From sequence record NC_028945.1: a stretch of 64,000 nucleotides of DNA. One strand, written 5' to 3'. The position numbers were made by a program, and so were the translations under genes. Below the pieces are notes generated by a model. The model was not told where the DNA came from and searched no databases. It was given only the letters and a program-made list of their open reading frames with translations. Positions 1 through 64,000 of the stretch are shown piece after piece; position 1 is the first letter of the stretch; the number at the start of each line of letters is the position of its first letter.

Positions 1-49
1 AATCGGGGTTGGGCTTCGGTCCGACCCTCATTCATTAGGGAATACTTAA

Positions 50-301
50 ATGAAGAGATATGAATTGCGGGTAAAATTCTATGCCCGATCCGTCGATGAC
101 GAAACGTTCCATTATGTGATGGATCATATGCGGCACGGGCATTTTGAATACAGCTACGGCAGGAACATCAACAATCAGTTCGACACCATGGAATTCGTTT
201 TCCGAGGGCTTTCCGAACAAGGTGTTGAAACCACGAAAGAGTGGTGGCGGGCGCTGAATCTTGAAGGCGGCAATTTCACGACGGTTGAAACATACGGCTG
301 A
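50..301 (+). CDS. hypothetical protein
   Basis: ORF with RBS-like AGGG upstream; abuts next gene. Confidence 0.7.
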   Translation: MKRYELRVKFYARSVDDETFHYVMDHMRHGHFEYSYGRNINNQFDTMEFVFRGLSEQGVETTKEWWRALNLEGGNFTTVETYG

Positions 302-573
302 TGGACGAAAATATTGTTGTCAGGCGTTGGTTCTTCGCCTATAGTAAATACCTTCAGTTGAACGAACCCGACATCACAGAAGAAGAAATCTGTTTCCGGT
401 TCGCTGAAGTCTCAAATTCTTTCATGAAAATGTATGAAGAGAACCCGGAACGATGGTCCGGGAACATTGCTGTCATGTTGGTTCATTATACCGACATGTA
501 CGAACGATTGAGCGAAAATTTGATTTATCGAGGGGCAACGACAAGCTCCGAAAAGACAAGGTGGTCACTTTAA
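301..573 (+). CDS. hypothetical protein
   Basis: 1-nt overlap (TGATG) with previous ORF. Confidence 0.7.
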   Translation: MDENIVVRRWFFAYSKYLQLNEPDITEEEICFRFAEVSNSFMKMYEENPERWSGNIAVMLVHYTDMYERLSENLIYRGATTSSEKTRWSL

Positions 574-576
574 AAT

Positions 577-1014
577 ATGAGTTTGTACCTTCATAATCGC
601 GTCCTGATATACAGAACGAACAATTCAGAACTTGACGGGGTTTATGGTAAGATCACTGGTCTTGCTGTCGATGGGCATATCAAGATTTGGATCGTCACTC
701 TTGATGTCGCTCTGAAGGACGGCACCACAACGGTGGCGATTCCGGAAGTGTGTTTGACCATGATACCGGATCGCTATCCACCTTATCCGGACTATGAAAA
801 GACGGTTCCAAAAACTCCGAACTACCCGCTCCCGGCATATCCAGCACCAAAGCCCGAAGATAAATACTGGTGGGATCAGTTCCAACGCGAGGCTTGGAAA
901 GACCCAAACCCGATTGTCGGTCAATGTGCGAAATGTAAGCGGGATATTCGCCACATTGAATATTACGCGTGTGGCACCTATGATTGCCCAATTCAACCGA
1001 AAGTGTGGTTATAA
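577..1014 (+). CDS. hypothetical protein, Pro-rich linker, C-terminal CxxC...C motif
   Basis: tightly packed ORF; CAKC...CGTYDC. Confidence 0.7.
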   Translation: MSLYLHNRVLIYRTNNSELDGVYGKITGLAVDGHIKIWIVTLDVALKDGTTTVAIPEVCLTMIPDRYPPYPDYEKTVPKTPNYPLPAYPAPKPEDKYWWDQFQREAWKDPNPIVGQCAKCKRDIRHIEYYACGTYDCPIQPKVWL

Positions 1015-1265
1015 TGGAAATCTTAATTTGGATTACCATGGGATTGGTCGCGGCAGTCGGGTTTCATTGCTTCATTGCCATGATAGAAAATCGACCGTTT
1101 GACGAATTCATTCCGGCTAATGCGTTGCTATTAGTTGTTATTTGTTGTGCGTTTGGTCCGCTGGCATTGATAGTTGTTGGTGCGGTTCTGATAGGTTTGG
1201 CGATCATGTTTCTTCTGTCCAGCGCCACTATGACAAAGCGCTACCGGCTCCGGGGTCGAAAGTGA
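1014..1265 (+). CDS. small membrane protein
   Basis: TAATG coupling at 1014; hydrophobic segments. Confidence 0.7.
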   Translation: MEILIWITMGLVAAVGFHCFIAMIENRPFDEFIPANALLLVVICCAFGPLALIVVGAVLIGLAIMFLLSSATMTKRYRLRGRK

Positions 1266-1717
1266 ACATCGGTTCAGGCTCCGGATATCCTGCTTCGGCA
1301 TTGTCGAACTTCTCCCCGCATCCCTTTGTGTTTGACGGGGTTGAAGTCGCATCACCCGAAGGATTTCTTCAAAGTTTAAAGTTCGACAAGCCACATGTTC
1401 AGGTTGAAGTGTGTAAGCTGGTCGGCAAGGCGGCGAAGTTTCGAGGCAAGAAGCGCAACAGCAATTGGCAGCGGGTTCAGAAGCTTTGGTGGTTGGGTCA
1501 AGAGTTCGACCGGCACGGCGGCGAATACCAGCGCTTACTTGATAGGTTCTATTTCGAAATGGCGAAACAATCCGAATCATTCCGAAAGGCGTTGCTGGCG
1601 TCTGGTAATGCAACTCTCACTCACTCGATTGGTCACAACGATCCGTCGAAGACCATTTTAACCGAGCGGGAATTTTGTTCCCGCCTCACCAGATTGAGGA
1701 AATTTTTACAGCTATGA
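1262..1717 (+). CDS. NADAR-family protein (T4 gp30.3-like)
   Basis: ALSNF...F.FDG....EGFLQSLK and ALLAS...L.HS...TILTE.EF motifs match recalled gp30.3; GTG start at 1262 overlapping the upstream stop. Confidence 0.75.
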   Translation: MNIGSGSGYPASALSNFSPHPFVFDGVEVASPEGFLQSLKFDKPHVQVEVCKLVGKAAKFRGKKRNSNWQRVQKLWWLGQEFDRHGGEYQRLLDRFYFEMAKQSESFRKALLASGNATLTHSIGHNDPSKTILTEREFCSRLTRLRKFLQL

Positions 1718-1974
1718 CAATTCTAACAACAATGATTGTCTGGTATCTGATCGGCATCGTGGGATGTGGTATCCTACAAATTTTCGATAACATACTGGAC
1801 CAAAGGCAATGGGATCGTTTCGACACTGACTCCATTGGCTACATCATCATTTTTGCGATCCTTGGACCGGTGGCTTTCTTCGCATGTGCCTTGCTTGTGC
1901 TGGCGTTTATCGCGGTCTTGCTCAAAGAGAAGGTCGGTGATCGTGAATTCTATCTCACGGGGAAGCGCAAATGA
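1714..1974 (+). CDS. small membrane protein
   Basis: ATGA coupling; hydrophobic helices. Confidence 0.7.
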   Translation: MTILTTMIVWYLIGIVGCGILQIFDNILDQRQWDRFDTDSIGYIIIFAILGPVAFFACALLVLAFIAVLLKEKVGDREFYLTGKRK

Positions 1975-2165
1975 GTTTGATTACCGTCGAGGAATATCAA
2001 AAGAGGATGCGCGACCATTATGCCAGCCTTTACAAGACCGGCGTGGCGTGCCCGCATTGTGACTCCGAACTCGAATGGTCCGGTAATGGTGCATTTTTGA
2101 CCAAACCACCCAAGAAGCAAGCATATTGTACCGAGTGTACATATTCGACACTTCTCATAGTCTAA
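1971..2165 (+). CDS. small zinc-ribbon protein
   Basis: CPHC...CTEC. Confidence 0.7.
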   Translation: MSLITVEEYQKRMRDHYASLYKTGVACPHCDSELEWSGNGAFLTKPPKKQAYCTECTYSTLLIV

Positions 2166-2190
2166 GCCGGGAAACCCCGGCTTTTTTGTT
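2164..2190 (+). terminator. rho-independent terminator
   Basis: AAGCCGGG-AAAC-CCCGGCTT followed by T-tract. Confidence 0.85.
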
Positions 2191-2208
2191 TTCATTTCAA
2201 AATACCTG

Positions 2209-2237
2209 TTGACACGCGCATTATTTAAATCTACGTT
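2209..2237 (+). promoter_or_regulatory. sigma70-type early promoter
   Basis: TTGAC(2209)-N18-TACGTT, AT-rich upstream. Confidence 0.6.
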
Positions 2238-2312
2238 TCGACCATGGTCCGATTGACGAATCAGTTTGCTTGCGCTACCGGGGTTCTGCCTTTCAAAAAG
2301 CAGGGGATTGCC

Positions 2313-2534
2313 ATGAGCGCCGACTGGATCGAACACGACGGACTCCAATTTCCGGGCATCGACCCGAAAACCCTTGTGTTGGTACAATTTAGAGACGAGG
2401 CGGAAACTGACACCAACCCGCGCCCAGCGATTTATTGGGGACCGTGCTGGACACTGATCGACAGAACGTCGCCGACGTCTTCCATGAACCGGCATTGCAT
2501 CGCACGTTATCAAATAGTTGAAGGATTTATATAA
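2313..2534 (+). CDS. hypothetical protein (W.E.dG...P domain, related to 32285..32650)
   Basis: RBS GGGGA then ATG 2313; WIEHDG..P...V.V.FRD...I.RY pattern. Confidence 0.7.
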   Translation: MSADWIEHDGLQFPGIDPKTLVLVQFRDEAETDTNPRPAIYWGPCWTLIDRTSPTSSMNRHCIARYQIVEGFI

Positions 2535-3769
2535 TGATAAAATACCTTGTGGGCGGCGCGGTCCGCGACCTGAAGATGGGCATGATGCCGAAGGACGAAG
2601 ATTACGTGTGGGTCGGTGCGACTCCTGCCGATATGATCGATATGGGCATGAAGCAGGTTGGCGCGGATTTCCCGGTGTTCCTTGACGCACAAAACCGCGA
2701 ACACGCACTCGCCCGGATCGAACGCAAGACCGGCGAAGGCTACAAGGGATTCGAATGCGCCTTTGACACGTCGATCACCATCGAACAAGACCTGATGCGC
2801 CGCGATCTTACCATCAACGCCATGGCAATGTTTATGGATGGTCAAATCATCGATCCGTTCGGCGGCATGGACGATCTGAAAAACAAGGTGCTTCGCCACG
2901 TCAATGCGGAAACCTTCAAGGAAGACCCGCTTCGCGTGCTGCGCGTTGCCCGTTTCCTTGCGCGGTGGAAGGATTTTGATGTCGCTCCGGAGACGTTCAA
3001 GCTGCTTCAGGAAATGGCGGCATCTGGCGAACTGAAGACGCTTCAGGCGGATCGCGTTTGGAAGGAAACGGAAAAGGCGCTGTCGGAAGAAATGCCGAGT
3101 CGGTTCTTCGTGTTCCTTCAGATGATCGGCGCGCTGAATGACGTGTTTCCGGAAGTGGCGGCACTGTTTGGGGTTCCGCAACCCTACAAGTACCACCCGG
3201 AAGGTGATTGCTTCATTCACACGATGATGGTTCTGGACCAAATGACGGCAACTTATCATTCGCCGGTTGCCCGTTTCGCGGCTCTCTGCCACGATCTTGG
3301 CAAGGCGACGTCTGATCCGGCGAAGCTGCCTCACCACTACGGGCATGAACAGCGCGGCGAAGGAATCATCGAACGAATGGCGGAACGTCTGCCGGTTCCG
3401 AATGAATACAAGGAAATCGCGATTGCGGTTGCCAAGTACCACACTCACATTCACAACTTCGACAAGCTGAACAGCAAGACGATTGTGAAGATGTTCGATG
3501 ATCTGCCACATCGCCGCTACGAAGGTGATGTGATGTGGATTCTCCCGACTGTCTCGGAATGTGATCACAAGGGACGGACGTCGTTCTTCGCGAACCGGCA
3601 CTACCCGAACGCTACGAAGGCGACACAGGTGTTTCTGAAGCTGTCGCAATACAAGACGAGCGATCACAAGCCGGTTGAAGAAATCAAGGAAATGAAGCCG
3701 GAAGCAATCCGGGATTTCAACTATCGAACCAAGACGCGGATTGTCGCGGAAATGCGGGGAGTAGAATAA
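2534..3769 (+). CDS. cca: multifunctional CCA tRNA nucleotidyltransferase with HD domain
   Basis: YLVGGAVRD, D.D, RRDLTINAMA, EDPLRVLRVARF, HPEGD..HT, LCHDLGK motifs. Confidence 0.93.
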   Translation: MIKYLVGGAVRDLKMGMMPKDEDYVWVGATPADMIDMGMKQVGADFPVFLDAQNREHALARIERKTGEGYKGFECAFDTSITIEQDLMRRDLTINAMAMFMDGQIIDPFGGMDDLKNKVLRHVNAETFKEDPLRVLRVARFLARWKDFDVAPETFKLLQEMAASGELKTLQADRVWKETEKALSEEMPSRFFVFLQMIGALNDVFPEVAALFGVPQPYKYHPEGDCFIHTMMVLDQMTATYHSPVARFAALCHDLGKATSDPAKLPHHYGHEQRGEGIIERMAERLPVPNEYKEIAIAVAKYHTHIHNFDKLNSKTIVKMFDDLPHRRYEGDVMWILPTVSECDHKGRTSFFANRHYPNATKATQVFLKLSQYKTSDHKPVEEIKEMKPEAIRDFNYRTKTRIVAEMRGVE

Positions 3770-3984
3770 TGGGTGTTAAATCGACAGTCACAATGACGCG
3801 AAGCCAAGCGGAAGAGCGCTTCGTCGCTTACTGGCGTCGTCATACAGATCAGACAATTGCGGAAATCGCGGCTGGTTTGAACGATTATGACCTTGAAAAC
3901 GCATTGGAATACATGAATGACCAATTGAGTTACAACGGTCAAGGCTTCGACAATTACTCTATTGTACCGGATGACGAACGATGA
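3769..3984 (+). CDS. hypothetical protein
   Basis: coupled ORF. Confidence 0.65.
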   Translation: MGVKSTVTMTRSQAEERFVAYWRRHTDQTIAEIAAGLNDYDLENALEYMNDQLSYNGQGFDNYSIVPDDER

Positions 3985-4340
3985 AAATTGAAGTTGGAAA
4001 GATGTACTACAATGTCATCGGCGAAGTGCGAAAGATCGTCGGGACGTTCGATGATGATCCGTATGTGTTCATCGATCATATGGGATGGACCTACACGGCG
4101 GATGGCGTCTATGATCTGATCGATACCGCTGCCGGTGTTGATCGTTATGACTTTTGGCAGGAATATCTTGTCGAAGACAAATACAGCCATCACGCAAACA
4201 TGATGTGTCTTGCGCTGGAATCGGCTCTGTCCGATACCAATTGCGAGTGGTCCGACGACAAGTTCACCGAAGCACTGAACACGGTCAATCAGTTCCGTGA
4301 CTTCCTCAGACTCAAGAAATTTATCCCGGAGCGATACTGA
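3981..4340 (+). CDS. hypothetical protein
   Basis: ATGA coupling. Confidence 0.65.
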   Translation: MKIEVGKMYYNVIGEVRKIVGTFDDDPYVFIDHMGWTYTADGVYDLIDTAAGVDRYDFWQEYLVEDKYSHHANMMCLALESALSDTNCEWSDDKFTEALNTVNQFRDFLRLKKFIPERY

Positions 4341-4344
4341 TTCC

Positions 4345-4422
4345 AAATAATTTCAAATTCTCCGGTTGACACCATCACGAATCTCTTTTAGTTTCGAATC
4401 GTTGATAAAAGAGAGGTTCCCG
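4345..4422 (+). promoter_or_regulatory. conserved early promoter/leader cassette
   Basis: AAATAATTTCAAATT, TTGAC(4366)-N18-TAGTTT, GAGAGGTTCCCG-ATG. Confidence 0.8.
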
Positions 4423-4647
4423 ATGCTTTATGAACGTTTCGCCCGCGATCTTTCCGAAGAACTCTTCAATTCCGTTTATGACGATCTTATGGCGTTGGCA
4501 GAAAGCCAACAGAAATCGATCCATGCCGCGAACGGCAAAATGTATGCCGGGGAATGCCAAGAGAAGCTGAACGCATTTTGTCACGGCAAGCTGTCGCTTG
4601 GTGACGCACTCGATTTCATCAAAATTCAGAAGGCGTATGGGAAGTGA
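4423..4647 (+). CDS. hypothetical protein
   Basis: ATG 4423 after cassette RBS. Confidence 0.7.
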   Translation: MLYERFARDLSEELFNSVYDDLMALAESQQKSIHAANGKMYAGECQEKLNAFCHGKLSLGDALDFIKIQKAYGK

Positions 4648-5354
4648 GCAATCTCGACAAGGTTCGCACCAAGATCGCCGCACTGATGGCACGCGCCAAG
4701 GACAAGGCGTCATCCGAAGCCGAAGCCAACAAGGCGCTTGCCGTTGCCCAAAAGCTGATGGCGGAACACAGCCTCACGCTGGACGACATCACGTCTGGTC
4801 GGGTCAACAAGTCCGACTATGTCAAAAAGACGGCGACGGACATGGTCACGATGATCGACCGTCTTTGCGGTCCGGCAATCGGGCGATTCTGTGATGTCAA
4901 GGCATATATAAATCATGTGGAAGGCGGGCGCGTCGAATTCTATGGTTATGGCGTCGATGTGGAACTTGCCTTCTATCTCCGGGAAGTCATGAACAATACC
5001 GCCCAATACGAATTCGAGCGCTATTTCAAGGGGCTGAAGTCTCTGATCAAGGGCACTCCGGTGACTGCCGAATCGCTCCTGATGGATTTTTGCGGCGGGT
5101 TCTCGGAACGAATCAAGGAACGCATGGAACAATTGAAGGGTGTATCGGTTTCGGACAATCCCGGCAAGGCGTTGGTCGTTCTGAAGATGGCGCTTGTCGA
5201 GGCTGCTTTTGCCGACGAAGAAGGCATGGAGCTTAAGGATGGTGCGGAACAATCGTGGAATTATACCCGCGCCGAAGAAGCCGGTCGAAGAGCCGCCGAC
5301 AAGGTGAAGCTCAACCGGTCGATTGGTGAAAACAACCTAAAGAGGATCAAGTGA
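4644..5354 (+). CDS. DUF2786-like domain protein
   Basis: N-terminal KVRTKIAALMARA.....EA..A...AQKLM pattern. Confidence 0.7.
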   Translation: MSNLDKVRTKIAALMARAKDKASSEAEANKALAVAQKLMAEHSLTLDDITSGRVNKSDYVKKTATDMVTMIDRLCGPAIGRFCDVKAYINHVEGGRVEFYGYGVDVELAFYLREVMNNTAQYEFERYFKGLKSLIKGTPVTAESLLMDFCGGFSERIKERMEQLKGVSVSDNPGKALVVLKMALVEAAFADEEGMELKDGAEQSWNYTRAEEAGRRAADKVKLNRSIGENNLKRIK

Positions 5355-5355
5355 A

Positions 5356-5571
5356 TTGACTCTACATGAACGACAATCCGAGAACATGCGGCGGGCAATC
5401 GAGGAATTCCAAGGCTACGTCAACGAACTGTCGAATGGTGATCCAACATCAATGCGGATCGCCTATATCCGCAACAAGGCGGAAGTCTGCGAAGACCTGA
5501 TGAACGCATGCAACAACTCGGATGCGACCCTTTCGCGGTTGCTCACCAGTGTGTTTCAGCTAACGAATTGA
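5356..5571 (+). CDS. hypothetical protein
   Basis: TTG-start ORF in tight operon. Confidence 0.55.
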   Translation: MTLHERQSENMRRAIEEFQGYVNELSNGDPTSMRIAYIRNKAEVCEDLMNACNNSDATLSRLLTSVFQLTN

Positions 5572-5578
5572 GGTTATC

Positions 5579-5857
5579 ATGGGTATTCAGCAACGCGTGG
5601 TGGAGTTTTCCGACTTCGCCAATTCGTTGGATTCCGGATGTCTTACCGAATACAAAGCCGGATGTATGTTGATCCAATTGGAAGCCATGCCACACCTTCT
5701 GGACCATTTCGGGTGCTGTATGGCATTCGTTCAGAACTGTCTCCGGGCAGATGGCTTCAGCGACCGCGCTTGTTATATGGTCGCCGACTATCTGAAGAAA
5801 CTGGAATGGGAACCACCCGAATACATCATTGAAGGCGAAATGGTTACCCTGATGTAA
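5579..5857 (+). CDS. hypothetical protein
   Basis: RBS GAGG. Confidence 0.65.
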   Translation: MGIQQRVVEFSDFANSLDSGCLTEYKAGCMLIQLEAMPHLLDHFGCCMAFVQNCLRADGFSDRACYMVADYLKKLEWEPPEYIIEGEMVTLM

Positions 5858-5935
5858 ATTTCGTTTCGTTTGAAATTCCTTGTTGACAGAACACCATTAT
5901 TCGAATAAATAGCTGTTCATCACAAGGAGATCAAG

Positions 5936-6076
5936 ATGAAACAACGAAATCCGATGGCGCGGGAACTCTCCCAATCCATCTACCGCAAAAAGGTCGTCAA
6001 ATCCAAGAAGACCTACAACAGAAAGAAGATCGCCGGGAAACGCCATCCCGGCGATTATTTTTTGAAAGCTGCTTGA
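5936..6076 (+). CDS. small basic protein (46 aa, MKQRNPMARELSQSIYRKKVVKSKKTYNRKK...)
   Basis: below ORF-track cutoff; RBS AAGGAG; promoter TTGAC(5883)-N18-TAAATA; resembles a recalled widespread NP.A..L...YR.KVV.SKK.YNRK phage family. Confidence 0.7.
   Translation: MKQRNPMARELSQSIYRKKVVKSKKTYNRKKIAGKRHPGDYFLKAA
6029..6063 (+). terminator. rho-independent terminator-like hairpin within the 3' end of the small ORF
   Basis: ATCGCCGGGA...TCCCGGCGAT followed by T-tract. Confidence 0.6.
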
Positions 6077-6143
6077 TTTCTTCTCATACATAATTCATAA
6101 CTGTCTCCAATATTTCATCCAACAATCATTGAAAATATAATCA

Positions 6144-6908
6144 TTGGCAAAACTCACGAAAGTCGAGCGACGGAATCACGCGCTCGCTGAAGACCTATTA
6201 CATTCCGACAAGCCTCTTTCATGGGAAGACAAGGAATTCATCTACCGCAATTGGCATGAGGGCGCGACCCACAACAATGGCAATGCCGGTGCGTTCTTCA
6301 CTCCATTCGAAATGGCGCTGGACTTCGCTTTGGAAGTCGGTGGCGGTCGGATCATCGATCTATGCGCCGGTTCCGGTATCCTGTCATTCGGTGTCTTAAC
6401 GCGACTCGGTCACTATGGCGGCTGGTCCGCACCATCCCCGGTCGAAATCGTCTGTGTCGAGTACAATCCCGATTATCTGGCGATTGGCAAGCGGCTGGTC
6501 CCGGAAGCGACATGGATCAATGCCGATGTCTTCGACGTGCTGGATATGGACCTTGGAAAGTTCGACTATGCGATTTCCAATCCGCCATTTGGCAAGGTCA
6601 AGCGTTCAAAGAATTCGCCGGGATATTCTGGCGCGGACTTTGAATTCCATGTGATCGACATCGCTTCCCGGATCGCTGATTATGGCGTCTTCATTGTTCC
6701 TCAGAACAATGCTGGTTTCAATTATTCCGGAAAGCGCTTTTATGAGCGGCAGACCGAAGGCAAGGCTGTCAAATTCCAGCAAGACACTGGTTTGTATTTT
6801 GAATGCGGCATTGGCGTTGACACATCGATCTTCCGCAATGAATGGAAGGGTGTCAGTCCGGCAACAGAGATTGTCTCTGTCACTTTCAATCCCAATGACA
6901 TCGGATAA
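6144..6908 (+). CDS. orphan amino-type (N6A/N4C) DNA methyltransferase
   Basis: GAFFTP, DLCAGSG (SAM binding), NPPF catalytic motif. Confidence 0.85.
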   Translation: MAKLTKVERRNHALAEDLLHSDKPLSWEDKEFIYRNWHEGATHNNGNAGAFFTPFEMALDFALEVGGGRIIDLCAGSGILSFGVLTRLGHYGGWSAPSPVEIVCVEYNPDYLAIGKRLVPEATWINADVFDVLDMDLGKFDYAISNPPFGKVKRSKNSPGYSGADFEFHVIDIASRIADYGVFIVPQNNAGFNYSGKRFYERQTEGKAVKFQQDTGLYFECGIGVDTSIFRNEWKGVSPATEIVSVTFNPNDIG

Positions 6909-6946
6909 TAAATAACTTTTTAAGTTTTATTCATTGGGAGCAATAG

Positions 6947-7699
6947 ATGTCTCTACTCAAAGAGTTTCGGGAATATCAAAAGGCGCTTCAGGAACAGGCA
7001 CTTTTAGCCGAGACCGATGCTTATTTCGAAGCCTACGATCAAATGTACGATCAGCTTGAAGAAGCTGTTGTTTTGAATGAGAATACACTTGTCAATCCGG
7101 CATTTTCTCCGGGTGAGAAGCTTGCCGAACTTGGAACTCTTGCCAAGCAGATTGCTGGTGGCATCATTTCCAAAGCTGACATTGCCGACAAGCTTGGTAG
7201 TGTTTACGACAAGTTTAAGAATTTCTTCGAATCGGTTAAAGACAAGTTCAAGACGATCCTTCAGAAAGCCGCCAACAAATTTTCAAACACCAAAATCCTT
7301 GCCCAATTGAAGCCGCTGAAATCCTTGCTGGATAAGGTCGATGGTCGCGGCAAGAGCCTGTCGAGTATTACTGACTTGGTGCGCGGCGCGGCGATTTTTG
7401 AAGATCGCGAGGATGCCGAAAAATTCGTCAAAGACCTTCAGCGCAAGCATGGCGACAAGATCGTTGAGTTTGTCGAAAAGACCAAAGGCAGTGATATGGT
7501 GTATGGTTATTATGGTACATACCATCTGCTTATCGAGATTGACGGCATCATTTGTGAAATTCAGGTTGCCACGAAGAAGCTTTGGAAGCAGAAGAAGCTT
7601 GCTCATAAGGTTTACACTGCTACGCGTTCAAGCTCTGATGGTCCGTCGAAGGAAGATTCCCAACTGTCCAAGCGTCTCTTCAGCAAAGGAAATCGGTAG
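6947..7699 (+). CDS. RelA/SpoT-like nucleotidyltransferase (small alarmone synthetase-like) with acidic N-terminal extension
   Basis: LK..KS..DK, TDLVRG, GYYGTYH, EIQVAT...AHKVY motifs in canonical order; TAAATA at 6909. Confidence 0.75.
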   Translation: MSLLKEFREYQKALQEQALLAETDAYFEAYDQMYDQLEEAVVLNENTLVNPAFSPGEKLAELGTLAKQIAGGIISKADIADKLGSVYDKFKNFFESVKDKFKTILQKAANKFSNTKILAQLKPLKSLLDKVDGRGKSLSSITDLVRGAAIFEDREDAEKFVKDLQRKHGDKIVEFVEKTKGSDMVYGYYGTYHLLIEIDGIICEIQVATKKLWKQKKLAHKVYTATRSSSDGPSKEDSQLSKRLFSKGNR

Positions 7700-7783
7700 A
7701 GAATTTCGTTTTATTTCAAGTTACCCTGTTGACATCGGGAACAATATGTCCTACAAAGACATAGAAACAAAAGAGAGTTCCCG

Positions 7784-8179
7784 ATGTCCGAAAAAATCTC
7801 GTTCGAAGTTGACAGCTTGACCTACGTCGTAGAGTTTGACAACAACGAATTTTTCCTGTACGTCGATGGCACCAAAGCCAAGACCAAGATCGCCGAAGAA
7901 GTTGAGTTTGACGGCTTTGATTTCTTCGAAGAAACATCACACAACGTCATGAAGTCTTCCGAGTTAGTCAAGGCGAAGTCGCCGCTCAAGATTTTCAAGA
8001 ACGTCTTGAAGTTTGTCGAAGACATGATCGGCAAGCACAAGCCGCACTTCTTCTTCTTCGCTGCCAATGAAGAAAAGAAGATCAGTCTGTATTCGACCGT
8101 TGCCCAACAAATCGCCAAGAAGAGCGAATATTATCTTCAGGCAGACGGCGGTAGCTTCTACTTCTACAAGCAAGCCTAA
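7784..8179 (+). CDS. hypothetical protein (possibly GNAT-like fold)
   Basis: own TTGAC promoter at 7729; IF..V...(I)...P..F.F.A.E.....LY pattern. Confidence 0.65.
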   Translation: MSEKISFEVDSLTYVVEFDNNEFFLYVDGTKAKTKIAEEVEFDGFDFFEETSHNVMKSSELVKAKSPLKIFKNVLKFVEDMIGKHKPHFFFFAANEEKKISLYSTVAQQIAKKSEYYLQADGGSFYFYKQA

Positions 8180-8229
8180 CGCCACTTTCACAAAAGGAAT
8201 TTTTGATTTTGCTTGACATCTATCCAGAA

Positions 8230-8415
8230 ATGGTTAGAGCGTTCTTCCTCGTCCTGATTATGAATCCATCAGGCGACCCCGCCATGACCACCATTCCCAT
8301 CTCATATGAAACGCGCATCGCATGCGAAGAAGCCGGTATTAAGTGGCTGAAGGATATGCCGCGCTCCAATGATTTTTATTGTGTCTATCACGAGACTCGC
8401 AAGGATTTGAAATGA
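8230..8415 (+). CDS. small protein, possible signal peptide and Cys pair (start uncertain)
   Basis: ORF overlaps next gene ATGA; alternative starts 8260/8284. Confidence 0.45.
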   Translation: MVRAFFLVLIMNPSGDPAMTTIPISYETRIACEEAGIKWLKDMPRSNDFYCVYHETRKDLK

Positions 8416-8621
8416 ATATAAGATTTCCTATTTTTGAGAAAGACCCGGAGACCCCGTTTGAGTACATCATGGGCGCGGCGCTGATTATTCTCGCTATCGT
8501 GTCTGGTATGGCAATTATCGCCGCATCGATCTTCTTTCTTGGATTCTGGTCAATTCCGATCTATGGAGTGATTGTGCTCGCCATCGCCTTCTATAAAGGC
8601 TATATTAAGTTCGAAAAATGA
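8412..8621 (+). CDS. small membrane protein
   Basis: two hydrophobic helices. Confidence 0.65.
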   Translation: MNIRFPIFEKDPETPFEYIMGAALIILAIVSGMAIIAASIFFLGFWSIPIYGVIVLAIAFYKGYIKFEK

Positions 8622-9088
8622 GCCGCTATCATCCCTACGATTGCCAGTCATGCGGCGCTCCCATCGGCTATCTTGGTCGGTTCTTCAAATGGGTTCATTT
8701 CCCCGGCTCACATCAGTGTAAGAACACGCTTGATCCCTATAAATACAAGCAGATTCTTGTGGTCCGCAAAGACCTGAACATGCGCAAGGGAAAAATCGCC
8801 GCACAATGCGCGCACGCGACCCTTGCCGCCTATCTCGAAAATTCAAGCGATGAACGCATGGTGGCATGGCTCAAAGGACCATTCACCAAGATTTGCGTAT
8901 CCGTCGATTCTGAAGCAGACATCTTGCGAGTGGAGCGACAAGCCAAGGCAAATGGTCTGATCACCAGAATGATCATAGACGCCGGTAGGACCGAATTTAA
9001 TGGTGTTCCAACCCGGACGGTGCTCGCGGTCGGTCCCGACACTCACGAAGCTCTACAGCCGATTACAGGAGATTTGAAACTACTATGA
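8618..9088 (+). CDS. pth2: peptidyl-tRNA hydrolase, Pth2 type, with N-terminal Cys/His extension
   Basis: KQILVVRKDL.M.KGK.AAQ.AHA, KI.V.V, I.DAGRT, T.LAVGP motifs. Confidence 0.92.
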   Translation: MSRYHPYDCQSCGAPIGYLGRFFKWVHFPGSHQCKNTLDPYKYKQILVVRKDLNMRKGKIAAQCAHATLAAYLENSSDERMVAWLKGPFTKICVSVDSEADILRVERQAKANGLITRMIIDAGRTEFNGVPTRTVLAVGPDTHEALQPITGDLKLL

Positions 9089-9375
9089 TGTCAGACAAAG
9101 AACTCACCGGCACATTGGTACTGATCGACCGCTACAAAGGGATGATGGCGAAACATTACATCATCCCGGTCCAAAGCGAAGGCGGCATCGGTATCCAGCA
9201 TGCCGGTTGGATGTTGGAAGAATTGGAAAAGAAAATTCATAGCGGCGATCCGGCTTTTGATGACGGCAAGTGTGGGCGTTGGGTTGGTTTCATTCAGCAT
9301 GCGCTCGCTGTCGCGGGCTTCACCACGGTCAAGGAAGAACGCGATTTTTCAAGACCTTATTTTAGGAAAGACTAA
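9085..9375 (+). CDS. hypothetical protein
   Basis: coupled; HA.WML...K.GRW.GFIQ family pattern. Confidence 0.7.
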   Translation: MMSDKELTGTLVLIDRYKGMMAKHYIIPVQSEGGIGIQHAGWMLEELEKKIHSGDPAFDDGKCGRWVGFIQHALAVAGFTTVKEERDFSRPYFRKD

Positions 9376-9644
9376 TGGCAAAGCTGAAATTCGAAGAAGA
9401 CACGCTCTACATCATTCGGTCGAAGCTTGAAGACGACACCGATGACGATATTTTCATCTATTACGAATCCCCGAACGCTTGGTCGGTAATGTTGTCCACG
9501 GCAACGATCTTCCGCACCTACGAAATCGCCGAAGAGCATTTGGTTGCCGCCTACAACTATAACGGTAAAGACGGTTCAATCACTGATATCGTCCCGTTGC
9601 GTGGAGAAGTGGCGAGGGTGAGACAAAGTCAAAGCGAACAATAG
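9375..9644 (+). CDS. hypothetical protein
   Basis: TAATG coupling. Confidence 0.65.
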   Translation: MAKLKFEEDTLYIIRSKLEDDTDDDIFIYYESPNAWSVMLSTATIFRTYEIAEEHLVAAYNYNGKDGSITDIVPLRGEVARVRQSQSEQ

Positions 9645-9658
9645 GATCAATACTTTAA

Positions 9659-10903
9659 GTGACATTCGAATTAACGACGCATCAACAAGAAGCTGCCGAT
9701 CTAACAAAGCAGTGGTTTAAAGACAAAGAACACCATTACGAAAATCCAATTTTCCGTCTATTCGGTTACGCCGGTACAGGTAAGACCACCATCACCAACA
9801 AAATCATTGAACAGCTTGACCTAACCATGGGTGAGGACGTCAAGTTCGCTGCCTATACTGGCAAGGCTGCTATGGTGATGCGGCGCAATCTACTCCCCGC
9901 CTCCACGATCCATTCGATGATCTATCACGTTGTAGAGGCGGACGAAAAGGCGGTCGAAAAGCTACGGCAACAACTCCACGATCCCTATGTCAGTGAATTC
10001 GAGCGCGGACGTATCCGGGCGGAACTGAACGAAATTTCCAAACCGCGTTTCCAGCTTCGTGAAAGGGGCGATCCCTCTCTGAAAGGGGTAAAGCTTCTTG
10101 TGCTGGACGAATGTTCGATGGTCAATGCGGAAATGCTTCTCGACTTGTTTACATTCGAAATTCCGATGCTGGTGCTAGGCGATCCCGGACAGCTTCCGCC
10201 AATCGAAGGCAGGAGTCCGCTTACTGATGTTCGCCCGGATGCGATGTTGACGGAAATCCATCGACAGGCAGAAGGCAACCCGATCATCTATCTTGCGACC
10301 CGCGCCCGGAAAGGCTATGACCTGAAGTTTGGCGAATATGCCAACAGCCGCGTAATTTCCAAGCGGTCGCTCACGCAAGGAATGATGAAGTCTTTCGATC
10401 AAATCCTCGTCGGCAAGAACACCACCCGTCGCGAAATCAATGAACGAATGCGCGATATCAGGGGCTTCACTGGTCGTTATCCGCAAGTCGGCGAAAAGCT
10501 GATTTGCCTTCGCAACAATCCCGAATTCGGTCTATTCAACGGCATGATTTGCTATGTCGAGGAAGTCGGTTTCGGCGACAAGCTTAGTATTGAATTGAAG
10601 ATTCGCCGGGAGACTGATGCCGAAGGTGATCCGCCGACATCAGTGTATGCTCTGCGCGCACATTTCGACATGTACGATAATGAGCATGCCATGGATAACG
10701 TCAAATTGGGTGATCGGCTGTCGGTCAACGAATTTGACTACGGCTACGCCATTACGGTACACAAAGCGCAAGGTTCCGCTTGGGATAACGTTTGCCTGAT
10801 CGATGACGGCATGTTCGCCGGATGGGGCAAGCAGGGTGACCGCGAACGATGGCTCTATACGGCTATCAGTCGAGCGGCGGAACGGGTTACAGTGGCGGTT
10901 TAA
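9659..10903 (+). CDS. dda: SF1B DNA helicase (Dda/RecD-like)
   Basis: GYAGTGKT, DECSMV, GDPGQLPP, YAITVHKAQGS, LYTAISRA motifs. Confidence 0.88.
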   Translation: MTFELTTHQQEAADLTKQWFKDKEHHYENPIFRLFGYAGTGKTTITNKIIEQLDLTMGEDVKFAAYTGKAAMVMRRNLLPASTIHSMIYHVVEADEKAVEKLRQQLHDPYVSEFERGRIRAELNEISKPRFQLRERGDPSLKGVKLLVLDECSMVNAEMLLDLFTFEIPMLVLGDPGQLPPIEGRSPLTDVRPDAMLTEIHRQAEGNPIIYLATRARKGYDLKFGEYANSRVISKRSLTQGMMKSFDQILVGKNTTRREINERMRDIRGFTGRYPQVGEKLICLRNNPEFGLFNGMICYVEEVGFGDKLSIELKIRRETDAEGDPPTSVYALRAHFDMYDNEHAMDNVKLGDRLSVNEFDYGYAITVHKAQGSAWDNVCLIDDGMFAGWGKQGDRERWLYTAISRAAERVTVAV

Positions 10904-11119
10904 ATGATCAAATCATATGATGAAATAACACCCGGATACTGGTACATGTTCACCTCACACAGACCGGGATACACCGTGGTCGAAGTTATGATCGGTGTCT
11001 TTGGTGAATGGGATGGTGTCAAGATGGTCTATACCATCGGCGCGGACGAACCCCATGAAATCGAGGTTTACGTGCCCGAACAGTTCATTTGTGAAGTGCC
11101 ACATCCCATATCTCTATAG
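10904..11119 (+). CDS. hypothetical protein
   Basis: abuts helicase. Confidence 0.6.
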   Translation: MIKSYDEITPGYWYMFTSHRPGYTVVEVMIGVFGEWDGVKMVYTIGADEPHEIEVYVPEQFICEVPHPISL

Positions 11120-11136
11120 CAGTAAAATAATTTCTT

Positions 11137-11226
11137 ATAATTTGAAAATTCCCTGTTGACATCAGCGGGGAATTTTTCTATTTTCAAAACATAAGAGAGA
11201 AACAGAAAAACAGAGAGGTTCTTCCG
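11137..11226 (+). promoter_or_regulatory. conserved early promoter/leader cassette
   Basis: TTGAC(11156)-N18-TATTTT; AATTCCC...GGGAATT repeat around -35. Confidence 0.8.
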
Positions 11227-11478
11227 ATGAACGTAGCACGAGTTTACCGCAATGCTGTTGTTGTCCTGAAGCCGTCGAAGGCCCGCATGGCTCGCGTCAT
11301 GGCTGAAGGTGCCGCGCTTCATGCGCAAGCGAAGAAGATCGTCGCCGAACAGCTTGCGACCGGCAGAACCGCCCGCGAACTCTATGACGCCGCCTGTGCC
11401 GTGCGAACCGAGTTCGACAGCAAGCTTGAACGCGAAATCCGCGTCACCCTTCTTGGTCTTGTTCGCAAGTCCGCTTAA
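11227..11478 (+). CDS. hypothetical basic protein
   Basis: after cassette RBS. Confidence 0.7.
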   Translation: MNVARVYRNAVVVLKPSKARMARVMAEGAALHAQAKKIVAEQLATGRTARELYDAACAVRTEFDSKLEREIRVTLLGLVRKSA

Positions 11479-11506
11479 CCAATTTTCGAAACGAAGGAAT
11501 AATTCG

Positions 11507-11713
11507 ATGGAATACGTCAATCTTCAAGTAGGCGCGACTCGCTTCCGTGAAGCACTGAAGAACCTGAACCGTCGCGACCGGCTGGCGATGATCCGGACGA
11601 TGTTCCCGGACCTATCGAACGAAGCGAAGCACAAGCTTTGCGACAATCTCGACACCGCCAAGGTTGTGTCCGGCACGCAACTTCGTCTCCCGGCTGAAAT
11701 GGTGGCGGCATGA
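11507..11713 (+). CDS. hypothetical protein
   Basis: RBS AAGGA; ATG 11507. Confidence 0.65.
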   Translation: MEYVNLQVGATRFREALKNLNRRDRLAMIRTMFPDLSNEAKHKLCDNLDTAKVVSGTQLRLPAEMVAA

Positions 11714-12147
11714 GCAAACCGCGCACTGTCGCCACTCTCAACGACTCGGCATCGGTCATCTTCCGTGTTGAGACCAATTATCCCGGCTCAACGCCGGATG
11801 GTTTCGGCACATATGCGGCATATGCCTTCATCCACAATTCGTCCGTGGATGAACTGAACAATCGGGTTGCGTCTCGAAAGCATATGGCAATCTGGACTCA
11901 TCGTGAAATGTTCCGTGACAACATGATAACAGAGCCGGGATTGTATGATGGTTACGTTACGGAAACGATGGATTTCCAAATTCCAGAAGATGCTTTCCGC
12001 GTGGCTCGATTCATACAAAACGAATGCCAATTGATGTGCGGTTATGAACACGGGACCGAATGGGAAAAGAATCATCGCGGTCCGATCAAAACCCGTGTCG
12101 TCATGATATCGTCCCGCAAAACCATTCACGAAGTTGTAGAGGCATGA
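11710..12147 (+). CDS. hypothetical protein
   Basis: ATGA coupling. Confidence 0.65.
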   Translation: MSKPRTVATLNDSASVIFRVETNYPGSTPDGFGTYAAYAFIHNSSVDELNNRVASRKHMAIWTHREMFRDNMITEPGLYDGYVTETMDFQIPEDAFRVARFIQNECQLMCGYEHGTEWEKNHRGPIKTRVVMISSRKTIHEVVEA

Positions 12148-12311
12148 CAATGATGACCCTTCTTCCTGTTGTCGTCGCGACCATCGCATGTTGGTTCGCC
12201 GGTTACTTTTGCGGGATACACCGCGAACGGGTGGTTTGGAACCAACTGATCAAGGAAGGCAAGCTTCCGAAGCCGGGACAAGCTCACCAATGGGGAAGAA
12301 ACGCCAGATAA
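12144..12311 (+). CDS. small membrane protein
   Basis: ATGA coupling; N-terminal TM. Confidence 0.6.
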   Translation: MTMMTLLPVVVATIACWFAGYFCGIHRERVVWNQLIKEGKLPKPGQAHQWGRNAR

Positions 12312-12314
12312 GGC

Positions 12315-12450
12315 GAGACCCCGGTCGCGGGCGAGTGAGGGGACACTTCAGGGGCGCGACCGAGGTCTCTAAGCAGGGGCAAGCTTGCGGCGGTTCGTCC
12401 CTGCTTCATTCCGGTCTACGCGCGTGTTCTGATTCGGTCAACCAACCGGC
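12315..12450 (+). ncRNA. candidate structured non-coding RNA (three stem-loops)
   Basis: GC-rich intergenic tract; 15-bp stem 12315-12329/12355-12369, 9-bp stem 12371-12379/12398-12406, CCGGT/ACCGG stem 12411-12449. Confidence 0.5.
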
Positions 12451-12477
12451 GACTTTATCCACAAGCAAAATAATTCG

Positions 12478-12562
12478 AAATAATTTGAAATTCCTATTGA
12501 CGGCGGTCTTCGGATCGCCTAATTTGTTTTCAGAAAGAGTTTTCAACAAAGAGGTTCTTCTG
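12478..12562 (+). promoter_or_regulatory. conserved early promoter cassette; spacer is a cUUCGg hairpin
   Basis: TTGAC(12497)-GGCGGTC TTCG GATCGCC-TAATTT. Confidence 0.8.
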
Positions 12563-13351
12563 ATGAATACCGCTGCTGCTGACAAAAAGATGACTGTTCT
12601 CGTGTATTGCATAACCGGCGCGAAGAACGCCATGTACACGATCCGCACGCAGCGCGTCATTCCCGGCATGATGATCGCCTGTAACGATCACTACGTTTGT
12701 AACGTCGCCGCGACCGAAGAGAAAGCCGAAGAGAAGGCACTTGCCTATTGTGCCCGCATGCAAGAGCGCATGGGCGATAGCGTCGTTGTCGAGTACATCG
12801 GCTTTGATGGTGGCGACATCATCAAGCGGCGCGGCAAGCTGTCGGCATACGACACGCAAGCCATCGAAGACATCGAAGCCGGTGAATTCCCGTTCGGCAA
12901 GCACAAGGGCGAAAGGATCGTTGATGCTCCGGACGGCTATATCACGTGGCTTGCCGATCAGATGAACAACCCCGCGCTGAAGCCGGTTATGGCGGCACTC
13001 GCTGCCGTTGCCTACGGTGTCGCGATTGAACGCGGTCTGTTCGCCAAGCGGGAAGCCCGCAAGCTTGAACTTCAGGAAATGGAAGCCAAATCCAACTTCG
13101 TCGGCACCATCGGCGAACGCCGGGAATTCGAAGGCGAATTGATTTCGGTCTTCGGGATCAAGAACGATCCGTCTGACATGGGCGTTGCCTATTACGTCAA
13201 CAAGATCAAGATGGGTGATGACATCATTGTTTACGCCGGGAACAAGCTTGGCGAACGTGGTGACACCCTGAAGATCAAGGCGACGATCAAGGCTCACAAG
13301 GAATACAAGGGCGCGAAAACCACGAAGGTTAACCGCCCGAAGGTACTGTGA
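12563..13351 (+). CDS. DUF3820/ExoX-C-like domain fused to an OB-fold-like domain
   Basis: FPFGKHKG.....PDGYITWL motif; C-terminal FVG..GER.E...K.....KATIK.H.EY.G.K.T...RP. Confidence 0.7.
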   Translation: MNTAAADKKMTVLVYCITGAKNAMYTIRTQRVIPGMMIACNDHYVCNVAATEEKAEEKALAYCARMQERMGDSVVVEYIGFDGGDIIKRRGKLSAYDTQAIEDIEAGEFPFGKHKGERIVDAPDGYITWLADQMNNPALKPVMAALAAVAYGVAIERGLFAKREARKLELQEMEAKSNFVGTIGERREFEGELISVFGIKNDPSDMGVAYYVNKIKMGDDIIVYAGNKLGERGDTLKIKATIKAHKEYKGAKTTKVNRPKVL

Positions 13352-13380
13352 AGCGACCGTTTGAAGGAAAGGAAACCGGA

Positions 13381-13485
13381 ATGTATACCCTTTATGAGGT
13401 CACGCTCATTCTCGCATCGGGTGTAATCACTGGCTTCGTTCTCGGAATTACATTTTCAATATTCGCTCAAAATCGGAGGAAATAG
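13381..13485 (+). CDS. 34-aa membrane peptide
   Basis: RBS AAGGA; single TM; below track cutoff. Confidence 0.5.
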   Translation: MYTLYEVTLILASGVITGFVLGITFSIFAQNRRK

Positions 13486-13488
13486 GTC

Positions 13489-13659
13489 ATGACAAAGAAA
13501 AACCCCCGCGAAGACTTTCTTCAGTTGCTTGAAGAGTTCATCAATAAGACGTCTGCTATCGACCTGAAGACACCGTGGCAAGATGTCGAACCGAAATGGT
13601 GGCTGAAAATGATTGAACTTCGACAGGAAGCGATCAATGCACGGGAGGAATTCCTATGA
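13489..13659 (+). CDS. hypothetical protein (56 aa)
   Basis: RBS GGAGG; ATGA coupling to next gene. Confidence 0.6.
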   Translation: MTKKNPREDFLQLLEEFINKTSAIDLKTPWQDVEPKWWLKMIELRQEAINAREEFL

Positions 13660-13919
13660 CACAGACTCGCTCATACAACGACGTCACCTTCAAATCGCGT
13701 CCGAATACCGGCGATCCATCCCGCATCATTTGGGATGGTGGTGTGAAGGGCGGAATGATCTTTGTCAGTACGGACGGTAAGTATGGTAATTCGAGCGAAT
13801 GGTTCGATACCTTCGAAGAAGCCGCCGACGTAACGATCAGACGGTGTCATGCCGTCTATCTCAAAGCAAAGAAGCTCGTGGAAGAATACGAGGGAAAGAA
13901 GAAGAGGAAGAAGACATGA
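13656..13919 (+). CDS. hypothetical protein
   Basis: coupled ORF. Confidence 0.65.
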   Translation: MTQTRSYNDVTFKSRPNTGDPSRIIWDGGVKGGMIFVSTDGKYGNSSEWFDTFEEAADVTIRRCHAVYLKAKKLVEEYEGKKKRKKT

Positions 13920-14125
13920 CCATGAAGGAAATCCCGATCAGCGCCGCCAAGAAGATCGCCGAAGAATACGGTTATGATCAAGTCGTGATCTATGCCCGAC
14001 GTTGTCACGACACGCCAGAACCGCACGGCGAACACATGACGACTTACGGGCGGACGCGCGAGCATTGCGATGTTGCCGCTCGTATGGGCGACGTGCTCAA
14101 GAAATTCATGGGGTGGAGCGTATAA
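13916..14125 (+). CDS. hypothetical protein
   Basis: ATGA coupling; IPI.AAK.IAE.YGYDQV.I.AR pattern. Confidence 0.65.
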   Translation: MTMKEIPISAAKKIAEEYGYDQVVIYARRCHDTPEPHGEHMTTYGRTREHCDVAARMGDVLKKFMGWSV

Positions 14126-14132
14126 AAATTCA

Positions 14133-14218
14133 AAATAATTCCGAATTCCTATTGACGGGGTTTGGAATTTGATTTAGTTTCAAGTCATAGAGTTGATTTG
14201 AAACAGAGAGATTTCGTC
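14133..14218 (+). promoter_or_regulatory. conserved early promoter/leader cassette
   Basis: TTGAC(14152)-N18-TAGTTT. Confidence 0.8.
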
Positions 14219-14482
14219 ATGACCCATTTCGTCAATTCCGCCCATCGCGCCGCTCTTGAAGCAATGTCTCTTGAGCAACTGAAGACTCGCCTGTCCGACA
14301 TCGAAGCCGCTGGCAAGAAAGCCAAAGCCGCGATGATGACGCCGGACGGCAACCGCGTCGTCTCGCTCACCATGTTCGCCGGTCGCCGCTCCGATGTGAC
14401 CGCTGCCGAAGCGGCTTACAACTCCTGCCGCATGGCGTGGAAAGACGTCATGACCGTCATCAACGAACGCGAAGCCGCGTAA
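14219..14482 (+). CDS. hypothetical protein
   Basis: ATG 14219 after cassette. Confidence 0.7.
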   Translation: MTHFVNSAHRAALEAMSLEQLKTRLSDIEAAGKKAKAAMMTPDGNRVVSLTMFAGRRSDVTAAEAAYNSCRMAWKDVMTVINEREAA

Positions 14483-14497
14483 AGAAAGGTTCTTCCG

Positions 14498-14754
14498 ATG
14501 ACCAAGAAGTTGATGACAAGCAAGCGTATCTCTTCTGGACTTTACGAAGTCACGGCAAATGGTCGTGTTTTCGAAATCGAAGATGCGTACCAAAGCCCGC
14601 GCCGATGGAGAAGGGTTCCGAAACGATTGGAACCTGTTTGAAATGATCGATTATGGCAACGGCGTGGACCGTGAATATTGCCAGAGTTTTTTGCTCCAAA
14701 CGCGATGCCATGGCGGCTGTCGAAGCCTTGGCAATTCGTGGCGAAGAAAACTAA
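14498..14754 (+). pseudogene. 84-aa hypothetical gene broken by two +1 homopolymer insertions (pseudogene or sequencing error)
   Basis: RBS AAAGGTTC; removing one A (CAAAGCC, ~14591) and one T (AGTTTTTTG, ~14690) gives a 255-nt ORF MTKKLMTSKR...AIRGEEN. Confidence 0.6.
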
Positions 14755-14781
14755 AAAACAACCGAAGAAAGGTTCCCGACC

Positions 14782-15120
14782 ATGGGTCTCACAGTCAACG
14801 TTTACAAGTCCGGCACCTACGATTGTACGCTGAACGGCATTTCCAGCCACACCGACCGCATTTGCGTCGTCAACATGTCCGGACCCTTCGAACCGGACGT
14901 ATCGACGCCAGCGGCGATCCTCGTGGTGAATCCGGTAGGAAATCCGGTGATCAAGCCCGCGATCCAGCGCGAGTCGGACGGCGAATGGGTGGTCGCTCCC
15001 GGCTGGTGGATGAACGGCAGCAACCTTGCGGCAAGCAGCGACTCCCGCTTCGGCGAAGCCGTCCGCAAGCTGAACCCCGGCTTTTACGGCGGTCTCTACA
15101 TCCACGACAGGCAGGAATAA
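14782..15120 (+). CDS. hypothetical protein
   Basis: RBS AAAGG; DCT.NGIS...GGN.A..SDSRF family pattern. Confidence 0.75.
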   Translation: MGLTVNVYKSGTYDCTLNGISSHTDRICVVNMSGPFEPDVSTPAAILVVNPVGNPVIKPAIQRESDGEWVVAPGWWMNGSNLAASSDSRFGEAVRKLNPGFYGGLYIHDRQE

Positions 15121-15124
15121 ACTC

Positions 15125-15212
15125 AAAATAATTCCAAATTCCTCTTGACGACGCCGAGAACTTCATTTAGTTTCAAGTTATAAGTTCTTCTGAAAACGAA
15201 AGGTTCCCTGAT
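15125..15212 (+). promoter_or_regulatory. conserved early promoter/leader cassette
   Basis: TTGAC(15145)-N18-TAGTTT. Confidence 0.8.
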
Positions 15213-16166
15213 ATGGCACATGATCTTGAAATGGTAAATGGCAAGGCGTCGATGGCGTGGGCTGGCGAAGTGCCGTGGCACGGTCTTGGTGTCGAGGTAT
15301 CGAACGACTTGACGGCACACGAAATGATGGTAGCCGCTGGTCTCGATTGGCGCGTGGATGAGGTCGAAACCTTCGCTATTGTAAACGGGCAACACATCCC
15401 GACCGGCATGAAGGCGCTGCTTCGCGAAACCGATAACAAGGTCTTGACGCAAGTCGGCAAAAACTGGCATCCCGTTCAGAACGAAGAAGCTTTCGAATTT
15501 TTCAAAGACTTCGTTGACGAGGGGCACATGGAAATGAACACTGCCGGTTCCTTGAACGGTGGCAAAATGGTGTGGGCGCTGGCGAAAATCAAAGATAATT
15601 TCTTTGACGTGTTCAACGGTGATCGTACCGAGGGATTTTTGCTCTTTTCCAACCCACACGAGTATGGTAAGACCATCGACATTCGGTTCACGGCGACTCG
15701 GGCGGTCTGCCGGAACACGGTGGCGATGGCTCTGAACGGCGGTTCGACCAATTTCGTCAAAGTAAACCACCGTAAAGCATTCGATGCCGAAATGGTCAAA
15801 GAAGCCATGGGCATCGCATCGACCAAGATGGACCGCTTCAAACAGATGGCGGAATATCTCGGTTCCAAGCGTACCACCAAGGACACGCTTCACGAGTACT
15901 TCGGGGAACTTCTCGGGAAATCCGAGAAGAAAGAGGGGCGGCTTTCCCGCAATGGCGAAATTGCGATGGAATTGATTGAAACTCAACCCGGACACGAGTT
16001 TGCGGAAGGTTCGTGGTGGCAAGCCTTCAATACGATCACGTACATGACGAATCATGTGCTTGGTCGCGGGAATGATACCCGGATGCAATCTGTCTGGTAT
16101 GGCGCGAATCAGAACCTCAATGCCAAGGCTCTTGAAGAGGCATTGAAAATGGCTGAAGTAGCATAA
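15213..16166 (+). CDS. DUF932 / TIGR03299-like phage-plasmid protein
   Basis: MAH.LE...MA...EVPWHGLG, AGLDW.V, QN.EAF.FF, TAGSL.GG..VW.LA, R.VC.NT motifs. Confidence 0.85.
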   Translation: MAHDLEMVNGKASMAWAGEVPWHGLGVEVSNDLTAHEMMVAAGLDWRVDEVETFAIVNGQHIPTGMKALLRETDNKVLTQVGKNWHPVQNEEAFEFFKDFVDEGHMEMNTAGSLNGGKMVWALAKIKDNFFDVFNGDRTEGFLLFSNPHEYGKTIDIRFTATRAVCRNTVAMALNGGSTNFVKVNHRKAFDAEMVKEAMGIASTKMDRFKQMAEYLGSKRTTKDTLHEYFGELLGKSEKKEGRLSRNGEIAMELIETQPGHEFAEGSWWQAFNTITYMTNHVLGRGNDTRMQSVWYGANQNLNAKALEEALKMAEVA

Positions 16167-16252
16167 GACCTGACTTACCAAGTCCAGCCATAAATAATCC
16201 GGAGAGAGGAAATTTTACCGCCTCTCTCCATTACCCATCGGGAGCCATTCAA

Positions 16253-16600
16253 TTGCTGTCAATCCTTCTGATTTCGGTGCCGACCCTTCTCTATGCCTTC
16301 GGCATCCTGCCTACCCTTGCGATCACCTTCCTCACGGTGATGCTTTGTGTCACGGCGACCGTGCGATATTTCTCCTTCGCCATGGTCCTGTCCGGTCTGG
16401 TCAAGCCCGCTCCTTCGGACTTGGAATCCACGAAAATCCAGTGGTTCTACACTGCCGCCTCTCTGGTCTCCATGTGTGCGATGTGGTTTGGCGGTCCGCT
16501 ATGGGCAACGGTCTACTTCGGTGTGACCATCCCTATATCACTCTACTATCTCACGAAGATGACACTCTCTGTCAACGAAAGCCTCAAAGAAGAAGCTTGA
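16253..16600 (+). CDS. multi-pass membrane protein
   Basis: TTG start; about four hydrophobic helices; TAAATA at 16191. Confidence 0.6.
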   Translation: MLSILLISVPTLLYAFGILPTLAITFLTVMLCVTATVRYFSFAMVLSGLVKPAPSDLESTKIQWFYTAASLVSMCAMWFGGPLWATVYFGVTIPISLYYLTKMTLSVNESLKEEA

Positions 16601-16635
16601 TCGGGCAATAGAGAAATCTTGACGAAATCAGATTC

Positions 16636-16665
16636 CCGCTGGTCCTTGGATTGGCGGGCTTTTTC
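16636..16665 (+). terminator. rho-independent terminator
   Basis: CCCGC(T)...(G)GCGGG followed by T-tract. Confidence 0.6.
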
Positions 16666-16680
16666 GTGGCTGATAAATAG

Positions 16681-16790
16681 CTTCAGGGAACCTTGAAGGG
16701 GAAGAGCGAATCAGGTAACAGATGCCTTCGGCATTCGCTTCGCTCATTGTAACCGGATTCTAACGGGAATGGAATCCGACTCCCCGAATC
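16681..16790. ncRNA. candidate structured RNA or origin-associated element
   Basis: several stems (16681-16698; 16708-16720/16748-16760; GAGCGAA/TTCGCTC) between convergent TAAATA(+,16674) and TTGACA-N16-TATAAT(-,16859..16832). Confidence 0.4.
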
Positions 16791-16931
16791 ACCAGTAACA
16801 ATCTTAATATATTTCATACAGGACATTCCTGATTATACAGAGTTTTTCAAACCTGTCAAGCATTATTTCATTTTATTCACAAAAATCTGATCGCATTTTA
16901 AGTTTTTAAATTTTTTAAATTCGTTGAAAAA

Positions 16932-16979
16932 CCACCAAATATGGCGTGTCGGTCGCATTCGATCCACTAAATATCCACA
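16932..16979 (+). promoter_or_regulatory. tandem NrdR-box-like motifs upstream of nrdJ
   Basis: CCACCAAATATGGCGT (16932) and CCACTAAATATCCACA (16964), 32 bp apart. Confidence 0.4.
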
Positions 16980-16997
16980 CGTCCTCAAAATTAATAA

Positions 16998-17026
16998 TTG
17001 ATATCGAATGCCAAATCTCCTATACT
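16998..17026 (+). promoter_or_regulatory. sigma70 promoter upstream of nrdJ
   Basis: TTGATA-N17-TATACT. Confidence 0.7.
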
Positions 17027-17035
17027 GTCATACAC

Positions 17036-17095
17036 AAGCCGGGAATGCGGGATCACTGAATGTGATGACCCTTCATAGCATCCCGGCTTCTTTTT
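17036..17095 (+). terminator. long hairpin plus U-tract in nrdJ leader (attenuator or sRNA)
   Basis: AAGCCGGGA/TCCCGGCTT outer stem, inner ATCAC/GTGAT stem, then T-tract. Confidence 0.6.
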
Positions 17096-17247
17096 GCGAC
17101 CTGTCTACGGTCCACACTATCCCTTAATCATGAACCTATCGACTCCGCTTCGGCTCATTTCCCGTGATCCGAACTCGTAAACCTGTCTTTTCAATTTTCA
17201 AAACCGGAGAACAAAATCCGGAATAATAATTAGAGGTTCCTAATTAA

Positions 17248-19431
17248 ATGACTTCCCTATCCAACTCTATTGCCACGAAAGGTTCAATCCGCTCTCAGAT
17301 TGTAGAACGCCGCACATATCTTCGACCCCTGAATGAAGAAGGCACCCTATTCGAAACGTTCGAACAGTCCATTGACCGGATGATCGAACATCAACGATGG
17401 CTTTGGGAACGTGCCAAGGCTGGCATGCACCTTTGCCCCGTCACCGATCAGTGGATTCTTGAGCCGCTGACACTACAGGAAGAAGAAGAGCTTGAAGAAC
17501 TCCGCTCCTTGCTTCTCCAACGTAAGATTACCCTTGCCGGTCGTACCCGCTGGCTTGGTGGCACGGAAATCGCCAAGCGCCGCGAATCTTCCATGTTCAA
17601 CTGTTCCTTCCTTGAAGTGCGCTCTGTATATGACGTCGTTGACGTGCTTTGGCTTCTGCTTCAGGGTTGTGGCGTCGGCTTCCGCCCGATTGTCGGTGTC
17701 CTGAACGGCTTCAACGTTCCGATTGAAGACATCGAAGTCATCCGGACCACCCGCAAGTCGAAAGGTGGTGCCGAGAAAAACAGCGAATCGTTTGACAAGA
17801 AAACCGGCACATGGACGATCCGAATCGGCGACAGTGCCGAAGCATGGGCAAAGTCCATTGGCAAGCTCCTTGCTGGCAAGCGGACCGCGAAGAAGCTGGT
17901 ACTCGACTTCTCCCAAATTCGCCCCGCTGGCGACCGTCTGAAAGGCTATGGCTGGATTTCGTCGGGTGACGAACAGATTGCCAAGGCATTCGAAGCAATC
18001 GCCCGTATCCTCTCTAAAGCCGCTGGTCGCCTTCTTACCCGCATCGAAATCCTTGATATCGTCAATTGGCTTGGCACGGTCCTTTCGTCGCGTCGGTCCG
18101 CTGAAATCTGCCTGATGGCTGTCGGCGAAGACGAATGGCAGGACTTCGCAACCGCCAAGAGCAATTGGTGGGATTTCTACAACAAGGACGGCGACAAGTT
18201 CGATGTTCCGGAAGGTCTGAACCCGTTCGCTAAGGCAGACAAGAAGAAGATCGAAGCGCTTGCTAATGCTGCCGGTTATTTCGACCGCGCACAACGCCAG
18301 CAATCCAACAACACGTTGATGTTCTTCCATCGTCCGACCCGCGACGAAGTCAAGTACATCTTCGACCTGATGGAAGCCGCTGGTGGTTCCGAACCCGGAT
18401 TCTCGAATGCTGTTGAGGCTCTTCGCCGCGCGCCTTGGTTCAAGGGCGGCAACCCCTGCTATGAAATCCTGCTTGGCGACCGTTCGTTCTGTAACCTTGT
18501 CGAAACCGTTCTTTTCCGATTCAATGGCGATCCGGAAGGCTTGGCACGCGCTCATTACATCGTCGCCCGTGCGAACTATCGCCAGACGTGCGTATGGCTT
18601 GATGACGGTATCCTACAGCGCGGTTGGCATGAACTGAACGAATACCTTCACCTTTGCGGCGTTGGCGTCACTGGCGTCGTCTCGTGGGATTCGTGGCGTT
18701 CTGCCGAAGCATGGCGCGACGTTCGCGATGCCGCTCATGACGGTGCCAATAGCATGGCTGATGACCTTGGCATGCCGCGCCCGAAGGCGGTCACCACGAT
18801 CAAGCCGTCTGGTACACAGTCGAAGACGTTGTCGCTTCCCGGTCAAGAAGTTCCGGAAGGCATCCATGCTCCGCTTGGTCGCTTCATCTTCAACAATGTC
18901 GGCATGTCCAAGCATGATCCGCTTGTTCCGATGCTGCGCAAGGCGAACTATCATGTCTTCGATCATCCGACCGACACGACAAGCGTTCTTGTCCGTATCC
19001 CGGTTGAATATTCGAACATCGACTTCACGAAGTTCAAGAAGACTGCCAAGGACGGACGTGAAATCGTTGTAGAAGTGAACACCGAGTCGGCAATCGATCA
19101 GCTTGAACGTTACAAGCTCGTGATGGAAAACTATGTCGATCATAATTGCTCGATTACCGTTTCCTACGATCTTGACGAAGTTCCGGGCATCATTGATTGG
19201 TTCATGGAAAATTGGGATTGCTTCGTTGGCGTTTCCTTCCTCTATCGCAACGATCCGACGAAGACGGCTGAAGACCTTGGTTATTCCTATCTCCCGCAAG
19301 AAGTTGTAGACGAAGACACGTTCCGCAACTATGAGGCGACCCTTGGTGAAATCGACTGGACCGGCACGGATACCGAACTTGGTGTTGAAAATGCTGGCGA
19401 AACATGTGTGAGCGGATGTCCGATTCGGTAA
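17248..19431 (+). CDS. nrdJ: class II adenosylcobalamin-dependent ribonucleotide reductase (monomeric RTPR type)
   Basis: FNCSF, GCGVGF, EPG, NPCYEI, CNLVE, TTIKPSGT, HN.S.T and C-terminal C...CPIR. Confidence 0.93.
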   Translation: MTSLSNSIATKGSIRSQIVERRTYLRPLNEEGTLFETFEQSIDRMIEHQRWLWERAKAGMHLCPVTDQWILEPLTLQEEEELEELRSLLLQRKITLAGRTRWLGGTEIAKRRESSMFNCSFLEVRSVYDVVDVLWLLLQGCGVGFRPIVGVLNGFNVPIEDIEVIRTTRKSKGGAEKNSESFDKKTGTWTIRIGDSAEAWAKSIGKLLAGKRTAKKLVLDFSQIRPAGDRLKGYGWISSGDEQIAKAFEAIARILSKAAGRLLTRIEILDIVNWLGTVLSSRRSAEICLMAVGEDEWQDFATAKSNWWDFYNKDGDKFDVPEGLNPFAKADKKKIEALANAAGYFDRAQRQQSNNTLMFFHRPTRDEVKYIFDLMEAAGGSEPGFSNAVEALRRAPWFKGGNPCYEILLGDRSFCNLVETVLFRFNGDPEGLARAHYIVARANYRQTCVWLDDGILQRGWHELNEYLHLCGVGVTGVVSWDSWRSAEAWRDVRDAAHDGANSMADDLGMPRPKAVTTIKPSGTQSKTLSLPGQEVPEGIHAPLGRFIFNNVGMSKHDPLVPMLRKANYHVFDHPTDTTSVLVRIPVEYSNIDFTKFKKTAKDGREIVVEVNTESAIDQLERYKLVMENYVDHNCSITVSYDLDEVPGIIDWFMENWDCFVGVSFLYRNDPTKTAEDLGYSYLPQEVVDEDTFRNYEATLGEIDWTGTDTELGVENAGETCVSGCPIR

Positions 19432-19446
19432 TCTGAAACAAAATAT

Positions 19447-19529
19447 GAAATAATTTCAAATTCCCTGTTGACACCGACAGGGAATTTTTCTATGTTTGAA
19501 GCATAGAGAGAAACGAAAGAGAGACACCG
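19447..19529 (+). promoter_or_regulatory. conserved early promoter cassette with -35 inside a 10-bp inverted repeat
   Basis: AAATTCCCTG-TTGACACCGA-CAGGGAATTT; -10 TATGTT. Confidence 0.82.
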
Positions 19530-19787
19530 ATGAAGACCGCTTTTGACGCCGCCAAAGTCAAGATCACCCGCAAGCGTTTCAGCGCCACACAAGGCGAAGT
19601 CCTTGTCGAGTATGACGGCGTCAAGATCGAACAATATGGCGACAAGATCACCCTCGTCGTCGGTGCCGCGTGGGAAGGCTATCCCGATGCCTTCTGGCTT
19701 GCCGTCGCCGAACGCGAAGCCCTTCGACGCGGCCTCGTTTTGACCCGCGAAGAACAGCTTGCCAAAATCATTGATCAATACAATTGA
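19530..19787 (+). CDS. hypothetical protein
   Basis: after cassette. Confidence 0.7.
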   Translation: MKTAFDAAKVKITRKRFSATQGEVLVEYDGVKIEQYGDKITLVVGAAWEGYPDAFWLAVAEREALRRGLVLTREEQLAKIIDQYN

Positions 19788-19793
19788 GGTTTC

Positions 19794-20063
19794 ATGCCCG
19801 TCAACCGCGACAAAGCCGCTGCCGATCTTTACCGCGTTTCCGTCCGTGGAGCGCGCAAGGAAATGATCATGTTTTCGCAGTGCGACGAAGGAAGGGATGT
19901 CGGTTTGTTGCGCGCCTATATGGCTTCCGATCAGGCACAACTCGCCCGCATCCGCCGCCGCAATGCTGTCACTCGTGGTGATAAGGTGAAGCGGAAAGCC
20001 GATTTCTATGCCGTCCTTGCCCGGATGGCTGAACGTCTCGACAGACTCACTTGTGGATTTTGA
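19794..20063 (+). CDS. hypothetical basic protein
   Basis: RBS GAGG. Confidence 0.65.
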   Translation: MPVNRDKAAADLYRVSVRGARKEMIMFSQCDEGRDVGLLRAYMASDQAQLARIRRRNAVTRGDKVKRKADFYAVLARMAERLDRLTCGF

Positions 20064-20138
20064 AATAATTTCAAATTCTCTCTTGACCGGAAACCGAATC
20101 TGGTCTAATTTCAAATCATAGAGAAAAGAGAGAACGTC
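20062..20138 (+). promoter_or_regulatory. conserved early promoter/leader cassette
   Basis: TTGAC(20083)-N18-TAATTT. Confidence 0.8.
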
Positions 20139-20396
20139 ATGAGCTTCTACAAACAGACCGTCCGCAAGAATGCCAAAAACACCTTCTATGCCTTCGGGCG
20201 CGAAGACAAGCTTGACGGCATGCCGACCGCGCAAGGCGGTTACAAGATTTACAAGCTTTGCGAGAATTATGACGGTACAGTTCGCGGCGGCATCCGTAAG
20301 ACGTGGCGCGTTCAGCGCGAAAACCTGTCTTATGTCGATGCGATCAAGCTGATGAACAAGCGACTCGGTCGCGAAGAATTCAAACCGACAATGTAA
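20139..20396 (+). CDS. hypothetical protein
   Basis: after cassette. Confidence 0.7.
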   Translation: MSFYKQTVRKNAKNTFYAFGREDKLDGMPTAQGGYKIYKLCENYDGTVRGGIRKTWRVQRENLSYVDAIKLMNKRLGREEFKPTM

Positions 20397-20407
20397 GGTT
20401 CCCGTTC

Positions 20408-20569
20408 ATGTATGAAGTTCGCATCAACATCGCCGATTTGACCGCCGCCTGTATCGCCCTTTATTCCGTCAAAGTCCTTGCTGCCGGGTCGCTCTATGCG
20501 ACCCTTGAATGTGATGAAGTCGCGCTTCGGCGGCTCACCAAAGCTGGCATTATTTGGACACTTGATTAA
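20408..20569 (+). CDS. hypothetical protein
   Basis: RBS AAGG; ATG 20408. Confidence 0.55.
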   Translation: MYEVRINIADLTAACIALYSVKVLAAGSLYATLECDEVALRRLTKAGIIWTLD

Positions 20570-20576
20570 AAAAGCA

Positions 20577-20598
20577 AAAGCCGGGATTTCCCGGCTTT
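20577..20598. terminator. bidirectional terminator
   Basis: AAAGCCGGG-ATTT-CCCGGCTTT between convergent genes. Confidence 0.85.
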
Positions 20599-20602
20599 AA
20601 TT

Positions 20603-22930
20603 TTAGAGAGACGATTTGAAGGTGTTCCATGCGGTATAGAAGGCGGCTTGCTCGGTTGACGTCAAGCCCGCTCCCGCCGCAAACAGACCGAACGTTCTTG
20701 CCAAAGACGTCGTCCCGGAGATAGAACCTATCCGGAAGTTGCCGTTTGCGACCGCTGCCGAGACTTGTGCCGTCGTTCCTAACGAAGTCCCGTTCCTGAA
20801 CGCTTCCGCCGCTGTCGCCCCCGTACGGTTCAGTACGAAGAAACCAGTCGGTTGCGTGTTGTTGATCGTCACGGCAGACGCTTGGTTGATACGCATGCTC
20901 ACGAATGTGCCGGTAGATGGTGCGATTGTCGTACCCTTGCTGCCGTCGTGGAAACCCGCGAGGGACGACGCATTGGTGACACCAACAAGAACGTCCACGA
21001 TAAACGAAGCGCTATCCTGAACATACTGACTTCCACCAGTCGCCGGATTATATCCGGTGTTGATCCATGAAGACGATGTGTTGGTAGCGACACCAGCATC
21101 CGCCGTGAATGTCGGTGTTCCGTTCAAGGTGCCGGTAAAGGTTGCCGGATTTTTCCAGTTCAACAGCGAAGCTTGCTGATCATGCGCCATATAAACTTGG
21201 ATGGCGTCCATCTTATTCCAAACATTGGCGTTCTTGAGCGCGACGATCATGTTATCAATGGCAGTCTTACGGGTGTCGGACGGCTGGACCGTCATTGCCG
21301 CAAACAGCGCGACCGCTTCGCCAGAATATGCCGCACTTGCCTCAATCGGACCAATTGCGTTCGAAGTCGCTTCAGTTGATCCGGCAGCATTCGTTGCCGT
21401 TACCGAAACAGTGACAGAATCGCCGGTTTCATTCGCCGTCAATGTATAAGTCGAGTTTGTCGCGCCGGAAATCGCAACGCCATTCGACTTCCACTGATAT
21501 GCGTAGGAAATCGGGTTAGAACCCGTCCACGTGCCGTTTGACGTGACCGTGAGGACTTGACCAACGACAGCACCACCCGTCACCGTAGGAGCAACTGTAT
21601 TGGCAGGAGCCGCAAGCACTTCGCCGACATAAGTCCTGCGCATTTCTTCCAAACGTGATTTGACCAAATCCGCCATGGCTTCATGAACGATTTCGGACGG
21701 GTGAACACCATCGATAGTACCGAACGCAACCCATCGATCCGTCAAGGTCGCATCTACTTGAGCCGCCGTATGGTCGTAATAGCCGTCAATGTTGGCGTCC
21801 GAAGCCACTTCGGAAATGACCGTGTTGTTCACGAAATCGCGCCAAGCACCACCAGTCTCAAAGCCCGTTTTCGGTGTTTGGTTTGCGACCGTATCCCATG
21901 TGTCCGTACTGTCGGTCTTTGGTGACAGGAGAATTTGTTCGACGTGACCGATGCCAGCCGACTTCAAAATTTGCCAAGTAGTTCTGAACCGTGTCAGTGT
22001 GTTGCTTGCGGTTTCGCCGGTCGAATAGTCATTGCCGCCATGTCCCGCCCATGCGTGATTGACATAAGGGAAGATCGCGGACCTTTTTGCGTAACTTTGA
22101 ACGAAAATCTTGGAAGTCTCACCAGATTTCGCCAAGGACACGCGAGCGAGCTTGCGCCCATAGACATCATGCATTGAACGACGAAGCCAACCGCCGCCGT
22201 CGTTCAGTCCGTCGCCGCCATTGTCGCCAACACCGTTCTCGATAGAGGCACCGACAACACCAAGCGCGAACATCTTCGACACCGGCTTGCCAATGGTCAC
22301 AACAGGGAAGAACATCCAAGAGTTCTGTGCTACCCAACCGGAACCGGTCGTCAATGCGCCAGTGTTCAGAAGTTGGGAAACGGCGCTGGTCGCACCAACA
22401 ACACATCCTTCGCCGCTGATCGGATTGTCATATGCGGATGTCGTGTGGTAAATGAACTTCCCGCCTTCGACACACTCACGCTCATACCGAATCCAGTATT
22501 GAGTGTACTTGGTGAACCGTGTGAGACCGAATTGGGAAGGTGTCAGTGCGTCCGTGAGAACAAGAGCATCGCCGGGATTGATGACCTTCGAATTGCTACC
22601 TTCGAACAATACCGGAACCGTGACACCGTTACATTCGACCGCTGCCTTCAGGGTTACAGCGTTCGAAGCATTAAGCTCACCTGTCGCATCAACAAACCAA
22701 CCGGCAAAGCCGAGCTTGATTTCCGTCACATCAACGTCGCCGATGTAATGGCGATTTCTGCCGATCTGCTTGACGTTGGAAGCGGTCGTGGCAGCGCCTT
22801 CAAGCGCGGAAATTTCACCACGCGTGCCGACAACCTGATAGGGCAAACCGCCGACACCACCGCCGCGATTGCCACGGGCGGCAGGTTTCATGCCGGTAAG
22901 GTTTCGGATGCCGGGAGTTAGAATGAACAT
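20603..22930 (-). CDS. virion-associated protein with SGNH esterase domain, Ig-like domain and C-terminal beta domain
   Basis: G(A)S, GGND, DGVHP blocks; APANTVAP...YAYQW...STYTL...V.VTATN Ig-like segment; Ala/Thr/Gly-rich. Confidence 0.7.
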   Translation of the reverse strand: MFILTPGIRNLTGMKPAARGNRGGGVGGLPYQVVGTRGEISALEGAATTASNVKQIGRNRHYIGDVDVTEIKLGFAGWFVDATGELNASNAVTLKAAVECNGVTVPVLFEGSNSKVINPGDALVLTDALTPSQFGLTRFTKYTQYWIRYERECVEGGKFIYHTTSAYDNPISGEGCVVGATSAVSQLLNTGALTTGSGWVAQNSWMFFPVVTIGKPVSKMFALGVVGASIENGVGDNGGDGLNDGGGWLRRSMHDVYGRKLARVSLAKSGETSKIFVQSYAKRSAIFPYVNHAWAGHGGNDYSTGETASNTLTRFRTTWQILKSAGIGHVEQILLSPKTDSTDTWDTVANQTPKTGFETGGAWRDFVNNTVISEVASDANIDGYYDHTAAQVDATLTDRWVAFGTIDGVHPSEIVHEAMADLVKSRLEEMRRTYVGEVLAAPANTVAPTVTGGAVVGQVLTVTSNGTWTGSNPISYAYQWKSNGVAISGATNSTYTLTANETGDSVTVSVTATNAAGSTEATSNAIGPIEASAAYSGEAVALFAAMTVQPSDTRKTAIDNMIVALKNANVWNKMDAIQVYMAHDQQASLLNWKNPATFTGTLNGTPTFTADAGVATNTSSSWINTGYNPATGGSQYVQDSASFIVDVLVGVTNASSLAGFHDGSKGTTIAPSTGTFVSMRINQASAVTINNTQPTGFFVLNRTGATAAEAFRNGTSLGTTAQVSAAVANGNFRIGSISGTTSLARTFGLFAAGAGLTSTEQAAFYTAWNTFKSSL

Positions 22931-22940
22931 TCAACTATCC

Positions 22941-23231
22941 TTATGCGCGGTCGAGAACAGCGACTCGGGTGCCTTTCCGGATATACAGAGCGAACGGGAC
23001 GCCATTCACCAGCGGAATGCGGGCGGTTGCGACAGAAGCATTAGGAACAGAACCATCCGTCGTGAACGCTGCCCACATATTGCCGTCAAGCGGGGTGAGG
23101 ATCACGTAATTGAATTCAGCCGGGGATGCCGTCGAAGCCGCTCCGGAAGCAAGTTCGGACGAAACCAAATTTGCGTCGATGACGTCGGACGAACTGGAAA
23201 TTTTAGTGAAGACTACAGAGCAAGTTGCCAT
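22941..23231 (-). CDS. small putative virion protein
   Basis: late motif TAAATA (23262-23257) and RBS AAAGGA upstream. Confidence 0.65.
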   Translation of the reverse strand: MATCSVVFTKISSSSDVIDANLVSSELASGAASTASPAEFNYVILTPLDGNMWAAFTTDGSVPNASVATARIPLVNGVPFALYIRKGTRVAVLDRA

Positions 23232-23259
23232 TTTAGAATCCTTTCAAGTTTTCTTGTAT

Positions 23260-23676
23260 TTAGTCCTTTAGCGCCCGTAGGTGAGAACCGGATATCCGAC
23301 ACATGATGTAATCATTGTAGTAATCGTCTCTTAGTAATACGTCATGTTCGAACTGTAATTTCGCTTCATAATAAGTGCTTTCCGCATTCGACCGACACAG
23401 TTTCAGTATTTCCCTTTTGAACCGAGATGAACCGTGTTCATCCACCAATGCTTTAATCTTCTCGTTGCTACCATGGTAGGACTGCCAGTCAGATTCAGTG
23501 ATCTTAGTTCTTTTACGCTTTTGTCCTTTGAGTGGCGGTAAGGTCTTCTTGTTGTAGAAAGTCTTCTTTCCGATGTACTTTCTACCGCTCACAAGGTCCG
23601 TTATTAGATAAACGAACGCTTTAAACTTACCGATGTCTTCGGATGTGAACTCTTTTCCTTCAAAATACCAAGTCAT
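23260..23676 (-). CDS. GIY-YIG domain protein conserved in T4-like phages
   Basis: AFVYLIT....RKYIGKK, ESDW.SY.GS, F.REIL..C motifs; TAATG coupling at 23676. Confidence 0.8.
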   Translation of the reverse strand: MTWYFEGKEFTSEDIGKFKAFVYLITDLVSGRKYIGKKTFYNKKTLPPLKGQKRKRTKITESDWQSYHGSNEKIKALVDEHGSSRFKREILKLCRSNAESTYYEAKLQFEHDVLLRDDYYNDYIMCRISGSHLRALKD

Positions 23677-24536
23677 TACTTTGCTTCCTTTGGTTCGAAC
23701 CAAAACCCAAGGTCGCGAAATGTTCTTCCTACGATTTCTTCGGAATAATTGGTTTTCAAATATTCTGATTGATTATAAGATGTCTTTGAGATTACTTTCT
23801 CGGGGTGTTTCTTACACCAGCGGTATACCGACATGTAGGTGGTATTTTCTGGGCATTTGTAGGGAGAATCGACCTTTCCCCAAGGGGTGTGATACCATCC
23901 GGTAAAACGGTTGTGGTTCTCGCCTTTATGTCTTCCATCACTCTGTATTGCTTTTAATTTCGCTCTTGTTTCATCAGAAATCGGCGGTCTGTTCAGCGCT
24001 GCATTTTTCATTTTTGCTATAGTTTCTTCGGAATGTTTCTTCCCGAAGAACGGGTTCTGTTCTCCATATTTTCCAAACATTGGGTTATTAGCGCCAGAGA
24101 TTTTCTCGATAGTTGCTTCGGAATGTCGCTTTCCATAGAAGGGATTTCCTTCTCCACTGAAGGCAATGCTCATGGCATCACACTGTTTTTTAGAAAGCTT
24201 CTTCCCCTTGTGAATTTTGCTAATTTTGGCTTTAATTTCGTCACTCATTTCGATGCGACCGGCGACACCAGAAGTATTAAACAAAGGCGTGTTAGCATTG
24301 TTGATGTAATGCTGTTCTGTCTCTATGAGACTATCGACGTCCACTTCTTCTAAAATCTCAAAAACAAAATTTTCAATGCCATGTTTGTTAAATGATTTCT
24401 GAAGATGATCGCAATGATGACGATTGTTCTTCAAATCGTAGAAGTGATGACGTTTCCGTTCTTTAAAATTGTTGGTAGAACCGACATATATCTTGCCACT
24501 TATCACGTTTCTTATTTGATATATTCCGGATTTCAT
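23676..24536 (-). mobile_element. free-standing GIY-YIG homing endonuclease (Seg-like) with NUMOD3 repeats
   Basis: GIYQI.N...KIYVGS, NP(F/M)(Y/F)GK.HSEET repeats; AT-rich. Confidence 0.9.
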
Positions 24537-24538
24537 GA

Positions 24539-24573
24539 AAATACCCTTGTAGTTGCTTGTACAAGGGTATTTA
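24539..24573 (-). promoter_or_regulatory. RBS-occluding 13-bp hairpin with embedded late promoter
   Basis: AAATACCCTTGTA-8nt-TACAAGGGTATTT; TAAATA at the 5' arm base, AAGGG in the 3' arm just before the ATG. Confidence 0.75.
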
Positions 24574-24602
24574 GCAAATGAGATATTTGGACCAATCCGA
24601 AA

Positions 24603-25235
24603 TTACTTGGCTGCGATTATAGCGGCATAAAAAGCCTTCGCTTCCCCGGCAATCTTTTCCGCTTTGTCGGTTCCATTAATGATTCGGCGAGCACCAACCC
24701 AATCGGTTTTGGTGTCATTGAAGTAATCGGAAAGCTTCTTGCCAGTATATGCGCCCGATGTCATACCATCAAACATGATCGCAACGGCAAAATCAGGTTC
24801 CAATGCTTTATCGGGATTATTTTCAATTCCGTATTTGCGGTAGTTATCGCGTCCTGTGAGTTGGACAAGCCCCCTGCCACGCATGAGCCAACCATCGCCG
24901 GAAGCTTCCGGACCGTTGCCCATACGATTGCCATATGCGCGATTCGCAATGGCTTGTGGCTTGCGCTCATACTTGGCAGCATCGGCAAGATTGAAATATT
25001 TGGGGAACGTCGCCCGAAGACCCTTCGCCGAATAGTTCAAATTCTCCATGATCGGAACCATTCGCCCGCCTGTCTCGTGGAAGGCAGTCGCCAAGGCATA
25101 AGCAAGCCAACGCGCGTCAAGCTTCTCCATCCTATTCAGGATCGCCGAAATCCCCACAACTTGTTCCGAGGAAAGTCTGCCATTGAACAACAACGGGTTG
25201 TCACGGATGGCGTCGAAGAATTTCTTTCTGTCCAT
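24603..25235 (-). CDS. glycoside hydrolase family 19 endolysin
   Basis: AY.LATAFHETG, ENLNYS..GL, GRGLVQLTG..NY, ARRIING motifs; TAAATA upstream. Confidence 0.88.
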   Translation of the reverse strand: MDRKKFFDAIRDNPLLFNGRLSSEQVVGISAILNRMEKLDARWLAYALATAFHETGGRMVPIMENLNYSAKGLRATFPKYFNLADAAKYERKPQAIANRAYGNRMGNGPEASGDGWLMRGRGLVQLTGRDNYRKYGIENNPDKALEPDFAVAIMFDGMTSGAYTGKKLSDYFNDTKTDWVGARRIINGTDKAEKIAGEAKAFYAAIIAAK

Positions 25236-25261
25236 GTCTTATCACTCCTGTTTAACGTTAT

Positions 25262-25918
25262 TTAGGAATGTAAGATCGCCCATCCTTTGTAAGTTTTAGA
25301 ACAGTATTTACCATTCGCAAGATTGTACATTGCGCTAACATCAAACTTGTTTTGCGCACAAAATTGCTTCATGTTTGTGACTGTTACCAAATTTCCTTTT
25401 GGGTCTATGAATTGATACGTCTTCTTGCCTTTACCTGTCTTAGCTTGGGACATTTTGGCACGAGTTTCTTCGCTGGCTTTGCTCCCGGCTCTTGCGGCGG
25501 ATATCCTTTGTTTTGTCTTTTCGCTGCGCTTCCTTCCACGATGGTCAAAGACTGCTTTTCCATATCTTGGATTAGCCGGACCACGCATCGATTCGGCAAA
25601 TACTTTCCGAGCGACTTCATACTGTTTTGAATTGAAATTGCGCTCATGTTTTTTGCTGGAATTGAGCATCCGATTGAAAGCACACGCCATTTTGTAAAAA
25701 TGAATGCTGTCAACCATTTTGGTTAATAGCCAATGGCATAAGAAGTGTTCTCTTGCCGTCAAGAGCACAAGATTGGATTTTGCGTTATTACCGCCCAACG
25801 ATTTAGGGACGATGTGATGGTTTTCATAATACTGGTCATCGGACTTCTTGCGATCTGAAGTCGCCGCACTTTTCACTATGCTAAAATACCAGTGCGTATA
25901 TTTTGACTCGTTAAACAA
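25262..25918 (-). mobile_element. free-standing HNH homing endonuclease (Mob-like) with NUMOD3 and C-terminal HTH-like domain
   Basis: HHIVPKSLGG.N..SNLV.LTAREH.LCH; KASEETRAKMS; AT-rich; TAAATA at 25950-25945. Confidence 0.88.
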
Positions 25919-26022
25919 TATTAATTTCCGCTCGATTTTTGAATTATTTATCGAACGTGCTATTGACGGATAAAATTTGAAATGATATCAAATAATCACA
26001 GTCAATCGAAAGGGATTTCCCA

Positions 26023-26130
26023 ATGAAGAAAGTCGCTGTTGATTTTGTGATGATCGCCGCTGTTCTTGCCGGTCTTGGCTTCTATGTCGCCATCCAAATG
26101 GCTGAAATCATTAAGATTTCCGCTGTATAA
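26023..26130 (+). CDS. 35-aa membrane peptide
   Basis: promoter TTGAC(25963)-N18-TATCAA, RBS AAGGGA. Confidence 0.55.
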   Translation: MKKVAVDFVMIAAVLAGLGFYVAIQMAEIIKISAV

Positions 26131-26210
26131 AAGATTAAAATTAAAATGAACCGGGGTGGCTTGACGGTCACCCTTTTTTCTGAAATATTCCAGTTCGAAA
26201 ATTAAAACAA

Positions 26211-26387
26211 ATGATCACAACACTGATTTTGACTCTCTTCTTCACCACCGGGGAACCGCCCCGGACGTTCGAATTTCAGAGCATGGATTATGCTACCTGC
26301 GAAACGAACAAGGACTACATCGCCAAAATCATCATGAGAGAAGCCGGGAACGTCTATGAGGTTACCCCGGAATGTAGAAAGGTTTGA
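26211..26387 (+). CDS. small exported Cys-pair protein (58 aa)
   Basis: signal-like N-terminus MITTLILTLFF; two Cys. Confidence 0.5.
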   Translation: MITTLILTLFFTTGEPPRTFEFQSMDYATCETNKDYIAKIIMREAGNVYEVTPECRKV

Positions 26388-26388
26388 A

Positions 26389-26577
26389 ATGCTCGTTAAA
26401 GTTCATTGGGTAATTCGTGATCTTGGTGACGGTTCCGCGACCGTCAAATTCTTTCCTTCAGAGGAAGCCAAGGACAGATATGTTCAAAGCGAAACTGTCT
26501 TTGGTGACGGTGAAGAAATCATCCTTGGTGAAGACTCTGATACCCTAATTGAAGATCAATTTGAGATTATTGAATAA
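26389..26577 (+). CDS. hypothetical acidic protein
   Basis: ATG 26389; abuts next gene. Confidence 0.6.
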   Translation: MLVKVHWVIRDLGDGSATVKFFPSEEAKDRYVQSETVFGDGEEIILGEDSDTLIEDQFEIIE

Positions 26578-26859
26578 ATGATCAGAACAATTCTCGGTTA
26601 TTGTGCCCGTATTCAGAACGGGCGGACAGAAGACGACATTTTCGATCACCTGAATGATGAATTTGTCGAACTTGGTCTTGACATCATCAACACGAGGAAC
26701 GACAGACCGATTGGAGAAGACGGCATCCTTGGTGAAGCCATCGACGTCCTGCTTTGTGCCATTGACTATGAGCACAAGAAAAATCCCAACATTACCGCCG
26801 AAGAAATCGAAGCCATTATCCTGCGCAAGCTGGACAAATGGGAACGGATTTACGGCTAA
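26578..26859 (+). CDS. MazG-like NTP pyrophosphohydrolase
   Basis: HL..E..EL...GEAIDV..CA.D and K..KW pattern. Confidence 0.65.
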   Translation: MIRTILGYCARIQNGRTEDDIFDHLNDEFVELGLDIINTRNDRPIGEDGILGEAIDVLLCAIDYEHKKNPNITAEEIEAIILRKLDKWERIYG

Positions 26860-26881
26860 ACTCTCCCCGAAAGGATAAATT

Positions 26882-27631
26882 ATGAATTCCGTGATCGCGT
26901 TCATCAAGGACGCGGATAATAAGTTTACCGTTGCCTACAGCGGCGCGTTGATTCTCACTGCCATCACCTTCATCGTCGGTCTTTCTGCTGGCATGATCCC
27001 TTCAATCAATTGGGTTGAAGTATTCGCCGTGGCGACATCGTATGTCTGTGTCATCCTCGTCAATTATCAGTCCCGATGGAATTATCCGTGGGGGATCATT
27101 TCACAGATTGCCATTTTCTTTACCCTTATCTTTTCCGGTCTTCCGGCGCTGGCAATCTTCAATCTTTATCTTGTCGGCAGTCTGATCTATGGCTTCTATT
27201 ATTGGAAGTCGGACGAAAACACCGTGCCGGTGACCTATGTGGCGAGTTGGAAAAATTGGCTTGGTTACGCATTATTTGGTGCCTTGGTTCTTGCGCTCTA
27301 CTTCGGTTGTGTGTATATTATCGAACCATCCAATTTCGCGAATGTGTCCAAAGTTGACGCATTTATCGCGGCACTCTCCGGTATCGCTCAATTCCTTCTT
27401 GACCGAAAGAAGCTTGAATCGTGGTATCTTTGGATTGCGGTCAACATCATTTCGATACCGTATTATTTCTATATCGGTCTCACCTTCTTCGCATTCCAAT
27501 ACATTTTCTTCCTGATCAACGCGGTCATTGCTCTGATCGCTTGGCGCAAATCTATGGGAACTTCAAATAATGATGACATTTATTCTAACGTATCTGGTGA
27601 TTGGTCTGGTTCTGTACGCAGCGGGATATAG
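26882..27631 (+). CDS. pnuC: PnuC-family nicotinamide riboside transporter
   Basis: multi-TM; YGFYYW, AQFLLDRK.LESW.LWIAVN motifs; upstream of NadR. Confidence 0.88.
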   Translation: MNSVIAFIKDADNKFTVAYSGALILTAITFIVGLSAGMIPSINWVEVFAVATSYVCVILVNYQSRWNYPWGIISQIAIFFTLIFSGLPALAIFNLYLVGSLIYGFYYWKSDENTVPVTYVASWKNWLGYALFGALVLALYFGCVYIIEPSNFANVSKVDAFIAALSGIAQFLLDRKKLESWYLWIAVNIISIPYYFYIGLTFFAFQYIFFLINAVIALIAWRKSMGTSNNDDIYSNVSGDWSGSVRSGI

Positions 27632-27779
27632 TCTCGACTCCAAAAAGAACCCGCAAAACTACACGTCGGAACGACTTCCTGTTAACATTGGCGTGTGTGT
27701 TTTCTTCACTGTTGCTTGGGCAATCATCATGCCTATCGTTCTCTACGCGCTGATACAGGCGAAGAAAGCGCAACAGTGA
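27570..27779 (+). CDS. small membrane protein
   Basis: two TM helices. Confidence 0.6.
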   Translation: MMTFILTYLVIGLVLYAAGYSLDSKKNPQNYTSERLPVNIGVCVFFTVAWAIIMPIVLYALIQAKKAQQ

Positions 27780-27943
27780 GTTGGTTGATCGCATACTTTC
27801 TGATCGGTCTGATGATCAGTGGTTTCTTCATGCAACAACCCGGTATCGATGTGTTGGGCGCGGACGAAAAGCGCGCCCTACTCGCCACGTCCTTCCTGAT
27901 GTGGCCCCTCATCCTGATCGGTTTTCTTATCTCTAAGGATTAA
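27776..27943 (+). CDS. small membrane protein
   Basis: GTGA coupling; two TM helices. Confidence 0.55.
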   Translation: MSWLIAYFLIGLMISGFFMQQPGIDVLGADEKRALLATSFLMWPLILIGFLISKD

Positions 27944-27945
27944 TC

Positions 27946-28977
27946 TTGAAAAAAGCTGTTGTTCTGATGACCGCATTAGTTCCTACCCTTGGGCACGCGG
28001 CGCTGATCCGTTTCGCCTCTGATTTGGTTGGTCCTACCGGACTTGTTGATGTGATCGTTTCTGGTCGTTCGTTTGAGCCGGTGCCGCTGGAATGGCGTGT
28101 TGAGTCGCTTAGAGACCATTTCCAAATCATCGGTAATGTGAACTTCTGGTCACATGACGATGACGATGCTCCGCAAAATCCCGCGACCGCTGAAGAGTGG
28201 GCATATTGGCGCAAGACCGTTGTCGAGGATTGTTTCGGAAACGAAATTAAGTATGACTATTTCGTCGCTTCGGAGCCGTACGGCAAGAAGATGGCGGACC
28301 TGATCGGTGCTCAATTCGTCCCGTTCGACATCTACCGACAAATCCTCAACATCAAGGGAACGACTGTCCGCAAATACCTTGACGAATCGTTCCATCTGTT
28401 GATCCCGGAATTTCAGGCACGTCTCACCAAGCGTGTGACGATCTTCGGTTCCGAATCATGCGGCAAGACGTCGATGACAAGCAGTCTTTTCGACTATGGA
28501 ACCTGTATTCACGAATTCGCCCGCCCATATCTCGAAATGATGGACGACAAGACCATCACAGACGAAAAGATGGAAACCATCATTCGTGGGCAATATGCGC
28601 TTCAGCAAGCCGCTATGGACGGCGCGCGACCGGTTATCATTCAGGATACCGACCTTCTTTCGACTATCGGTTATTACCGCATCTTCGGTAGCAATTACCA
28701 CACGACCCCGCTTGAACGAATGTTTCGAGACACGAAGTCGGACCTGTACATTGTCATGAACGACAAAATTCCGTTCGTCCCGGACCCGCTCCGCTATGGT
28801 GGCGACAAGCGCGAATCGGATACACAGTTCTGGATTGATCTTCTGGAAGAATACAACTGTAACTATTATGTCGTTCAGGAGACCGTTGCTTCGAAACAAT
28901 ATGATGAAGTGACTGCCGTTCTCGAAACACACATTGAAAATTGGTTCGGTCCGATCCGGGATTTTGAGAGGGAATAA
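27946..28977 (+). CDS. nadR: NadR-like bifunctional NMN adenylyltransferase / ribosylnicotinamide kinase
   Basis: P.T.GH..LI (HxGH-like), ASE.YG, GSESCGKT P-loop, E(F)AR.Y, DTD..ST, D.LRYG. Confidence 0.88.
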   Translation: MKKAVVLMTALVPTLGHAALIRFASDLVGPTGLVDVIVSGRSFEPVPLEWRVESLRDHFQIIGNVNFWSHDDDDAPQNPATAEEWAYWRKTVVEDCFGNEIKYDYFVASEPYGKKMADLIGAQFVPFDIYRQILNIKGTTVRKYLDESFHLLIPEFQARLTKRVTIFGSESCGKTSMTSSLFDYGTCIHEFARPYLEMMDDKTITDEKMETIIRGQYALQQAAMDGARPVIIQDTDLLSTIGYYRIFGSNYHTTPLERMFRDTKSDLYIVMNDKIPFVPDPLRYGGDKRESDTQFWIDLLEEYNCNYYVVQETVASKQYDEVTAVLETHIENWFGPIRDFERE

Positions 28978-29075
28978 ATTCAAAAATTCCTTGCCAATTT
29001 TCTAAAATAATCATTGACAGGATTTAATTCAAATAATACCTTGTACGCATATTCCCTACCACAAAAGGATTAGAC

Positions 29076-29564
29076 ATGCAGAAAGTCTTTGTTTCCGAAG
29101 CCGCCAAGCGCAAGATCAAATGGAGCGAGGGCGGACGGATACTCGTCTGCGATATGGAAGACAATGTTCTTTCGATTGAAAAATACACCAAGGGCAGTCT
29201 CGCCAACATCATTGGCTTTCTCGAAAAGAAGACCACCGAAAAGAAGCCTTCCCCGAAGTTCAACGCTGTTGCCCGCAACCTGCTTGCCGGTGTCAACGGC
29301 TTCGACATGATCCAAGACGGCGACGATTTCCTCTGTATCGTCAACAACAAGACCCCGAAGGTCAAGCTTCGCCGGACGTGGCACAAGACCGTTGAATCGC
29401 TGAAGATGTACGTTCCGGTTGAATTCAAAATGAAAGAGAATGCCCGTTACGACGTAATTTTCGAAGATGACGGCACGATCTATTTCCAGTTCCGTGAGGA
29501 AATTTCCGCTGAAAACATCAACGCCTCCTACAACACTCCGGTTCTGAATTCCTATGCAGTATAA
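29076..29564 (+). CDS. putative tandem AbrB/SpoVT-like DNA-binding protein
   Basis: promoter TTGAC(29014)-N18-TACCTT; two swapped-hairpin-like segments (KVFVSEAAKRKIKWSEGGRILV; SLKMYVPVEFKMKENARYDVIFEDDG.I). Confidence 0.5.
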   Translation: MQKVFVSEAAKRKIKWSEGGRILVCDMEDNVLSIEKYTKGSLANIIGFLEKKTTEKKPSPKFNAVARNLLAGVNGFDMIQDGDDFLCIVNNKTPKVKLRRTWHKTVESLKMYVPVEFKMKENARYDVIFEDDGTIYFQFREEISAENINASYNTPVLNSYAV

Positions 29565-29763
29565 AATGAATTATCGCGAACTTCTAAAGAAATACATGAA
29601 CTATGTCGGTCATGAACTTGAGACACACTGTCTTCCCTTTCATGAGGAAGACATCTTTTCCCGTGACGAGATAGAAGAACTGATGCACATTTCTTGTGAA
29701 ATTGAAGAGGATGCCGAAGAATTTGAAGCAGCATGTCAACGTGCTCAACAGAGCTTTTCTTAA
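29554..29763 (+). CDS. hypothetical protein
   Basis: ELL.KYM..V..E.G-like family pattern. Confidence 0.6.
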   Translation: MQYKMNYRELLKKYMNYVGHELETHCLPFHEEDIFSRDEIEELMHISCEIEEDAEEFEAACQRAQQSFS

Positions 29764-30082
29764 AGTTTACCGGGAAGAGTCCCTTAAAGAGCACGACGGA
29801 AAGTGTACCTTCTGTTACGAACCGCTCACCTACAAGAACGTTACCGCCGACCATCGCAAGGCACAAGTCAAAGGCGGCACACACCGAAAAGACAACATTA
29901 CCGCCGCATGTTTCGAATGTAATCAAACAAAGGGAAGCATGAGCGAGTCGGCATATCGCAAGGCGATCAAAAGTCCGTCCGGACGCAACATCTATTTCTT
30001 GATGGCATGGTCCCGCCGAAAGATCAATCTTCAGACGGATCGATCTATCAATAACATCAAAACTTATTTTGGAATGGAATAA
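29711..30082 (+). CDS. small HNH endonuclease (Zn-finger, McrA-like)
   Basis: CTFC...TADH...GG...NI..AC.ECN..KG; start uncertain (29696/29711). Confidence 0.8.
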   Translation: MPKNLKQHVNVLNRAFLKVYREESLKEHDGKCTFCYEPLTYKNVTADHRKAQVKGGTHRKDNITAACFECNQTKGSMSESAYRKAIKSPSGRNIYFLMAWSRRKINLQTDRSINNIKTYFGME

Positions 30083-30543
30083 TGAACCTTCAGGAAATCG
30101 AACAGCTTCAGAACGCATACATAGATGGTCTGATCAAGTTCTCCCGGTCTCAAAAGAAGTTTTGGCGCAAGGTGCCCTATCTTGCTGCGCGTTGCCAAGG
30201 GAATGGCGGATATTCCGATCAATACTCTTACGCCATTCGGGAAGGTTACTGGCGTGTCGGCGGAAGAACTGGTTATGGTTCGTACCACTATCGCGTCGAT
30301 TGTGCGACCGGCAATATTTGTGACTGGACGTTGACCGGCGACCACACCAAGCCGACAAAGTTCACGAAAGACTTGATTATGGTTCTCCCACACGAATTAA
30401 ACGCAGAGAAGATTTTTGAAGAGCTTTTGATTGATTCACAGAAACCGGTTAGATCACTCTTCAAGACCGAAGCACAAGTCCGGGCGGATCAAGACGAACT
30501 TATTGAGAAATACGGCATTACACCAATTTATAAACGAAAATAG
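30082..30543 (+). CDS. hypothetical protein
   Basis: TAATG coupling. Confidence 0.7.
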   Translation: MNLQEIEQLQNAYIDGLIKFSRSQKKFWRKVPYLAARCQGNGGYSDQYSYAIREGYWRVGGRTGYGSYHYRVDCATGNICDWTLTGDHTKPTKFTKDLIMVLPHELNAEKIFEELLIDSQKPVRSLFKTEAQVRADQDELIEKYGITPIYKRK

Positions 30544-30554
30544 GAAAGGTTATA

Positions 30555-31133
30555 TTGTCAAATACTAATAGGATTGCGGTTGCTGCTGCGCTTCCGCGAA
30601 TTTTTAAGGAAATTACTGAAGTCAATGCCAAGTGGCATCTTCACCCGGACGGAACTCCGAAGCCCCGCGACGAAGAATTTGAACCCCGCTGTATTCTCCT
30701 GATGTTCTCGGAACTGATGGAAGCATTCGAAGGCATCCGCAAGGGCAATCAGCCCGACAGCCATCTTCCGCAATATCCGTCCGAATCGGTCGAAATCGTT
30801 GACCTGTTTATTCGCGGTATCGACTTCGTTGTGTTCGCGGATGACACGGTTCTGCGCAAGGCGCTTCTCACCAACATCCACAATGATTCGACCACCCGCG
30901 CTATTGCTGGTCTTTCGAAGATCGAATTCTACGCGATGGTGACGATGATCCTCAACAAGGCATATGACGACGTCAATGTTGGCATCGCGTCCCTGATCGA
31001 CACGGTTATTGCCTATTGCGACATCCATGACATTCCGCTGATGGAAATCTACGAAGCGAAGATGGAATACAACCGCAATCGCGCCGACCACAAGGCGGAA
31101 GCTCGTGCGAGCGTGGGAGGCAAGCAATTTTGA
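30555..31133 (+). CDS. MazG-like / dUTPase-like NTP pyrophosphohydrolase
   Basis: LM.SEL.EA.EG.RK...D.HLP...E..E..D..IR..D; K..YN..R. Confidence 0.75.
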   Translation: MSNTNRIAVAAALPRIFKEITEVNAKWHLHPDGTPKPRDEEFEPRCILLMFSELMEAFEGIRKGNQPDSHLPQYPSESVEIVDLFIRGIDFVVFADDTVLRKALLTNIHNDSTTRAIAGLSKIEFYAMVTMILNKAYDDVNVGIASLIDTVIAYCDIHDIPLMEIYEAKMEYNRNRADHKAEARASVGGKQF

Positions 31134-32269
31134 TTGATGACCGCAAGATGTCTACTCTCTACAAGATAGACGAGAACGACAATATCCGCGAATGGTTCAT
31201 TCAATTGGACGGGAACCGCTATTGTGTCCATTCTGGTATACAAGGCGGCAAGACGGTCGTCTCCAAATGGAAGGAAGCCAAGCCGAAGAACGTCGGCAAG
31301 GCAAACGAAGTCTGTGCCGAACAGCAAGCCATTCTTGAAGTCGAACGTAAATACGTCGAACAGAAGAAGACGGGCGGCTATTACGACACCGTCGAACTCG
31401 CTCGTGAAGGCTTCAAGACCTATTTCCAGCCGATGCTTGCCGAGAAATGGAAAGATCGCAAACCGACATGGGGTGCGACATTCCCGCTTTGGTCTCAACC
31501 GAAACTGGACGGTTGCCGCGCGGTCTCTACCTATGACGCGCTGAAGTCCCGCGAAGGTGAAGCGTTTATCACGCCAACCAAGATTATTAAGATCATGAAA
31601 CGGCTTCATGAGATTTACCCGTCATATGTGTTTGACGGTGAACTCTACAACCACAAGTACCGGAACGATTTTGAGAAGATCGTTTCGCTGATCCGGAAGC
31701 AGAAGCCGACCGAAGCACATATCGAAGAGTGTAACGAAAAGATCGAATATCACATCTACGATATGTTCGACCGAAATCGCCCGGACCTTCCCTTCTCCGA
31801 ACGGTTCGCAATCCTTCAAGGCATCCTTCATGATTTTGATGAACGGATCGTCCTTGTGGAGACCAAGCTTGTCCACAATGAGGAAGAGCTTGACGCGCTT
31901 TACGGCGAATATCTGGAAAATGAATTCGAAGGACAGATGGTTCGCGTCGATGGTCCTTACGAAATGCGTCGATCCAAGACTCTTCTCAAGAGGAAGGAAT
32001 TTGAAGACGCGGAATTCCAAATCGAATCGGTCGAAGAAGGCGAGGGCAATTGGTCCGGCGCGCTGAAGGTCGTTTGGATCAAGCTTGAAGACGGACGGAA
32101 TCAGAAGGCGACCCCGCGTGGCACCTATGACGATCTTGCCGCTCTTTTGAAGGAAGCCGACACGCTCCCCGGCACCGATGTGACGGTTCGTTTTCAAGGC
32201 AGGACCGGTGGCGGAAAGCTTCGGTTCCCAATCGTCACGGTCTTTTGGCGTGGCAAACGTGACGTTTAA
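31130..32269 (+). CDS. lig: ATP-dependent DNA ligase (gp30-like)
   Basis: PMLA, QPKLDG.R, DGELY, EG.MVR, LLK.K.F.D.EF, T..G.LRFP. Confidence 0.92.
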   Translation: MIDDRKMSTLYKIDENDNIREWFIQLDGNRYCVHSGIQGGKTVVSKWKEAKPKNVGKANEVCAEQQAILEVERKYVEQKKTGGYYDTVELAREGFKTYFQPMLAEKWKDRKPTWGATFPLWSQPKLDGCRAVSTYDALKSREGEAFITPTKIIKIMKRLHEIYPSYVFDGELYNHKYRNDFEKIVSLIRKQKPTEAHIEECNEKIEYHIYDMFDRNRPDLPFSERFAILQGILHDFDERIVLVETKLVHNEEELDALYGEYLENEFEGQMVRVDGPYEMRRSKTLLKRKEFEDAEFQIESVEEGEGNWSGALKVVWIKLEDGRNQKATPRGTYDDLAALLKEADTLPGTDVTVRFQGRTGGGKLRFPIVTVFWRGKRDV

Positions 32270-32284
32270 TTAAGAGGATTATAA

Positions 32285-32650
32285 ATGACTGAATTTATCG
32301 AGTGGGGCGGCGGCGAACGTCCCGTTCCCGGACTTACCAAGGTTGAGCTTCAATTCCGTGGCGTCGATTTTGCGTATGAATTTACCTATGCCCAAGAGGT
32401 TGATTGGTTCCATTCTGCCAATGAGGAAGACGAAGAGTTCGATATCGTTGGGTATCGCATTCTTGAGGACCAAGGCAGCGAATGGATTCAGTGGAATGGT
32501 GGCGAAAATCCCGTTCCCGGTCAAAGGGTTGAGACCATTTTCCGTGGCTTCACCTATGTCTATGAACTGGCATCTGAAGACTTCGATTGGTCGCATCAGC
32601 CCGACGATCCAACCGTGGACATCGTCCTTTATCGACCGGTTGATGAATGA
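32285..32650 (+). CDS. hypothetical protein made of two tandem ~58-aa repeats
   Basis: EFIEWGGGE.PVPG..VE..FRG...DW.H...DIV.YR present twice. Confidence 0.75.
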   Translation: MTEFIEWGGGERPVPGLTKVELQFRGVDFAYEFTYAQEVDWFHSANEEDEEFDIVGYRILEDQGSEWIQWNGGENPVPGQRVETIFRGFTYVYELASEDFDWSHQPDDPTVDIVLYRPVDE

Positions 32651-32898
32651 AAAAACTCATTTCTGCCATAATCGACCCGTTTAAGAACGAACGGCTCATC
32701 GGGAACGAACGATGGGTCGCAACCCCCGAACCCCCAACTCCGGTAGTGACATCCCGTAAGAATATTGACGTTTCTGGTTTCATGTATCGTCATGACGGGA
32801 TGTGGTACTTCGGCAAGCAAGGAGAGAAGGCATGTCTTTATTCGTTCTTAGCGTTCACGCTGGTGAGCGTGGTGATTATGGTAACTACCACTTTTTGA
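32647..32898 (+). CDS. hypothetical protein with C-terminal TM
   Basis: ATGA coupling. Confidence 0.6.
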   Translation: MKKLISAIIDPFKNERLIGNERWVATPEPPTPVVTSRKNIDVSGFMYRHDGMWYFGKQGEKACLYSFLAFTLVSVVIMVTTTF

Positions 32899-33091
32899 TG
32901 AATGTCGTGGAACCTAAATCTGTGTCATGAATTAACGTGGGGATTTCTCGCACTTTTAATCAAATGTTATCGAATGTTCAAAAAAAGTGCTTGACTTACA
33001 AAATTGCCGCTTGACAGAGATCAAACCGAATCATATATCTCTATCCATAGGCAATGACCTAACAAAGAGAAACACGAAAGGGTTCTACATC

Positions 33092-33352
33092 ATGGCAAAC
33101 AAGTCGAAAGTTGAAAACCGTCGGTGGATCGTTGAACGTCTCGCCGAAATCCGCGAAGGTACACACAACCTGTCGTACCATCTGCTTCGTGAAATCGAGC
33201 GTCTTCGTTTGATCGAACCGGTGTTCGTCAAGCTTGAAGGGCGCGGTCGTCCAATCAAGACCTACACCGTAACCGGCGAAGGTCGGAAGCTTCTTGGACT
33301 TTCCAAGAATTGGCGGCGCGAAGCAGTCGTGCCCCGTGAAATAGCTTCCTAA
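33092..33352 (+). CDS. putative winged-helix DNA-binding protein
   Basis: tandem TTGAC promoters upstream; GRGRP.K.Y..T..G..LL wing motif. Confidence 0.6.
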   Translation: MANKSKVENRRWIVERLAEIREGTHNLSYHLLREIERLRLIEPVFVKLEGRGRPIKTYTVTGEGRKLLGLSKNWRREAVVPREIAS

Positions 33353-33377
33353 ACATTTCAGCAAGGCTGAATACCCC

Positions 33378-33415
33378 AAAACCCCGTTGGATGAAAGTCC
33401 TTCGGGGTTTTTATT
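33378..33415 (+). terminator. rho-independent terminator
   Basis: AAAACCCCG...CGGGGTTTT followed by T-tract. Confidence 0.7.
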
Positions 33416-33489
33416 TTGTCAAGAATTGGTTGACTGGAATTTGTTTTGATTATATGTTTCTCTCATTAGGTTCAAATGGAGAAACAAAC

Positions 33490-33699
33490 ATGACACACAA
33501 ATGGTTTATGACCGGAACACTCTACGCACCGTCGCATGAGGATGTCGGTCACTATTCGTTGAAATATGCCAACGGTCGCCCGCATGTGATTCGTGGTGAC
33601 ACCATCACCTTCCTTTCCCGCAATCCAGTTCAGCCCGGACAGGCAGAATTCATCATTCGCGATGACGATGTGATTATCAATGGAGACGATTATGGTTGA
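33490..33699 (+). CDS. hypothetical protein
   Basis: promoter TTGAC(33430)-N18-TATGTT; RBS GGAG. Confidence 0.6.
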   Translation: MTHKWFMTGTLYAPSHEDVGHYSLKYANGRPHVIRGDTITFLSRNPVQPGQAEFIIRDDDVIINGDDYG

Positions 33700-33865
33700 A
33701 AAACTTGACGAACGCGTTCTACAATTCGCATTAAGGCTTGAAACCATCGACCGAATTCTGTCTGGTTGGGCACACGGAAAATACCGTGAAGGCGTTTCGC
33801 TGGAAATGCTCAATCTCAAACTCACCAAAGCCCGTGAATTATCAGAGGAAATCATCAACCAATGA
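33680..33865 (+). CDS. hypothetical protein
   Basis: coupled ORF. Confidence 0.55.
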   Translation: METIMVEKLDERVLQFALRLETIDRILSGWAHGKYREGVSLEMLNLKLTKARELSEEIINQ

Positions 33866-34206
33866 GCGAATCAACCTACATTGGCACCTTCCTGATGGAA
33901 CTGGACGAAACCCCATTCGAGCAATTCACGCCAGCCGATTGGGCGATGTATTTCATTCAGCGATACGGACAGTTCGACGGACCCCATCACAAGGCATGGG
34001 TTTTGGATCAGGTCGCCCGAATCTTGAAGGGAACTCCGGTCATCATCAGCCAAGCCCGATGGACCGACCACGATCCGGAATGGCGCATTTATACCGCGAC
34101 CGATCCTTCCGACGAATACAAGGTCTGGCGTCGGCTGATGCTTGGTGATTGGGATGAAGACACCCAAGAATTCGAATATGGCTATGACGAAGGAATCGCC
34201 CCGTAA
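33862..34206 (+). CDS. conserved phage hypothetical protein
   Basis: DG.HHK.WVLDQVARIL...Y.YDEGIAP family pattern. Confidence 0.75.
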   Translation: MSESTYIGTFLMELDETPFEQFTPADWAMYFIQRYGQFDGPHHKAWVLDQVARILKGTPVIISQARWTDHDPEWRIYTATDPSDEYKVWRRLMLGDWDEDTQEFEYGYDEGIAP

Positions 34207-34210
34207 AAAT

Positions 34211-34270
34211 TCGAAATAATTTGAAATTGCCTCTTGACGCGAATTCGTTTTCATTATAAGTTTTAATCAT
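34211..34270 (+). promoter_or_regulatory. conserved early promoter cassette
   Basis: TTGAC(34234)-N18-TAAGTT. Confidence 0.78.
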
Positions 34271-34331
34271 GAAAAGAAAATGAGTTCGCGGCATTCCGCC
34301 AGCGACCATCGCGCTAGGAGGCGCTTTCCCC

Positions 34332-34541
34332 ATGCTTTCTGTTCGTGAGCAAATCATCCGCCGTCACTTCGCCGCGAAGACGCTTCGTGCGCTGAAGAAG
34401 AAAGGCATCGAAGTGATGTCCACGACGTTCATTCCGGACGCTTCCGGCGACTACACGCGCGGCGAAACCGCCTATAACATCAACGACAACGATACCGGTC
34501 GTGTGATGACTTTCCTTGAAGTTCTGGCGCTCGCACAATGA
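34332..34541 (+). CDS. hypothetical protein
   Basis: RBS GGAGG. Confidence 0.7.
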   Translation: MLSVREQIIRRHFAAKTLRALKKKGIEVMSTTFIPDASGDYTRGETAYNINDNDTGRVMTFLEVLALAQ

Positions 34542-34744
34542 GCGCCATATCTTTTGAAGAAGCCAAGCGCCACGCGCATGATCTTTGGACCACGGCACAC
34601 GTTCCAATGAATGGGAAATGGTCGTCGCCATATGGTACAATCCAAACGGTCGAACATGGCGAGTGGGAAGCAAAATTGAACAGCGGATGGACCGTCCGGT
34701 TGAGTAGCCACGGTTCGATTATCGGAGGAAGCTATGAACCGTAA
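34538..34744 (+). CDS. hypothetical protein
   Basis: ATGA coupling. Confidence 0.6.
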   Translation: MSAISFEEAKRHAHDLWTTAHVPMNGKWSSPYGTIQTVEHGEWEAKLNSGWTVRLSSHGSIIGGSYEP

Positions 34745-35093
34745 GGAAATGATTGAAGCGATCTGTGAGGTTTCGTCACTCGAATTCCAAACGGAAATCG
34801 GTCACTTCATGGGAATTGACGAGCGAGAATATGACTATGATCAGGTGTCGGCTCTATTCGACGCCATGAACATGGAAGGACAGACGCGCCATGTCGTCAC
34901 AATCGCCCGATCCCTGTTGATCCAATTCGGGTTCTATCGCCCGATGCCTCAAGATGAAATTGAAAACACCTATGTGTCTGGTGGTCGCGTCCCGTGGTTT
35001 TTTAAATTGAACGGAATTCGCTACACGTCCGACGAAACCGACGAAGAATGGTTTGATCCGGCATTTGATCCGGAAAACAGAAAGGAAGATTGA
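34734..35093 (+). CDS. hypothetical protein
   Basis: RBS GGAGG. Confidence 0.65.
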   Translation: MNRKEMIEAICEVSSLEFQTEIGHFMGIDEREYDYDQVSALFDAMNMEGQTRHVVTIARSLLIQFGFYRPMPQDEIENTYVSGGRVPWFFKLNGIRYTSDETDEEWFDPAFDPENRKED

Positions 35094-35094
35094 C

Positions 35095-35565
35095 ATGAAC
35101 AAGATTTTTTCAATTGAACTGTGGCAGTACGACTATCCGGGCGACAATGCCAGACGACGGGATTGGTTTCCGTACGACAACGAACTGATACTGGTGTGTG
35201 CGACACAAGAGCAAATAGACGCTTGGTTGAATGAGCGCTTCGCCGAAATCGTCGCACACAAGATCAGCGAATATGAAGAGAAGATCGCGGATATTGAAGC
35301 CCATATCGAACGCGACATGGAGCGACTCGACGCGATCAATAGCATGAACGATGCTATGCTGGCGACGTTGGGCATCATGAAGCCCAATCCTTCGCTCATC
35401 CCCAATCAGCAAGAAGAAATCAACGTGCTTCGTCTGAGGATTGAAGCACTCGAAACGTCCAGCCTTCAGGACATCATCGACCGTGGTTTGATCGACCGTC
35501 GATGGGTTGCCGATAAGGTCGAAGTCAAAACGCTCGCTGGAATCGACACAGAAAAGTTCAAATAA
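35095..35565 (+). CDS. hypothetical coiled-coil protein
   Basis: RBS AAGGA; ATG 35095. Confidence 0.65.
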   Translation: MNKIFSIELWQYDYPGDNARRRDWFPYDNELILVCATQEQIDAWLNERFAEIVAHKISEYEEKIADIEAHIERDMERLDAINSMNDAMLATLGIMKPNPSLIPNQQEEINVLRLRIEALETSSLQDIIDRGLIDRRWVADKVEVKTLAGIDTEKFK

Positions 35566-35641
35566 TTTCATTTTCCCTATTGACTGGAATCATAACTTGA
35601 TCTAATTTCAAATCATAGAGAGAACGAAAGAGAGACAACGC
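35560..35641 (+). promoter_or_regulatory. conserved early promoter/leader cassette
   Basis: TTGAC(35580)-N18-TAATTT; CATAGAGAGAACGAAAGAGAG. Confidence 0.8.
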
Positions 35642-35992
35642 ATGTACAGCAAAGAGCAACTGTCCGAAGTCATGAAAGCCGCATGGGCGTTCTATCGCGC
35701 CCGTCGCGAAGGCTATGGCGTTCGGCAGATTGCCGCGCGTCCTGCCGAGTTCTCGTTTGCGACCGCACTCAAGACCGCGTGGCGGAAGTTCAAAACCGCC
35801 GCCGCCAACCAAGCCCGCTTCGACGCTCTTCCCGAAGATCAGAAGAAAGTTGTTGCCGCGCTGATCCAAGCCTACGAAGATGCGGTTTACCTTCCGGCTC
35901 ACATGAGCATGAGTCGTCGCCGTGAAGAAATCAGCCAGAAGATTAACCAGATGTGCGGTTTCTACCTTGACGAGTTCCGTCCGAAGATGTGA
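35642..35992 (+). CDS. hypothetical protein
   Basis: IM..AW...R.....F..ALK.AW...K family pattern. Confidence 0.7.
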   Translation: MYSKEQLSEVMKAAWAFYRARREGYGVRQIAARPAEFSFATALKTAWRKFKTAAANQARFDALPEDQKKVVAALIQAYEDAVYLPAHMSMSRRREEISQKINQMCGFYLDEFRPKM

Positions 35993-36005
35993 AAGAGGTA
36001 TTGTG

Positions 36006-36206
36006 ATGACACCTGAACAGATTGAAATCGGTTCCGCCTACGCCAAGGGAGACAAGGTTCGCCGCGTCGTTAGCTATGGCGCGGGTCGCGAATGGGTCGT
36101 GTGGGGTGACGAACGTGAGCGCCTTCCGCTTGGCGGCTTCGTTCGAACCAAATGTACCAGCGCAAAGTCCTTCGCCAAGTGGGCAGAAAGAAAGGTAGAA
36201 AAATGA
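36006..36206 (+). CDS. hypothetical protein
   Basis: RBS GAGG. Confidence 0.6.
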   Translation: MTPEQIEIGSAYAKGDKVRRVVSYGAGREWVVWGDERERLPLGGFVRTKCTSAKSFAKWAERKVEK

Positions 36207-36331
36207 TCGACAAAGACACTGAAGAGAGAATCGAGACCAAAGAGAAGTTCGTGCCGTTGCTGACTGCCGAACAGAAGCGCAAGCTCGCCGAGCAAACCCG
36301 CAAGACAGAAGAGAAGGAAGCAAAGAAGTGA
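36203..36331 (+). CDS. 42-aa charged peptide
   Basis: ATGA/GTGA coupling on both sides. Confidence 0.5.
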   Translation: MIDKDTEERIETKEKFVPLLTAEQKRKLAEQTRKTEEKEAKK

Positions 36332-36525
36332 AAACGAAAGTTGGAACCATCGACATGACACCGACATGGGAAGCGATCCTTCCTGCCTTGATTGTCGCCG
36401 TCGAGAACGGCACCGCTCTTGGACGGAAGATCGCGACCGAAGAGCTTCGGCGGATGGCAAAGCTTGCCGACATGTACGCTGCCGATGTGAAGGCAAAGGA
36501 CATGCCATGCGACACGAAGAATTAG
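36328..36525 (+). CDS. hypothetical protein
   Basis: TID.TPTW..ILP family pattern. Confidence 0.65.
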   Translation: MKTKVGTIDMTPTWEAILPALIVAVENGTALGRKIATEELRRMAKLADMYAADVKAKDMPCDTKN

Positions 36526-36770
36526 CCGCTAAGACCCATAGGACCAAGACCGGCGCACGCTTCTACAAAGCCTTCTATTGGCGTGGTGAGTGGTGTCGGT
36601 TGACCGGACTCTTCGGTAAGGTCAATGGCTTAACCGTCGCACAAGCGATGGGCAAGGAACAAGGCTTTACATGGACCGACGAAAATGGTGATATGCTCCG
36701 CGAGGGGACACCGATCCGCAACCTTTGGCAGGAGATTGTTCCCGGCGTGACAACCGTCCCGTGGGGGTGA
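36507..36770 (+). CDS. hypothetical protein
   Basis: RBS AAGGA. Confidence 0.55.
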   Translation: MRHEELAAKTHRTKTGARFYKAFYWRGEWCRLTGLFGKVNGLTVAQAMGKEQGFTWTDENGDMLREGTPIRNLWQEIVPGVTTVPWG

Positions 36771-36773
36771 TTA

Positions 36774-36863
36774 ATGTCGAGGGACTTAACCAAAGGCATC
36801 ATGCTCGCGACCGCTATTACCGGTCTGACATATGGGGCCTTATATTTTATTTTTCTGATGTGA
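36774..36863 (+). CDS. 29-aa membrane peptide
   Basis: RBS GGGGG; single TM. Confidence 0.4.
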   Translation: MSRDLTKGIMLATAITGLTYGALYFIFLM

Positions 36864-36894
36864 CGAGGAACATATAAACGAGGGAGTTTTTATC

Positions 36895-37107
36895 ATGAAT
36901 ACAGGTGTAGCACTTTTAGCCAAGATCGCCGGAAGAGACGTCCTTCTTGATGCCCTATGGCGTTGGGTCGATGACAGACAGACAGAGAAGATGGAAGAGG
37001 AAGCCTCTGTCGGCGCGGAAGATTGTGCGGCAGCACGTGTGTCAGGATATCTAACCGCGTTGGATGACGTCCTTACCAAAATCGAAGAACTTCAAACTTC
37101 CACATAA
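36895..37107 (+). CDS. hypothetical protein
   Basis: RBS GGGAG. Confidence 0.65.
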   Translation: MNTGVALLAKIAGRDVLLDALWRWVDDRQTEKMEEEASVGAEDCAAARVSGYLTALDDVLTKIEELQTST

Positions 37108-37113
37108 AACTTC

Positions 37114-37190
37114 GAATAATTTCAAATTTTCGGTTGACCATAATTTGGTTTTATTCTATCTTTTAATCAGAGATAGAAAGGAACTGAGTC
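37114..37190 (+). promoter_or_regulatory. conserved early promoter/leader cassette
   Basis: TTGAC(37134)-N18-TATCTT. Confidence 0.8.
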
Positions 37191-37406
37191 ATGGTCACCG
37201 AAGAGCGCTTTGAACGTTTCCTCAATTCCCGCTTCACGCGTCGTGTGAAGATTGACGAAAAGCTTGAAGCCCGTGCCGAACAGATGATCGGCGAACTGTG
37301 CCGCGACGGTTGCCCCGTCTATTACGTCATGCCCGCTGGTGGTCGTTACCGCGAAGGCGCGCGTGTCGAACTGGTCGATTTCCTGATCCGTAACAACTAC
37401 GTTTGA
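37191..37406 (+). CDS. hypothetical protein (paralog of 37694..37951)
   Basis: shared AE..(I/V)GELCR.G...YY...LIRNNYV. Confidence 0.75.
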   Translation: MVTEERFERFLNSRFTRRVKIDEKLEARAEQMIGELCRDGCPVYYVMPAGGRYREGARVELVDFLIRNNYV

Positions 37407-37420
37407 AGGGACATTTCATC

Positions 37421-37618
37421 ATGAACAAGCGATTGGAAATTTCCGTCGAATTCACCGACAGCATTTATTTCGTTCCCGCCCGCTACGTCCAGCGCTGGTG
37501 GAAGGGTGAGTATACCACCACACTGGAACCGGCTCCGATTGACGGTTACATGTTCCTTCAGGAACCGAACCACGATCAATGGGTGGCGATCCGAAATTCT
37601 CAAGAAAATTTGGAATAA
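37421..37618 (+). CDS. hypothetical protein
   Basis: RBS AAGGG. Confidence 0.55.
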   Translation: MNKRLEISVEFTDSIYFVPARYVQRWWKGEYTTTLEPAPIDGYMFLQEPNHDQWVAIRNSQENLE

Positions 37619-37693
37619 TTTCAAATTCGGTGTTGACAGGAATTCGTTTTGGTTCTATCTTTTAATCATAGAGAGAACGAAAGAGAGACGAAA
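37614..37693 (+). promoter_or_regulatory. conserved early promoter/leader cassette
   Basis: TTGAC(37633)-N18-TATCTT. Confidence 0.8.
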
Positions 37694-37951
37694 ATGATTT
37701 CTCCTGAACGCCACTTGAATGCCCGCGAAGCCCGCCGCCTTGCTGCCGAAGATCGTTATCTGACTCGTCTCGAAAAGCGTGAGCGCGAAGCTGAAGCCCT
37801 TGTCGGCGAACTCTGCCGCGAAGGTAAGACGATCTACTACATCAACATTAAGACCAAGACCGGCAAATTCACCGGCAAGATCAAAGAATTCACCGGTCCG
37901 ACCGCTTTCGGTGAAGCGATTGTCTATCTGATCCGCAACAACTACGTTTGA
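37694..37951 (+). CDS. hypothetical protein (paralog of 37191..37406)
   Basis: shared GELCR.G and LIRNNYV C-terminus. Confidence 0.75.
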   Translation: MISPERHLNAREARRLAAEDRYLTRLEKREREAEALVGELCREGKTIYYINIKTKTGKFTGKIKEFTGPTAFGEAIVYLIRNNYV

Positions 37952-37960
37952 GGTTTGCCG

Positions 37961-38218
37961 ATGCTCAAGAAAGTCAACAAGTTCAACGAAAACGACAAGC
38001 TTCTGATCGCCGCTGAACTTGCGACTTTCGGCATCAAGTACCGCTTCCGCAAGTTCCCGTCTTCCTACCGTCTCGTCTTCGTCGGCGACTGGAAGACCGT
38101 TTGCGACATCCTGAACCGCAATAGCATCCTGAATGCCGGTGCCCAAGCCTACACCCAATATTCGTTCCAAGACATCGACCCGAAGCACGGTGAAGTGTTC
38201 CTTTATTATACCGCCTGA
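37961..38218 (+). CDS. hypothetical protein
   Basis: RBS GAGG. Confidence 0.7.
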   Translation: MLKKVNKFNENDKLLIAAELATFGIKYRFRKFPSSYRLVFVGDWKTVCDILNRNSILNAGAQAYTQYSFQDIDPKHGEVFLYYTA

Positions 38219-38238
38219 TCTACCATTCAGACAAAGAA

Positions 38239-38263
38239 AAAGCCGGTCTTTTGAACCGGCTTT
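38239..38263. terminator. bidirectional terminator at the convergence of the two transcription arms
   Basis: AAAGCCGGT-7nt-ACCGGCTTT with A/T tracts both sides. Confidence 0.85.
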
Positions 38264-38267
38264 AATT

Positions 38268-38489
38268 TTATGTGCGGATGTCCCAATCGGGTCTACCTTG
38301 AAAGATGCCTTCACCATAGTGGTTCTCGCAATCGCTGTTATCACATGCGGTCCACCAATCCCATTCGGATGCTTCCGGGCGCTTGCTGATTAGATCGGTG
38401 TTGCATGTGTAATGACTAACCGCCGATCCGCAATCTTTACACTTGCCGTAATAGCTCCAAATTCTCTCTTTTTCGGATATCCTCATCAT
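38268..38489 (-). CDS. small Cys-rich (zinc-binding) protein
   Basis: CKDC...C...CDNSDC.NH. Confidence 0.65.
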   Translation of the reverse strand: MMRISEKERIWSYYGKCKDCGSAVSHYTCNTDLISKRPEASEWDWWTACDNSDCENHYGEGIFQGRPDWDIRT

Positions 38490-39406
38490 ACCGCCATCTT
38501 GGCTTTGATTGGTGCGTGATGCTCGTATCCGTCGAGTGTAAGAAGCCCTACATCACGGTAGTCAAATCCGACTGTCAAACCACGCTTCAGGCTGAATTCG
38601 TCATCGATCATCAGTGTCGGCAAAGCCAACGGTTCGCGGTCAAGCTGTTCCTTCACCTGATCGAAGTGATTGTTGTAGATGTGGGTATCACCAAGGTTGC
38701 CGATCAGTTCCCCGACTTCAAGACCACATTCCAGCGCGATCAGATGTGTCAGGAGCGCGTAAGAGGCGATGTTGAAGGGAAGCCCCAAGAAGACGTCCAC
38801 GGACCGCTGATTCCAAAGGCAGGACAGTTTGTCATTGCGAACATAGAACTGGAATCCGTAGTGGCACGGCGGCAAAGCCATTAGATCGACCGCGCCGACA
38901 TTCCAAGCCGAGACCATATGACGACGGCTGAGAGGATCATTCTTGATGGTCACGATGACGTCAATGATCTGATCGATGACACCGATGTCAAATTGCTTTT
39001 CGCCGCATGGCGCTTCCCATTCCATGTGGTATTCCCACATCCGCCACTGCGAGCCGTAGACTGGACCCAACTGCTTGACGGTGTCATTGTTCTCGTAGCC
39101 GAGTGCCCGCCCTTGTGCGTTGGCGTTTGCCGTCCAAATGGTTGTCTTGTCGATCAGTTGTTCGCGTGGCTTGCCGTAAAGAAGTTCAGCCAAGCGCCGT
39201 TCGTCGGTCGATCCTTCAAGAAACCACAGCAATTCGCTCACCACGGCTTTCCAAGCGAGTTTCTTGGTGGTCACGGCAGGAAAGCCCTTGGACAGGTCGA
39301 AACGTATCTGGCGACCAAATACGGACCTTGTGCCAGTTCCGGTACGATCATCGGCATCGACGCCGTTTTCCAGCACGTCCCGGAGTAAGTTATGATATTC
39401 AATCAA
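38486..39406 (-). CDS. thyA: thymidylate synthase
   Basis: DRTGTGT, ELLWFL.G, MALPPCH, QRS.D.FLG.PFN.ASY, HIY.NH; uninterrupted. Confidence 0.96.
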   Translation of the reverse strand: MIEYHNLLRDVLENGVDADDRTGTGTRSVFGRQIRFDLSKGFPAVTTKKLAWKAVVSELLWFLEGSTDERRLAELLYGKPREQLIDKTTIWTANANAQGRALGYENNDTVKQLGPVYGSQWRMWEYHMEWEAPCGEKQFDIGVIDQIIDVIVTIKNDPLSRRHMVSAWNVGAVDLMALPPCHYGFQFYVRNDKLSCLWNQRSVDVFLGLPFNIASYALLTHLIALECGLEVGELIGNLGDTHIYNNHFDQVKEQLDREPLALPTLMIDDEFSLKRGLTVGFDYRDVGLLTLDGYEHHAPIKAKMAV

Positions 39407-39409
39407 AGT

Positions 39410-39901
39410 TTATGTCCTTTTTGTATATACGAAAAGAGGAAAGTCCCTATGCCAGTCCGCGTGCTTTCCTTCATAATTGGCGTTCAGGGCTTCCTTGTCG
39501 ATAAAGGTATCACACCCATAGTCACCAAGCATGGAGGTAACATAAAGGGATTCGATTGCCTTTTCCCGGATTGCTTTGTTGTAGAGAGTAGCGCCGCCTA
39601 TCAAAATAGGACGCTGGAAATACTTCTTGAACATATCCCAATCGATTTTGCTCAAGAAGATTGTATCTTTAGAGTTGGGATAATCGTAATCTTTGAGACC
39701 GCCGATGACGACGCTGAGACGATCCGGCAGCGGCTTTGGAAAGGCTTCGTCTTCATAGGTTTTGCGACCCATAATCAAGGTTCCGCCCTTGGTGAAGCGT
39801 TGAAACCATCGCATGTCGGCGGGGTCTTTCTCCCATGGTAAGGTTCCGTTCTTACCAATGCCGCCTGTTTCATCCATCGCCACGATAGCGGAAATGTTCA
39901 T
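39410..39901 (-). CDS. frd: dihydrofolate reductase
   Basis: AIVA....GIG..G.LPW....DM..F...T.....MGRKTY, GGA..Y, CD.F. Confidence 0.93.
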   Translation of the reverse strand: MNISAIVAMDETGGIGKNGTLPWEKDPADMRWFQRFTKGGTLIMGRKTYEDEAFPKPLPDRLSVVIGGLKDYDYPNSKDTIFLSKIDWDMFKKYFQRPILIGGATLYNKAIREKAIESLYVTSMLGDYGCDTFIDKEALNANYEGKHADWHRDFPLFVYTKRT

Positions 39902-40100
39902 GATTTCCTCTCAACATATATGGTGTAAGCTTCGGAAAATCGGGATACTGCGCTTCAAGCCGGTCGATGGTCTCTTGATGACCAAGCTGAATCTTCTTCG
40001 CGGCGCTGCTATTCCTTGCCCATGGTGGTGTATAATACAGAAGCTTGCGCCGTTTGACATATTCCGCAAAGTCTTGAGATTTTCTCCAATCGTGGGTCAT
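39870..40100 (-). CDS. hypothetical protein
   Basis: coupled between primase and DHFR. Confidence 0.55.
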   Translation of the reverse strand: MTHDWRKSQDFAEYVKRRKLLYYTPPWARNSSAAKKIQLGHQETIDRLEAQYPDFPKLTPYMLRGNHEHFRYRGDG

Positions 40101-41152
40101 GCTGCTTTAACTCCCCGCCATTCTGATAATTCCAACTTAGCTGCCAAACCGGAAAAGGTGCGCCGGTCGATTTCCCACTTGACGTGTTTTGCCGACATGC
40201 CGCCCTTCAGCACCATGTCATTGACGTCCTTCTGTTTAATCTTCGGTCCCCATAGCGCGACCTTCAAGCCAAGGTCAATACATTTTTCAATCTTAGCGAC
40301 GATTTCCGGTTTGCGCGGTTCATTGTCGAAAACGAAAACGGCATTCTCCGGATTGGGCAACAATCGAGGATCAAGCGCGCTGCCCGCCATGGCAATCGAA
40401 TTCTTGATGAACAGACTGTCAATCGGACCTTCAAAGACATAATATGTCTCTTCCGTGTTGCATTGATCCATGCCGAAAATCTTGGCGTGGTTCTCGTCAA
40501 ACATAATGGTGATGTAGCGCAAGAACGCGTCCGGAACGAAGGATCGCCCCTGAAAGCCGAACAGATTGCCCTTCTTGTCGATGAATGGCAGGATCAGCCG
40601 GGGTTCGTCCTTCTCTTCGTGCTCCATTTTGCCGGGGAGGATCGAATTGACGAACTTCTTGAACTTCGGGGCGTAATAGAGCCGGAAGTGTGTTTCGGGT
40701 GGAATTAGCCGGTTGACGACATATTGTTTCGCCGGATGGTCATGGGGAAGGCTGGATATTTTCTTGATCCGGAGCAATGGTGAACCGGCAGCGAGCGCCT
40801 TGAATTTTGGTGCTTCTGTCTTGAAAGCCGAATCGGGTAGTGCTGCCTTCTCCGGTTCCGCGCGCAAGCCGTTTTTGTCAAGGACTTTCTCGACTTGCCA
40901 TTCCTGATGCAGGATCGGGTTCACTCTTTCGAGGAATTCGCCGAAGCTCTTGTTACCACAACCATTATGGCAGCAAAAATAGGCGTGGTTGTTGTGTTCA
41001 AGAATCCAACCACGCGCTTTGCTTTTGCTTTTTTGGGAATCGCCGCATAGAGGACACCTGAAGTTCGCTCTATACGGCATGTTTGATTTGATTTTGAACC
41101 GCTCAAGATTGTTCGAAAGCAGGTTCGCATATTTTAGATCGAGATAATGCAT
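40097..41152 (-). CDS. 61: DNA primase (T4 gp61-like)
   Basis: NFRCPLCGDS.K...KARG, RL..P, FQGR, EGPIDSLF, DNEPR..EI, KD.NDM. Confidence 0.93.
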   Translation of the reverse strand: MHYLDLKYANLLSNNLERFKIKSNMPYRANFRCPLCGDSQKSKSKARGWILEHNNHAYFCCHNGCGNKSFGEFLERVNPILHQEWQVEKVLDKNGLRAEPEKAALPDSAFKTEAPKFKALAAGSPLLRIKKISSLPHDHPAKQYVVNRLIPPETHFRLYYAPKFKKFVNSILPGKMEHEEKDEPRLILPFIDKKGNLFGFQGRSFVPDAFLRYITIMFDENHAKIFGMDQCNTEETYYVFEGPIDSLFIKNSIAMAGSALDPRLLPNPENAVFVFDNEPRKPEIVAKIEKCIDLGLKVALWGPKIKQKDVNDMVLKGGMSAKHVKWEIDRRTFSGLAAKLELSEWRGVKAA

Positions 41153-41183
41153 GATGCCCTATGTAGGACATCGACACTCAATA

Positions 41184-41657
41184 TTAAAGTAGGGAAAGGA
41201 TTGTAGAAATAATCCCGCCGATGACGATAGCGCCGCCGATGGTCAACCATTTCCAGCGTTGGATTTCGACCACGTCTTTCTTGAGTTCGTCAATGTCCGC
41301 CTTGACCGCGTTGACTTTGGCGTCCATGCGGTCGTTCATTTCGATTGTGGATGTATGGAATTGATTTCGCATATCTTCCCTGATTTGATTAATCTTGTCA
41401 AGGATTTCTTGTGATCTTTTATCGGCTTCTGTGCGCCGCTTGTCGGCAGCGTCCGCCAACTGATCGATCAGTCGTGTGTGAGTTTCAAGCTTGTTATCAT
41501 GAACTGCGAGCAAACGGTTAATGTTTGTCGAGACATCCGAGATTTTATCAATTGCGATATCGAGCCGGGATACCAGAGTATCGAGGTTGTTGATGTCGCC
41601 GCGAAGTCCGGAGAGTTCAGCGCGCATTTGTGCATAGTCAAAATTCTGTTGGGTCAT
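41184..41657 (-). CDS. coiled-coil protein with C-terminal TM anchor
   Basis: heptad-rich; W.W..IGGA.VIG tail. Confidence 0.7.
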   Translation of the reverse strand: MTQQNFDYAQMRAELSGLRGDINNLDTLVSRLDIAIDKISDVSTNINRLLAVHDNKLETHTRLIDQLADAADKRRTEADKRSQEILDKINQIREDMRNQFHTSTIEMNDRMDAKVNAVKADIDELKKDVVEIQRWKWLTIGGAIVIGGIISTILSLL

Positions 41658-41695
41658 TGTTGTTCTCGTCTTCTTGTGACCATGCGGGATAGTGC

Positions 41696-42121
41696 TTACT
41701 TCAACAGAGACTTTTCCTTCCTCTTGAGCACTGGCGATTTCTTTGCGACGGTGTCCGGAATGTTACCCGTATTGGTGGATGGCACTGCGGACCCTTCTAC
41801 TTCAACTATATAGGCTTCGAACAACTCTTCGTTGATATTGCCGTCTTCGGATACATCCTCTTTCATCAGATACATGACAGCGGCAATGGTGCCGAGCTTG
41901 GTAGAGCCGCCCGGAAGCTTGGCGATCAATTTCTTCAGGTTCAGGATAACCAAATCGAATTTACTGAAGGCTTCCCGTTCAGCCACGCGGGTGAGTTCCC
42001 TTTGCGACTTCAAAATGTTGCCTTCAGCATCAATGATGCCGAGCTTGTACGCTTCCCACTTATCGAAAGGCTTTGCCAGTCGCTTCAAGAACTGGTAAAC
42101 CATGAAAAGATCAACAATCAT
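41696..42121 (-). CDS. conserved T4-like phage hypothetical protein
   Basis: D.F..Y.FLK.L..PF..W.AYKLGIID..G..L family pattern. Confidence 0.75.
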   Translation of the reverse strand: MIVDLFMVYQFLKRLAKPFDKWEAYKLGIIDAEGNILKSQRELTRVAEREAFSKFDLVILNLKKLIAKLPGGSTKLGTIAAVMYLMKEDVSEDGNINEELFEAYIVEVEGSAVPSTNTGNIPDTVAKKSPVLKRKEKSLLK

Positions 42122-42492
42122 ATCTTTCGAAGCTCCGCAATGATTTCCGGGTTCATGGGAATGTCGGATGAATACAGGATTTTGTTTTCATAACAAATTT
42201 TCTTCGGCATGTAATTCAGCGCGACGATGAATGGCTTCAGTTCGGGATGCAGGTCTTCCATACGCTGAAAAAGCATAGGAGTCGCTGCTTCCCCGAAACA
42301 ATTGTAGATGATGATAATATGGTTCAAGATCAACCGAGTTTTAAGCTCTTGTCCTTTCTTGAACTTATTCAACAAACGCTTTACGTAAAGAAACCTCTTT
42401 AAGTCTGCTTCAAAGTCATCTTCGGTAGTATTGAGTGTCATATCATATTGCTTTGCGGCAAACAGATAGAAGTTATCTTTAGTGAGTTCCAT
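42118..42492 (-). CDS. conserved T4-like phage hypothetical protein
   Basis: LT..NF.LFA.K.Y...F..DLKRF.Y.KRL...RLILNH.I..YN.FG pattern. Confidence 0.78.
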   Translation of the reverse strand: MELTKDNFYLFAAKQYDMTLNTTEDDFEADLKRFLYVKRLLNKFKKGQELKTRLILNHIIIIYNCFGEAATPMLFQRMEDLHPELKPFIVALNYMPKKICYENKILYSSDIPMNPEIIAELRKI

Positions 42493-42503
42493 GGGTGTCT
42501 GTA

Positions 42504-44312
42504 CTATACTCGCACAATGGGATTAGGCGTTGTGAAGTTCTTCTTGCGCATAATCGTCTTCAAAGTAACTTCAAATTCACCACGATTATAGTCAATGACA
42601 ACCGGAATATTCAGTTCCTTCTGTACATCCTTCAGAACGACTTGAGCTTCGCGAGCGTTCTTGATGCCCTTGCCTTGGGTAAGAGCGAGCTTGCGGAAGG
42701 TGTCACGAAGTTCCTTGACCGTGATGCAAGGATTGTTGCGGTCGTCCGACATGCGCTCACCAAAGTGCTTGGTGAATTCAATGTCGATGCCGAACTTATC
42801 AAGCAGCGCGTCTGCGAACTTTTCCAGTTCCTTCAGGTCTTCCCGGCTGATGATCGCGCAAGCGCCTTCTTCAGCACGTTCCATCAGTTGAAGGTCTTCG
42901 ATGAAGTAGGAACCGGCAAGGAACGAATTGACGCGCTGGAAACCTTCCTCAACCGGCGACATCGTCTCATAGAGACCTTCAGACATACCACGGTCGAACA
43001 GTTCCCGGATGATTGCCGGATCAACATTGTGTTCTTCCGCCTTGACCAGCAAGCTTTCGAGAACGGTCGCAAGCTCCGGATCACTCATGACAGATTCGAT
43101 GGCATTGATCGCATCGCTATCAGAAGCCACTGCGCGCCAGATTTTGAAACGACGGTCAAGCTTTACCTTGCCTTCCTTGTCAAACATCTGATGCCAGACC
43201 TTGCGTGCCGGTGCGTTATCAGCAACAGGCGGATATGCATCACCGAGGCGCGGCGCAATGTTCGTCGGCATATTCGACGGATCAAAGCCTTCGTGCTGAT
43301 TGTGCATCTTGTGAGCCTTGGAAATCTTTTGAACTTCCTGCTTGCGAAGCTGCGGAAGGATTTTCGCGGCGATGCGACCGATAGCGCCCTTACGCTGTTC
43401 AACACGCTTGTCGATCTGGATTTTCTCACCAACACCAAGGTTCTGGTAGTCGGCACCACGCGCACCAGCGACCTTCTTGCGGATTGCCTGAATAGCCTTC
43501 TTGCGAGCGCGCTTCTTCAGTTGGTCCGTGGAAGCGATCTTCTTGCGCATCCGCTCACGAGCGATCATAACCTTGCGCTTGATGCGGCGGAAAGCTTGAC
43601 CGCGCTTCAGACGTTGGCTGTATGTCAGGGCCTCTCCCAATTCTTCTTCATCGTCCACGAGACCGCCAAGCAGTCGGTACATTTCAACGATGTCGTCCAC
43701 GAGGAATTGTGCGCCAGCGGCAATGTTGTTGCCGAACTCTTCGATGTTGTCTGCCTTGACATAACCGAACATACGGCTGGCGATAGCGGCTTCGTCAATA
43801 CCGTAAGGAACAACTTCGACTTCGTTCCAATCGGAGCGACCAATGTGATATCGTGCGTCTTCTTCGGACATGACCAGAACGACGTGGGTGTATTTGCCGC
43901 GAAGGATTTCGACCAGTTCGCCGACGTAGCCATAGGTTTCCGGCTTAACGATTTCGCCGAAAGCTTCAAAGGCAATCATCCGAGCGTCAACGGCATCAAG
44001 CCAAACGACTTCGTCTTCTTCCGAGCCTTCGCTATCGGTAGCGGGGGTCGGGACGGGAGAATCACTCTGAATGTAAACTTGGGGTTCTTCGACACCATGT
44101 TCAGCCGCGATATCGTAAAGATGGTCGATCAGTTCTTCGTGTTCGACGGTCGCGGGATTGAGTTTGAGAAATGCGACGACAGCGGTTTTGTTAAACCGGA
44201 GCAAGTCAACAGATTCAAGCGTTGGGTTGATGTCGATAATGACGCTGTTCTTCTTGCCAGCGTTCGGGGTCTTGACGTCCTTTTCGTCGGACGCTTTCGG
44301 TTCTTTAGCCAT
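42504..44312 (-). CDS. large mosaic protein, probably internal head protein (degenerate nucleotidyltransferase-like, basic helical, helical and RNase-like modules)
   Basis: TAAATA at 44362-44357; LKLNPATVEH; ALT.SQR.KR...KKRARK.A; RG...F.RVNSF; FTKHF.ER..D.RN...KT.MRK. Confidence 0.65.
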   Translation of the reverse strand: MAKEPKASDEKDVKTPNAGKKNSVIIDINPTLESVDLLRFNKTAVVAFLKLNPATVEHEELIDHLYDIAAEHGVEEPQVYIQSDSPVPTPATDSEGSEEDEVVWLDAVDARMIAFEAFGEIVKPETYGYVGELVEILRGKYTHVVLVMSEEDARYHIGRSDWNEVEVVPYGIDEAAIASRMFGYVKADNIEEFGNNIAAGAQFLVDDIVEMYRLLGGLVDDEEELGEALTYSQRLKRGQAFRRIKRKVMIARERMRKKIASTDQLKKRARKKAIQAIRKKVAGARGADYQNLGVGEKIQIDKRVEQRKGAIGRIAAKILPQLRKQEVQKISKAHKMHNQHEGFDPSNMPTNIAPRLGDAYPPVADNAPARKVWHQMFDKEGKVKLDRRFKIWRAVASDSDAINAIESVMSDPELATVLESLLVKAEEHNVDPAIIRELFDRGMSEGLYETMSPVEEGFQRVNSFLAGSYFIEDLQLMERAEEGACAIISREDLKELEKFADALLDKFGIDIEFTKHFGERMSDDRNNPCITVKELRDTFRKLALTQGKGIKNAREAQVVLKDVQKELNIPVVIDYNRGEFEVTLKTIMRKKNFTTPNPIVRV

Positions 44313-44365
44313 TTTATCTCCTATGGGATTGCCGAAGCCGTTAAGCCATATGGAGATATTTAGTA

Positions 44366-44398
44366 GAAAAGAAAAAGCCGCTCTAAAGCGAACGGCTC
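44366..44398 (-). terminator. rho-independent terminator
   Basis: minus strand AGCCGTTC..GAGCGGCT followed by T-tract. Confidence 0.65.
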
Positions 44399-44589
44399 TT
44401 GATGATTTTGTATGCGCGTTTCAGCGTTTTTAGATCGTTGTCGTGAGCGCTTGTCCATCCATCGGACTTGTCTTTCTCGACAACGTCAATCGCCCATTCC
44501 AGACCCTTGGCGACGTCGCTCATCAAGTCTTTCTGGACTTCTGTCTTGAACCATTTAAAAAGCATTATAATCCTCAAATGCTTGAACAA
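44383..44589 (-). CDS. hypothetical protein
   Basis: short ORF at operon end. Confidence 0.5.
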   Translation of the reverse strand: MFKHLRIIMLFKWFKTEVQKDLMSDVAKGLEWAIDVVEKDKSDGWTSAHDNDLKTLKRAYKIIKSRSL

Positions 44590-45343
44590 GTTTGGTTAGA
44601 TCGGCGGTATAGAAACCGGCGGCATTGATACAGTTGGTTTCGAGGATGCTCAATCCGTCTTCGGTGCGGCAGACATCCAGAACATAGGCATCTGCATAGT
44701 TCGGGTTTAGTGCGATCATGCGAGTGGCGAAATCGAGTGCGTCCGAGTCAATCTCCGGTCGATAGATCACCTTTCTTCCCATACGGTATAGAGAATACGT
44801 AATGATTTGATCTTTGATCACCCAAATGCGCCATTCCTTCTGAATGGACGTTGGCAGCGACAAGATCATGATCGTATCCGGCGACAGCGAACCACCAATT
44901 AATTCATCCGGCGACAACGCACAAACCTTGACACACATGTCGCGGATTTCTTCTGGCGTCATCACCGTTCCGGCGATTTCCTTGCTATCCTGAAGCGGTC
45001 GAATGAAATAACATTCGGAAGGCAAAGACACTTGAGAAGCGAGTTGTTGGACGGTCCATATCCGCGAACAGGCGGGACCATTCAACAGATGCGGTTCCCA
45101 CGGCTTTTCGTGATAGAACGGGCGAAGCTCGAAAACTCCCGGATACAGGTGATGCTTCCGGGCATAGTGGCGAAGGCTGTACGATCCGAACATCAGGACG
45201 GCATCCGGATCGATAATCAGCGGCGCGGGGTCCAGTTCTCCAACGAAAGGGACAACCTTGTGCATCGAATATTCCAGACCAACCCGCTCAAGAATTTCTG
45301 CGAGGCGAGCCGTGTCTTCGTAGTCCTGAAGAATCCATTGCAT
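44555..45343 (-). CDS. ATP-grasp domain protein (R2K clade / DUF4343-like)
   Basis: FIRP..DSK...G, EWR..V....I...S.YR, YVLDV......ILE.N..N.AGFY. Confidence 0.78.
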   Translation of the reverse strand: MQWILQDYEDTARLAEILERVGLEYSMHKVVPFVGELDPAPLIIDPDAVLMFGSYSLRHYARKHHLYPGVFELRPFYHEKPWEPHLLNGPACSRIWTVQQLASQVSLPSECYFIRPLQDSKEIAGTVMTPEEIRDMCVKVCALSPDELIGGSLSPDTIMILSLPTSIQKEWRIWVIKDQIITYSLYRMGRKVIYRPEIDSDALDFATRMIALNPNYADAYVLDVCRTEDGLSILETNCINAAGFYTADLTKLVQAFEDYNAF

Positions 45344-45891
45344 CAGTTCAGCTTCAATCCTTTGTCGCGCTTCGTCTTGAAAGCGTCGGCGGTGTAATCG
45401 GAAATGATGATCTTGTAATCGTCAAGGTTGATCTTCGGATATCCCGCAACCGACATCCACATACCGCCCCAAAGCGTGCCGAGTTCGGTTTTGTAGACGC
45501 GCACCTTGTCGATCAGCATCGTCTGTTCTGATGCGAAATCGCGGCGACCGGATTCGATCAGGTCTTGGATGCGGGTGTAGAGCTTCGGGTCGATCTGCCC
45601 CGGATATGCTTCGGTGACCGACTTGAACAGAAGGTTCTTGTCGTTGCCGTAGCGACCGGACATTGCCGATTCGATGACTTCCTTCAGGTCTTCCTTCGCC
45701 ATTTCCGGGACTTGCGCGGCTTCCATGACAGAGTTGGACAGTTGCGACAGCTTGTTCTGATTCTGTTCGTACTGTGCGGTAATGCCGTTTTCGAGGCGGT
45801 TGCCCTTGTTGTAGGCGCTGGAATAGCTCAAGAAACCGACAGCGGCGATACCACCAACGATGACGAGTGCGGCAATGGTCTTAGCGGGCAT
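45343..45891 (-). CDS. LemA-like membrane-anchored protein
   Basis: N-terminal TM then SY..AYN....LE..I.A.Y....N.L helical domain. Confidence 0.65.
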   Translation of the reverse strand: MPAKTIAALVIVGGIAAVGFLSYSSAYNKGNRLENGITAQYEQNQNKLSQLSNSVMEAAQVPEMAKEDLKEVIESAMSGRYGNDKNLLFKSVTEAYPGQIDPKLYTRIQDLIESGRRDFASEQTMLIDKVRVYKTELGTLWGGMWMSVAGYPKINLDDYKIIISDYTADAFKTKRDKGLKLN

Positions 45892-47026
45892 AGGAGTAAT
45901 TTTCCTTTCGAGAAATAATGACAGTTACAAAAAGAGCAATGGCATTGGCAATGACCGCCAAGAAGATCAGCCAAAGAGGCGTTCGCAGTTCTTCCTTGAG
46001 AAATTCGAATTCTTCCATGGACCGGCGTTCATAGTTCTTCATGCCGATGTTTTCGATATACGAGATTACATTATTCAAATCAAGCGGTTTGTCACGGTCG
46101 CCAAGAATTTTATCTCTTAGCTCAACATCAAAAATTGATGCCTTTGACCACGACAGGACTTCCGCCCAATAGATGGAATTGTCCTTGATACCGAGGAACA
46201 CAACCGCGTCGTTCTTCTTGAAGCCTTTCCATGCGCGCCGGACCGCGTGAGCATATTCGGCGTTCTGAATTTTCGAAGCATCGACCACGACAATGACCGC
46301 GTTCATCTGTCGTTTCGGACCAAGCTGCTTCAGCGCTTCCGAGAGGCGACGATTGTATTTTTCAATGTCCGGGATCGTGACACCAATCGTGACGATCCGG
46401 TCAACCTTGAAGAAGTCGTAAATCTCAATCGGGTATTCAGGAATTAATTCCTTGTACTTTTCTTCAAGATTGCCGTCGTCATGGAAGATCGAATCGGAGG
46501 CAGCGCGAACCCAATTGCTGTAGCGGTTCTTGATCGAAGCCGGATCGCCGATCTTCACGGACTGGAAACGTGGCGGCGCTTGGGTGCCTTGTGCGTCGAT
46601 GCGCGGGACTTCCCATGACGACTTCTTCAGGTTTTCGGCATAGATGAAATAGCGCCGTTCCCAATCAAACTTGTATTTGTATTCGGTATGATAATTCGAG
46701 ACACACCGACGATCCTTGCCGGAACCGGTACAGGTTTGACCGTCATAGACTTCGCGCGTTCTATACTCGGTACAGAACCCATCCTGAAAGCGCTGCCATC
46801 CATACGGGCACTGTTGGGTGGTCGCGCGTTTGTCGGAAATCTCACCATTCCAGAGTTCGACGTCACTTGCTGAGAAATCGAAAATCGACAGGAACAGAAC
46901 GAACAAGGTTGCCGCGAACATGCCGAGCATGCCCATACCGTAAAAGTGTGGGTTCATCTTGCTTGTCAGTTTGATGACAGAGAGGATGACGGCGGCAATC
47001 AGAAAGACCACCCAAATAGCATTCAT
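45881..47026 (-). CDS. membrane protein with large periplasmic domain (C-terminal TPM-like)
   Basis: two N-terminal TMs, four Cys, N..IV.V...W.G.KKND.VV..G...W..V.SW, C-terminal TM. Confidence 0.65.
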   Translation of the reverse strand: MNAIWVVFLIAAVILSVIKLTSKMNPHFYGMGMLGMFAATLFVLFLSIFDFSASDVELWNGEISDKRATTQQCPYGWQRFQDGFCTEYRTREVYDGQTCTGSGKDRRCVSNYHTEYKYKFDWERRYFIYAENLKKSSWEVPRIDAQGTQAPPRFQSVKIGDPASIKNRYSNWVRAASDSIFHDDGNLEEKYKELIPEYPIEIYDFFKVDRIVTIGVTIPDIEKYNRRLSEALKQLGPKRQMNAVIVVVDASKIQNAEYAHAVRRAWKGFKKNDAVVFLGIKDNSIYWAEVLSWSKASIFDVELRDKILGDRDKPLDLNNVISYIENIGMKNYERRSMEEFEFLKEELRTPLWLIFLAVIANAIALFVTVIISRKENYSYAR

Positions 47027-47032
47027 GATATA

Positions 47033-47251
47033 TTAGCCTTTCTTGAGGGCGGCAACGACGTCTTGTGCCCATGAATGCAGAACATCCTTGTCCATGGTCG
47101 GACGGTACTCATTGATCAATGGTTGAAGGTCTTCGATGAACACGATGTCGCCTTCCGGATGTTCCTCATAGGTGACGCCATATCCGTCCGACACATAGAA
47201 GCCGTTTTCCAGATAGGTGACTCCATAGCCTTCGGCGATGTAGCGCTTCAT
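47033..47251 (-). CDS. hypothetical protein
   Basis: internal repeat GYGVTY x2. Confidence 0.65.
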   Translation of the reverse strand: MKRYIAEGYGVTYLENGFYVSDGYGVTYEEHPEGDIVFIEDLQPLINEYRPTMDKDVLHSWAQDVVAALKKG

Positions 47252-47565
47252 TCAATCTTTCCTTCCACGATCTTTCGAAGCTTTTCGATTTCTTTGAGGG
47301 CGGTTTGATAGTTCATGTCCTGATCGAAATTCCAGTAGCCGTTGTGCTTGTCGTGCATCAATGCGTGATAGCTGCGGGCAATCGCCTCAAACGAATGGAG
47401 CAATTGTGCTACCGGATCGATGAAATAATCATGTTCTTTCGAAACCAGTTCGCCGTTCTGAAACGCATGAGACAGCGCCTTGTAATACGCTTCCTTGTCT
47501 GTCTCTTTGTTCGTCATGAAAGCGACCAAGCGGAGTTGGTTCAATTCATCTGTCAAGGATTTCAT
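47248..47565 (-). CDS. hypothetical protein
   Basis: RBS AAGG; coupled. Confidence 0.65.
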   Translation of the reverse strand: MKSLTDELNQLRLVAFMTNKETDKEAYYKALSHAFQNGELVSKEHDYFIDPVAQLLHSFEAIARSYHALMHDKHNGYWNFDQDMNYQTALKEIEKLRKIVEGKIE

Positions 47566-47581
47566 GATATATTAGCCTTCC

Positions 47582-48451
47582 CTAAATCTTGCTTGTCATC
47601 GTCCTGCTACCGAGCGGAATGATTCCAAGTCGTGTGTTCGGTATTCCTGAATCGTTACGGTCGCCCTTATATACTGCCGACAAGACAGGTTCAAATGAAT
47701 ATTTCAATTCGTCACCATTTTCGTGTAGGCGATAGGCGCATATTTTTGAATTTTCAATCTTCACGTCGCCTTGACAGACCAGCGTCACGTTCTGTGGACC
47801 GTAATCCCCGGAACCGTAGGCGTTGCCGTAGGCACTCATCATCTTCAGTTCGGGACTTTTGATCCGTCGAAACAGTGACGTTTTGTTCGGCAAGCCTTCC
47901 GGATATTTTGATTTTACGTCTTCGATGAAGGATTGGACTTCCTCATGCGCGTGGACTTCCGGTTCCCGGCGTTGTGACATGCCGCCCCACTGTTGGAAGT
48001 GAGTGGCGTCTGTGCCGTGCTTGTGTGATGTCCACAAACAGTCATCACCATTTTCTGTAATGAAATGAAAATCTGCCTTGGGTGTTCCCGGTGTCGAGAC
48101 GCAATCCACCACGGTATAGGTGACGTCGCTGAACTGGATATCGACCGCACCAAGCGACTTGATCCGTTCCGACAGCTTTTCGATTTGGGTGTTTTCGCGG
48201 GCGAGATTACAATCGCCGCCGCCGAACTCTTCGTTCTTGGCGATATTCGAGAAACGGTATTGTTTGCCGTCGCACTCGAATGTTACTTTGAAATTTTGAT
48301 CTTGAATGGAATTATAAACAGATTCATCAAATGTAAAGGTGACGCGGGAACCATCCATTAGTTGAAATGGTTCGCCGCTTTGGTATTTTCGCAGAAATAA
48401 TTCCATTCGTGCTTCCGATTTAAGAAGCTCGTATGGATAGAGGGCTTTCAA
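47582..48451 (-). CDS. putative PD-(D/E)XK-type nuclease
   Basis: TPKAD...(W)TSHK.G...FQQWGG.S motif. Confidence 0.5.
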   Translation of the reverse strand: MKALYPYELLKSEARMELFLRKYQSGEPFQLMDGSRVTFTFDESVYNSIQDQNFKVTFECDGKQYRFSNIAKNEEFGGGDCNLARENTQIEKLSERIKSLGAVDIQFSDVTYTVVDCVSTPGTPKADFHFITENGDDCLWTSHKHGTDATHFQQWGGMSQRREPEVHAHEEVQSFIEDVKSKYPEGLPNKTSLFRRIKSPELKMMSAYGNAYGSGDYGPQNVTLVCQGDVKIENSKICAYRLHENGDELKYSFEPVLSAVYKGDRNDSGIPNTRLGIIPLGSRTMTSKI

Positions 48452-49392
48452 GGTTCTATTGCGTTCCTGATCTTTTCTTTGAGTTTGTTGATTTGAGACA
48501 TCGCTGTTGACTTGGCGGAAGACGAATTCTTCATCGGACTGATGCTCGCCACTTGCGAATGGATGCTCGACACTGCCGTGAGGATTTCATTAACAAGGAC
48601 GGGTCCAAAGTCTTCGGTTGTGATTGGTTCAACCTTCGCCTTGACCAAGGTGCGGACGAACTTCCGGATCACGGCTTCGTGCGTTTGAGCTTCCTTCAGT
48701 GTTTTGAAGACATACACGCGACCGGTGTCCTTGATCCAAGGATACATCGTTTCGTCCATGGTGGAGAATATGTAGCCGGAACTGGAACCGGTTGCTTCCG
48801 CGTAGCGAATATTCGAATGATTCGAGTTCTTCAGCTTGCCCGGATAGGACGCCATGAGCTTGTTGAATTCCGATGCCGCCGCGCCGGACGCGTTCAGCTT
48901 GTACGGACCAGCCGAACCATAACCGACAGAGCCAAGCGAGAATGACGACTGAATATAGTCTGATCCGGTATCCGCCAATTCGCCGACGATCTTGAATTCA
49001 ACCGGCGTCCGGATTGTCTCCGGGTCGGACATGACCTTGGTGGCGTTCTGGTATTCCAGCAATTGCTTTTTGATTTGATATTCTCGGTCGATGTTGACCG
49101 GATCAGAACTGTCATACATTGCGTTCAGTTCAGCCGACAATTCCTTGAAATGCGCCAGCGAGCCAACCTGATTGCCATCAGCATCGGCGAAACCGATATG
49201 CTTTGGTGGCGTCGTGGTGACACGCTGAATGCCTTCAACCATATCGATCCTGAATTGTGCGCCATTGTAATTGGTGACCGTGAAACGTTCGGTAATGCCG
49301 GGGATTTCATATGTTCCGGGAGGAAATGCGGCAAGGAATCCGCCATCAATAGCGACGGCTTCGAATGAGTTTAGATGTTCAAATACTTTCAT
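48448..49392 (-). CDS. hypothetical protein (possible virion protein)
   Basis: 314-aa ORF coupled to the nuclease-like gene. Confidence 0.7.
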   Translation of the reverse strand: MKVFEHLNSFEAVAIDGGFLAAFPPGTYEIPGITERFTVTNYNGAQFRIDMVEGIQRVTTTPPKHIGFADADGNQVGSLAHFKELSAELNAMYDSSDPVNIDREYQIKKQLLEYQNATKVMSDPETIRTPVEFKIVGELADTGSDYIQSSFSLGSVGYGSAGPYKLNASGAAASEFNKLMASYPGKLKNSNHSNIRYAEATGSSSGYIFSTMDETMYPWIKDTGRVYVFKTLKEAQTHEAVIRKFVRTLVKAKVEPITTEDFGPVLVNEILTAVSSIHSQVASISPMKNSSSAKSTAMSQINKLKEKIRNAIEP

Positions 49393-49414
49393 AAACTATT
49401 ATATTATCCTTTGC

Positions 49415-49678
49415 TTATGGAATGGGTCTGCCGTGTTCGAAACCGGCTGCTTCAAGCTCCGGGAATGTGATGCCCTTGATCCTCTCTTCCGGGATTTTGG
49501 CGATCACCACGGCATTGGTCCAGTGTGAGTCGGTGTGCGGCATTGCCGTGCCCAACTGAAGATACTGGTAGATGAAGAAGTGCGGATAGTCGTTCTTGTC
49601 GAAGTTTTGCGGATCAGGCGGAACCTTCATTCCAGCCTGTTTCGCCATAGGTACGAGCATTTCAACGAATGCGATCAT
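49415..49678 (-). CDS. hypothetical protein
   Basis: RBS AAGGA; HF.......Q...P......NA..IA pattern. Confidence 0.65.
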   Translation of the reverse strand: MIAFVEMLVPMAKQAGMKVPPDPQNFDKNDYPHFFIYQYLQLGTAMPHTDSHWTNAVVIAKIPEERIKGITFPELEAAGFEHGRPIP

Positions 49679-49692
49679 GTTATTCCTTTAAA

Positions 49693-49830
49693 CTATGGAG
49701 TGATGCCGCCCGGAAGAGTAATCCAGACGGTCACACAAGGGATCAGATTGAGGCAGAGACGCTTGTTGTGGGGCGACCAATGCGCACCAATCCACAAGCT
49801 TCCGAGACGGAAAAGGACGCCAGCCTTCAT
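49693..49830 (-). CDS. 45-aa conserved phage peptide (MKAGVLFRLGSLWIGAHWS...LIPCVTVWITLPGG)
   Basis: ATGA coupling; below track cutoff. Confidence 0.65.
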   Translation of the reverse strand: MKAGVLFRLGSLWIGAHWSPHNKRLCLNLIPCVTVWITLPGGITP

Positions 49831-50141
49831 GCGCCGACACTTTCTTGACAGAATTTCAGCGCTTCGTCAAGCGTCTTACAATCGAAAACGATCTTTGGAC
49901 GAATGCCCGCCTTGACGTCGGCATCAGAGACCGTTTCGGCATCGCGAACGACATAGGTACAGTCGAGTTCGACATAACCGTAGCCGTCCGCCGCGCGACT
50001 GTCCTTGACGTAGCGAGACTTGCGGATGCTACACACCTGAAACCGAGAACGCGTTCCCGGAACAATCGCGCATTCCAATTCCGTGCCGTTCTTCTCATAG
50101 GAAGGTGAGCGGGAAGGTGTAACGGTTCGCCAGTTCAGCAT
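49827..50141 (-). CDS. hypothetical protein
   Basis: RBS AAAGGAG; ATG 50141. Confidence 0.65.
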   Translation of the reverse strand: MLNWRTVTPSRSPSYEKNGTELECAIVPGTRSRFQVCSIRKSRYVKDSRAADGYGYVELDCTYVVRDAETVSDADVKAGIRPKIVFDCKTLDEALKFCQESVGA

Positions 50142-50158
50142 GAAGGACTCCTTTCGAG

Positions 50159-50344
50159 TCAGATTGAAGGTCGATGTGTGCTCAAGTTTACGCGAACATA
50201 ATTGCCGTTGATGATGTGTGTGACCTTCATGACGCGATACAAACATCCATTCGGAAGTTCGACACCTTCGCCAACACGAGGAACACATGACAATCGGGTG
50301 GTGTAGCATCCGTTGTCGTGTGTGAAATAAACTTCAGTTTCCAT
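50159..50344 (-). CDS. hypothetical protein
   Basis: VPRVGE.V motif. Confidence 0.6.
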   Translation of the reverse strand: METEVYFTHDNGCYTTRLSCVPRVGEGVELPNGCLYRVMKVTHIINGNYVRVNLSTHRPSI

Positions 50345-50357
50345 TTATCAAAACCTT

Positions 50358-50465
50358 TTAAGCGCCGAAGAACGACAGAGCGGAAACAAGAGCACGCAAC
50401 TTGGCTTCGGTTTCGACGCAAGCAACACGGACGGCAGCGAATTCAAGAAGGAGCACGGTTCTCAT
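50358..50465 (-). CDS. 35-aa hydrophobic peptide
   Basis: first ORF after cassette. Confidence 0.5.
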   Translation of the reverse strand: MRTVLLLEFAAVRVACVETEAKLRALVSALSFFGA

Positions 50466-50549
50466 TTCGAAACACTCTTCGTTTCTCTCTATAATTTAAA
50501 ACTATAGGAAATTCGAAGAGTGGTCAAGTGGAATATTTGGAATTATTTC
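50466..50549 (-). promoter_or_regulatory. conserved early promoter/leader cassette
   Basis: TTGAC(50527)-N18-TAGTTT. Confidence 0.8.
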
Positions 50550-50752
50550 GACATCGCCCAGCCGGTCAATATGCCGTCGATGTAATCTTGCGAGACGAAA
50601 TATTCGTTGATCCTGAAACGATAGTCGCCCGTGTCGAAATCGACTTGACAGGACGCGACGTGTTCGCCGTAGCTATATTCGGCATATCCGTCTTCTTCAC
50701 CATTGGCGTATGTGAGAAGGTTGTGGGATGTAAGACCGGCTTTGTACTTCAT
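50543..50752 (-). CDS. hypothetical protein
   Basis: RBS AAAGGA. Confidence 0.6.
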   Translation of the reverse strand: MKYKAGLTSHNLLTYANGEEDGYAEYSYGEHVASCQVDFDTGDYRFRINEYFVSQDYIDGILTGWAMSK

Positions 50753-50767
50753 GTTGTAATCCTTTCG

Positions 50768-51169
50768 TCAAATTTTCTTCATCAGATAATCGATGAACTT
50801 CGAGTCGGTAATCGGTTCAAAACCAAACCCTGCGACATAGTGCCATTCGTTAGTATCCGGTGTGTAGACAACGTCACCCTTGCTCATGGAGCGCGGGAAG
50901 TCCGTGTGACACGTCGTCATCATGTCGAACCGCCATTCGCTGTTCATCCGGTCGTACAGTTCGTCCTTGTCGTCGCAATCCTTGACGAGCGCTGCCATTT
51001 CAAACGTGTCGTGCTTGATCGCCCCTTCGTACTTCGGTTCCCGTTCGCCGCGCGGCTCACTGTCGAGATAGGCGATGCCAGCTTCAGAACCGGACCAGCA
51101 CCCAACCGCGTGGAGTTGGTCGATCTGCGCGTCACTCATGCGGCGATAGAAAACAATAAAAGCGGACAT
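50768..51169 (-). CDS. hypothetical protein (YodL-like RSMS.GDV motif)
   Basis: RSMSKGDVV...W.YVA.FGF. Confidence 0.65.
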   Translation of the reverse strand: MSAFIVFYRRMSDAQIDQLHAVGCWSGSEAGIAYLDSEPRGEREPKYEGAIKHDTFEMAALVKDCDDKDELYDRMNSEWRFDMMTTCHTDFPRSMSKGDVVYTPDTNEWHYVAGFGFEPITDSKFIDYLMKKI

Positions 51170-51183
51170 TGTCGAAACCTTTC

Positions 51184-51384
51184 TTAGGCGACACGGTACA
51201 TGTCAGAAGCTTCTTGGAACGACTTCGCTTTGCGACGAAGCTTGGCGTAGAGAAGCGCGTCTTTCTTGGTGGAGAAGTTCTGAATTTCAGCGCCGGGACC
51301 GGCAACTTGCCAACGCAACGGAGCATCATGCCAGTCGCCATCATGGATTTCGCGTGCGAGCTTCGAAACAACGATCTTGGTCAT
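51184..51384 (-). CDS. hypothetical protein
   Basis: first ORF after cassette. Confidence 0.7.
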   Translation of the reverse strand: MTKIVVSKLAREIHDGDWHDAPLRWQVAGPGAEIQNFSTKKDALLYAKLRRKAKSFQEASDMYRVA

Positions 51385-51475
51385 TTGGAGAACCTTTCTC
51401 TCTTGTGTCTCTCTATAATTCAAACTTAAAGACAAACCCGATTCCAGTCAAGCGGTAATTTGAAATAATTTCAAA
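51385..51475 (-). promoter_or_regulatory. conserved early promoter/leader cassette
   Basis: TTGAC(51451)-N18-TAAGTT. Confidence 0.8.
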
Positions 51476-51477
51476 TT

Positions 51478-51957
51478 TCAGAACGGGATTTCGTCGTCGC
51501 CGTAGTCCTTCGCGAGGGTCTGGCGATAGGCTTCTTCGCGTTCCTTCCGGTAGGTGGCGACTTCAGCGCGGGCTTGTTCGGTCGCGCCGCCGAGTTCGAC
51601 GCCGTCATACAATTCCCATTCATCGGAGTTCAGGCACTTGATGGCTTCTTCAAGCGTGTCGAACGAGTTGGCGACGTACTTGCGGGTGGTTCCGCGATCT
51701 TCATCGACACTCATCACGAGAACTTGGAACGGCTTGTCGAGGCTGATCGACGGCTTGTCGAAGAAGAGTTCTTGAAGCGAACAGCCGGTGACGCTCACTT
51801 TGGCAACACCGTCGAAGCTCACGGCATAGGAAGAGCCGAAGTCTGGCGTTTCGCCGACGTAGTAGACAGCGAACTTGCGGGCGGCTTTGACGGTCTTGTA
51901 TGACTTGGCTTTGTAGAAGCCGTCGATGGTGGAAACGGAAACAGTGATCTTGGTCAT
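51478..51957 (-). CDS. hypothetical protein with acidic DEIPF tail
   Basis: first ORF after cassette; ends GDDEIPF (SSB-C-terminus-like). Confidence 0.7.
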   Translation of the reverse strand: MTKITVSVSTIDGFYKAKSYKTVKAARKFAVYYVGETPDFGSSYAVSFDGVAKVSVTGCSLQELFFDKPSISLDKPFQVLVMSVDEDRGTTRKYVANSFDTLEEAIKCLNSDEWELYDGVELGGATEQARAEVATYRKEREEAYRQTLAKDYGDDEIPF

Positions 51958-52045
51958 CTGAAGGTCTTTCTTCGTTTCTCTCTATAATTAGAAATTAGAC
52001 GAGATTCGGAGAAAGGTCAACAGGGAATTTGAAATTAAACGAAAT
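51958..52045 (-). promoter_or_regulatory. conserved early promoter/leader cassette
   Basis: TTGAC(52020)-N18-TAATTT. Confidence 0.8.
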
Positions 52046-52413
52046 TATTTCAGGTCGAATGTCTCGGTTGCCATACCGCCGCGACCATTGGGTGTCCAGT
52101 ACCAGCAGTGTTTGCCGCTCCGGGTGATGAACGCTTCTACGTCGTCATGGCGCATGTAGCTAATCGTATGCGACGTTTTGCGCTGGCGAGGAAGCGAGAA
52201 CCCTTGTTCGGATAGCAGCTTGTGCCCGATCACGAACGGGTGGTCTTCGATGTCCTTCAGATATTCGTCCTTGACGATCTTGCGTGGTGGTCCATTACCG
52301 AATCCAGTCTTCAGGCACGAGGATGCCTGAAGATAGGTGTCCATGTGAATGTTCTTCGGCAGGTTGCCGGTGATGTGGGCATAAGCCAATGCGGTCTTCA
52401 GACTGTTCCTCAT
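52045..52413 (-). CDS. hypothetical protein
   Basis: RBS AAAGGA. Confidence 0.6.
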   Translation of the reverse strand: MRNSLKTALAYAHITGNLPKNIHMDTYLQASSCLKTGFGNGPPRKIVKDEYLKDIEDHPFVIGHKLLSEQGFSLPRQRKTSHTISYMRHDDVEAFITRSGKHCWYWTPNGRGGMATETFDLK

Positions 52414-52414
52414 A

Positions 52415-52690
52415 TCAGTAAATTCCTTTCTTCAGGCTGATTCTGATTGGCTTGTCGGTTTCGACGCGGTCGGCTTTGTTCCGCTCACATTTCGCGACAA
52501 AGTCTTTGCCTTCTTCGACCCAACGGTCAAGCGACATTTGGTTGAGGTAGCAGCAGTACACGGAATGCGTCTCGTAGAATTTGGCGGGAACATCGTCATA
52601 GACGAAGTACCAGTAGCCGTCGCCACGGGCAAGATCGAGCTTGTCGCACTTGATTTTCGACAGGACTTGCTTTGCGGTCTTCGCGTACAT
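52415..52690 (-). CDS. hypothetical protein
   Basis: L.L.RG.GY.YF.YDD...SV....LN...L..W pattern. Confidence 0.65.
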   Translation of the reverse strand: MYAKTAKQVLSKIKCDKLDLARGDGYWYFVYDDVPAKFYETHSVYCCYLNQMSLDRWVEEGKDFVAKCERNKADRVETDKPIRISLKKGIY

Positions 52691-52691
52691 G

Positions 52692-52916
52692 TCAATATCC
52701 CTTCTGGACCTTTTCCCGCTTCCATACATTCCATGCAAATTGCGGCTTCTTGAAAGAGCCGAACTTGTACCGCGTGTACTTGGCATCAAAGCCTTGTGCC
52801 TTCAGTTCTTCGACGGCGGCTTCGGCTTCGGCTTCGTTCTTGGGCGCGGGAAACAGGAAGACTCTTTCGAAAGGGTTCTTCGGCATGTTGGCGACAACTC
52901 TGTTCGGCTTGGACAT
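52692..52916 (-). CDS. hypothetical protein
   Basis: first ORF after cassette. Confidence 0.65.
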   Translation of the reverse strand: MSKPNRVVANMPKNPFERVFLFPAPKNEAEAEAAVEELKAQGFDAKYTRYKFGSFKKPQFAWNVWKREKVQKGY

Positions 52917-53003
52917 TTCGAAGAACCTTTCTTTTCTCTCTATGTTTAGAGAATAGGAAAATTCCCCGCTGGTGTCAACGGGGAATTCGAAATTATTTGA
53001 AAT
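52917..53003 (-). promoter_or_regulatory. conserved early promoter cassette with -35 inside a 9-bp inverted repeat
   Basis: AATTCCCCG-TTGACACCAG-CGGGGAATT; -10 TATTCT. Confidence 0.82.
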
Positions 53004-53005
53004 TT

Positions 53006-53731
53006 TCAATCATCGTAATCGTCAAAGGCGTCGTGTCGTTCTTCCCGCTTGTACTTGCCGATGATCGTTTTTTCGCCAAGATATTGTGTGCGTTCGTACC
53101 AGCCGACTTTGAGATATTCCTCATACTGTTCATCAGTCAGACGCAAGCCGAGATTGAGCGTGTCGCCATTACCGGGGACATAATAGATCGGATCGCGGTC
53201 GGAATAATAATCCCGTTCCGGAATGATCAACACATCGGGATTGTCCTTCTCATTCTGAACGATATCCCGGATGCGGTAATAGCGGTCGAGATACGAGTCA
53301 CGGATCATACGGTTGATGTATTTGCCGTTGATATCGCAGAACGTGTAATCCGCATAGCAATAGCCGATCACTTCGACATCGTCCGGCAGTTCTTGCCCGA
53401 ATTCGAGGTTCGGCGGCGGGTACTTGTCGTCATACCAGTCGTGTTTGCCTTCCCGGATCGAGTCGATTTGCGAACGGGACATCGGCAGGAAATTTGCCTT
53501 GTATTTGTCTTTCGACTTCTGGTGATGTGGCATGATGAATTCATAATGCTTGATGTCGTCGGGAGACTTCACCTTCTTGTATTCGTCCGCCTTCATCACA
53601 TGGGTGTAGATTTCGTCCTGCCCGACATTGCGCCAGTAGACGAGCACGAATTCATCCGTTCCCGGAATGGCGACAGAGACCGCTTCGACGTTGATGACGA
53701 TGGTCTTGGTAAGCTTCTTGACGTCGGTCAT
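53006..53731 (-). CDS. hypothetical protein (Tyr/Asp-rich)
   Basis: RBS AAAGGA; ATG 53731. Confidence 0.7.
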   Translation of the reverse strand: MTDVKKLTKTIVINVEAVSVAIPGTDEFVLVYWRNVGQDEIYTHVMKADEYKKVKSPDDIKHYEFIMPHHQKSKDKYKANFLPMSRSQIDSIREGKHDWYDDKYPPPNLEFGQELPDDVEVIGYCYADYTFCDINGKYINRMIRDSYLDRYYRIRDIVQNEKDNPDVLIIPERDYYSDRDPIYYVPGNGDTLNLGLRLTDEQYEEYLKVGWYERTQYLGEKTIIGKYKREERHDAFDDYDD

Positions 53732-53742
53732 TGGTCGTCCTT

Positions 53743-54081
53743 TCAGAGAGTGTGCATGACGATGTGGGCGTTCATCGCATCGGATCGGCAATGATAGGCA
53801 TCCGGGAGATTTTCCTTCAGCCATTCTGCGATCATGTCATAATCGACAAGAACACTGGTGGCATGCCAGAACATAATCAGCTTTTCCTTGACCTTGACGA
53901 ACATGACCGAAATGCAAATCGGTCGGTCCATCAACTGCCCGACAGTGACCAGAAAGCCATGTTCCTGTTTCCACGAATAGCCGTGCTTCTCATGCCACGT
54001 TTGCCAGATGTACATTTCTTCGTTGCTGTTCGCTTCGATCATCCCGTGGACATCGGCAAGCATTTCTTCCAATGAACGCAT
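53743..54081 (-). CDS. conserved phage hypothetical protein
   Basis: EA.S.E...W...G...T.G....RP..(I)S...F...TS..VD..M...WL. Confidence 0.7.
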   Translation of the reverse strand: MRSLEEMLADVHGMIEANSNEEMYIWQTWHEKHGYSWKQEHGFLVTVGQLMDRPICISVMFVKVKEKLIMFWHATSVLVDYDMIAEWLKENLPDAYHCRSDAMNAHIVMHTL

Positions 54082-54083
54082 TC

Positions 54084-54794
54084 TCACTTTCCTTCTTTTT
54101 CGTCAGCGACGGTCTGTGCCGCACCCATGATCACTTGGAACGGAACCTTCTTACCAGCGAGGAACCAATCGATCCGAACCCAAGTGGTTCCGTGGAAGTT
54201 CCGGCAGTAGACCGGATTGATCGAAACCGGAAGCTTCATGTCTTCGGCGGTAGGGACTTCCTTGTTGAATTCTTCGATGATCCGCTTCGACCAGTCGAAG
54301 GTTTCTTTCCGGTCCTTCAGCCACTCTTCGAAGCTCTTCAGGACACGGTCCTTGATGGCTTCTTCAGCACCGGCTTCTTTTCTTTCGAATTTGACGACTT
54401 CGACTGCCTTGACTTCAAGGCGAAGGGCGAAAAGGTCTTCGATGGTGGTGAAGGTTTCAGCGAGCGCTTCGGTGCCGACGACGGCTTCGACAGCGGCTCT
54501 ATGCTTAGCGCGGTAGTTGTGAAGGTCGAAGGGGAAGCCGTAGTAGGCTTGGTTGGCGTGGTCGAAGCGACTGCCTTTTTTTGCGTAGGTTTCGCAACCG
54601 GTGTTGTTGTCGATGACAGCGCGACCGGCGTCACGCTCTTCACGCATCACGGCAAGCAAGGCGTCTTTGACGAGACGTTCAAGAACGTCGAATGCGCGTG
54701 CAAGGTCTTCGTTGGCTTCTTTGATCTTCGCTTTGATTGCCGAACCGGCATTGACGATGGCAACGGCTTTGGCGGTGTAATCACGAGCACTCAT
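54084..54794 (-). CDS. hypothetical protein
   Basis: first ORF after cassette. Confidence 0.75.
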   Translation of the reverse strand: MSARDYTAKAVAIVNAGSAIKAKIKEANEDLARAFDVLERLVKDALLAVMREERDAGRAVIDNNTGCETYAKKGSRFDHANQAYYGFPFDLHNYRAKHRAAVEAVVGTEALAETFTTIEDLFALRLEVKAVEVVKFERKEAGAEEAIKDRVLKSFEEWLKDRKETFDWSKRIIEEFNKEVPTAEDMKLPVSINPVYCRNFHGTTWVRIDWFLAGKKVPFQVIMGAAQTVADEKEGK

Positions 54795-54880
54795 TGAAGA
54801 ACCTTTCTTCGTTTCTCTCTATGATTTGAAGATAGAGTAGATTCGAAGAAAGGTCAACAGGGAATTTGGAATTATTTCGA
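54795..54880 (-). promoter_or_regulatory. conserved early promoter/leader cassette
   Basis: TTGAC(54857)-N18-TATCTT. Confidence 0.8.
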
Positions 54881-55043
54881 ATTTTTGATCAGGGTGACGA
54901 TCAGACTTTCGCCATTCTCGTGATGGTCGATATGAACCTCATCCACACCAAGAGCATCGCGCATGAATTCCTCAAGATCGGCAACCGAAACCATTCCCTT
55001 ACGACAATGGTTTCGGTTGCGCTGATATGCGTGTACATGTCCT

Positions 55044-55646
55044 TCATTCGGTGATCCCTTTCAATGACTCGTGAAGCTGCCGAAGCCATTCATTACGAGC
55101 GGCAACCCGTTCAACTTCTTCGTTGCGATAACGCGTGTAGCGCTTGATGTCGTCCTGAAGGTCTTCGATTTCGTAGGCAAGCCATCGTTCGGCTGTCCAG
55201 ACGGTCGGCACATCGTCTGAAGGATCGCGGTGGCAATCAAATTCGATAGAACTGTTCAACTGTTGAAGCATGAATTCTTTGATTCCTTCCGGAGCACCTT
55301 GCCAAGCTTCGACCTTGGCAATCATGTCTTTGTAACGCTTCTTGGTCCGCTTGTAGGTATCGACACGCTTGTTGTGATATTCGAGCGCGTCGGCATTTGC
55401 CTTTGCGACAAGGGCTTCAATCGTTTCCGGTGTCGCTTCCCGGAGCATTTCGATACGTTCGGCGGCGTCGATGATTCTTTCGTTATAATGCTCAACATCG
55501 GGTTCGAACTGTTCCGGAACGGGAGCATCAGCCGGATCGTCGCGCATGCAGATCAGCGCGCCCATACCACGGGCACATGAAAGGACAAAGTCGCGAAGGC
55601 TGGTGATTTCACCTTCAGCGACGGCATGTGTATAACCAGTAGGCAT
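55044..55646 (-). CDS. conserved phage hypothetical protein
   Basis: MPTGYT..(I)..G...F...CAR..GA...RDDP family pattern. Confidence 0.8.
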   Translation of the reverse strand: MPTGYTHAVAEGEITSLRDFVLSCARGMGALICMRDDPADAPVPEQFEPDVEHYNERIIDAAERIEMLREATPETIEALVAKANADALEYHNKRVDTYKRTKKRYKDMIAKVEAWQGAPEGIKEFMLQQLNSSIEFDCHRDPSDDVPTVWTAERWLAYEIEDLQDDIKRYTRYRNEEVERVAARNEWLRQLHESLKGITE

Positions 55647-55649
55647 TGA

Positions 55650-55805
55650 TTACTTTCTTTCTAATTTGACGTAGGTTTCGAGGGTTTGAATGTAGCGGAC
55701 GACTTCTTCCAAGGCGTATACGTCGCGAGCGCGTTCGAATTCCTTGTAGGGAACTTTGGGGTCGAGGGTCCGGATCAGTTCGGAGACTTCAAAGGGTCGT
55801 TTCAT
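55650..55805 (-). CDS. hypothetical protein (51 aa)
   Basis: ATGA coupling; below track cutoff. Confidence 0.5.
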   Translation of the reverse strand: MKRPFEVSELIRTLDPKVPYKEFERARDVYALEEVVRYIQTLETYVKLERK

Positions 55806-56377
55806 AGAGCAACAAACCAAGTCAATGCGAGGATAAAGACAACGATGACACCAAGCACGATACCCATATTCGGAGTGCCGTTGTCATCTACCTTGATTTC
55901 GGGACCGAGCTTTGCTGCTTGTCTCTTCTTCAAATCTTCGCGGTATTCTTCAAGCTGAACCCTAAGCTTCGCAAGCGAGTTTTCGAAATTTTCCTTGTCG
56001 TGCTTGAGTCTGTCGATTGCGCCCGGAATGATACGCGGGTCCAGTCCGTCAATCTCTTTTGACTGAGACGTGTTGATCAGAATTCGACCATCTGCGGACT
56101 TTTCGATCAAGCGGCGGTAGCGTTCGACGGTGTCGATCATATCGAGGTCGAACCTGTATGCGCCTCTGTACATACCGAACCGATGATACATCCAATCCCT
56201 GCCCCACGTTTCGCGCTCAATTTCGTTACATTGTTTATGCAAATCATAACATTGCGAAAGTAGTTCGTTGTACTCTTCCGAGTATTGATCCCAAGTTATT
56301 GTGAATATGTCGAGGGTGTTAACCAGTTCATTGATGTCCATCCAAACCTGTGGTTCGGTCGATACTTTAGCAGTCAC
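55802..56377 (-). CDS. coiled-coil protein with C-terminal TM
   Basis: coupled ORF; hydrophobic tail. Confidence 0.65.
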   Translation of the reverse strand: MTAKVSTEPQVWMDINELVNTLDIFTITWDQYSEEYNELLSQCYDLHKQCNEIERETWGRDWMYHRFGMYRGAYRFDLDMIDTVERYRRLIEKSADGRILINTSQSKEIDGLDPRIIPGAIDRLKHDKENFENSLAKLRVQLEEYREDLKKRQAAKLGPEIKVDDNGTPNMGIVLGVIVVFILALTWFVAL

Positions 56378-56733
56378 TTATCAAGCATCCTTTCCAGATG
56401 TTGTTGATCTTCATTCCATAGTTGCCGAGCACGTTTCTTGGCGGCATTCAGTATCAATTCGATTTCGTCGGTGCTGTATGGATAGTTTTCACCACCAACA
56501 CTGAGACTGGACAAACCACCACCAGCGCGCGGCGAATGCCACTCGATAGATACCCATCCAAACGGCGATTCGACAGCAAGGGTGCTGATACCGTAGTTCG
56601 ACAAATCTCTTCCGACGATCTTGTTGTTTGCGAAAGCGTCCATCAGAGCAAGCGTGACCTTGGAAGCTTCGCTAACCGGCGCGGGTTCGGGTTCCCCACC
56701 CAATAGATCATCAAACCATTTGAAAAAAGACAT
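56374..56733 (-). CDS. hypothetical protein
   Basis: RBS GGAG. Confidence 0.65.
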   Translation of the reverse strand: MSFFKWFDDLLGGEPEPAPVSEASKVTLALMDAFANNKIVGRDLSNYGISTLAVESPFGWVSIEWHSPRAGGGLSSLSVGGENYPYSTDEIELILNAAKKRARQLWNEDQQHLERMLDK

Positions 56734-56755
56734 TATTCAATTCTCCAATCTATCA

Positions 56756-56782
56756 AAAAGAAAAGGCGGAAGTCAATCCGCC
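56756..56782 (-). terminator. rho-independent terminator
   Basis: GGCGGA-6nt-TCCGCC followed by T-tract on minus strand. Confidence 0.75.
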
Positions 56783-56800
56783 CAATTCCAATTTTTGAAC

Positions 56801-58192
56801 TTACTTGACTTCGTCCGGAGCAACAGTCCGATCATAGGACAAGCTCTTTGCGGCGTTGGCGTTCAGGAGATTAAAGAACGTCTGAACTTCGCTGTTCGAA
56901 CCAACCGGAGCACCATCGGCACTTCCGCCAAAGACGATCTGCGGAACATTGCGGCGAGCAAAGGCGTCTGCCCAAACCTTCTGAATTTCAATTTCAGCAT
57001 TGATCTTCGTCTGAAGGGCGTTGTCAGCTTCGATGGCAAGCTGGCGTTCCTTGGCGTCGGCTTCAGCCTTGACAATCTGTGCCTTGGCATTGATTTCCGC
57101 CGTCTGGAAACTGATTTCAGCGGTCTTCTTGACGATAGCTGCTTCTTCCGTCTGTTGCTGCGCTTTGATCAGGGTAAGCTTCTTGGTGGTTTCGGCGTCG
57201 GTCGTTGCCTTAATCTGTGCCTTGCGAGCCTTGCCTTGTTCTTCGGCAATATCACGTTCAGCTTCGGCAATCTTCAGGAGACGCTGTTCTTCCTGTTCAA
57301 GGCGCTGATCACGAGCGATCACACGGCGACCAAGAGCTTCCTTACGCTTCACAACCTGCTTTTCGTATGCTTCATCAGCGTCGAGGTTTTCAATGATCGC
57401 GGTCGAAACAACGATACCGTACTTGGCATAATCGGGAAGGTTCGGGCGAATGTCCTTGCCGTTCTTGTCTGCCTTCTTGGTAAGAATGGTGATGTTCACG
57501 ACAGAAGAGGTTTCCGCCTTATCCTGAACTGCTTCGCCTTCGGCAGGAGCGACACGCTTCTGGATTTCCGATTCGTCGGTGATCTTTTCGGTTGCTGCCG
57601 GACCATAGGTGATGGTGTCGCGGTATTCGTTCTTGAAGGCGTCACGCTGTCCACCAGAATAGTATTCTTCCATGGTGAAGAGGTTTGCCGTGGTATCAAG
57701 CGAAGCCTTGACCGAAGGGACCAGAGTCGATGCGATCAGGTTTTCCGGAGTGCGAAGGTCGCGGGCAAGCTTCAGGAACTTTTCTTCATTCTGAGGAATA
57801 CCGAAGCGAGTGCTTTGGGTGATGTCGCCCGCCCAATTGTCGGCAAGCTTTACCCGATACGGAACATCAAGGCGGGTCGAAATGCTGTCCTGCTTGACGT
57901 CTTGCGGATTGGCGACGTTACCAATCGTGAAGTAATGGGGCCACAGTGTCGTATTACCCCAACCGGAAAAGTACCAGCCGATATCGCACTTCGACGTTTC
58001 CATACCGAACAGCGTCCGAATGTGGGCGCAATAACCCGCGTCGTTGTAGGAGACCGAACCGGACAGACCGACAACGGAACCAAACAGGAAAAGGGCGAGG
58101 GCAATTGCCTTGCGCGGCAGTGCTGCCGGAAGTGTGATTGCGAGCATGATTGCGGCAAATGCGATTACAATGCCGATTATAATGGAGAACAA
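56801..58192 (-). CDS. SPFH / band-7 (prohibitin/flotillin-like) membrane protein
   Basis: N-terminal TMs, SPFH core, EA-rich coiled coil, VP.IV.GG tail. Confidence 0.8.
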   Translation of the reverse strand: MFSIIIGIVIAFAAIMLAITLPAALPRKAIALALFLFGSVVGLSGSVSYNDAGYCAHIRTLFGMETSKCDIGWYFSGWGNTTLWPHYFTIGNVANPQDVKQDSISTRLDVPYRVKLADNWAGDITQSTRFGIPQNEEKFLKLARDLRTPENLIASTLVPSVKASLDTTANLFTMEEYYSGGQRDAFKNEYRDTITYGPAATEKITDESEIQKRVAPAEGEAVQDKAETSSVVNITILTKKADKNGKDIRPNLPDYAKYGIVVSTAIIENLDADEAYEKQVVKRKEALGRRVIARDQRLEQEEQRLLKIAEAERDIAEEQGKARKAQIKATTDAETTKKLTLIKAQQQTEEAAIVKKTAEISFQTAEINAKAQIVKAEADAKERQLAIEADNALQTKINAEIEIQKVWADAFARRNVPQIVFGGSADGAPVGSNSEVQTFFNLLNANAAKSLSYDRTVAPDEVK

Positions 58193-58212
58193 TTCAGTTT
58201 CCTTTCAAATTA

Positions 58213-58863
58213 TTATTCGTGTGAGTATTCATCGATTTCCAGTTCACCGTCCGGTCCGAAATAGGAGACGCGGACATGATCGCCGTAGATCATTTTCATG
58301 TAGTCATCGTCAATCCAGTTGAGCACGGATTCGATTGCTTCGAAGTCGGCAACGGCAGCGCGAAGCTTCTCTTCGTTCTCTTCGATCCACTGAAGCCTTT
58401 CGATCAGTTCTTCCTTGCTCCAATAGGTCGGTTCCCAATGTCCGAAGAGTTCGGGCTTGTTGTAGTGGTGATGACCATAACGATTGATGAAATCGTCATA
58501 ATAGCGCTGATAGGTGCCGCGCGGGTCTTTCTCGTATTCCGTCCACTTCCGAAGATGTTCTTCATAGTCTTCACGATTACCGAAGATACGCGATTCGTCT
58601 TCGCGGTCGTCATAGCCTTCTTCAGTGAAAGCAATGTTGATTTCATTCACACCAAACTCGCACTCTTCGCCGTCATTGAAATATGGCGTGTACTGTGTCC
58701 AGTGAATGGCGTAAACGTGTTCGCCGTGCTTCTCAAAAAATTCCTTGAAGATCGAAGTAATGATCGCTTGCGATTCGCGCTTGGCGGCTTCCTGTGCATC
58801 TTTGATGCGGGCTTGGAGTTCGGAATACTTCGCTTGGAATTCCGTAATAATCTTGTTCGTCAT
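58213..58863 (-). CDS. conserved phage hypothetical protein (partner of DUF6915-like gene)
   Basis: I.W.QYTPYFNDGE.CEF.V...G.HV.V...Y.HE pattern. Confidence 0.78.
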   Translation of the reverse strand: MTNKIITEFQAKYSELQARIKDAQEAAKRESQAIITSIFKEFFEKHGEHVYAIHWTQYTPYFNDGEECEFGVNEINIAFTEEGYDDREDESRIFGNREDYEEHLRKWTEYEKDPRGTYQRYYDDFINRYGHHHYNKPELFGHWEPTYWSKEELIERLQWIEENEEKLRAAVADFEAIESVLNWIDDDYMKMIYGDHVRVSYFGPDGELEIDEYSHE

Positions 58864-58878
58864 ATATCCCTTCTCTTG

Positions 58879-59241
58879 TTAGTCGCCGTATTCAACACCC
58901 ATGACCTGAAGTCGTTTCTTCATGCCATGACCGCGCATCCAATCCTCCACCGGAATTCCGTCAAGCCATTGGTCGAGCGTCGGGATGAAACCACAATCTT
59001 CCATGACATGGTCTTCGGCGATATTGCGAACGTCAACCTTCTTGCCATCAGAATTGATGATGACATGACCGAAGACTTGTTCGGCAATGTAGATGCCAAA
59101 TGTGTTGTGAAGGATCGCACGGTGACGGGTGTCTGCCCATGCGGCTTTGGTGGAGTCAAACCAGTCGTGAATTTTGATGTAGTCTTCAACAATCCCGCCG
59201 TAACGCTTAACGCTATTTTGGGCATGTATCCTTGGTTTCAA
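58879..59241 (-). CDS. DUF6915-like His-rich protein
   Basis: HA..S...GG..EDY..IH.W.D..K....D.RHR...H...GI...E..FG...E.HV.ED.G..P. Confidence 0.78.
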   Translation of the reverse strand: MKPRIHAQNSVKRYGGIVEDYIKIHDWFDSTKAAWADTRHRAILHNTFGIYIAEQVFGHVIINSDGKKVDVRNIAEDHVMEDCGFIPTLDQWLDGIPVEDWMRGHGMKKRLQVMGVEYGD

Positions 59242-59288
59242 TGTTCGTTCTCTTTAAATCATCAGTTTCATATTGGCAAGCATTATTT

Positions 59289-59651
59289 TTAAAAATTCAA
59301 GTGAGTATAGCGCCAAGTCCAGATGGCATGTTTCAAACCATCATTCGACAAGTGCCCATGCCGGTTCTTGACAATGGTAATGTCCAGACCATCGGTCATC
59401 ACTGCCGCATCAGACAGCAACACCAATTCATAGGCATAGGGAACCTTATGGAGCGCTTCCTTGATTTGGCTGTTGCGTGGTGCCGGGAAAGCAATGATCA
59501 AATCCTTACAGTGTTCCAGCGCGAATTGACGCAACTCCAACATCACTTCCCGGAGCTTGTGCTCACGACGCATTTCCGGATCATGAACGTACTTGGCAAA
59601 TTCATCTGTGTGATGAAGATCAATATTCCACTGTTTCGGTTCCCGAGTCAT
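59289..59651 (-). CDS. hypothetical protein with DnaB-C-terminus-like motifs
   Basis: ELRQFALEH...II; SDAAVM...ITIVKNRHG. Confidence 0.6.
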   Translation of the reverse strand: MTREPKQWNIDLHHTDEFAKYVHDPEMRREHKLREVMLELRQFALEHCKDLIIAFPAPRNSQIKEALHKVPYAYELVLLSDAAVMTDGLDITIVKNRHGHLSNDGLKHAIWTWRYTHLNF

Positions 59652-59758
59652 TTGTTTGCCGCTCTTGCCTTCTTCTTGGTCTTCAGGACGCGGACTCGGA
59701 AGCTAACGATTGTTCCGTATCGATCTTTGAAGACTTGGACTTTTGTTGCTGTTTCCAT
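59648..59758 (-). CDS. 36-aa basic peptide
   Basis: RBS GAGG; ATGA coupling. Confidence 0.45.
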   Translation of the reverse strand: METATKVQVFKDRYGTIVSFRVRVLKTKKKARAANK

Positions 59759-60285
59759 AGGTTCCGGATTTCCTCAATATGGACCGGCGTGTAATCGATC
59801 TTCTCAACCGAGAGATTGACATACGGTCCGTCTGGTGAATCATTCTGGTGGATGTGTCCGTGGACATTCAGAACCGGTTCATCGGTGTCCACCGGTCGAA
59901 GGAGCGATGACGGATGAAGCGGCACATGAGACAGCACGAATCCAAAGTCACGGAATATCCGCCACATATAGACCTTGCTGAACATACCGGACGGCGCGAG
60001 CCATTTGATGTCGTCATGATTGCCGACACACAACCGCTTCCTGCCATTCAGCTTATTGAAGAATGGAATAAAGCCTTCCTTCGGACCCATGACGACGTCG
60101 CCAAGGTGATAGACAATGTCTCCCGGCATGACAACCGAGTTCCATTTTTCGAGCATGAATTCATCCATTTCATCGACGGTCGCAAAACCGGGACGAATCA
60201 GAGAACCATCTTTGCTATGGGTGAATGTCAGGATGTTGGCGTGACGAAAATGTGTGTCACTGATAGCCCAAATATTACGTGCCAT
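59683..60285 (-). CDS. calcineurin-like metallophosphoesterase
   Basis: SDTHF.H, LGDV, GNHD, SH.P, NVHGH.H motifs. Confidence 0.9.
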   Translation of the reverse strand: MARNIWAISDTHFRHANILTFTHSKDGSLIRPGFATVDEMDEFMLEKWNSVVMPGDIVYHLGDVVMGPKEGFIPFFNKLNGRKRLCVGNHDDIKWLAPSGMFSKVYMWRIFRDFGFVLSHVPLHPSSLLRPVDTDEPVLNVHGHIHQNDSPDGPYVNLSVEKIDYTPVHIEEIRNLWKQQQKSKSSKIDTEQSLASESAS

Positions 60286-60929
60286 TAATCTTTCTTGTAA
60301 ATCATAAGATGCGGAGAAGCAATAGCCGAAAGTTCGGAAAAATCGGCGTCGTTTTGAACAATCGTGGTGATCGTTTTGGTTTTGGAATTCACGACTGCCT
60401 TGAATTCCCTGATGGCACCATGGCAAAGCTGAAAGGCGCTGCCGTAGCGAGCGTTGATGTAAAGTACCTTGTCTCCGATGTTCAACAGCTTGCCGTCAAC
60501 GTCGTACTGATCCGGGTTCTCCAAAGCGGCTTGTTTGGCGGCTTTCGAATCGAACAGTTCGTAGACGGTCGGTCCTTTGTAGTTCGGCAGGAAAATGACG
60601 TCCCTGCTTGGCAGCGTCAATTGAACCTTGTTCTTGCGCTTATCCCACGTCGCCACAACGAAAAAGTAGTCGTTCTCCAAACTGTACGACCTGTCATAGA
60701 ATGAACTACTGGATCGGATTGCTGCCTTGTTGACCTTCTCATATCGCGGTTTGATTTTGGCGATTGATCCTTTGCGGTCGCCATCGACAAACTTGATGTA
60801 CAAAGTCCCGTTTAGCATCTGATCCAACAGAGCGTTGTGTGCCTCAATATAGGCGAGGGCGCGCGGATCGTCCTTTTCGGTAAAGTAATAGACGTGCTCA
60901 TGTCTGTATTCATCAGGAAATGTGATCAT
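60285..60929 (-). CDS. hypothetical protein (possible SH3/KOW-like domains)
   Basis: D..GK.L..GDKVLY; coupled on both sides. Confidence 0.7.
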   Translation of the reverse strand: MITFPDEYRHEHVYYFTEKDDPRALAYIEAHNALLDQMLNGTLYIKFVDGDRKGSIAKIKPRYEKVNKAAIRSSSSFYDRSYSLENDYFFVVATWDKRKNKVQLTLPSRDVIFLPNYKGPTVYELFDSKAAKQAALENPDQYDVDGKLLNIGDKVLYINARYGSAFQLCHGAIREFKAVVNSKTKTITTIVQNDADFSELSAIASPHLMIYKKD

Positions 60930-61516
60930 GCGGCTTTATCCAGTTCGGCGTATTCGCGGGAAAATCGGAAGTATTCGAAAATTTGTTGAATGTTGAAAAT
61001 TTCAGTCGGGAAGAAATCTCCCCGGAATGAATCGTAGAACTTGAGCCGGTCGAATCCTTCGTCAATGGTCGGGATTTCGAAGGTGCCGATCATGTTGGTG
61101 ATGACATGCCACGGAATCGTTTTACCCGGACGCGAGTCCAGACGGTGTTTCAATGTCTCGACGTCCTGAAGGGTAAGAGGCGGCAGGAAGACCGCGCCAA
61201 TCTTCACATAGTTGTCACCGAAGCTTTCGAGCGAGCGAATGCGTTTGGCGGACGACAGGTTCGTCTGATCCCAAACGACATTGTCCTTGCCGTCGTTGAT
61301 TGCCCAATCAAGCTTTTGGTTGGCGATGCGATTTGCTTCCTTGTATGCGTCCTTGAACACATCGGAATAGGTCTTGCCTTCGCGCTTGGCGATAGCTTCG
61401 ATTTCGTCATCCGTCGAATAGCGATGATGATCGACAGTGGCATAGTTGCGTTCGCAAAAAGTGGACTTCCCGGAAGCAGGAAGTCCAATCAGAAAAGTAA
61501 CAAAGGGATTATTCAA
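60926..61516 (-). CDS. P-loop kinase (AAA_33 / polynucleotide-kinase-like)
   Basis: GLPASGKST, STDD.I, VWDQTNL....R, RPGK.IP, EGFD. Confidence 0.82.
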   Translation of the reverse strand: MNNPFVTFLIGLPASGKSTFCERNYATVDHHRYSTDDEIEAIAKREGKTYSDVFKDAYKEANRIANQKLDWAINDGKDNVVWDQTNLSSAKRIRSLESFGDNYVKIGAVFLPPLTLQDVETLKHRLDSRPGKTIPWHVITNMIGTFEIPTIDEGFDRLKFYDSFRGDFFPTEIFNIQQIFEYFRFSREYAELDKAA

Positions 61517-61517
61517 A

Positions 61518-61820
61518 TCAGAACCTCGTGTACAAGCCCGTCGCTTCGGTGAAGATGTCTTCAAGCATGTCGCAGAACACGCCTTCGAACTTCTTGATGG
61601 TGGTGACTGCGAGCTTCTTCATGTTGATGTTGAGGAATTCGACGGTGTAAAGGTCGTCGGGCGTCAGGGTGATCTTGACTTTGTTGATCTTCTTCGAAGT
61701 CGGGATTTGGAACATCAGATAGTCGGCAGCGCCGACAAAGTTCTTCGCGCCGGTCATTACTTTGAAGCGACCGCCGCCGAGTTGGGCGAGGATCGTGTTG
61801 GCAACGGTCAAATCAGTCAT
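61518..61820 (-). CDS. conserved phage protein (IL.QLGG.RF..MTGAK family)
   Basis: first ORF after cassette; DLY.VEF...VFCD.L...F...TGL.T.F. Confidence 0.8.
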   Translation of the reverse strand: MTDLTVANTILAQLGGGRFKVMTGAKNFVGAADYLMFQIPTSKKINKVKITLTPDDLYTVEFLNINMKKLAVTTIKKFEGVFCDMLEDIFTEATGLYTRF

Positions 61821-61885
61821 CGGGAAGAACCTTTCTTCGTTTCTCTCTATGCTTAGAACTTAGAATAAAATCAAATTCCAGTCAA
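61821..61885 (-). promoter_or_regulatory. conserved early promoter/leader cassette
   Basis: TTGAC(61885)-N18-TAAGTT; CATAGAGAGAAACGAAGAAAGGTTC. Confidence 0.8.
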
Positions 61886-61904
61886 GCCCTGATGGCGATT
61901 ATTT

Positions 61905-62309
61905 TTAAAAATTCAGATAGTAGGGAAGTCGTCGGTAAAAGTCGGTTCGATCCTTGACGACTTTGTAAAGGTTTCCCGGTTCCAAGATTATCAGACGGTC
62001 GGCGATGTGGTAGGATTGTGGATCGGTCGGATACCGATAAGCCCCGTTCGTGCTGAGGATGTACATATCAACCACCAGTTCGATTCGTGTCTCCGGGTTT
62101 GCCGCCTTGAATTTAAAAAGCTGTTCGCGGGCAAAGCTGGATATCATTGTTGGATCGATTCCTTGATCCAATGCCATCTGATAGAATTGCGAGAAAAGGA
62201 ACCGCTGGAATTCGTCCTGCTTTGGTTTTGGATTGATCGAAGCAAGCGCCGGGGTGGCGATGGTCGCGACGATACCCGCGACCACTTGGAGAAACGAACG
62301 ACGTTTCAT
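61905..62309 (-). CDS. protein with twin-arginine (Tat)-like signal peptide
   Basis: MKRRSFLQ + hydrophobic region + ALA; ATGA coupling. Confidence 0.65.
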   Translation of the reverse strand: MKRRSFLQVVAGIVATIATPALASINPKPKQDEFQRFLFSQFYQMALDQGIDPTMISSFAREQLFKFKAANPETRIELVVDMYILSTNGAYRYPTDPQSYHIADRLIILEPGNLYKVVKDRTDFYRRLPYYLNF

Positions 62310-62506
62310 GATGACATTATTCTCTCCGCAAGAGTGACGATGCCAAGGGCGAAGACAAGACAGATGCCGATGATCACCCAAAGCGGCGTTTGAACCACAA
62401 GAAGATTTGTTGCCGTCACAAGGAAGTAACCCGCAAGGATTCCGATCAGTATGATGGCAGCCGAAGTGATCGCATTGCGAACAAGAAGCTTCAGATAAAG
62501 TTTCAC
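62306..62506 (-). CDS. small membrane protein
   Basis: two TM helices. Confidence 0.65.
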   Translation of the reverse strand: MKLYLKLLVRNAITSAAIILIGILAGYFLVTATNLLVVQTPLWVIIGICLVFALGIVTLAERIMSS

Positions 62507-62709
62507 TGATGGAAATCCTCACATACGTAAATCCGGCGACCTTCGCTAACCTTATCGGTTTCCTTGATGGTCTTGCATTGGATTTCAGTTGGCGGCGTTG
62601 GCTTGCCGCTTTCATCAACGCTCATAGCGATGGCTGAGAAGATCATACCTATCACAAATATGACCGTAGGAAAATCGGCGCGGAACAGTAGGGAAAGTGC
62701 CGTATTCAT
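62503..62709 (-). CDS. small exported Cys-pair protein
   Basis: TAATG coupling; TM then C...C. Confidence 0.55.
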   Translation of the reverse strand: MNTALSLLFRADFPTVIFVIGMIFSAIAMSVDESGKPTPPTEIQCKTIKETDKVSEGRRIYVCEDFHQ

Positions 62710-63230
62710 TATTCCGCGTCCTTCTGTGTTTCGTATTCCATCAGGGTACAAATCGTCGGATTTTTCAAAGCCTTGTTGACGTTCTTGAAGAAGCCGTCTT
62801 CCTTCTGCCGTTCCTTGCGCTTCGCTTTGAAATTGTCGTAGGCAAGACAGAGATAGACGACAAGACCAGCACAGGCGAGAGAGGCAACAATCGTGAAAAA
62901 CGAAACGGTTATGCCGGTGAACGACACCTGAGAAAGGGCAATCACGACAGCCGTCAAGACGAACGCCCAATAGGCGAGACGCAACAGGGGCCACACCAGA
63001 ACGTTGCGCCAGTAGGAACAGAAGTCCATCGGCTGAAGTCTGCCGGTGGCGATCATGTATTCTTTGAAAGTATGAAAGCTCTTGTCCGGATTTTCGATAG
63101 AGACATCCATGCCGCGCTGGCGTGCCCAACAATGGAGCGGATAGGACGTGTCAAAATCGCTGTAGTCAAAGCGCGACCACTTATAAAATGCCATGACATT
63201 GTAATGCCAAGAATCGGTGTTGACTTTCAT
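62709..63230 (-). CDS. membrane protein
   Basis: N.SWHY...D.C.YW + two TMs. Confidence 0.7.
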   Translation of the reverse strand: MKVNTDSWHYNVMAFYKWSRFDYSDFDTSYPLHCWARQRGMDVSIENPDKSFHTFKEYMIATGRLQPMDFCSYWRNVLVWPLLRLAYWAFVLTAVVIALSQVSFTGITVSFFTIVASLACAGLVVYLCLAYDNFKAKRKERQKEDGFFKNVNKALKNPTICTLMEYETQKDAE

Positions 63231-63505
63231 TTGTACCTCTTTCCGATGACACCCATTGCGTCACCTCTAGCCCAACCTTCCAACTCTATTCGGAGCCGGA
63301 CAATTTCTTCGATCAGTTCGGCGCGGCTTTTCTCGCCGAATTCTTCTTCATAAGGATGCCTTATCCCGTAATCTTCCGGGCGCTTCCCTTCAGCGAGAAT
63401 TTGATTGTACGGATGTTTGGGGTGATCAGGATCAAGCGCATAGGCATTGACCAGCATTTCGCCCGTGTTGATCCAAACTTGGATTTCGACTTCGTCGGCG
63501 CTCAT
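63227..63505 (-). CDS. hypothetical protein
   Basis: coupled between HD gene and membrane gene. Confidence 0.6.
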   Translation of the reverse strand: MSADEVEIQVWINTGEMLVNAYALDPDHPKHPYNQILAEGKRPEDYGIRHPYEEEFGEKSRAELIEEIVRLRIELEGWARGDAMGVIGKRYK

Positions 63506-63975
63506 TCGTCCGCTTCCCAACGCTGATAAACGCCTTGCGCCTTCAGTTCGTTGTCAATGGCATGGTACATGAACACATACTTATTCATGCGCTTCATGTC
63601 CTTGTCCGTGACACCCTTCAGCCGCCGCAAGTCCATGTTGTCGGTCAAATCAGCGAGCTTGACCAGCATCGCGTCAACACTTGTCAGAATGCCGTCAAGG
63701 TATTCATCCGCCGTCTGCCCGCGAACCTTGGTCAACAGCTTGACGGCATTAATGACACGTTCGGACATGCCGACTTCCCGCAACTGTGCGTAGGTCGTGT
63801 TGGTGTCTTCGATGACGTCGTGGAGCACGCCAATGCAGTTCAGTTCTTCGTCATCCGATTCGAGGTTTTGAAAAACCCGGAGCACGTGTGTCAGGTAGGG
63901 TTTGCCCGCCTTGTCGAACTGTCCGTCATGTGCGACGGCAGCGACCAGCAAAGCGGAATTGAGCATCTGTTGCAT
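63502..63975 (-). CDS. HD-domain (p)ppGpp hydrolase-like protein (small alarmone hydrolase / Mesh1-like)
   Basis: AH.GQ.DK.G.PY..H..RV, LHDV.EDT, VK.AD..DN motifs. Confidence 0.85.
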   Translation of the reverse strand: MQQMLNSALLVAAVAHDGQFDKAGKPYLTHVLRVFQNLESDDEELNCIGVLHDVIEDTNTTYAQLREVGMSERVINAVKLLTKVRGQTADEYLDGILTSVDAMLVKLADLTDNMDLRRLKGVTDKDMKRMNKYVFMYHAIDNELKAQGVYQRWEADE

Positions 63976-64000
63976 TGAAAACCTTTTGTTTTAAAGTATG

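What the first reader, a model, noticed from the sequence alone, without database searches (positions are those of the whole stretch)
12315..12463. Unexplained GC-rich, multi-hairpin intergenic element (candidate phage ncRNA or processing site)
Seen: about 150 nt without a credible gene, far more GC-rich than other intergenic spacers. Stem 1: GAGACCCCGGTCGCG/CGCGACCGAGGTCTC (15 bp, one mismatch) capped by an inner GAGTG/CACTT hairpin with an AGGGGA loop. Stem 2: AAGCAGGGG/TCCCTGCTT. Stem 3: closed by CCGGT/ACCGG. A perfect TTATCCACA (DnaA-box sequence) follows at 12455-12463, then an AT-rich UP element and a promoter whose spacer is a UUCG hairpin. I cannot match it to tRNA, tmRNA, SRP, a known ribozyme or a riboswitch. 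Inference: a stable sRNA cut from the early transcript, an RNase III site, or a protein-sequestering decoy RNA.
Basis: partly seen in the sequence, partly recalled or inferred. Interest (0 to 1): 0.7.

Follow-up and report, generated by a model that had tools for sequence, protein, structure and literature searches.

The report
Orphan GC-rich hairpin insert, phage phiN3
A roughly 160-base GC-rich piece of DNA that folds into two very stable hairpins was inserted, only in the phiM12/phiN3 group of Sinorhizobium phages, between a small membrane-protein gene and an ordinary T4-type promoter/stem-loop cassette; it is real and conserved, but its function (probably an RNA 3'-end or processing structure) is unproven.

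Summary
The window is Sinorhizobium phage phiN3 (T4 superfamily, Emdodecavirus). The stretch 12312-12463 is 64% GC, against about 35% in other spacers. Hairpin 1 (12315-12369) and hairpin 2 (12371-12406) are significant, and hairpin 1 is the most stable 60-nt window on the + strand of the whole 64 kb. The claimed "stem 3" is not supported. The DnaA 9-mer is no more than chance gives. The "UP element plus promoter with UUCG hairpin" is one of at least 20 PeSL-type promoter/stem-loop cassettes, a known kind.

New finding: relatives carry the same gp291-like gene, cassette and gp292, but no GC element. The element is therefore a single-copy insertion of about 160 nt (12304-12466), specific to this lineage. 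It has no homologue in phage, plasmid, viral-contig or Rfam searches.

It diverges 2-2.6% between phiN3 and phiM12, against 6.5-9.5% at third codon positions. That is modest evidence of constraint. There are no compensatory changes and no RNA data.

Best guess (0.35): a cis-acting structured 3'-UTR element of the gp288-291 early transcript, serving as an exonuclease barrier or RNase III-type site. Main rival (0.3): functionless inserted DNA.

The parts
11156..11184 (+). Upstream early promoter cassette (TTGACA, 17-nt spacer, TATTTT). It would transcribe gp288-gp291 and the element.
   Evidence: No terminator-like site on the + strand between it and 12502.
12144..12311 (+). gp291, a 55-aa small membrane protein. 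Its last two codons and its stop lie in the inserted block.
   Evidence: Annotation. Alignment with the small TM ORFs of relatives L018, L009 and L012.
12304..12466 (.). Lineage-specific inserted block of about 158-163 nt, defined against relative L018. In L018, TGGGGACGGGACG is followed after 4-5 nt by the AT-rich cassette.
   Evidence: Single copy in the four Emdodecavirus genomes and nowhere else.
12315..12369 (+). Hairpin 1: a 15-bp lower stem (one C.A mismatch in phiN3; a one-base bulge instead in phiM12), an internal loop, and a 5-bp upper stem.
   Evidence: z = -4.1; rank 1 of 21,314 windows.
12371..12406 (+). Hairpin 2: a 10-bp stem including G12379.U12398, plus an inner 4-bp stem. It is separated from hairpin 1 by the single base U12370. 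Its tail UUCAUUCC is not a canonical U-tract.
   Evidence: z = -3.35. Not listed as terminator-like.
12407..12463 (+). It carries two of the four phiN3/phiM12 differences (12430 and 12450).
   Evidence: (z = +1.09).
12455..12463 (+). TTATCCACA (DnaA-box 9-mer) at the right end of the insert. Present, but not beyond chance.
12467..12496 (+). AT-rich UP-like part of the PeSL-type cassette (AAAATAATTCGAAATAATTTGAAATTCCTA).
12497..12525 (+). Sigma-70-type promoter of gp292: TTGACG, 17-nt spacer, TAATTT.
   Evidence: (13 strict family matches against 0.27 expected).
12502..12531 (+). Cassette stem-loop GGCGGUC-UUCG-GAUCGCC (with a G.U pair on the + strand) followed by UAAUUUGUUUUC. It is terminator/attenuator-like for RNA arriving from upstream. 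The cassette core that contains it (TTGACG...TTTT, 34 nt from 12497) is identical in relative L018.
   Evidence: (z = -2.3).
12550..13351 (+). Shine-Dalgarno AGAGG (12550-12554) and gp292 (12563-13351), a DUF3820/QSregVF_b protein.

Best explanation
The GC-rich stretch is a block of about 160 nt (12304-12466), of unknown origin. It was inserted in the ancestor of the phiM12/phiN3 group, just where the small membrane-protein gene gp291 used to end inside the AT-rich part of the next promoter/stem-loop (PeSL-type) cassette.

The early promoter at 11156 transcribes it as the 3' untranslated end of the gp288-gp291 message. That message would be attenuated or terminated about 130 nt further on, at the cassette's own UUCG stem-loop plus U-rich tail.

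In that RNA, the two adjacent and very stable hairpins most likely act in cis. They would block 3'-to-5' exonucleases, or serve as a double-stranded processing site of the RNase III type. Either way they would fix and stabilise the 3' end of the upstream message and separate it from the gp292 unit.

- **Shown:** the insertion, its single-copy and lineage-restricted status, the hairpins, the cassette, and the reduced divergence.
- **Inferred:** that it is transcribed as a 3'-UTR, and the stabiliser or processing role.
For: **Stability of the hairpins**
- Hairpins 1 and 2 are strong outliers.
- Hairpin 1 is the most stable 60-nt window of the 64 kb.

**Strand and transcription**
- All genes here are on the + strand.
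- Promoter 11156 lies upstream, and no terminator-like site occurs before 12502.
- G.U pairs (G12379.U12398 and others in hairpin 2; G12506.U12515 in the cassette stem-loop) work only on the + strand RNA.

**Constraint**
- phiN3 and phiM12/M7/M19 differ by 3 substitutions and 1 indel in 152 nt.
- Third codon positions differ by 6.5% in gp292 and 9.5% pooled. This gives P = 0.0002-0.03.
- Two of the four changes switch a mismatch or wobble to a Watson-Crick pair in predicted pairs: C12321.A12363 to C-G, and G12413.U12430 to G-C.
- The indel only moves the defect within stem 1.

**Context in relatives and in the literature**
- The orthologous position in relative L009 holds a canonical intrinsic terminator. 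An RNA 3'-end function at this spot is therefore plausible.
- PeSL stem-loops are reported to terminate or attenuate upstream transcription (PMC2839356).
- A soil relative (run X14) keeps the element at about 95% identity.
Against: - There is no transcript evidence. No RNA-seq run holds the phage.
- There is no covariation. Only two distinct sequences could be read, and there are no double compensatory changes.
- Relatives L018, L012, L019, L013 and L009 do without the element. It is therefore dispensable for the gp291-cassette-gp292 arrangement.
- The whole-element fold is only a marginal outlier (z = -1.8).
- One third of the insert (12407-12463) is unstructured.
- Low divergence could partly reflect a recently exchanged block. 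gp292 is itself less diverged than gp290.
- A stabiliser would seem redundant with the cassette stem-loop that already follows.
Confidence: 0.35

Rival explanations
1. Functionless passenger DNA. A fragment of foreign GC-rich DNA, for example host or another rhizobial element carrying terminator-like palindromes, was captured by illegitimate or cassette-mediated recombination next to a PeSL-type cassette. It has simply not yet decayed.
For: - The element is restricted to one shallow lineage and absent from all five more distant relatives with the same cassette and gp292.
- It is an orphan with no homologue anywhere searched.
- Its GC content of 64% resembles S. meliloti DNA (about 62-63%, my own knowledge) more than the phage (49.5%).
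- PeSL cassettes are known hot spots of insertion and replacement (PMC2839356, PMC4122927).
- The 57-nt right part is unstructured.
- There are no compensatory changes.
Against: - Divergence is 3-4 times lower than at third codon positions of the flanking genes (P = 0.0002-0.03).
- The changes that did occur spare or improve the predicted pairs.
- It has the most extreme local folding energy in 64 kb.
- It is retained at about 95% identity in a soil relative.
- No source sequence was found in 72,556 plasmids, including rhizobial megaplasmids. A 20-mer scan of 185,579 species genomes gave only a chance hit inside a Mesorhizobium gene.
Confidence: 0.3
2. A trans-acting small RNA or protein decoy. 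It would be cut from the 3' end of the gp288-291 transcript: hairpins 1 and 2, the unstructured linker as seed, the A/U-rich stretch, and the UUCG stem-loop with U tail as its terminator.
For: - The layout over 12315-12531 resembles 3'-UTR-derived, Hfq-type sRNAs (my own knowledge). It has a structured 5' domain, an unstructured 57-nt segment (z = +1.09), an A/U-rich region, and a terminator-like hairpin with a U-rich tail.
- Divergence is reduced.
Against: - There is no promoter of its own inside or just upstream.
- The A/U-rich stretch, hairpin and U tail are features of every cassette of the family, so they are not evidence for an sRNA.
- Two of the four substitutions fall in the putative seed.
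- No transcript data exist, no Rfam family matches, and no target was tested.
Confidence: 0.12
3. A cis-acting regulator of read-through. It would be a put-like processive antiterminator or a riboswitch-like sensor. In that case the two hairpins, separated by one unpaired base, modify RNA polymerase or compete with the cassette stem-loop, so that upstream transcription continues into gp292 and beyond.
For: - Two stem-loops are separated by a single unpaired nucleotide (U12370). They lie downstream of an early promoter and about 95-130 nt upstream of a terminator-like stem-loop.
- HK022 put RNAs are about 70 nt, consist of two stem-loops with one base at the bifurcation, and act on downstream terminators (PMC9378689).
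Against: - The resemblance is in outline only. The core here is 92 nt, not about 70.
- No sequence comparison with put was possible.
- No alternative antiterminator pairing with the cassette stem-loop was found by inspection.
- Relatives with the identical cassette stem-loop (L018) have no such element.
- Only one such element exists, against at least 20 cassettes.
Confidence: 0.08
4. A DNA-level site. The perfect DnaA box beside an AT-rich stretch would mark an origin, a DnaA-titrating site or a DnaA-regulated promoter. Alternatively, the palindromes would be protein-binding or cruciform sites.
For: - A perfect TTATCCACA lies at 12455-12463. It is conserved in phiM12/M7/M19 and sits about 73 nt upstream of the presumed start site of the gp292 promoter.
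Against: - A single box is expected by chance in 25% of shuffled windows.
- Near-boxes are not enriched or clustered here (10 against 11 expected).
- The AT-rich stretch is the generic cassette UP region.
- G.U pairs in the stems argue for RNA-level rather than DNA-level palindromes.
- Relatives lack the box.
Confidence: 0.05
5. Unannotated coding sequence. This would be an N-terminal extension of gp292 from GTG 12335, since the gp292 frame is open back to 12188, or a small ORF on either strand.
For: - The gp292 frame has no stop for 125 codons upstream of its ATG.
- The 1-nt indel at 12326 lies upstream of GTG 12335.
Against: - There is no Shine-Dalgarno sequence before GTG 12335.
- The gp292 promoter and start site lie inside the supposed extension.
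- The translation is Arg/Gly/Ser-rich and has no Pfam hit.
- In that frame, 2 of the 3 substitutions are non-synonymous.
- Relatives start gp292 at the aligned ATG, and L009 has an in-frame TAG ten codons upstream.
- The minus-strand 41-aa ORF is broken by the phiM12 indel.
Confidence: 0.03

Closest known systems
PeSL (promoter-early stem-loop) composite promoter/terminator cassettes of T4-type phages (Arbiol et al. 2010, PMC2839356; Comeau et al. 2014, PMC4122927)
   Same: - The right-hand part of the finding (12467-12565) has every sequence feature of a PeSL: an AT-rich upstream region, a sigma-70-like -35 and -10 with a 17-nt spacer, a stem-loop between -35 and -10 containing a G.U pair, then a Shine-Dalgarno sequence and a start codon.
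- It is repeated at least 20 times among small ORFan genes in the window.
- Gene order around it is shuffled in relatives.
   Different: - In a normal PeSL the stop codon of the upstream gene lies in the AT-rich region. This holds in relatives L018 and L009. Here it is displaced 155 nt upstream by the GC-rich insert.
- The GC-rich element is not part of any described PeSL.
- PeSLs were not reported for Sinorhizobium phages in the papers read.
RNase III processing hairpins between early genes of phage T7 and other intercistronic 3'-stabilising hairpins (from my own knowledge)
   Same: - Hairpin 1 is an irregular double-stranded hairpin of about 20 bp: a 15-bp lower stem, an internal loop and a 5-bp upper stem.
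- It lies between cistrons of an early polycistronic transcript and has no U-tract.
   Different: No cleavage or 3'-end data exist. There is only one such site in 64 kb rather than one per cistron. There are two tandem hairpins. The host is an alphaproteobacterium.
HK022 putL/putR antiterminator RNAs (PMC9378689)
   Same: Two stem-loops joined by a single unpaired base. They are transcribed from an early promoter and placed ahead of terminators.
   Different: The core is 92 nt rather than about 70 nt. No sequence similarity was tested. The element is absent from relatives with the same downstream stem-loop. Action on RNA polymerase is untested.
3'-UTR-derived phage or prophage sRNAs, such as DicF, processed from the end of an operon transcript (from my own knowledge)
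   Same: Located at the 3' end of an operon, with structured hairpins followed by a terminator-like stem-loop and a U tail.
   Different: No discrete RNA is known, no target is known, and the terminator is a generic cassette feature.
Small non-autonomous repeats (MITE, REP or RIME-type elements)
   Same: Short, non-coding, palindrome-rich DNA inserted into an intergenic position. The ends form a weak inverted repeat (AGATAAGG and ACTTTATCC, matching at 6 of 8).
   Different: It is single copy in each genome and absent from all other collections searched. It has no clear target-site duplication and no long terminal inverted repeats.

Membership tests
PeSL cassette (applies to 12467-12565 only) | Sigma-70-like -35 and -10 boxes with about 17-nt spacing | tested here: met
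   TTGACG, 17-nt spacer, TAATTT. There are 13 strict family matches against 0.27 expected.
PeSL cassette (applies to 12467-12565 only) | AT-rich region upstream of -35 that normally holds the upstream gene's stop codon | tested here: inconclusive
   The AT-rich region is present. The stop codon lies in it in relatives L018 and L009. In phiN3 the stop is 155 nt upstream because of the insert.
PeSL cassette (applies to 12467-12565 only) | Stable stem-loop within or overlapping the promoter | tested here: met
   GGCGGTC-TTCG-GATCGCC at 12502-12519. Seven of 20 cassettes have z below -2.
PeSL cassette (applies to 12467-12565 only) | Many copies among small ORFan genes of a T4-type phage, associated with shuffled gene order | tested here: met
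   At least 20 copies in 64 kb. Gene order is mosaic in relatives.
PeSL cassette (applies to 12467-12565 only) | Demonstrated promoter and terminator activity | not testable with these tools
   Needs reporter assays, as in PMC2839356.
Intrinsic (Rho-independent) terminator (hairpins 1 and 2) | GC-rich hairpin directly followed by a U-tract | tested here: not met
   The tails are UAAGCAGG and UUCAUUCC. Neither hairpin is listed by the scan, whereas the cassette stem-loop is. True terminators of this phage and its relatives have T6 runs.
Any Rfam 15 family, tRNA or tmRNA | Covariance-model or ARAGORN match | tested here: not met
   No hit at gathering threshold in 64 kb. No hit with E up to 10 inside 12312-12463. 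ARAGORN finds none.
T7-type RNase III site | Irregular hairpin of about 20 bp with an internal loop, lying between cistrons | tested here: met
   The structure of hairpin 1. This is a shape criterion only.
T7-type RNase III site | Cleavage by RNase III | not testable with these tools
   Needs an in vitro cleavage assay or an rnc mutant.
HK022 put RNA | About 70 nt, two stem-loops joined by one unpaired base | tested here: inconclusive
   There are two stem-loops joined by U12370, but the core is 92 nt.
HK022 put RNA | Sequence similarity to putL/putR, and dependence on the RNA polymerase beta-prime zinc-binding domain | not tested
   No put sequence or model was available. The functional test is experimental.
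DnaA-box cluster or origin | Several DnaA boxes clustered next to an unwinding element | tested here: not met
   One perfect box, which 25% of shuffles also give. Near-boxes number 10 against 11 expected, and no second box lies in the spacer.
MITE, REP or RIME-type repeat | Multiple dispersed copies in phage or host replicons | tested here: not met
   One place per Emdodecavirus genome. No hit in PLSDB, including rhizobial plasmids. No structural paralogue. The host chromosome could not be searched by similarity.
Conserved structured ncRNA (generic) | Compensatory base changes across relatives | tested here: inconclusive
   Only two distinct sequences were available. There are one-sided changes only (C.A to C-G, G.U to G-C) and one bulge-forming indel.

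The most novel reading that the evidence does not exclude
The insert is a newly acquired regulatory RNA module. It would be either a put-like cis-acting antiterminator that lets early transcription run through the phage's promoter-embedded stem-loop terminators, or a 3'-UTR-derived sRNA. In either case it shows a T4-type rhizobiophage gaining an RNA regulator by insertion at a PeSL cassette.
Probability: 0.1. Interest if true: 0.65.

Novelty: new member of a known kind. Interest (0 to 1): 0.3.

Why it matters
If the hairpin pair is functional, it would be the first RNA element described for the Emdodecavirus rhizobiophages. It would also be a clean case of a non-coding module gained by insertion at a promoter/stem-loop cassette. 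The ancestral-type junction still exists in relatives, so a precise deletion is an obvious experiment.

More certainly, the analysis shows that these phages use PeSL-type composite promoter/terminator cassettes like those of coliphage RB49/phi1. This extends that shuffling mechanism to an alphaproteobacterial branch of the T4 superfamily.

If the insert is junk, the finding is ordinary. It would be a recent footprint of recombination in a hyperplastic region.

Tried and rejected
- **Known RNA families:** Rfam at gathering threshold on the whole window, Rfam at E up to 10 on 12100-12700, and ARAGORN. Nothing was found in the element.
- **Protein coding:** Pfam on all candidate translations and six-frame reading gave nothing. 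The N-terminal extension of gp292 and the minus-strand 41-aa ORF were rejected.
- **Programmed frameshift or readthrough at the gp291 stop:** by inspection, no slippery heptamer is conserved between phiN3 and phiM12.
- **Homologues of the element:**
  - blastn against 50,697 phage records found only the four Emdodecavirus genomes, with one copy each.
  - PLSDB plasmids gave only chance hits.
  - An IMG/VR 20-mer scan found only phiN3.
  - A JGI metagenome 23-mer scan found none.
  - A gp292-anchored metagenome search found only distant fragments.
  - A 20-mer scan of genome contigs gave one hit, inside a Mesorhizobium gene with no flanking similarity. I judge it chance.
- **Relic of a relative's gene:** blastn, tblastn and Smith-Waterman comparison against the upstream regions of relatives were not above shuffles.
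- **Structural paralogues:** covariance model R1 run on the window plus 10 loci found none.
- **gp291 homologues as a route to more element copies:** only phiM7 was found.
- **RNA-seq:** no RNA run holds the phage.
- **Read laying:** soil relatives carry the element (X14 at about 95% identity, and X6).
- **Outer closing helix (GAUAAGG with ACUUUAUC):** predicted for phiN3 but not for phiM12, so it is not relied on.
- **An earlier insertion boundary (after LPKP, with ACAAGC repeats), drawn from L009:** replaced once L018 showed that the WGRD C-terminus is ancestral.

Full report
**Identity of the window.** The 1.7 kb around the finding is 100% identical to Sinorhizobium phage phiN3, KR052482.1. 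Window position equals record position minus 142,713. phiN3 belongs to Emdodecavirus, the phiM12 group of T4-superfamily phages. All genes near the finding are on the + strand. The finding lies in the 251-nt spacer between gp291 (12144-12311, a 55-aa membrane protein) and gp292 (12563-13351, DUF3820/QSregVF_b).

**Check of the observation**
- The spacer part 12312-12463 is 63.8% GC and the rest (12464-12562) is 35%. The other spacers of at least 50 nt are 25-48% GC.
- Hairpin 1 (12315-12369) folds at -32.2 kcal/mol, z = -4.1, with 0 of 200 shuffles as stable. Hairpin 2 (12371-12406) folds at -19.4 kcal/mol, z = -3.35.
- In a scan of all 60-nt windows of the + strand, 12313-12372 ranks first of 21,314.
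The segment 12407-12463 folds worse than its shuffles (z = +1.09).
- The whole element is only marginal (z = -1.8 on +, -2.4 on -).
- The DnaA 9-mer is present, but a quarter of shuffled windows contain one. One-mismatch boxes are at chance level.
- No Rfam family, tRNA or tmRNA matches.

**The promoter part is a known kind of cassette.**
- The sequence 12467-12565 belongs to a repeat family with at least 20 copies in the window. The family has an AT-rich stretch (AAAATTCGAAATAATTTCAAATTCC), TTGAC, a 17-18-nt spacer, TAnnTT, and a purine-rich leader with a Shine-Dalgarno sequence.
- Seven of 20 copies carry a significant stem-loop overlapping the -35 box or the spacer, followed by the T-rich -10 region.
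- This is the architecture described for PeSLs of T4-type phages. PeSLs are composite early promoter plus stem-loop cassettes whose stem-loops attenuate transcription arriving from upstream. The upstream gene's stop codon normally lies in their AT-rich part, and they mediate modular shuffling (PMC2839356; PMC4122927).
- The "UUCG hairpin in the promoter spacer" (12502-12519, then UAAUUUGUUUUC) is such a stem-loop, and the scan flags it as terminator-like.
- It lies upstream of the presumed start site of its own promoter. It can therefore only act on RNA coming from upstream. By inference, that places the GC-rich element in the 3'-UTR of the transcript started at promoter 11156-11184. No terminator-like site lies in between.

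**The element is an insertion.** I fetched contigs that encode gp292 homologues at 81, 80, 69, 69 and 60% amino-acid identity. All have the cassette directly before gp292, and none has the GC-rich element.
- L018 (69%) is the clearest case. It has a 46-aa gp291-like membrane protein ending ...WGRDDEK*, and the nucleotides TGGGGACGGGACG are shared with phiM12 gp291. Its stop codon lies inside the AT-rich part of a cassette. The core of that cassette, TTGACGGCGGTCTTCGGATCGCCTAATTTGTTTT, is identical to that of phiN3.
- Against L018, phiN3 and phiM12 carry an extra block of about 158-163 nt (12304-12466). This block now also supplies the last two codons and the stop of gp291.
- L012 (80%) has a 26-aa membrane ORF abutting the cassette.
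- L009 (81%) has a canonical intrinsic terminator (AAGCCCGG-TTAAT-CCCGGGCTTTTTT) at that spot.

Parsimony therefore favours a gain in the Emdodecavirus lineage.

**Origin unknown.**
- The block occurs once in each of the four Emdodecavirus genomes and in no other of 50,697 phage records.
- It has no match in 72,556 plasmids, in IMG/VR, or in the rest of the window and the relatives' loci, either by sequence or by a covariance model.
- A 20-mer scan of species-representative genomes gave a single match inside a Mesorhizobium gene without flanking similarity, which is about what chance predicts.
- Its GC content is closer to the host's than to the phage's, but a host origin could not be tested on the chromosome.

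**Evidence on function.**
- phiM12, phiM7 and phiM19 are identical to each other here. They differ from phiN3 by a 1-nt deletion (12326) and three substitutions (12363 A>G, 12430 T>C, 12450 C>T) in 152 nt.
- Third codon positions of flanking genes differ by 6.5% (gp292) to 9.5% (pooled). The probability of so few changes is 0.0002-0.03, depending on the reference and on whether the indel is counted.
- The cassette itself has 0 changes in 99 nt.
- In stem 1, phiN3 has a C.A mismatch where phiM12 has C-G. phiM12 instead has a one-base bulge from the deletion.
- 12430 T>C turns a predicted G.U into G-C, in a weak helix. 12450 is unpaired.
- These changes are compatible with a maintained structure. 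They are one-sided, so they are not covariation.
- G.U pairs make hairpin 2 and the cassette stem-loop better on the + strand RNA than on the complement.
- A soil run holds a 215-nt contig covering 12334-12546 at about 95% identity with a 2-nt deletion at 12348. The positions of its substitutions were not shown.
- No RNA-seq data exist.

**Interpretation.** I commit, with modest confidence (0.35), to a cis-acting RNA role at the 3' end of the gp288-291 early message. The two tandem, very stable hairpins lack U-tracts, so they are not canonical terminators. They would act as an exonuclease barrier or as a double-stranded (RNase III-type) processing site ahead of the cassette stem-loop.

The main rival (0.3) is that the block is recently captured DNA without function. 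It is dispensable in relatives, it is an orphan, one third of it is unstructured, and cassette borders are known recombination hot spots.

Less likely readings:
- a 3'-UTR-derived sRNA or decoy (0.12);
- a put-like or riboswitch-like regulator of read-through (0.08), where the outline matches HK022 put, with two stem-loops joined by one base, but nothing more could be tested;
- a DNA-level DnaA or origin site (0.05);
- coding sequence (0.03).

**Comparison with what is known, and novelty.** The promoter half is a member of the PeSL kind by every sequence criterion that I could test. The GC-rich half belongs to no described family. By shape and position it works most like intercistronic stabiliser or processing hairpins of phage early transcripts. 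I rate it a new member of a known kind, with low-to-moderate interest. It is a real, conserved feature and an unusually clean insertion, but it has no demonstrated function and no feature that would surprise a specialist.

Noticed in passing
window-wide, e.g. 2209, 4366, 11156, 14152, 15145, 19468, 20083, 33430-37633 (+) and 50527-61885 (-): There is a family of at least 20 PeSL-type promoter cassettes: an AT-rich AAATAATTTCAAATTCC stretch, TTGAC, a 17-18-nt spacer, TAnnTT, and a CATAGAGAGAA leader. In 7 of 20, a strong stem-loop pairs the AAATTCCC upstream of -35 with GGGAATTT in the spacer and is followed by a T-rich -10. These look like combined terminator/promoters. The papers I read do not describe them for Sinorhizobium phages.
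   Followed up: partly
window 16601-17247: This 647-nt non-coding region lies upstream of the ribonucleoside-triphosphate reductase gene. It contains an intrinsic terminator (about 16637-16667), a minus-strand sigma-70-like promoter (-35 at 16859), a very AT-rich stretch, two one-mismatch DnaA boxes (16873 and 16971), and a long hairpin with a T-run (about 17038-17090). It has no Rfam hit. It could hold an unannotated RNA, a regulatory region or an origin.
   Followed up: partly
L018:519-553 compared with window 12497-12530: The cassette core, including the UUCG stem-loop, is 34 of 34 nt identical between phiN3 and a soil relative whose gp292 is only 69% identical. The cassette is therefore either under very strong constraint or exchanged independently of its neighbouring genes.
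   Followed up: partly
L009:3339-3375: In an 81% relative, the position of the GC-rich element is occupied by a textbook intrinsic terminator (AAGCCCGG-TTAAT-CCCGGGCTTTTTT). In that relative the gp291 homologue and the RecD-like helicase also sit at different places relative to gp292, so gene order is mosaic.
   Followed up: partly
window 11466-11494: phiM12-type genomes, and contigs in runs X1 and X6, replace about 27 nt here with a 152-nt segment. That segment carries an extra small gene (SmphiM12_376 / PHIM7_289) between gp288 and gp289.
   Followed up: no
L002:2844-3011 (phiM12 KF381361.1, 151163-151330): The gp291 homologue is not annotated in the phiM12 record. Locus tags jump from _378 to _381, although the ORF is intact and is annotated in phiM7 and phiM19.
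   Followed up: no
window 12188-12562: The reading frame of gp292 stays open for 125 codons upstream of its ATG, right through the AT-rich cassette. It is not conserved in relatives and I judge it chance, but it is unusual for an AT-rich promoter region.
   Followed up: yes
window 12261-12269 and 12378-12386: The 9-mer GGCAAGCTT occurs both in the gp291 coding sequence and in the loop region of hairpin 2, 117 nt apart. This is probably chance (my rough estimate is about 0.2 expected).
   Followed up: no
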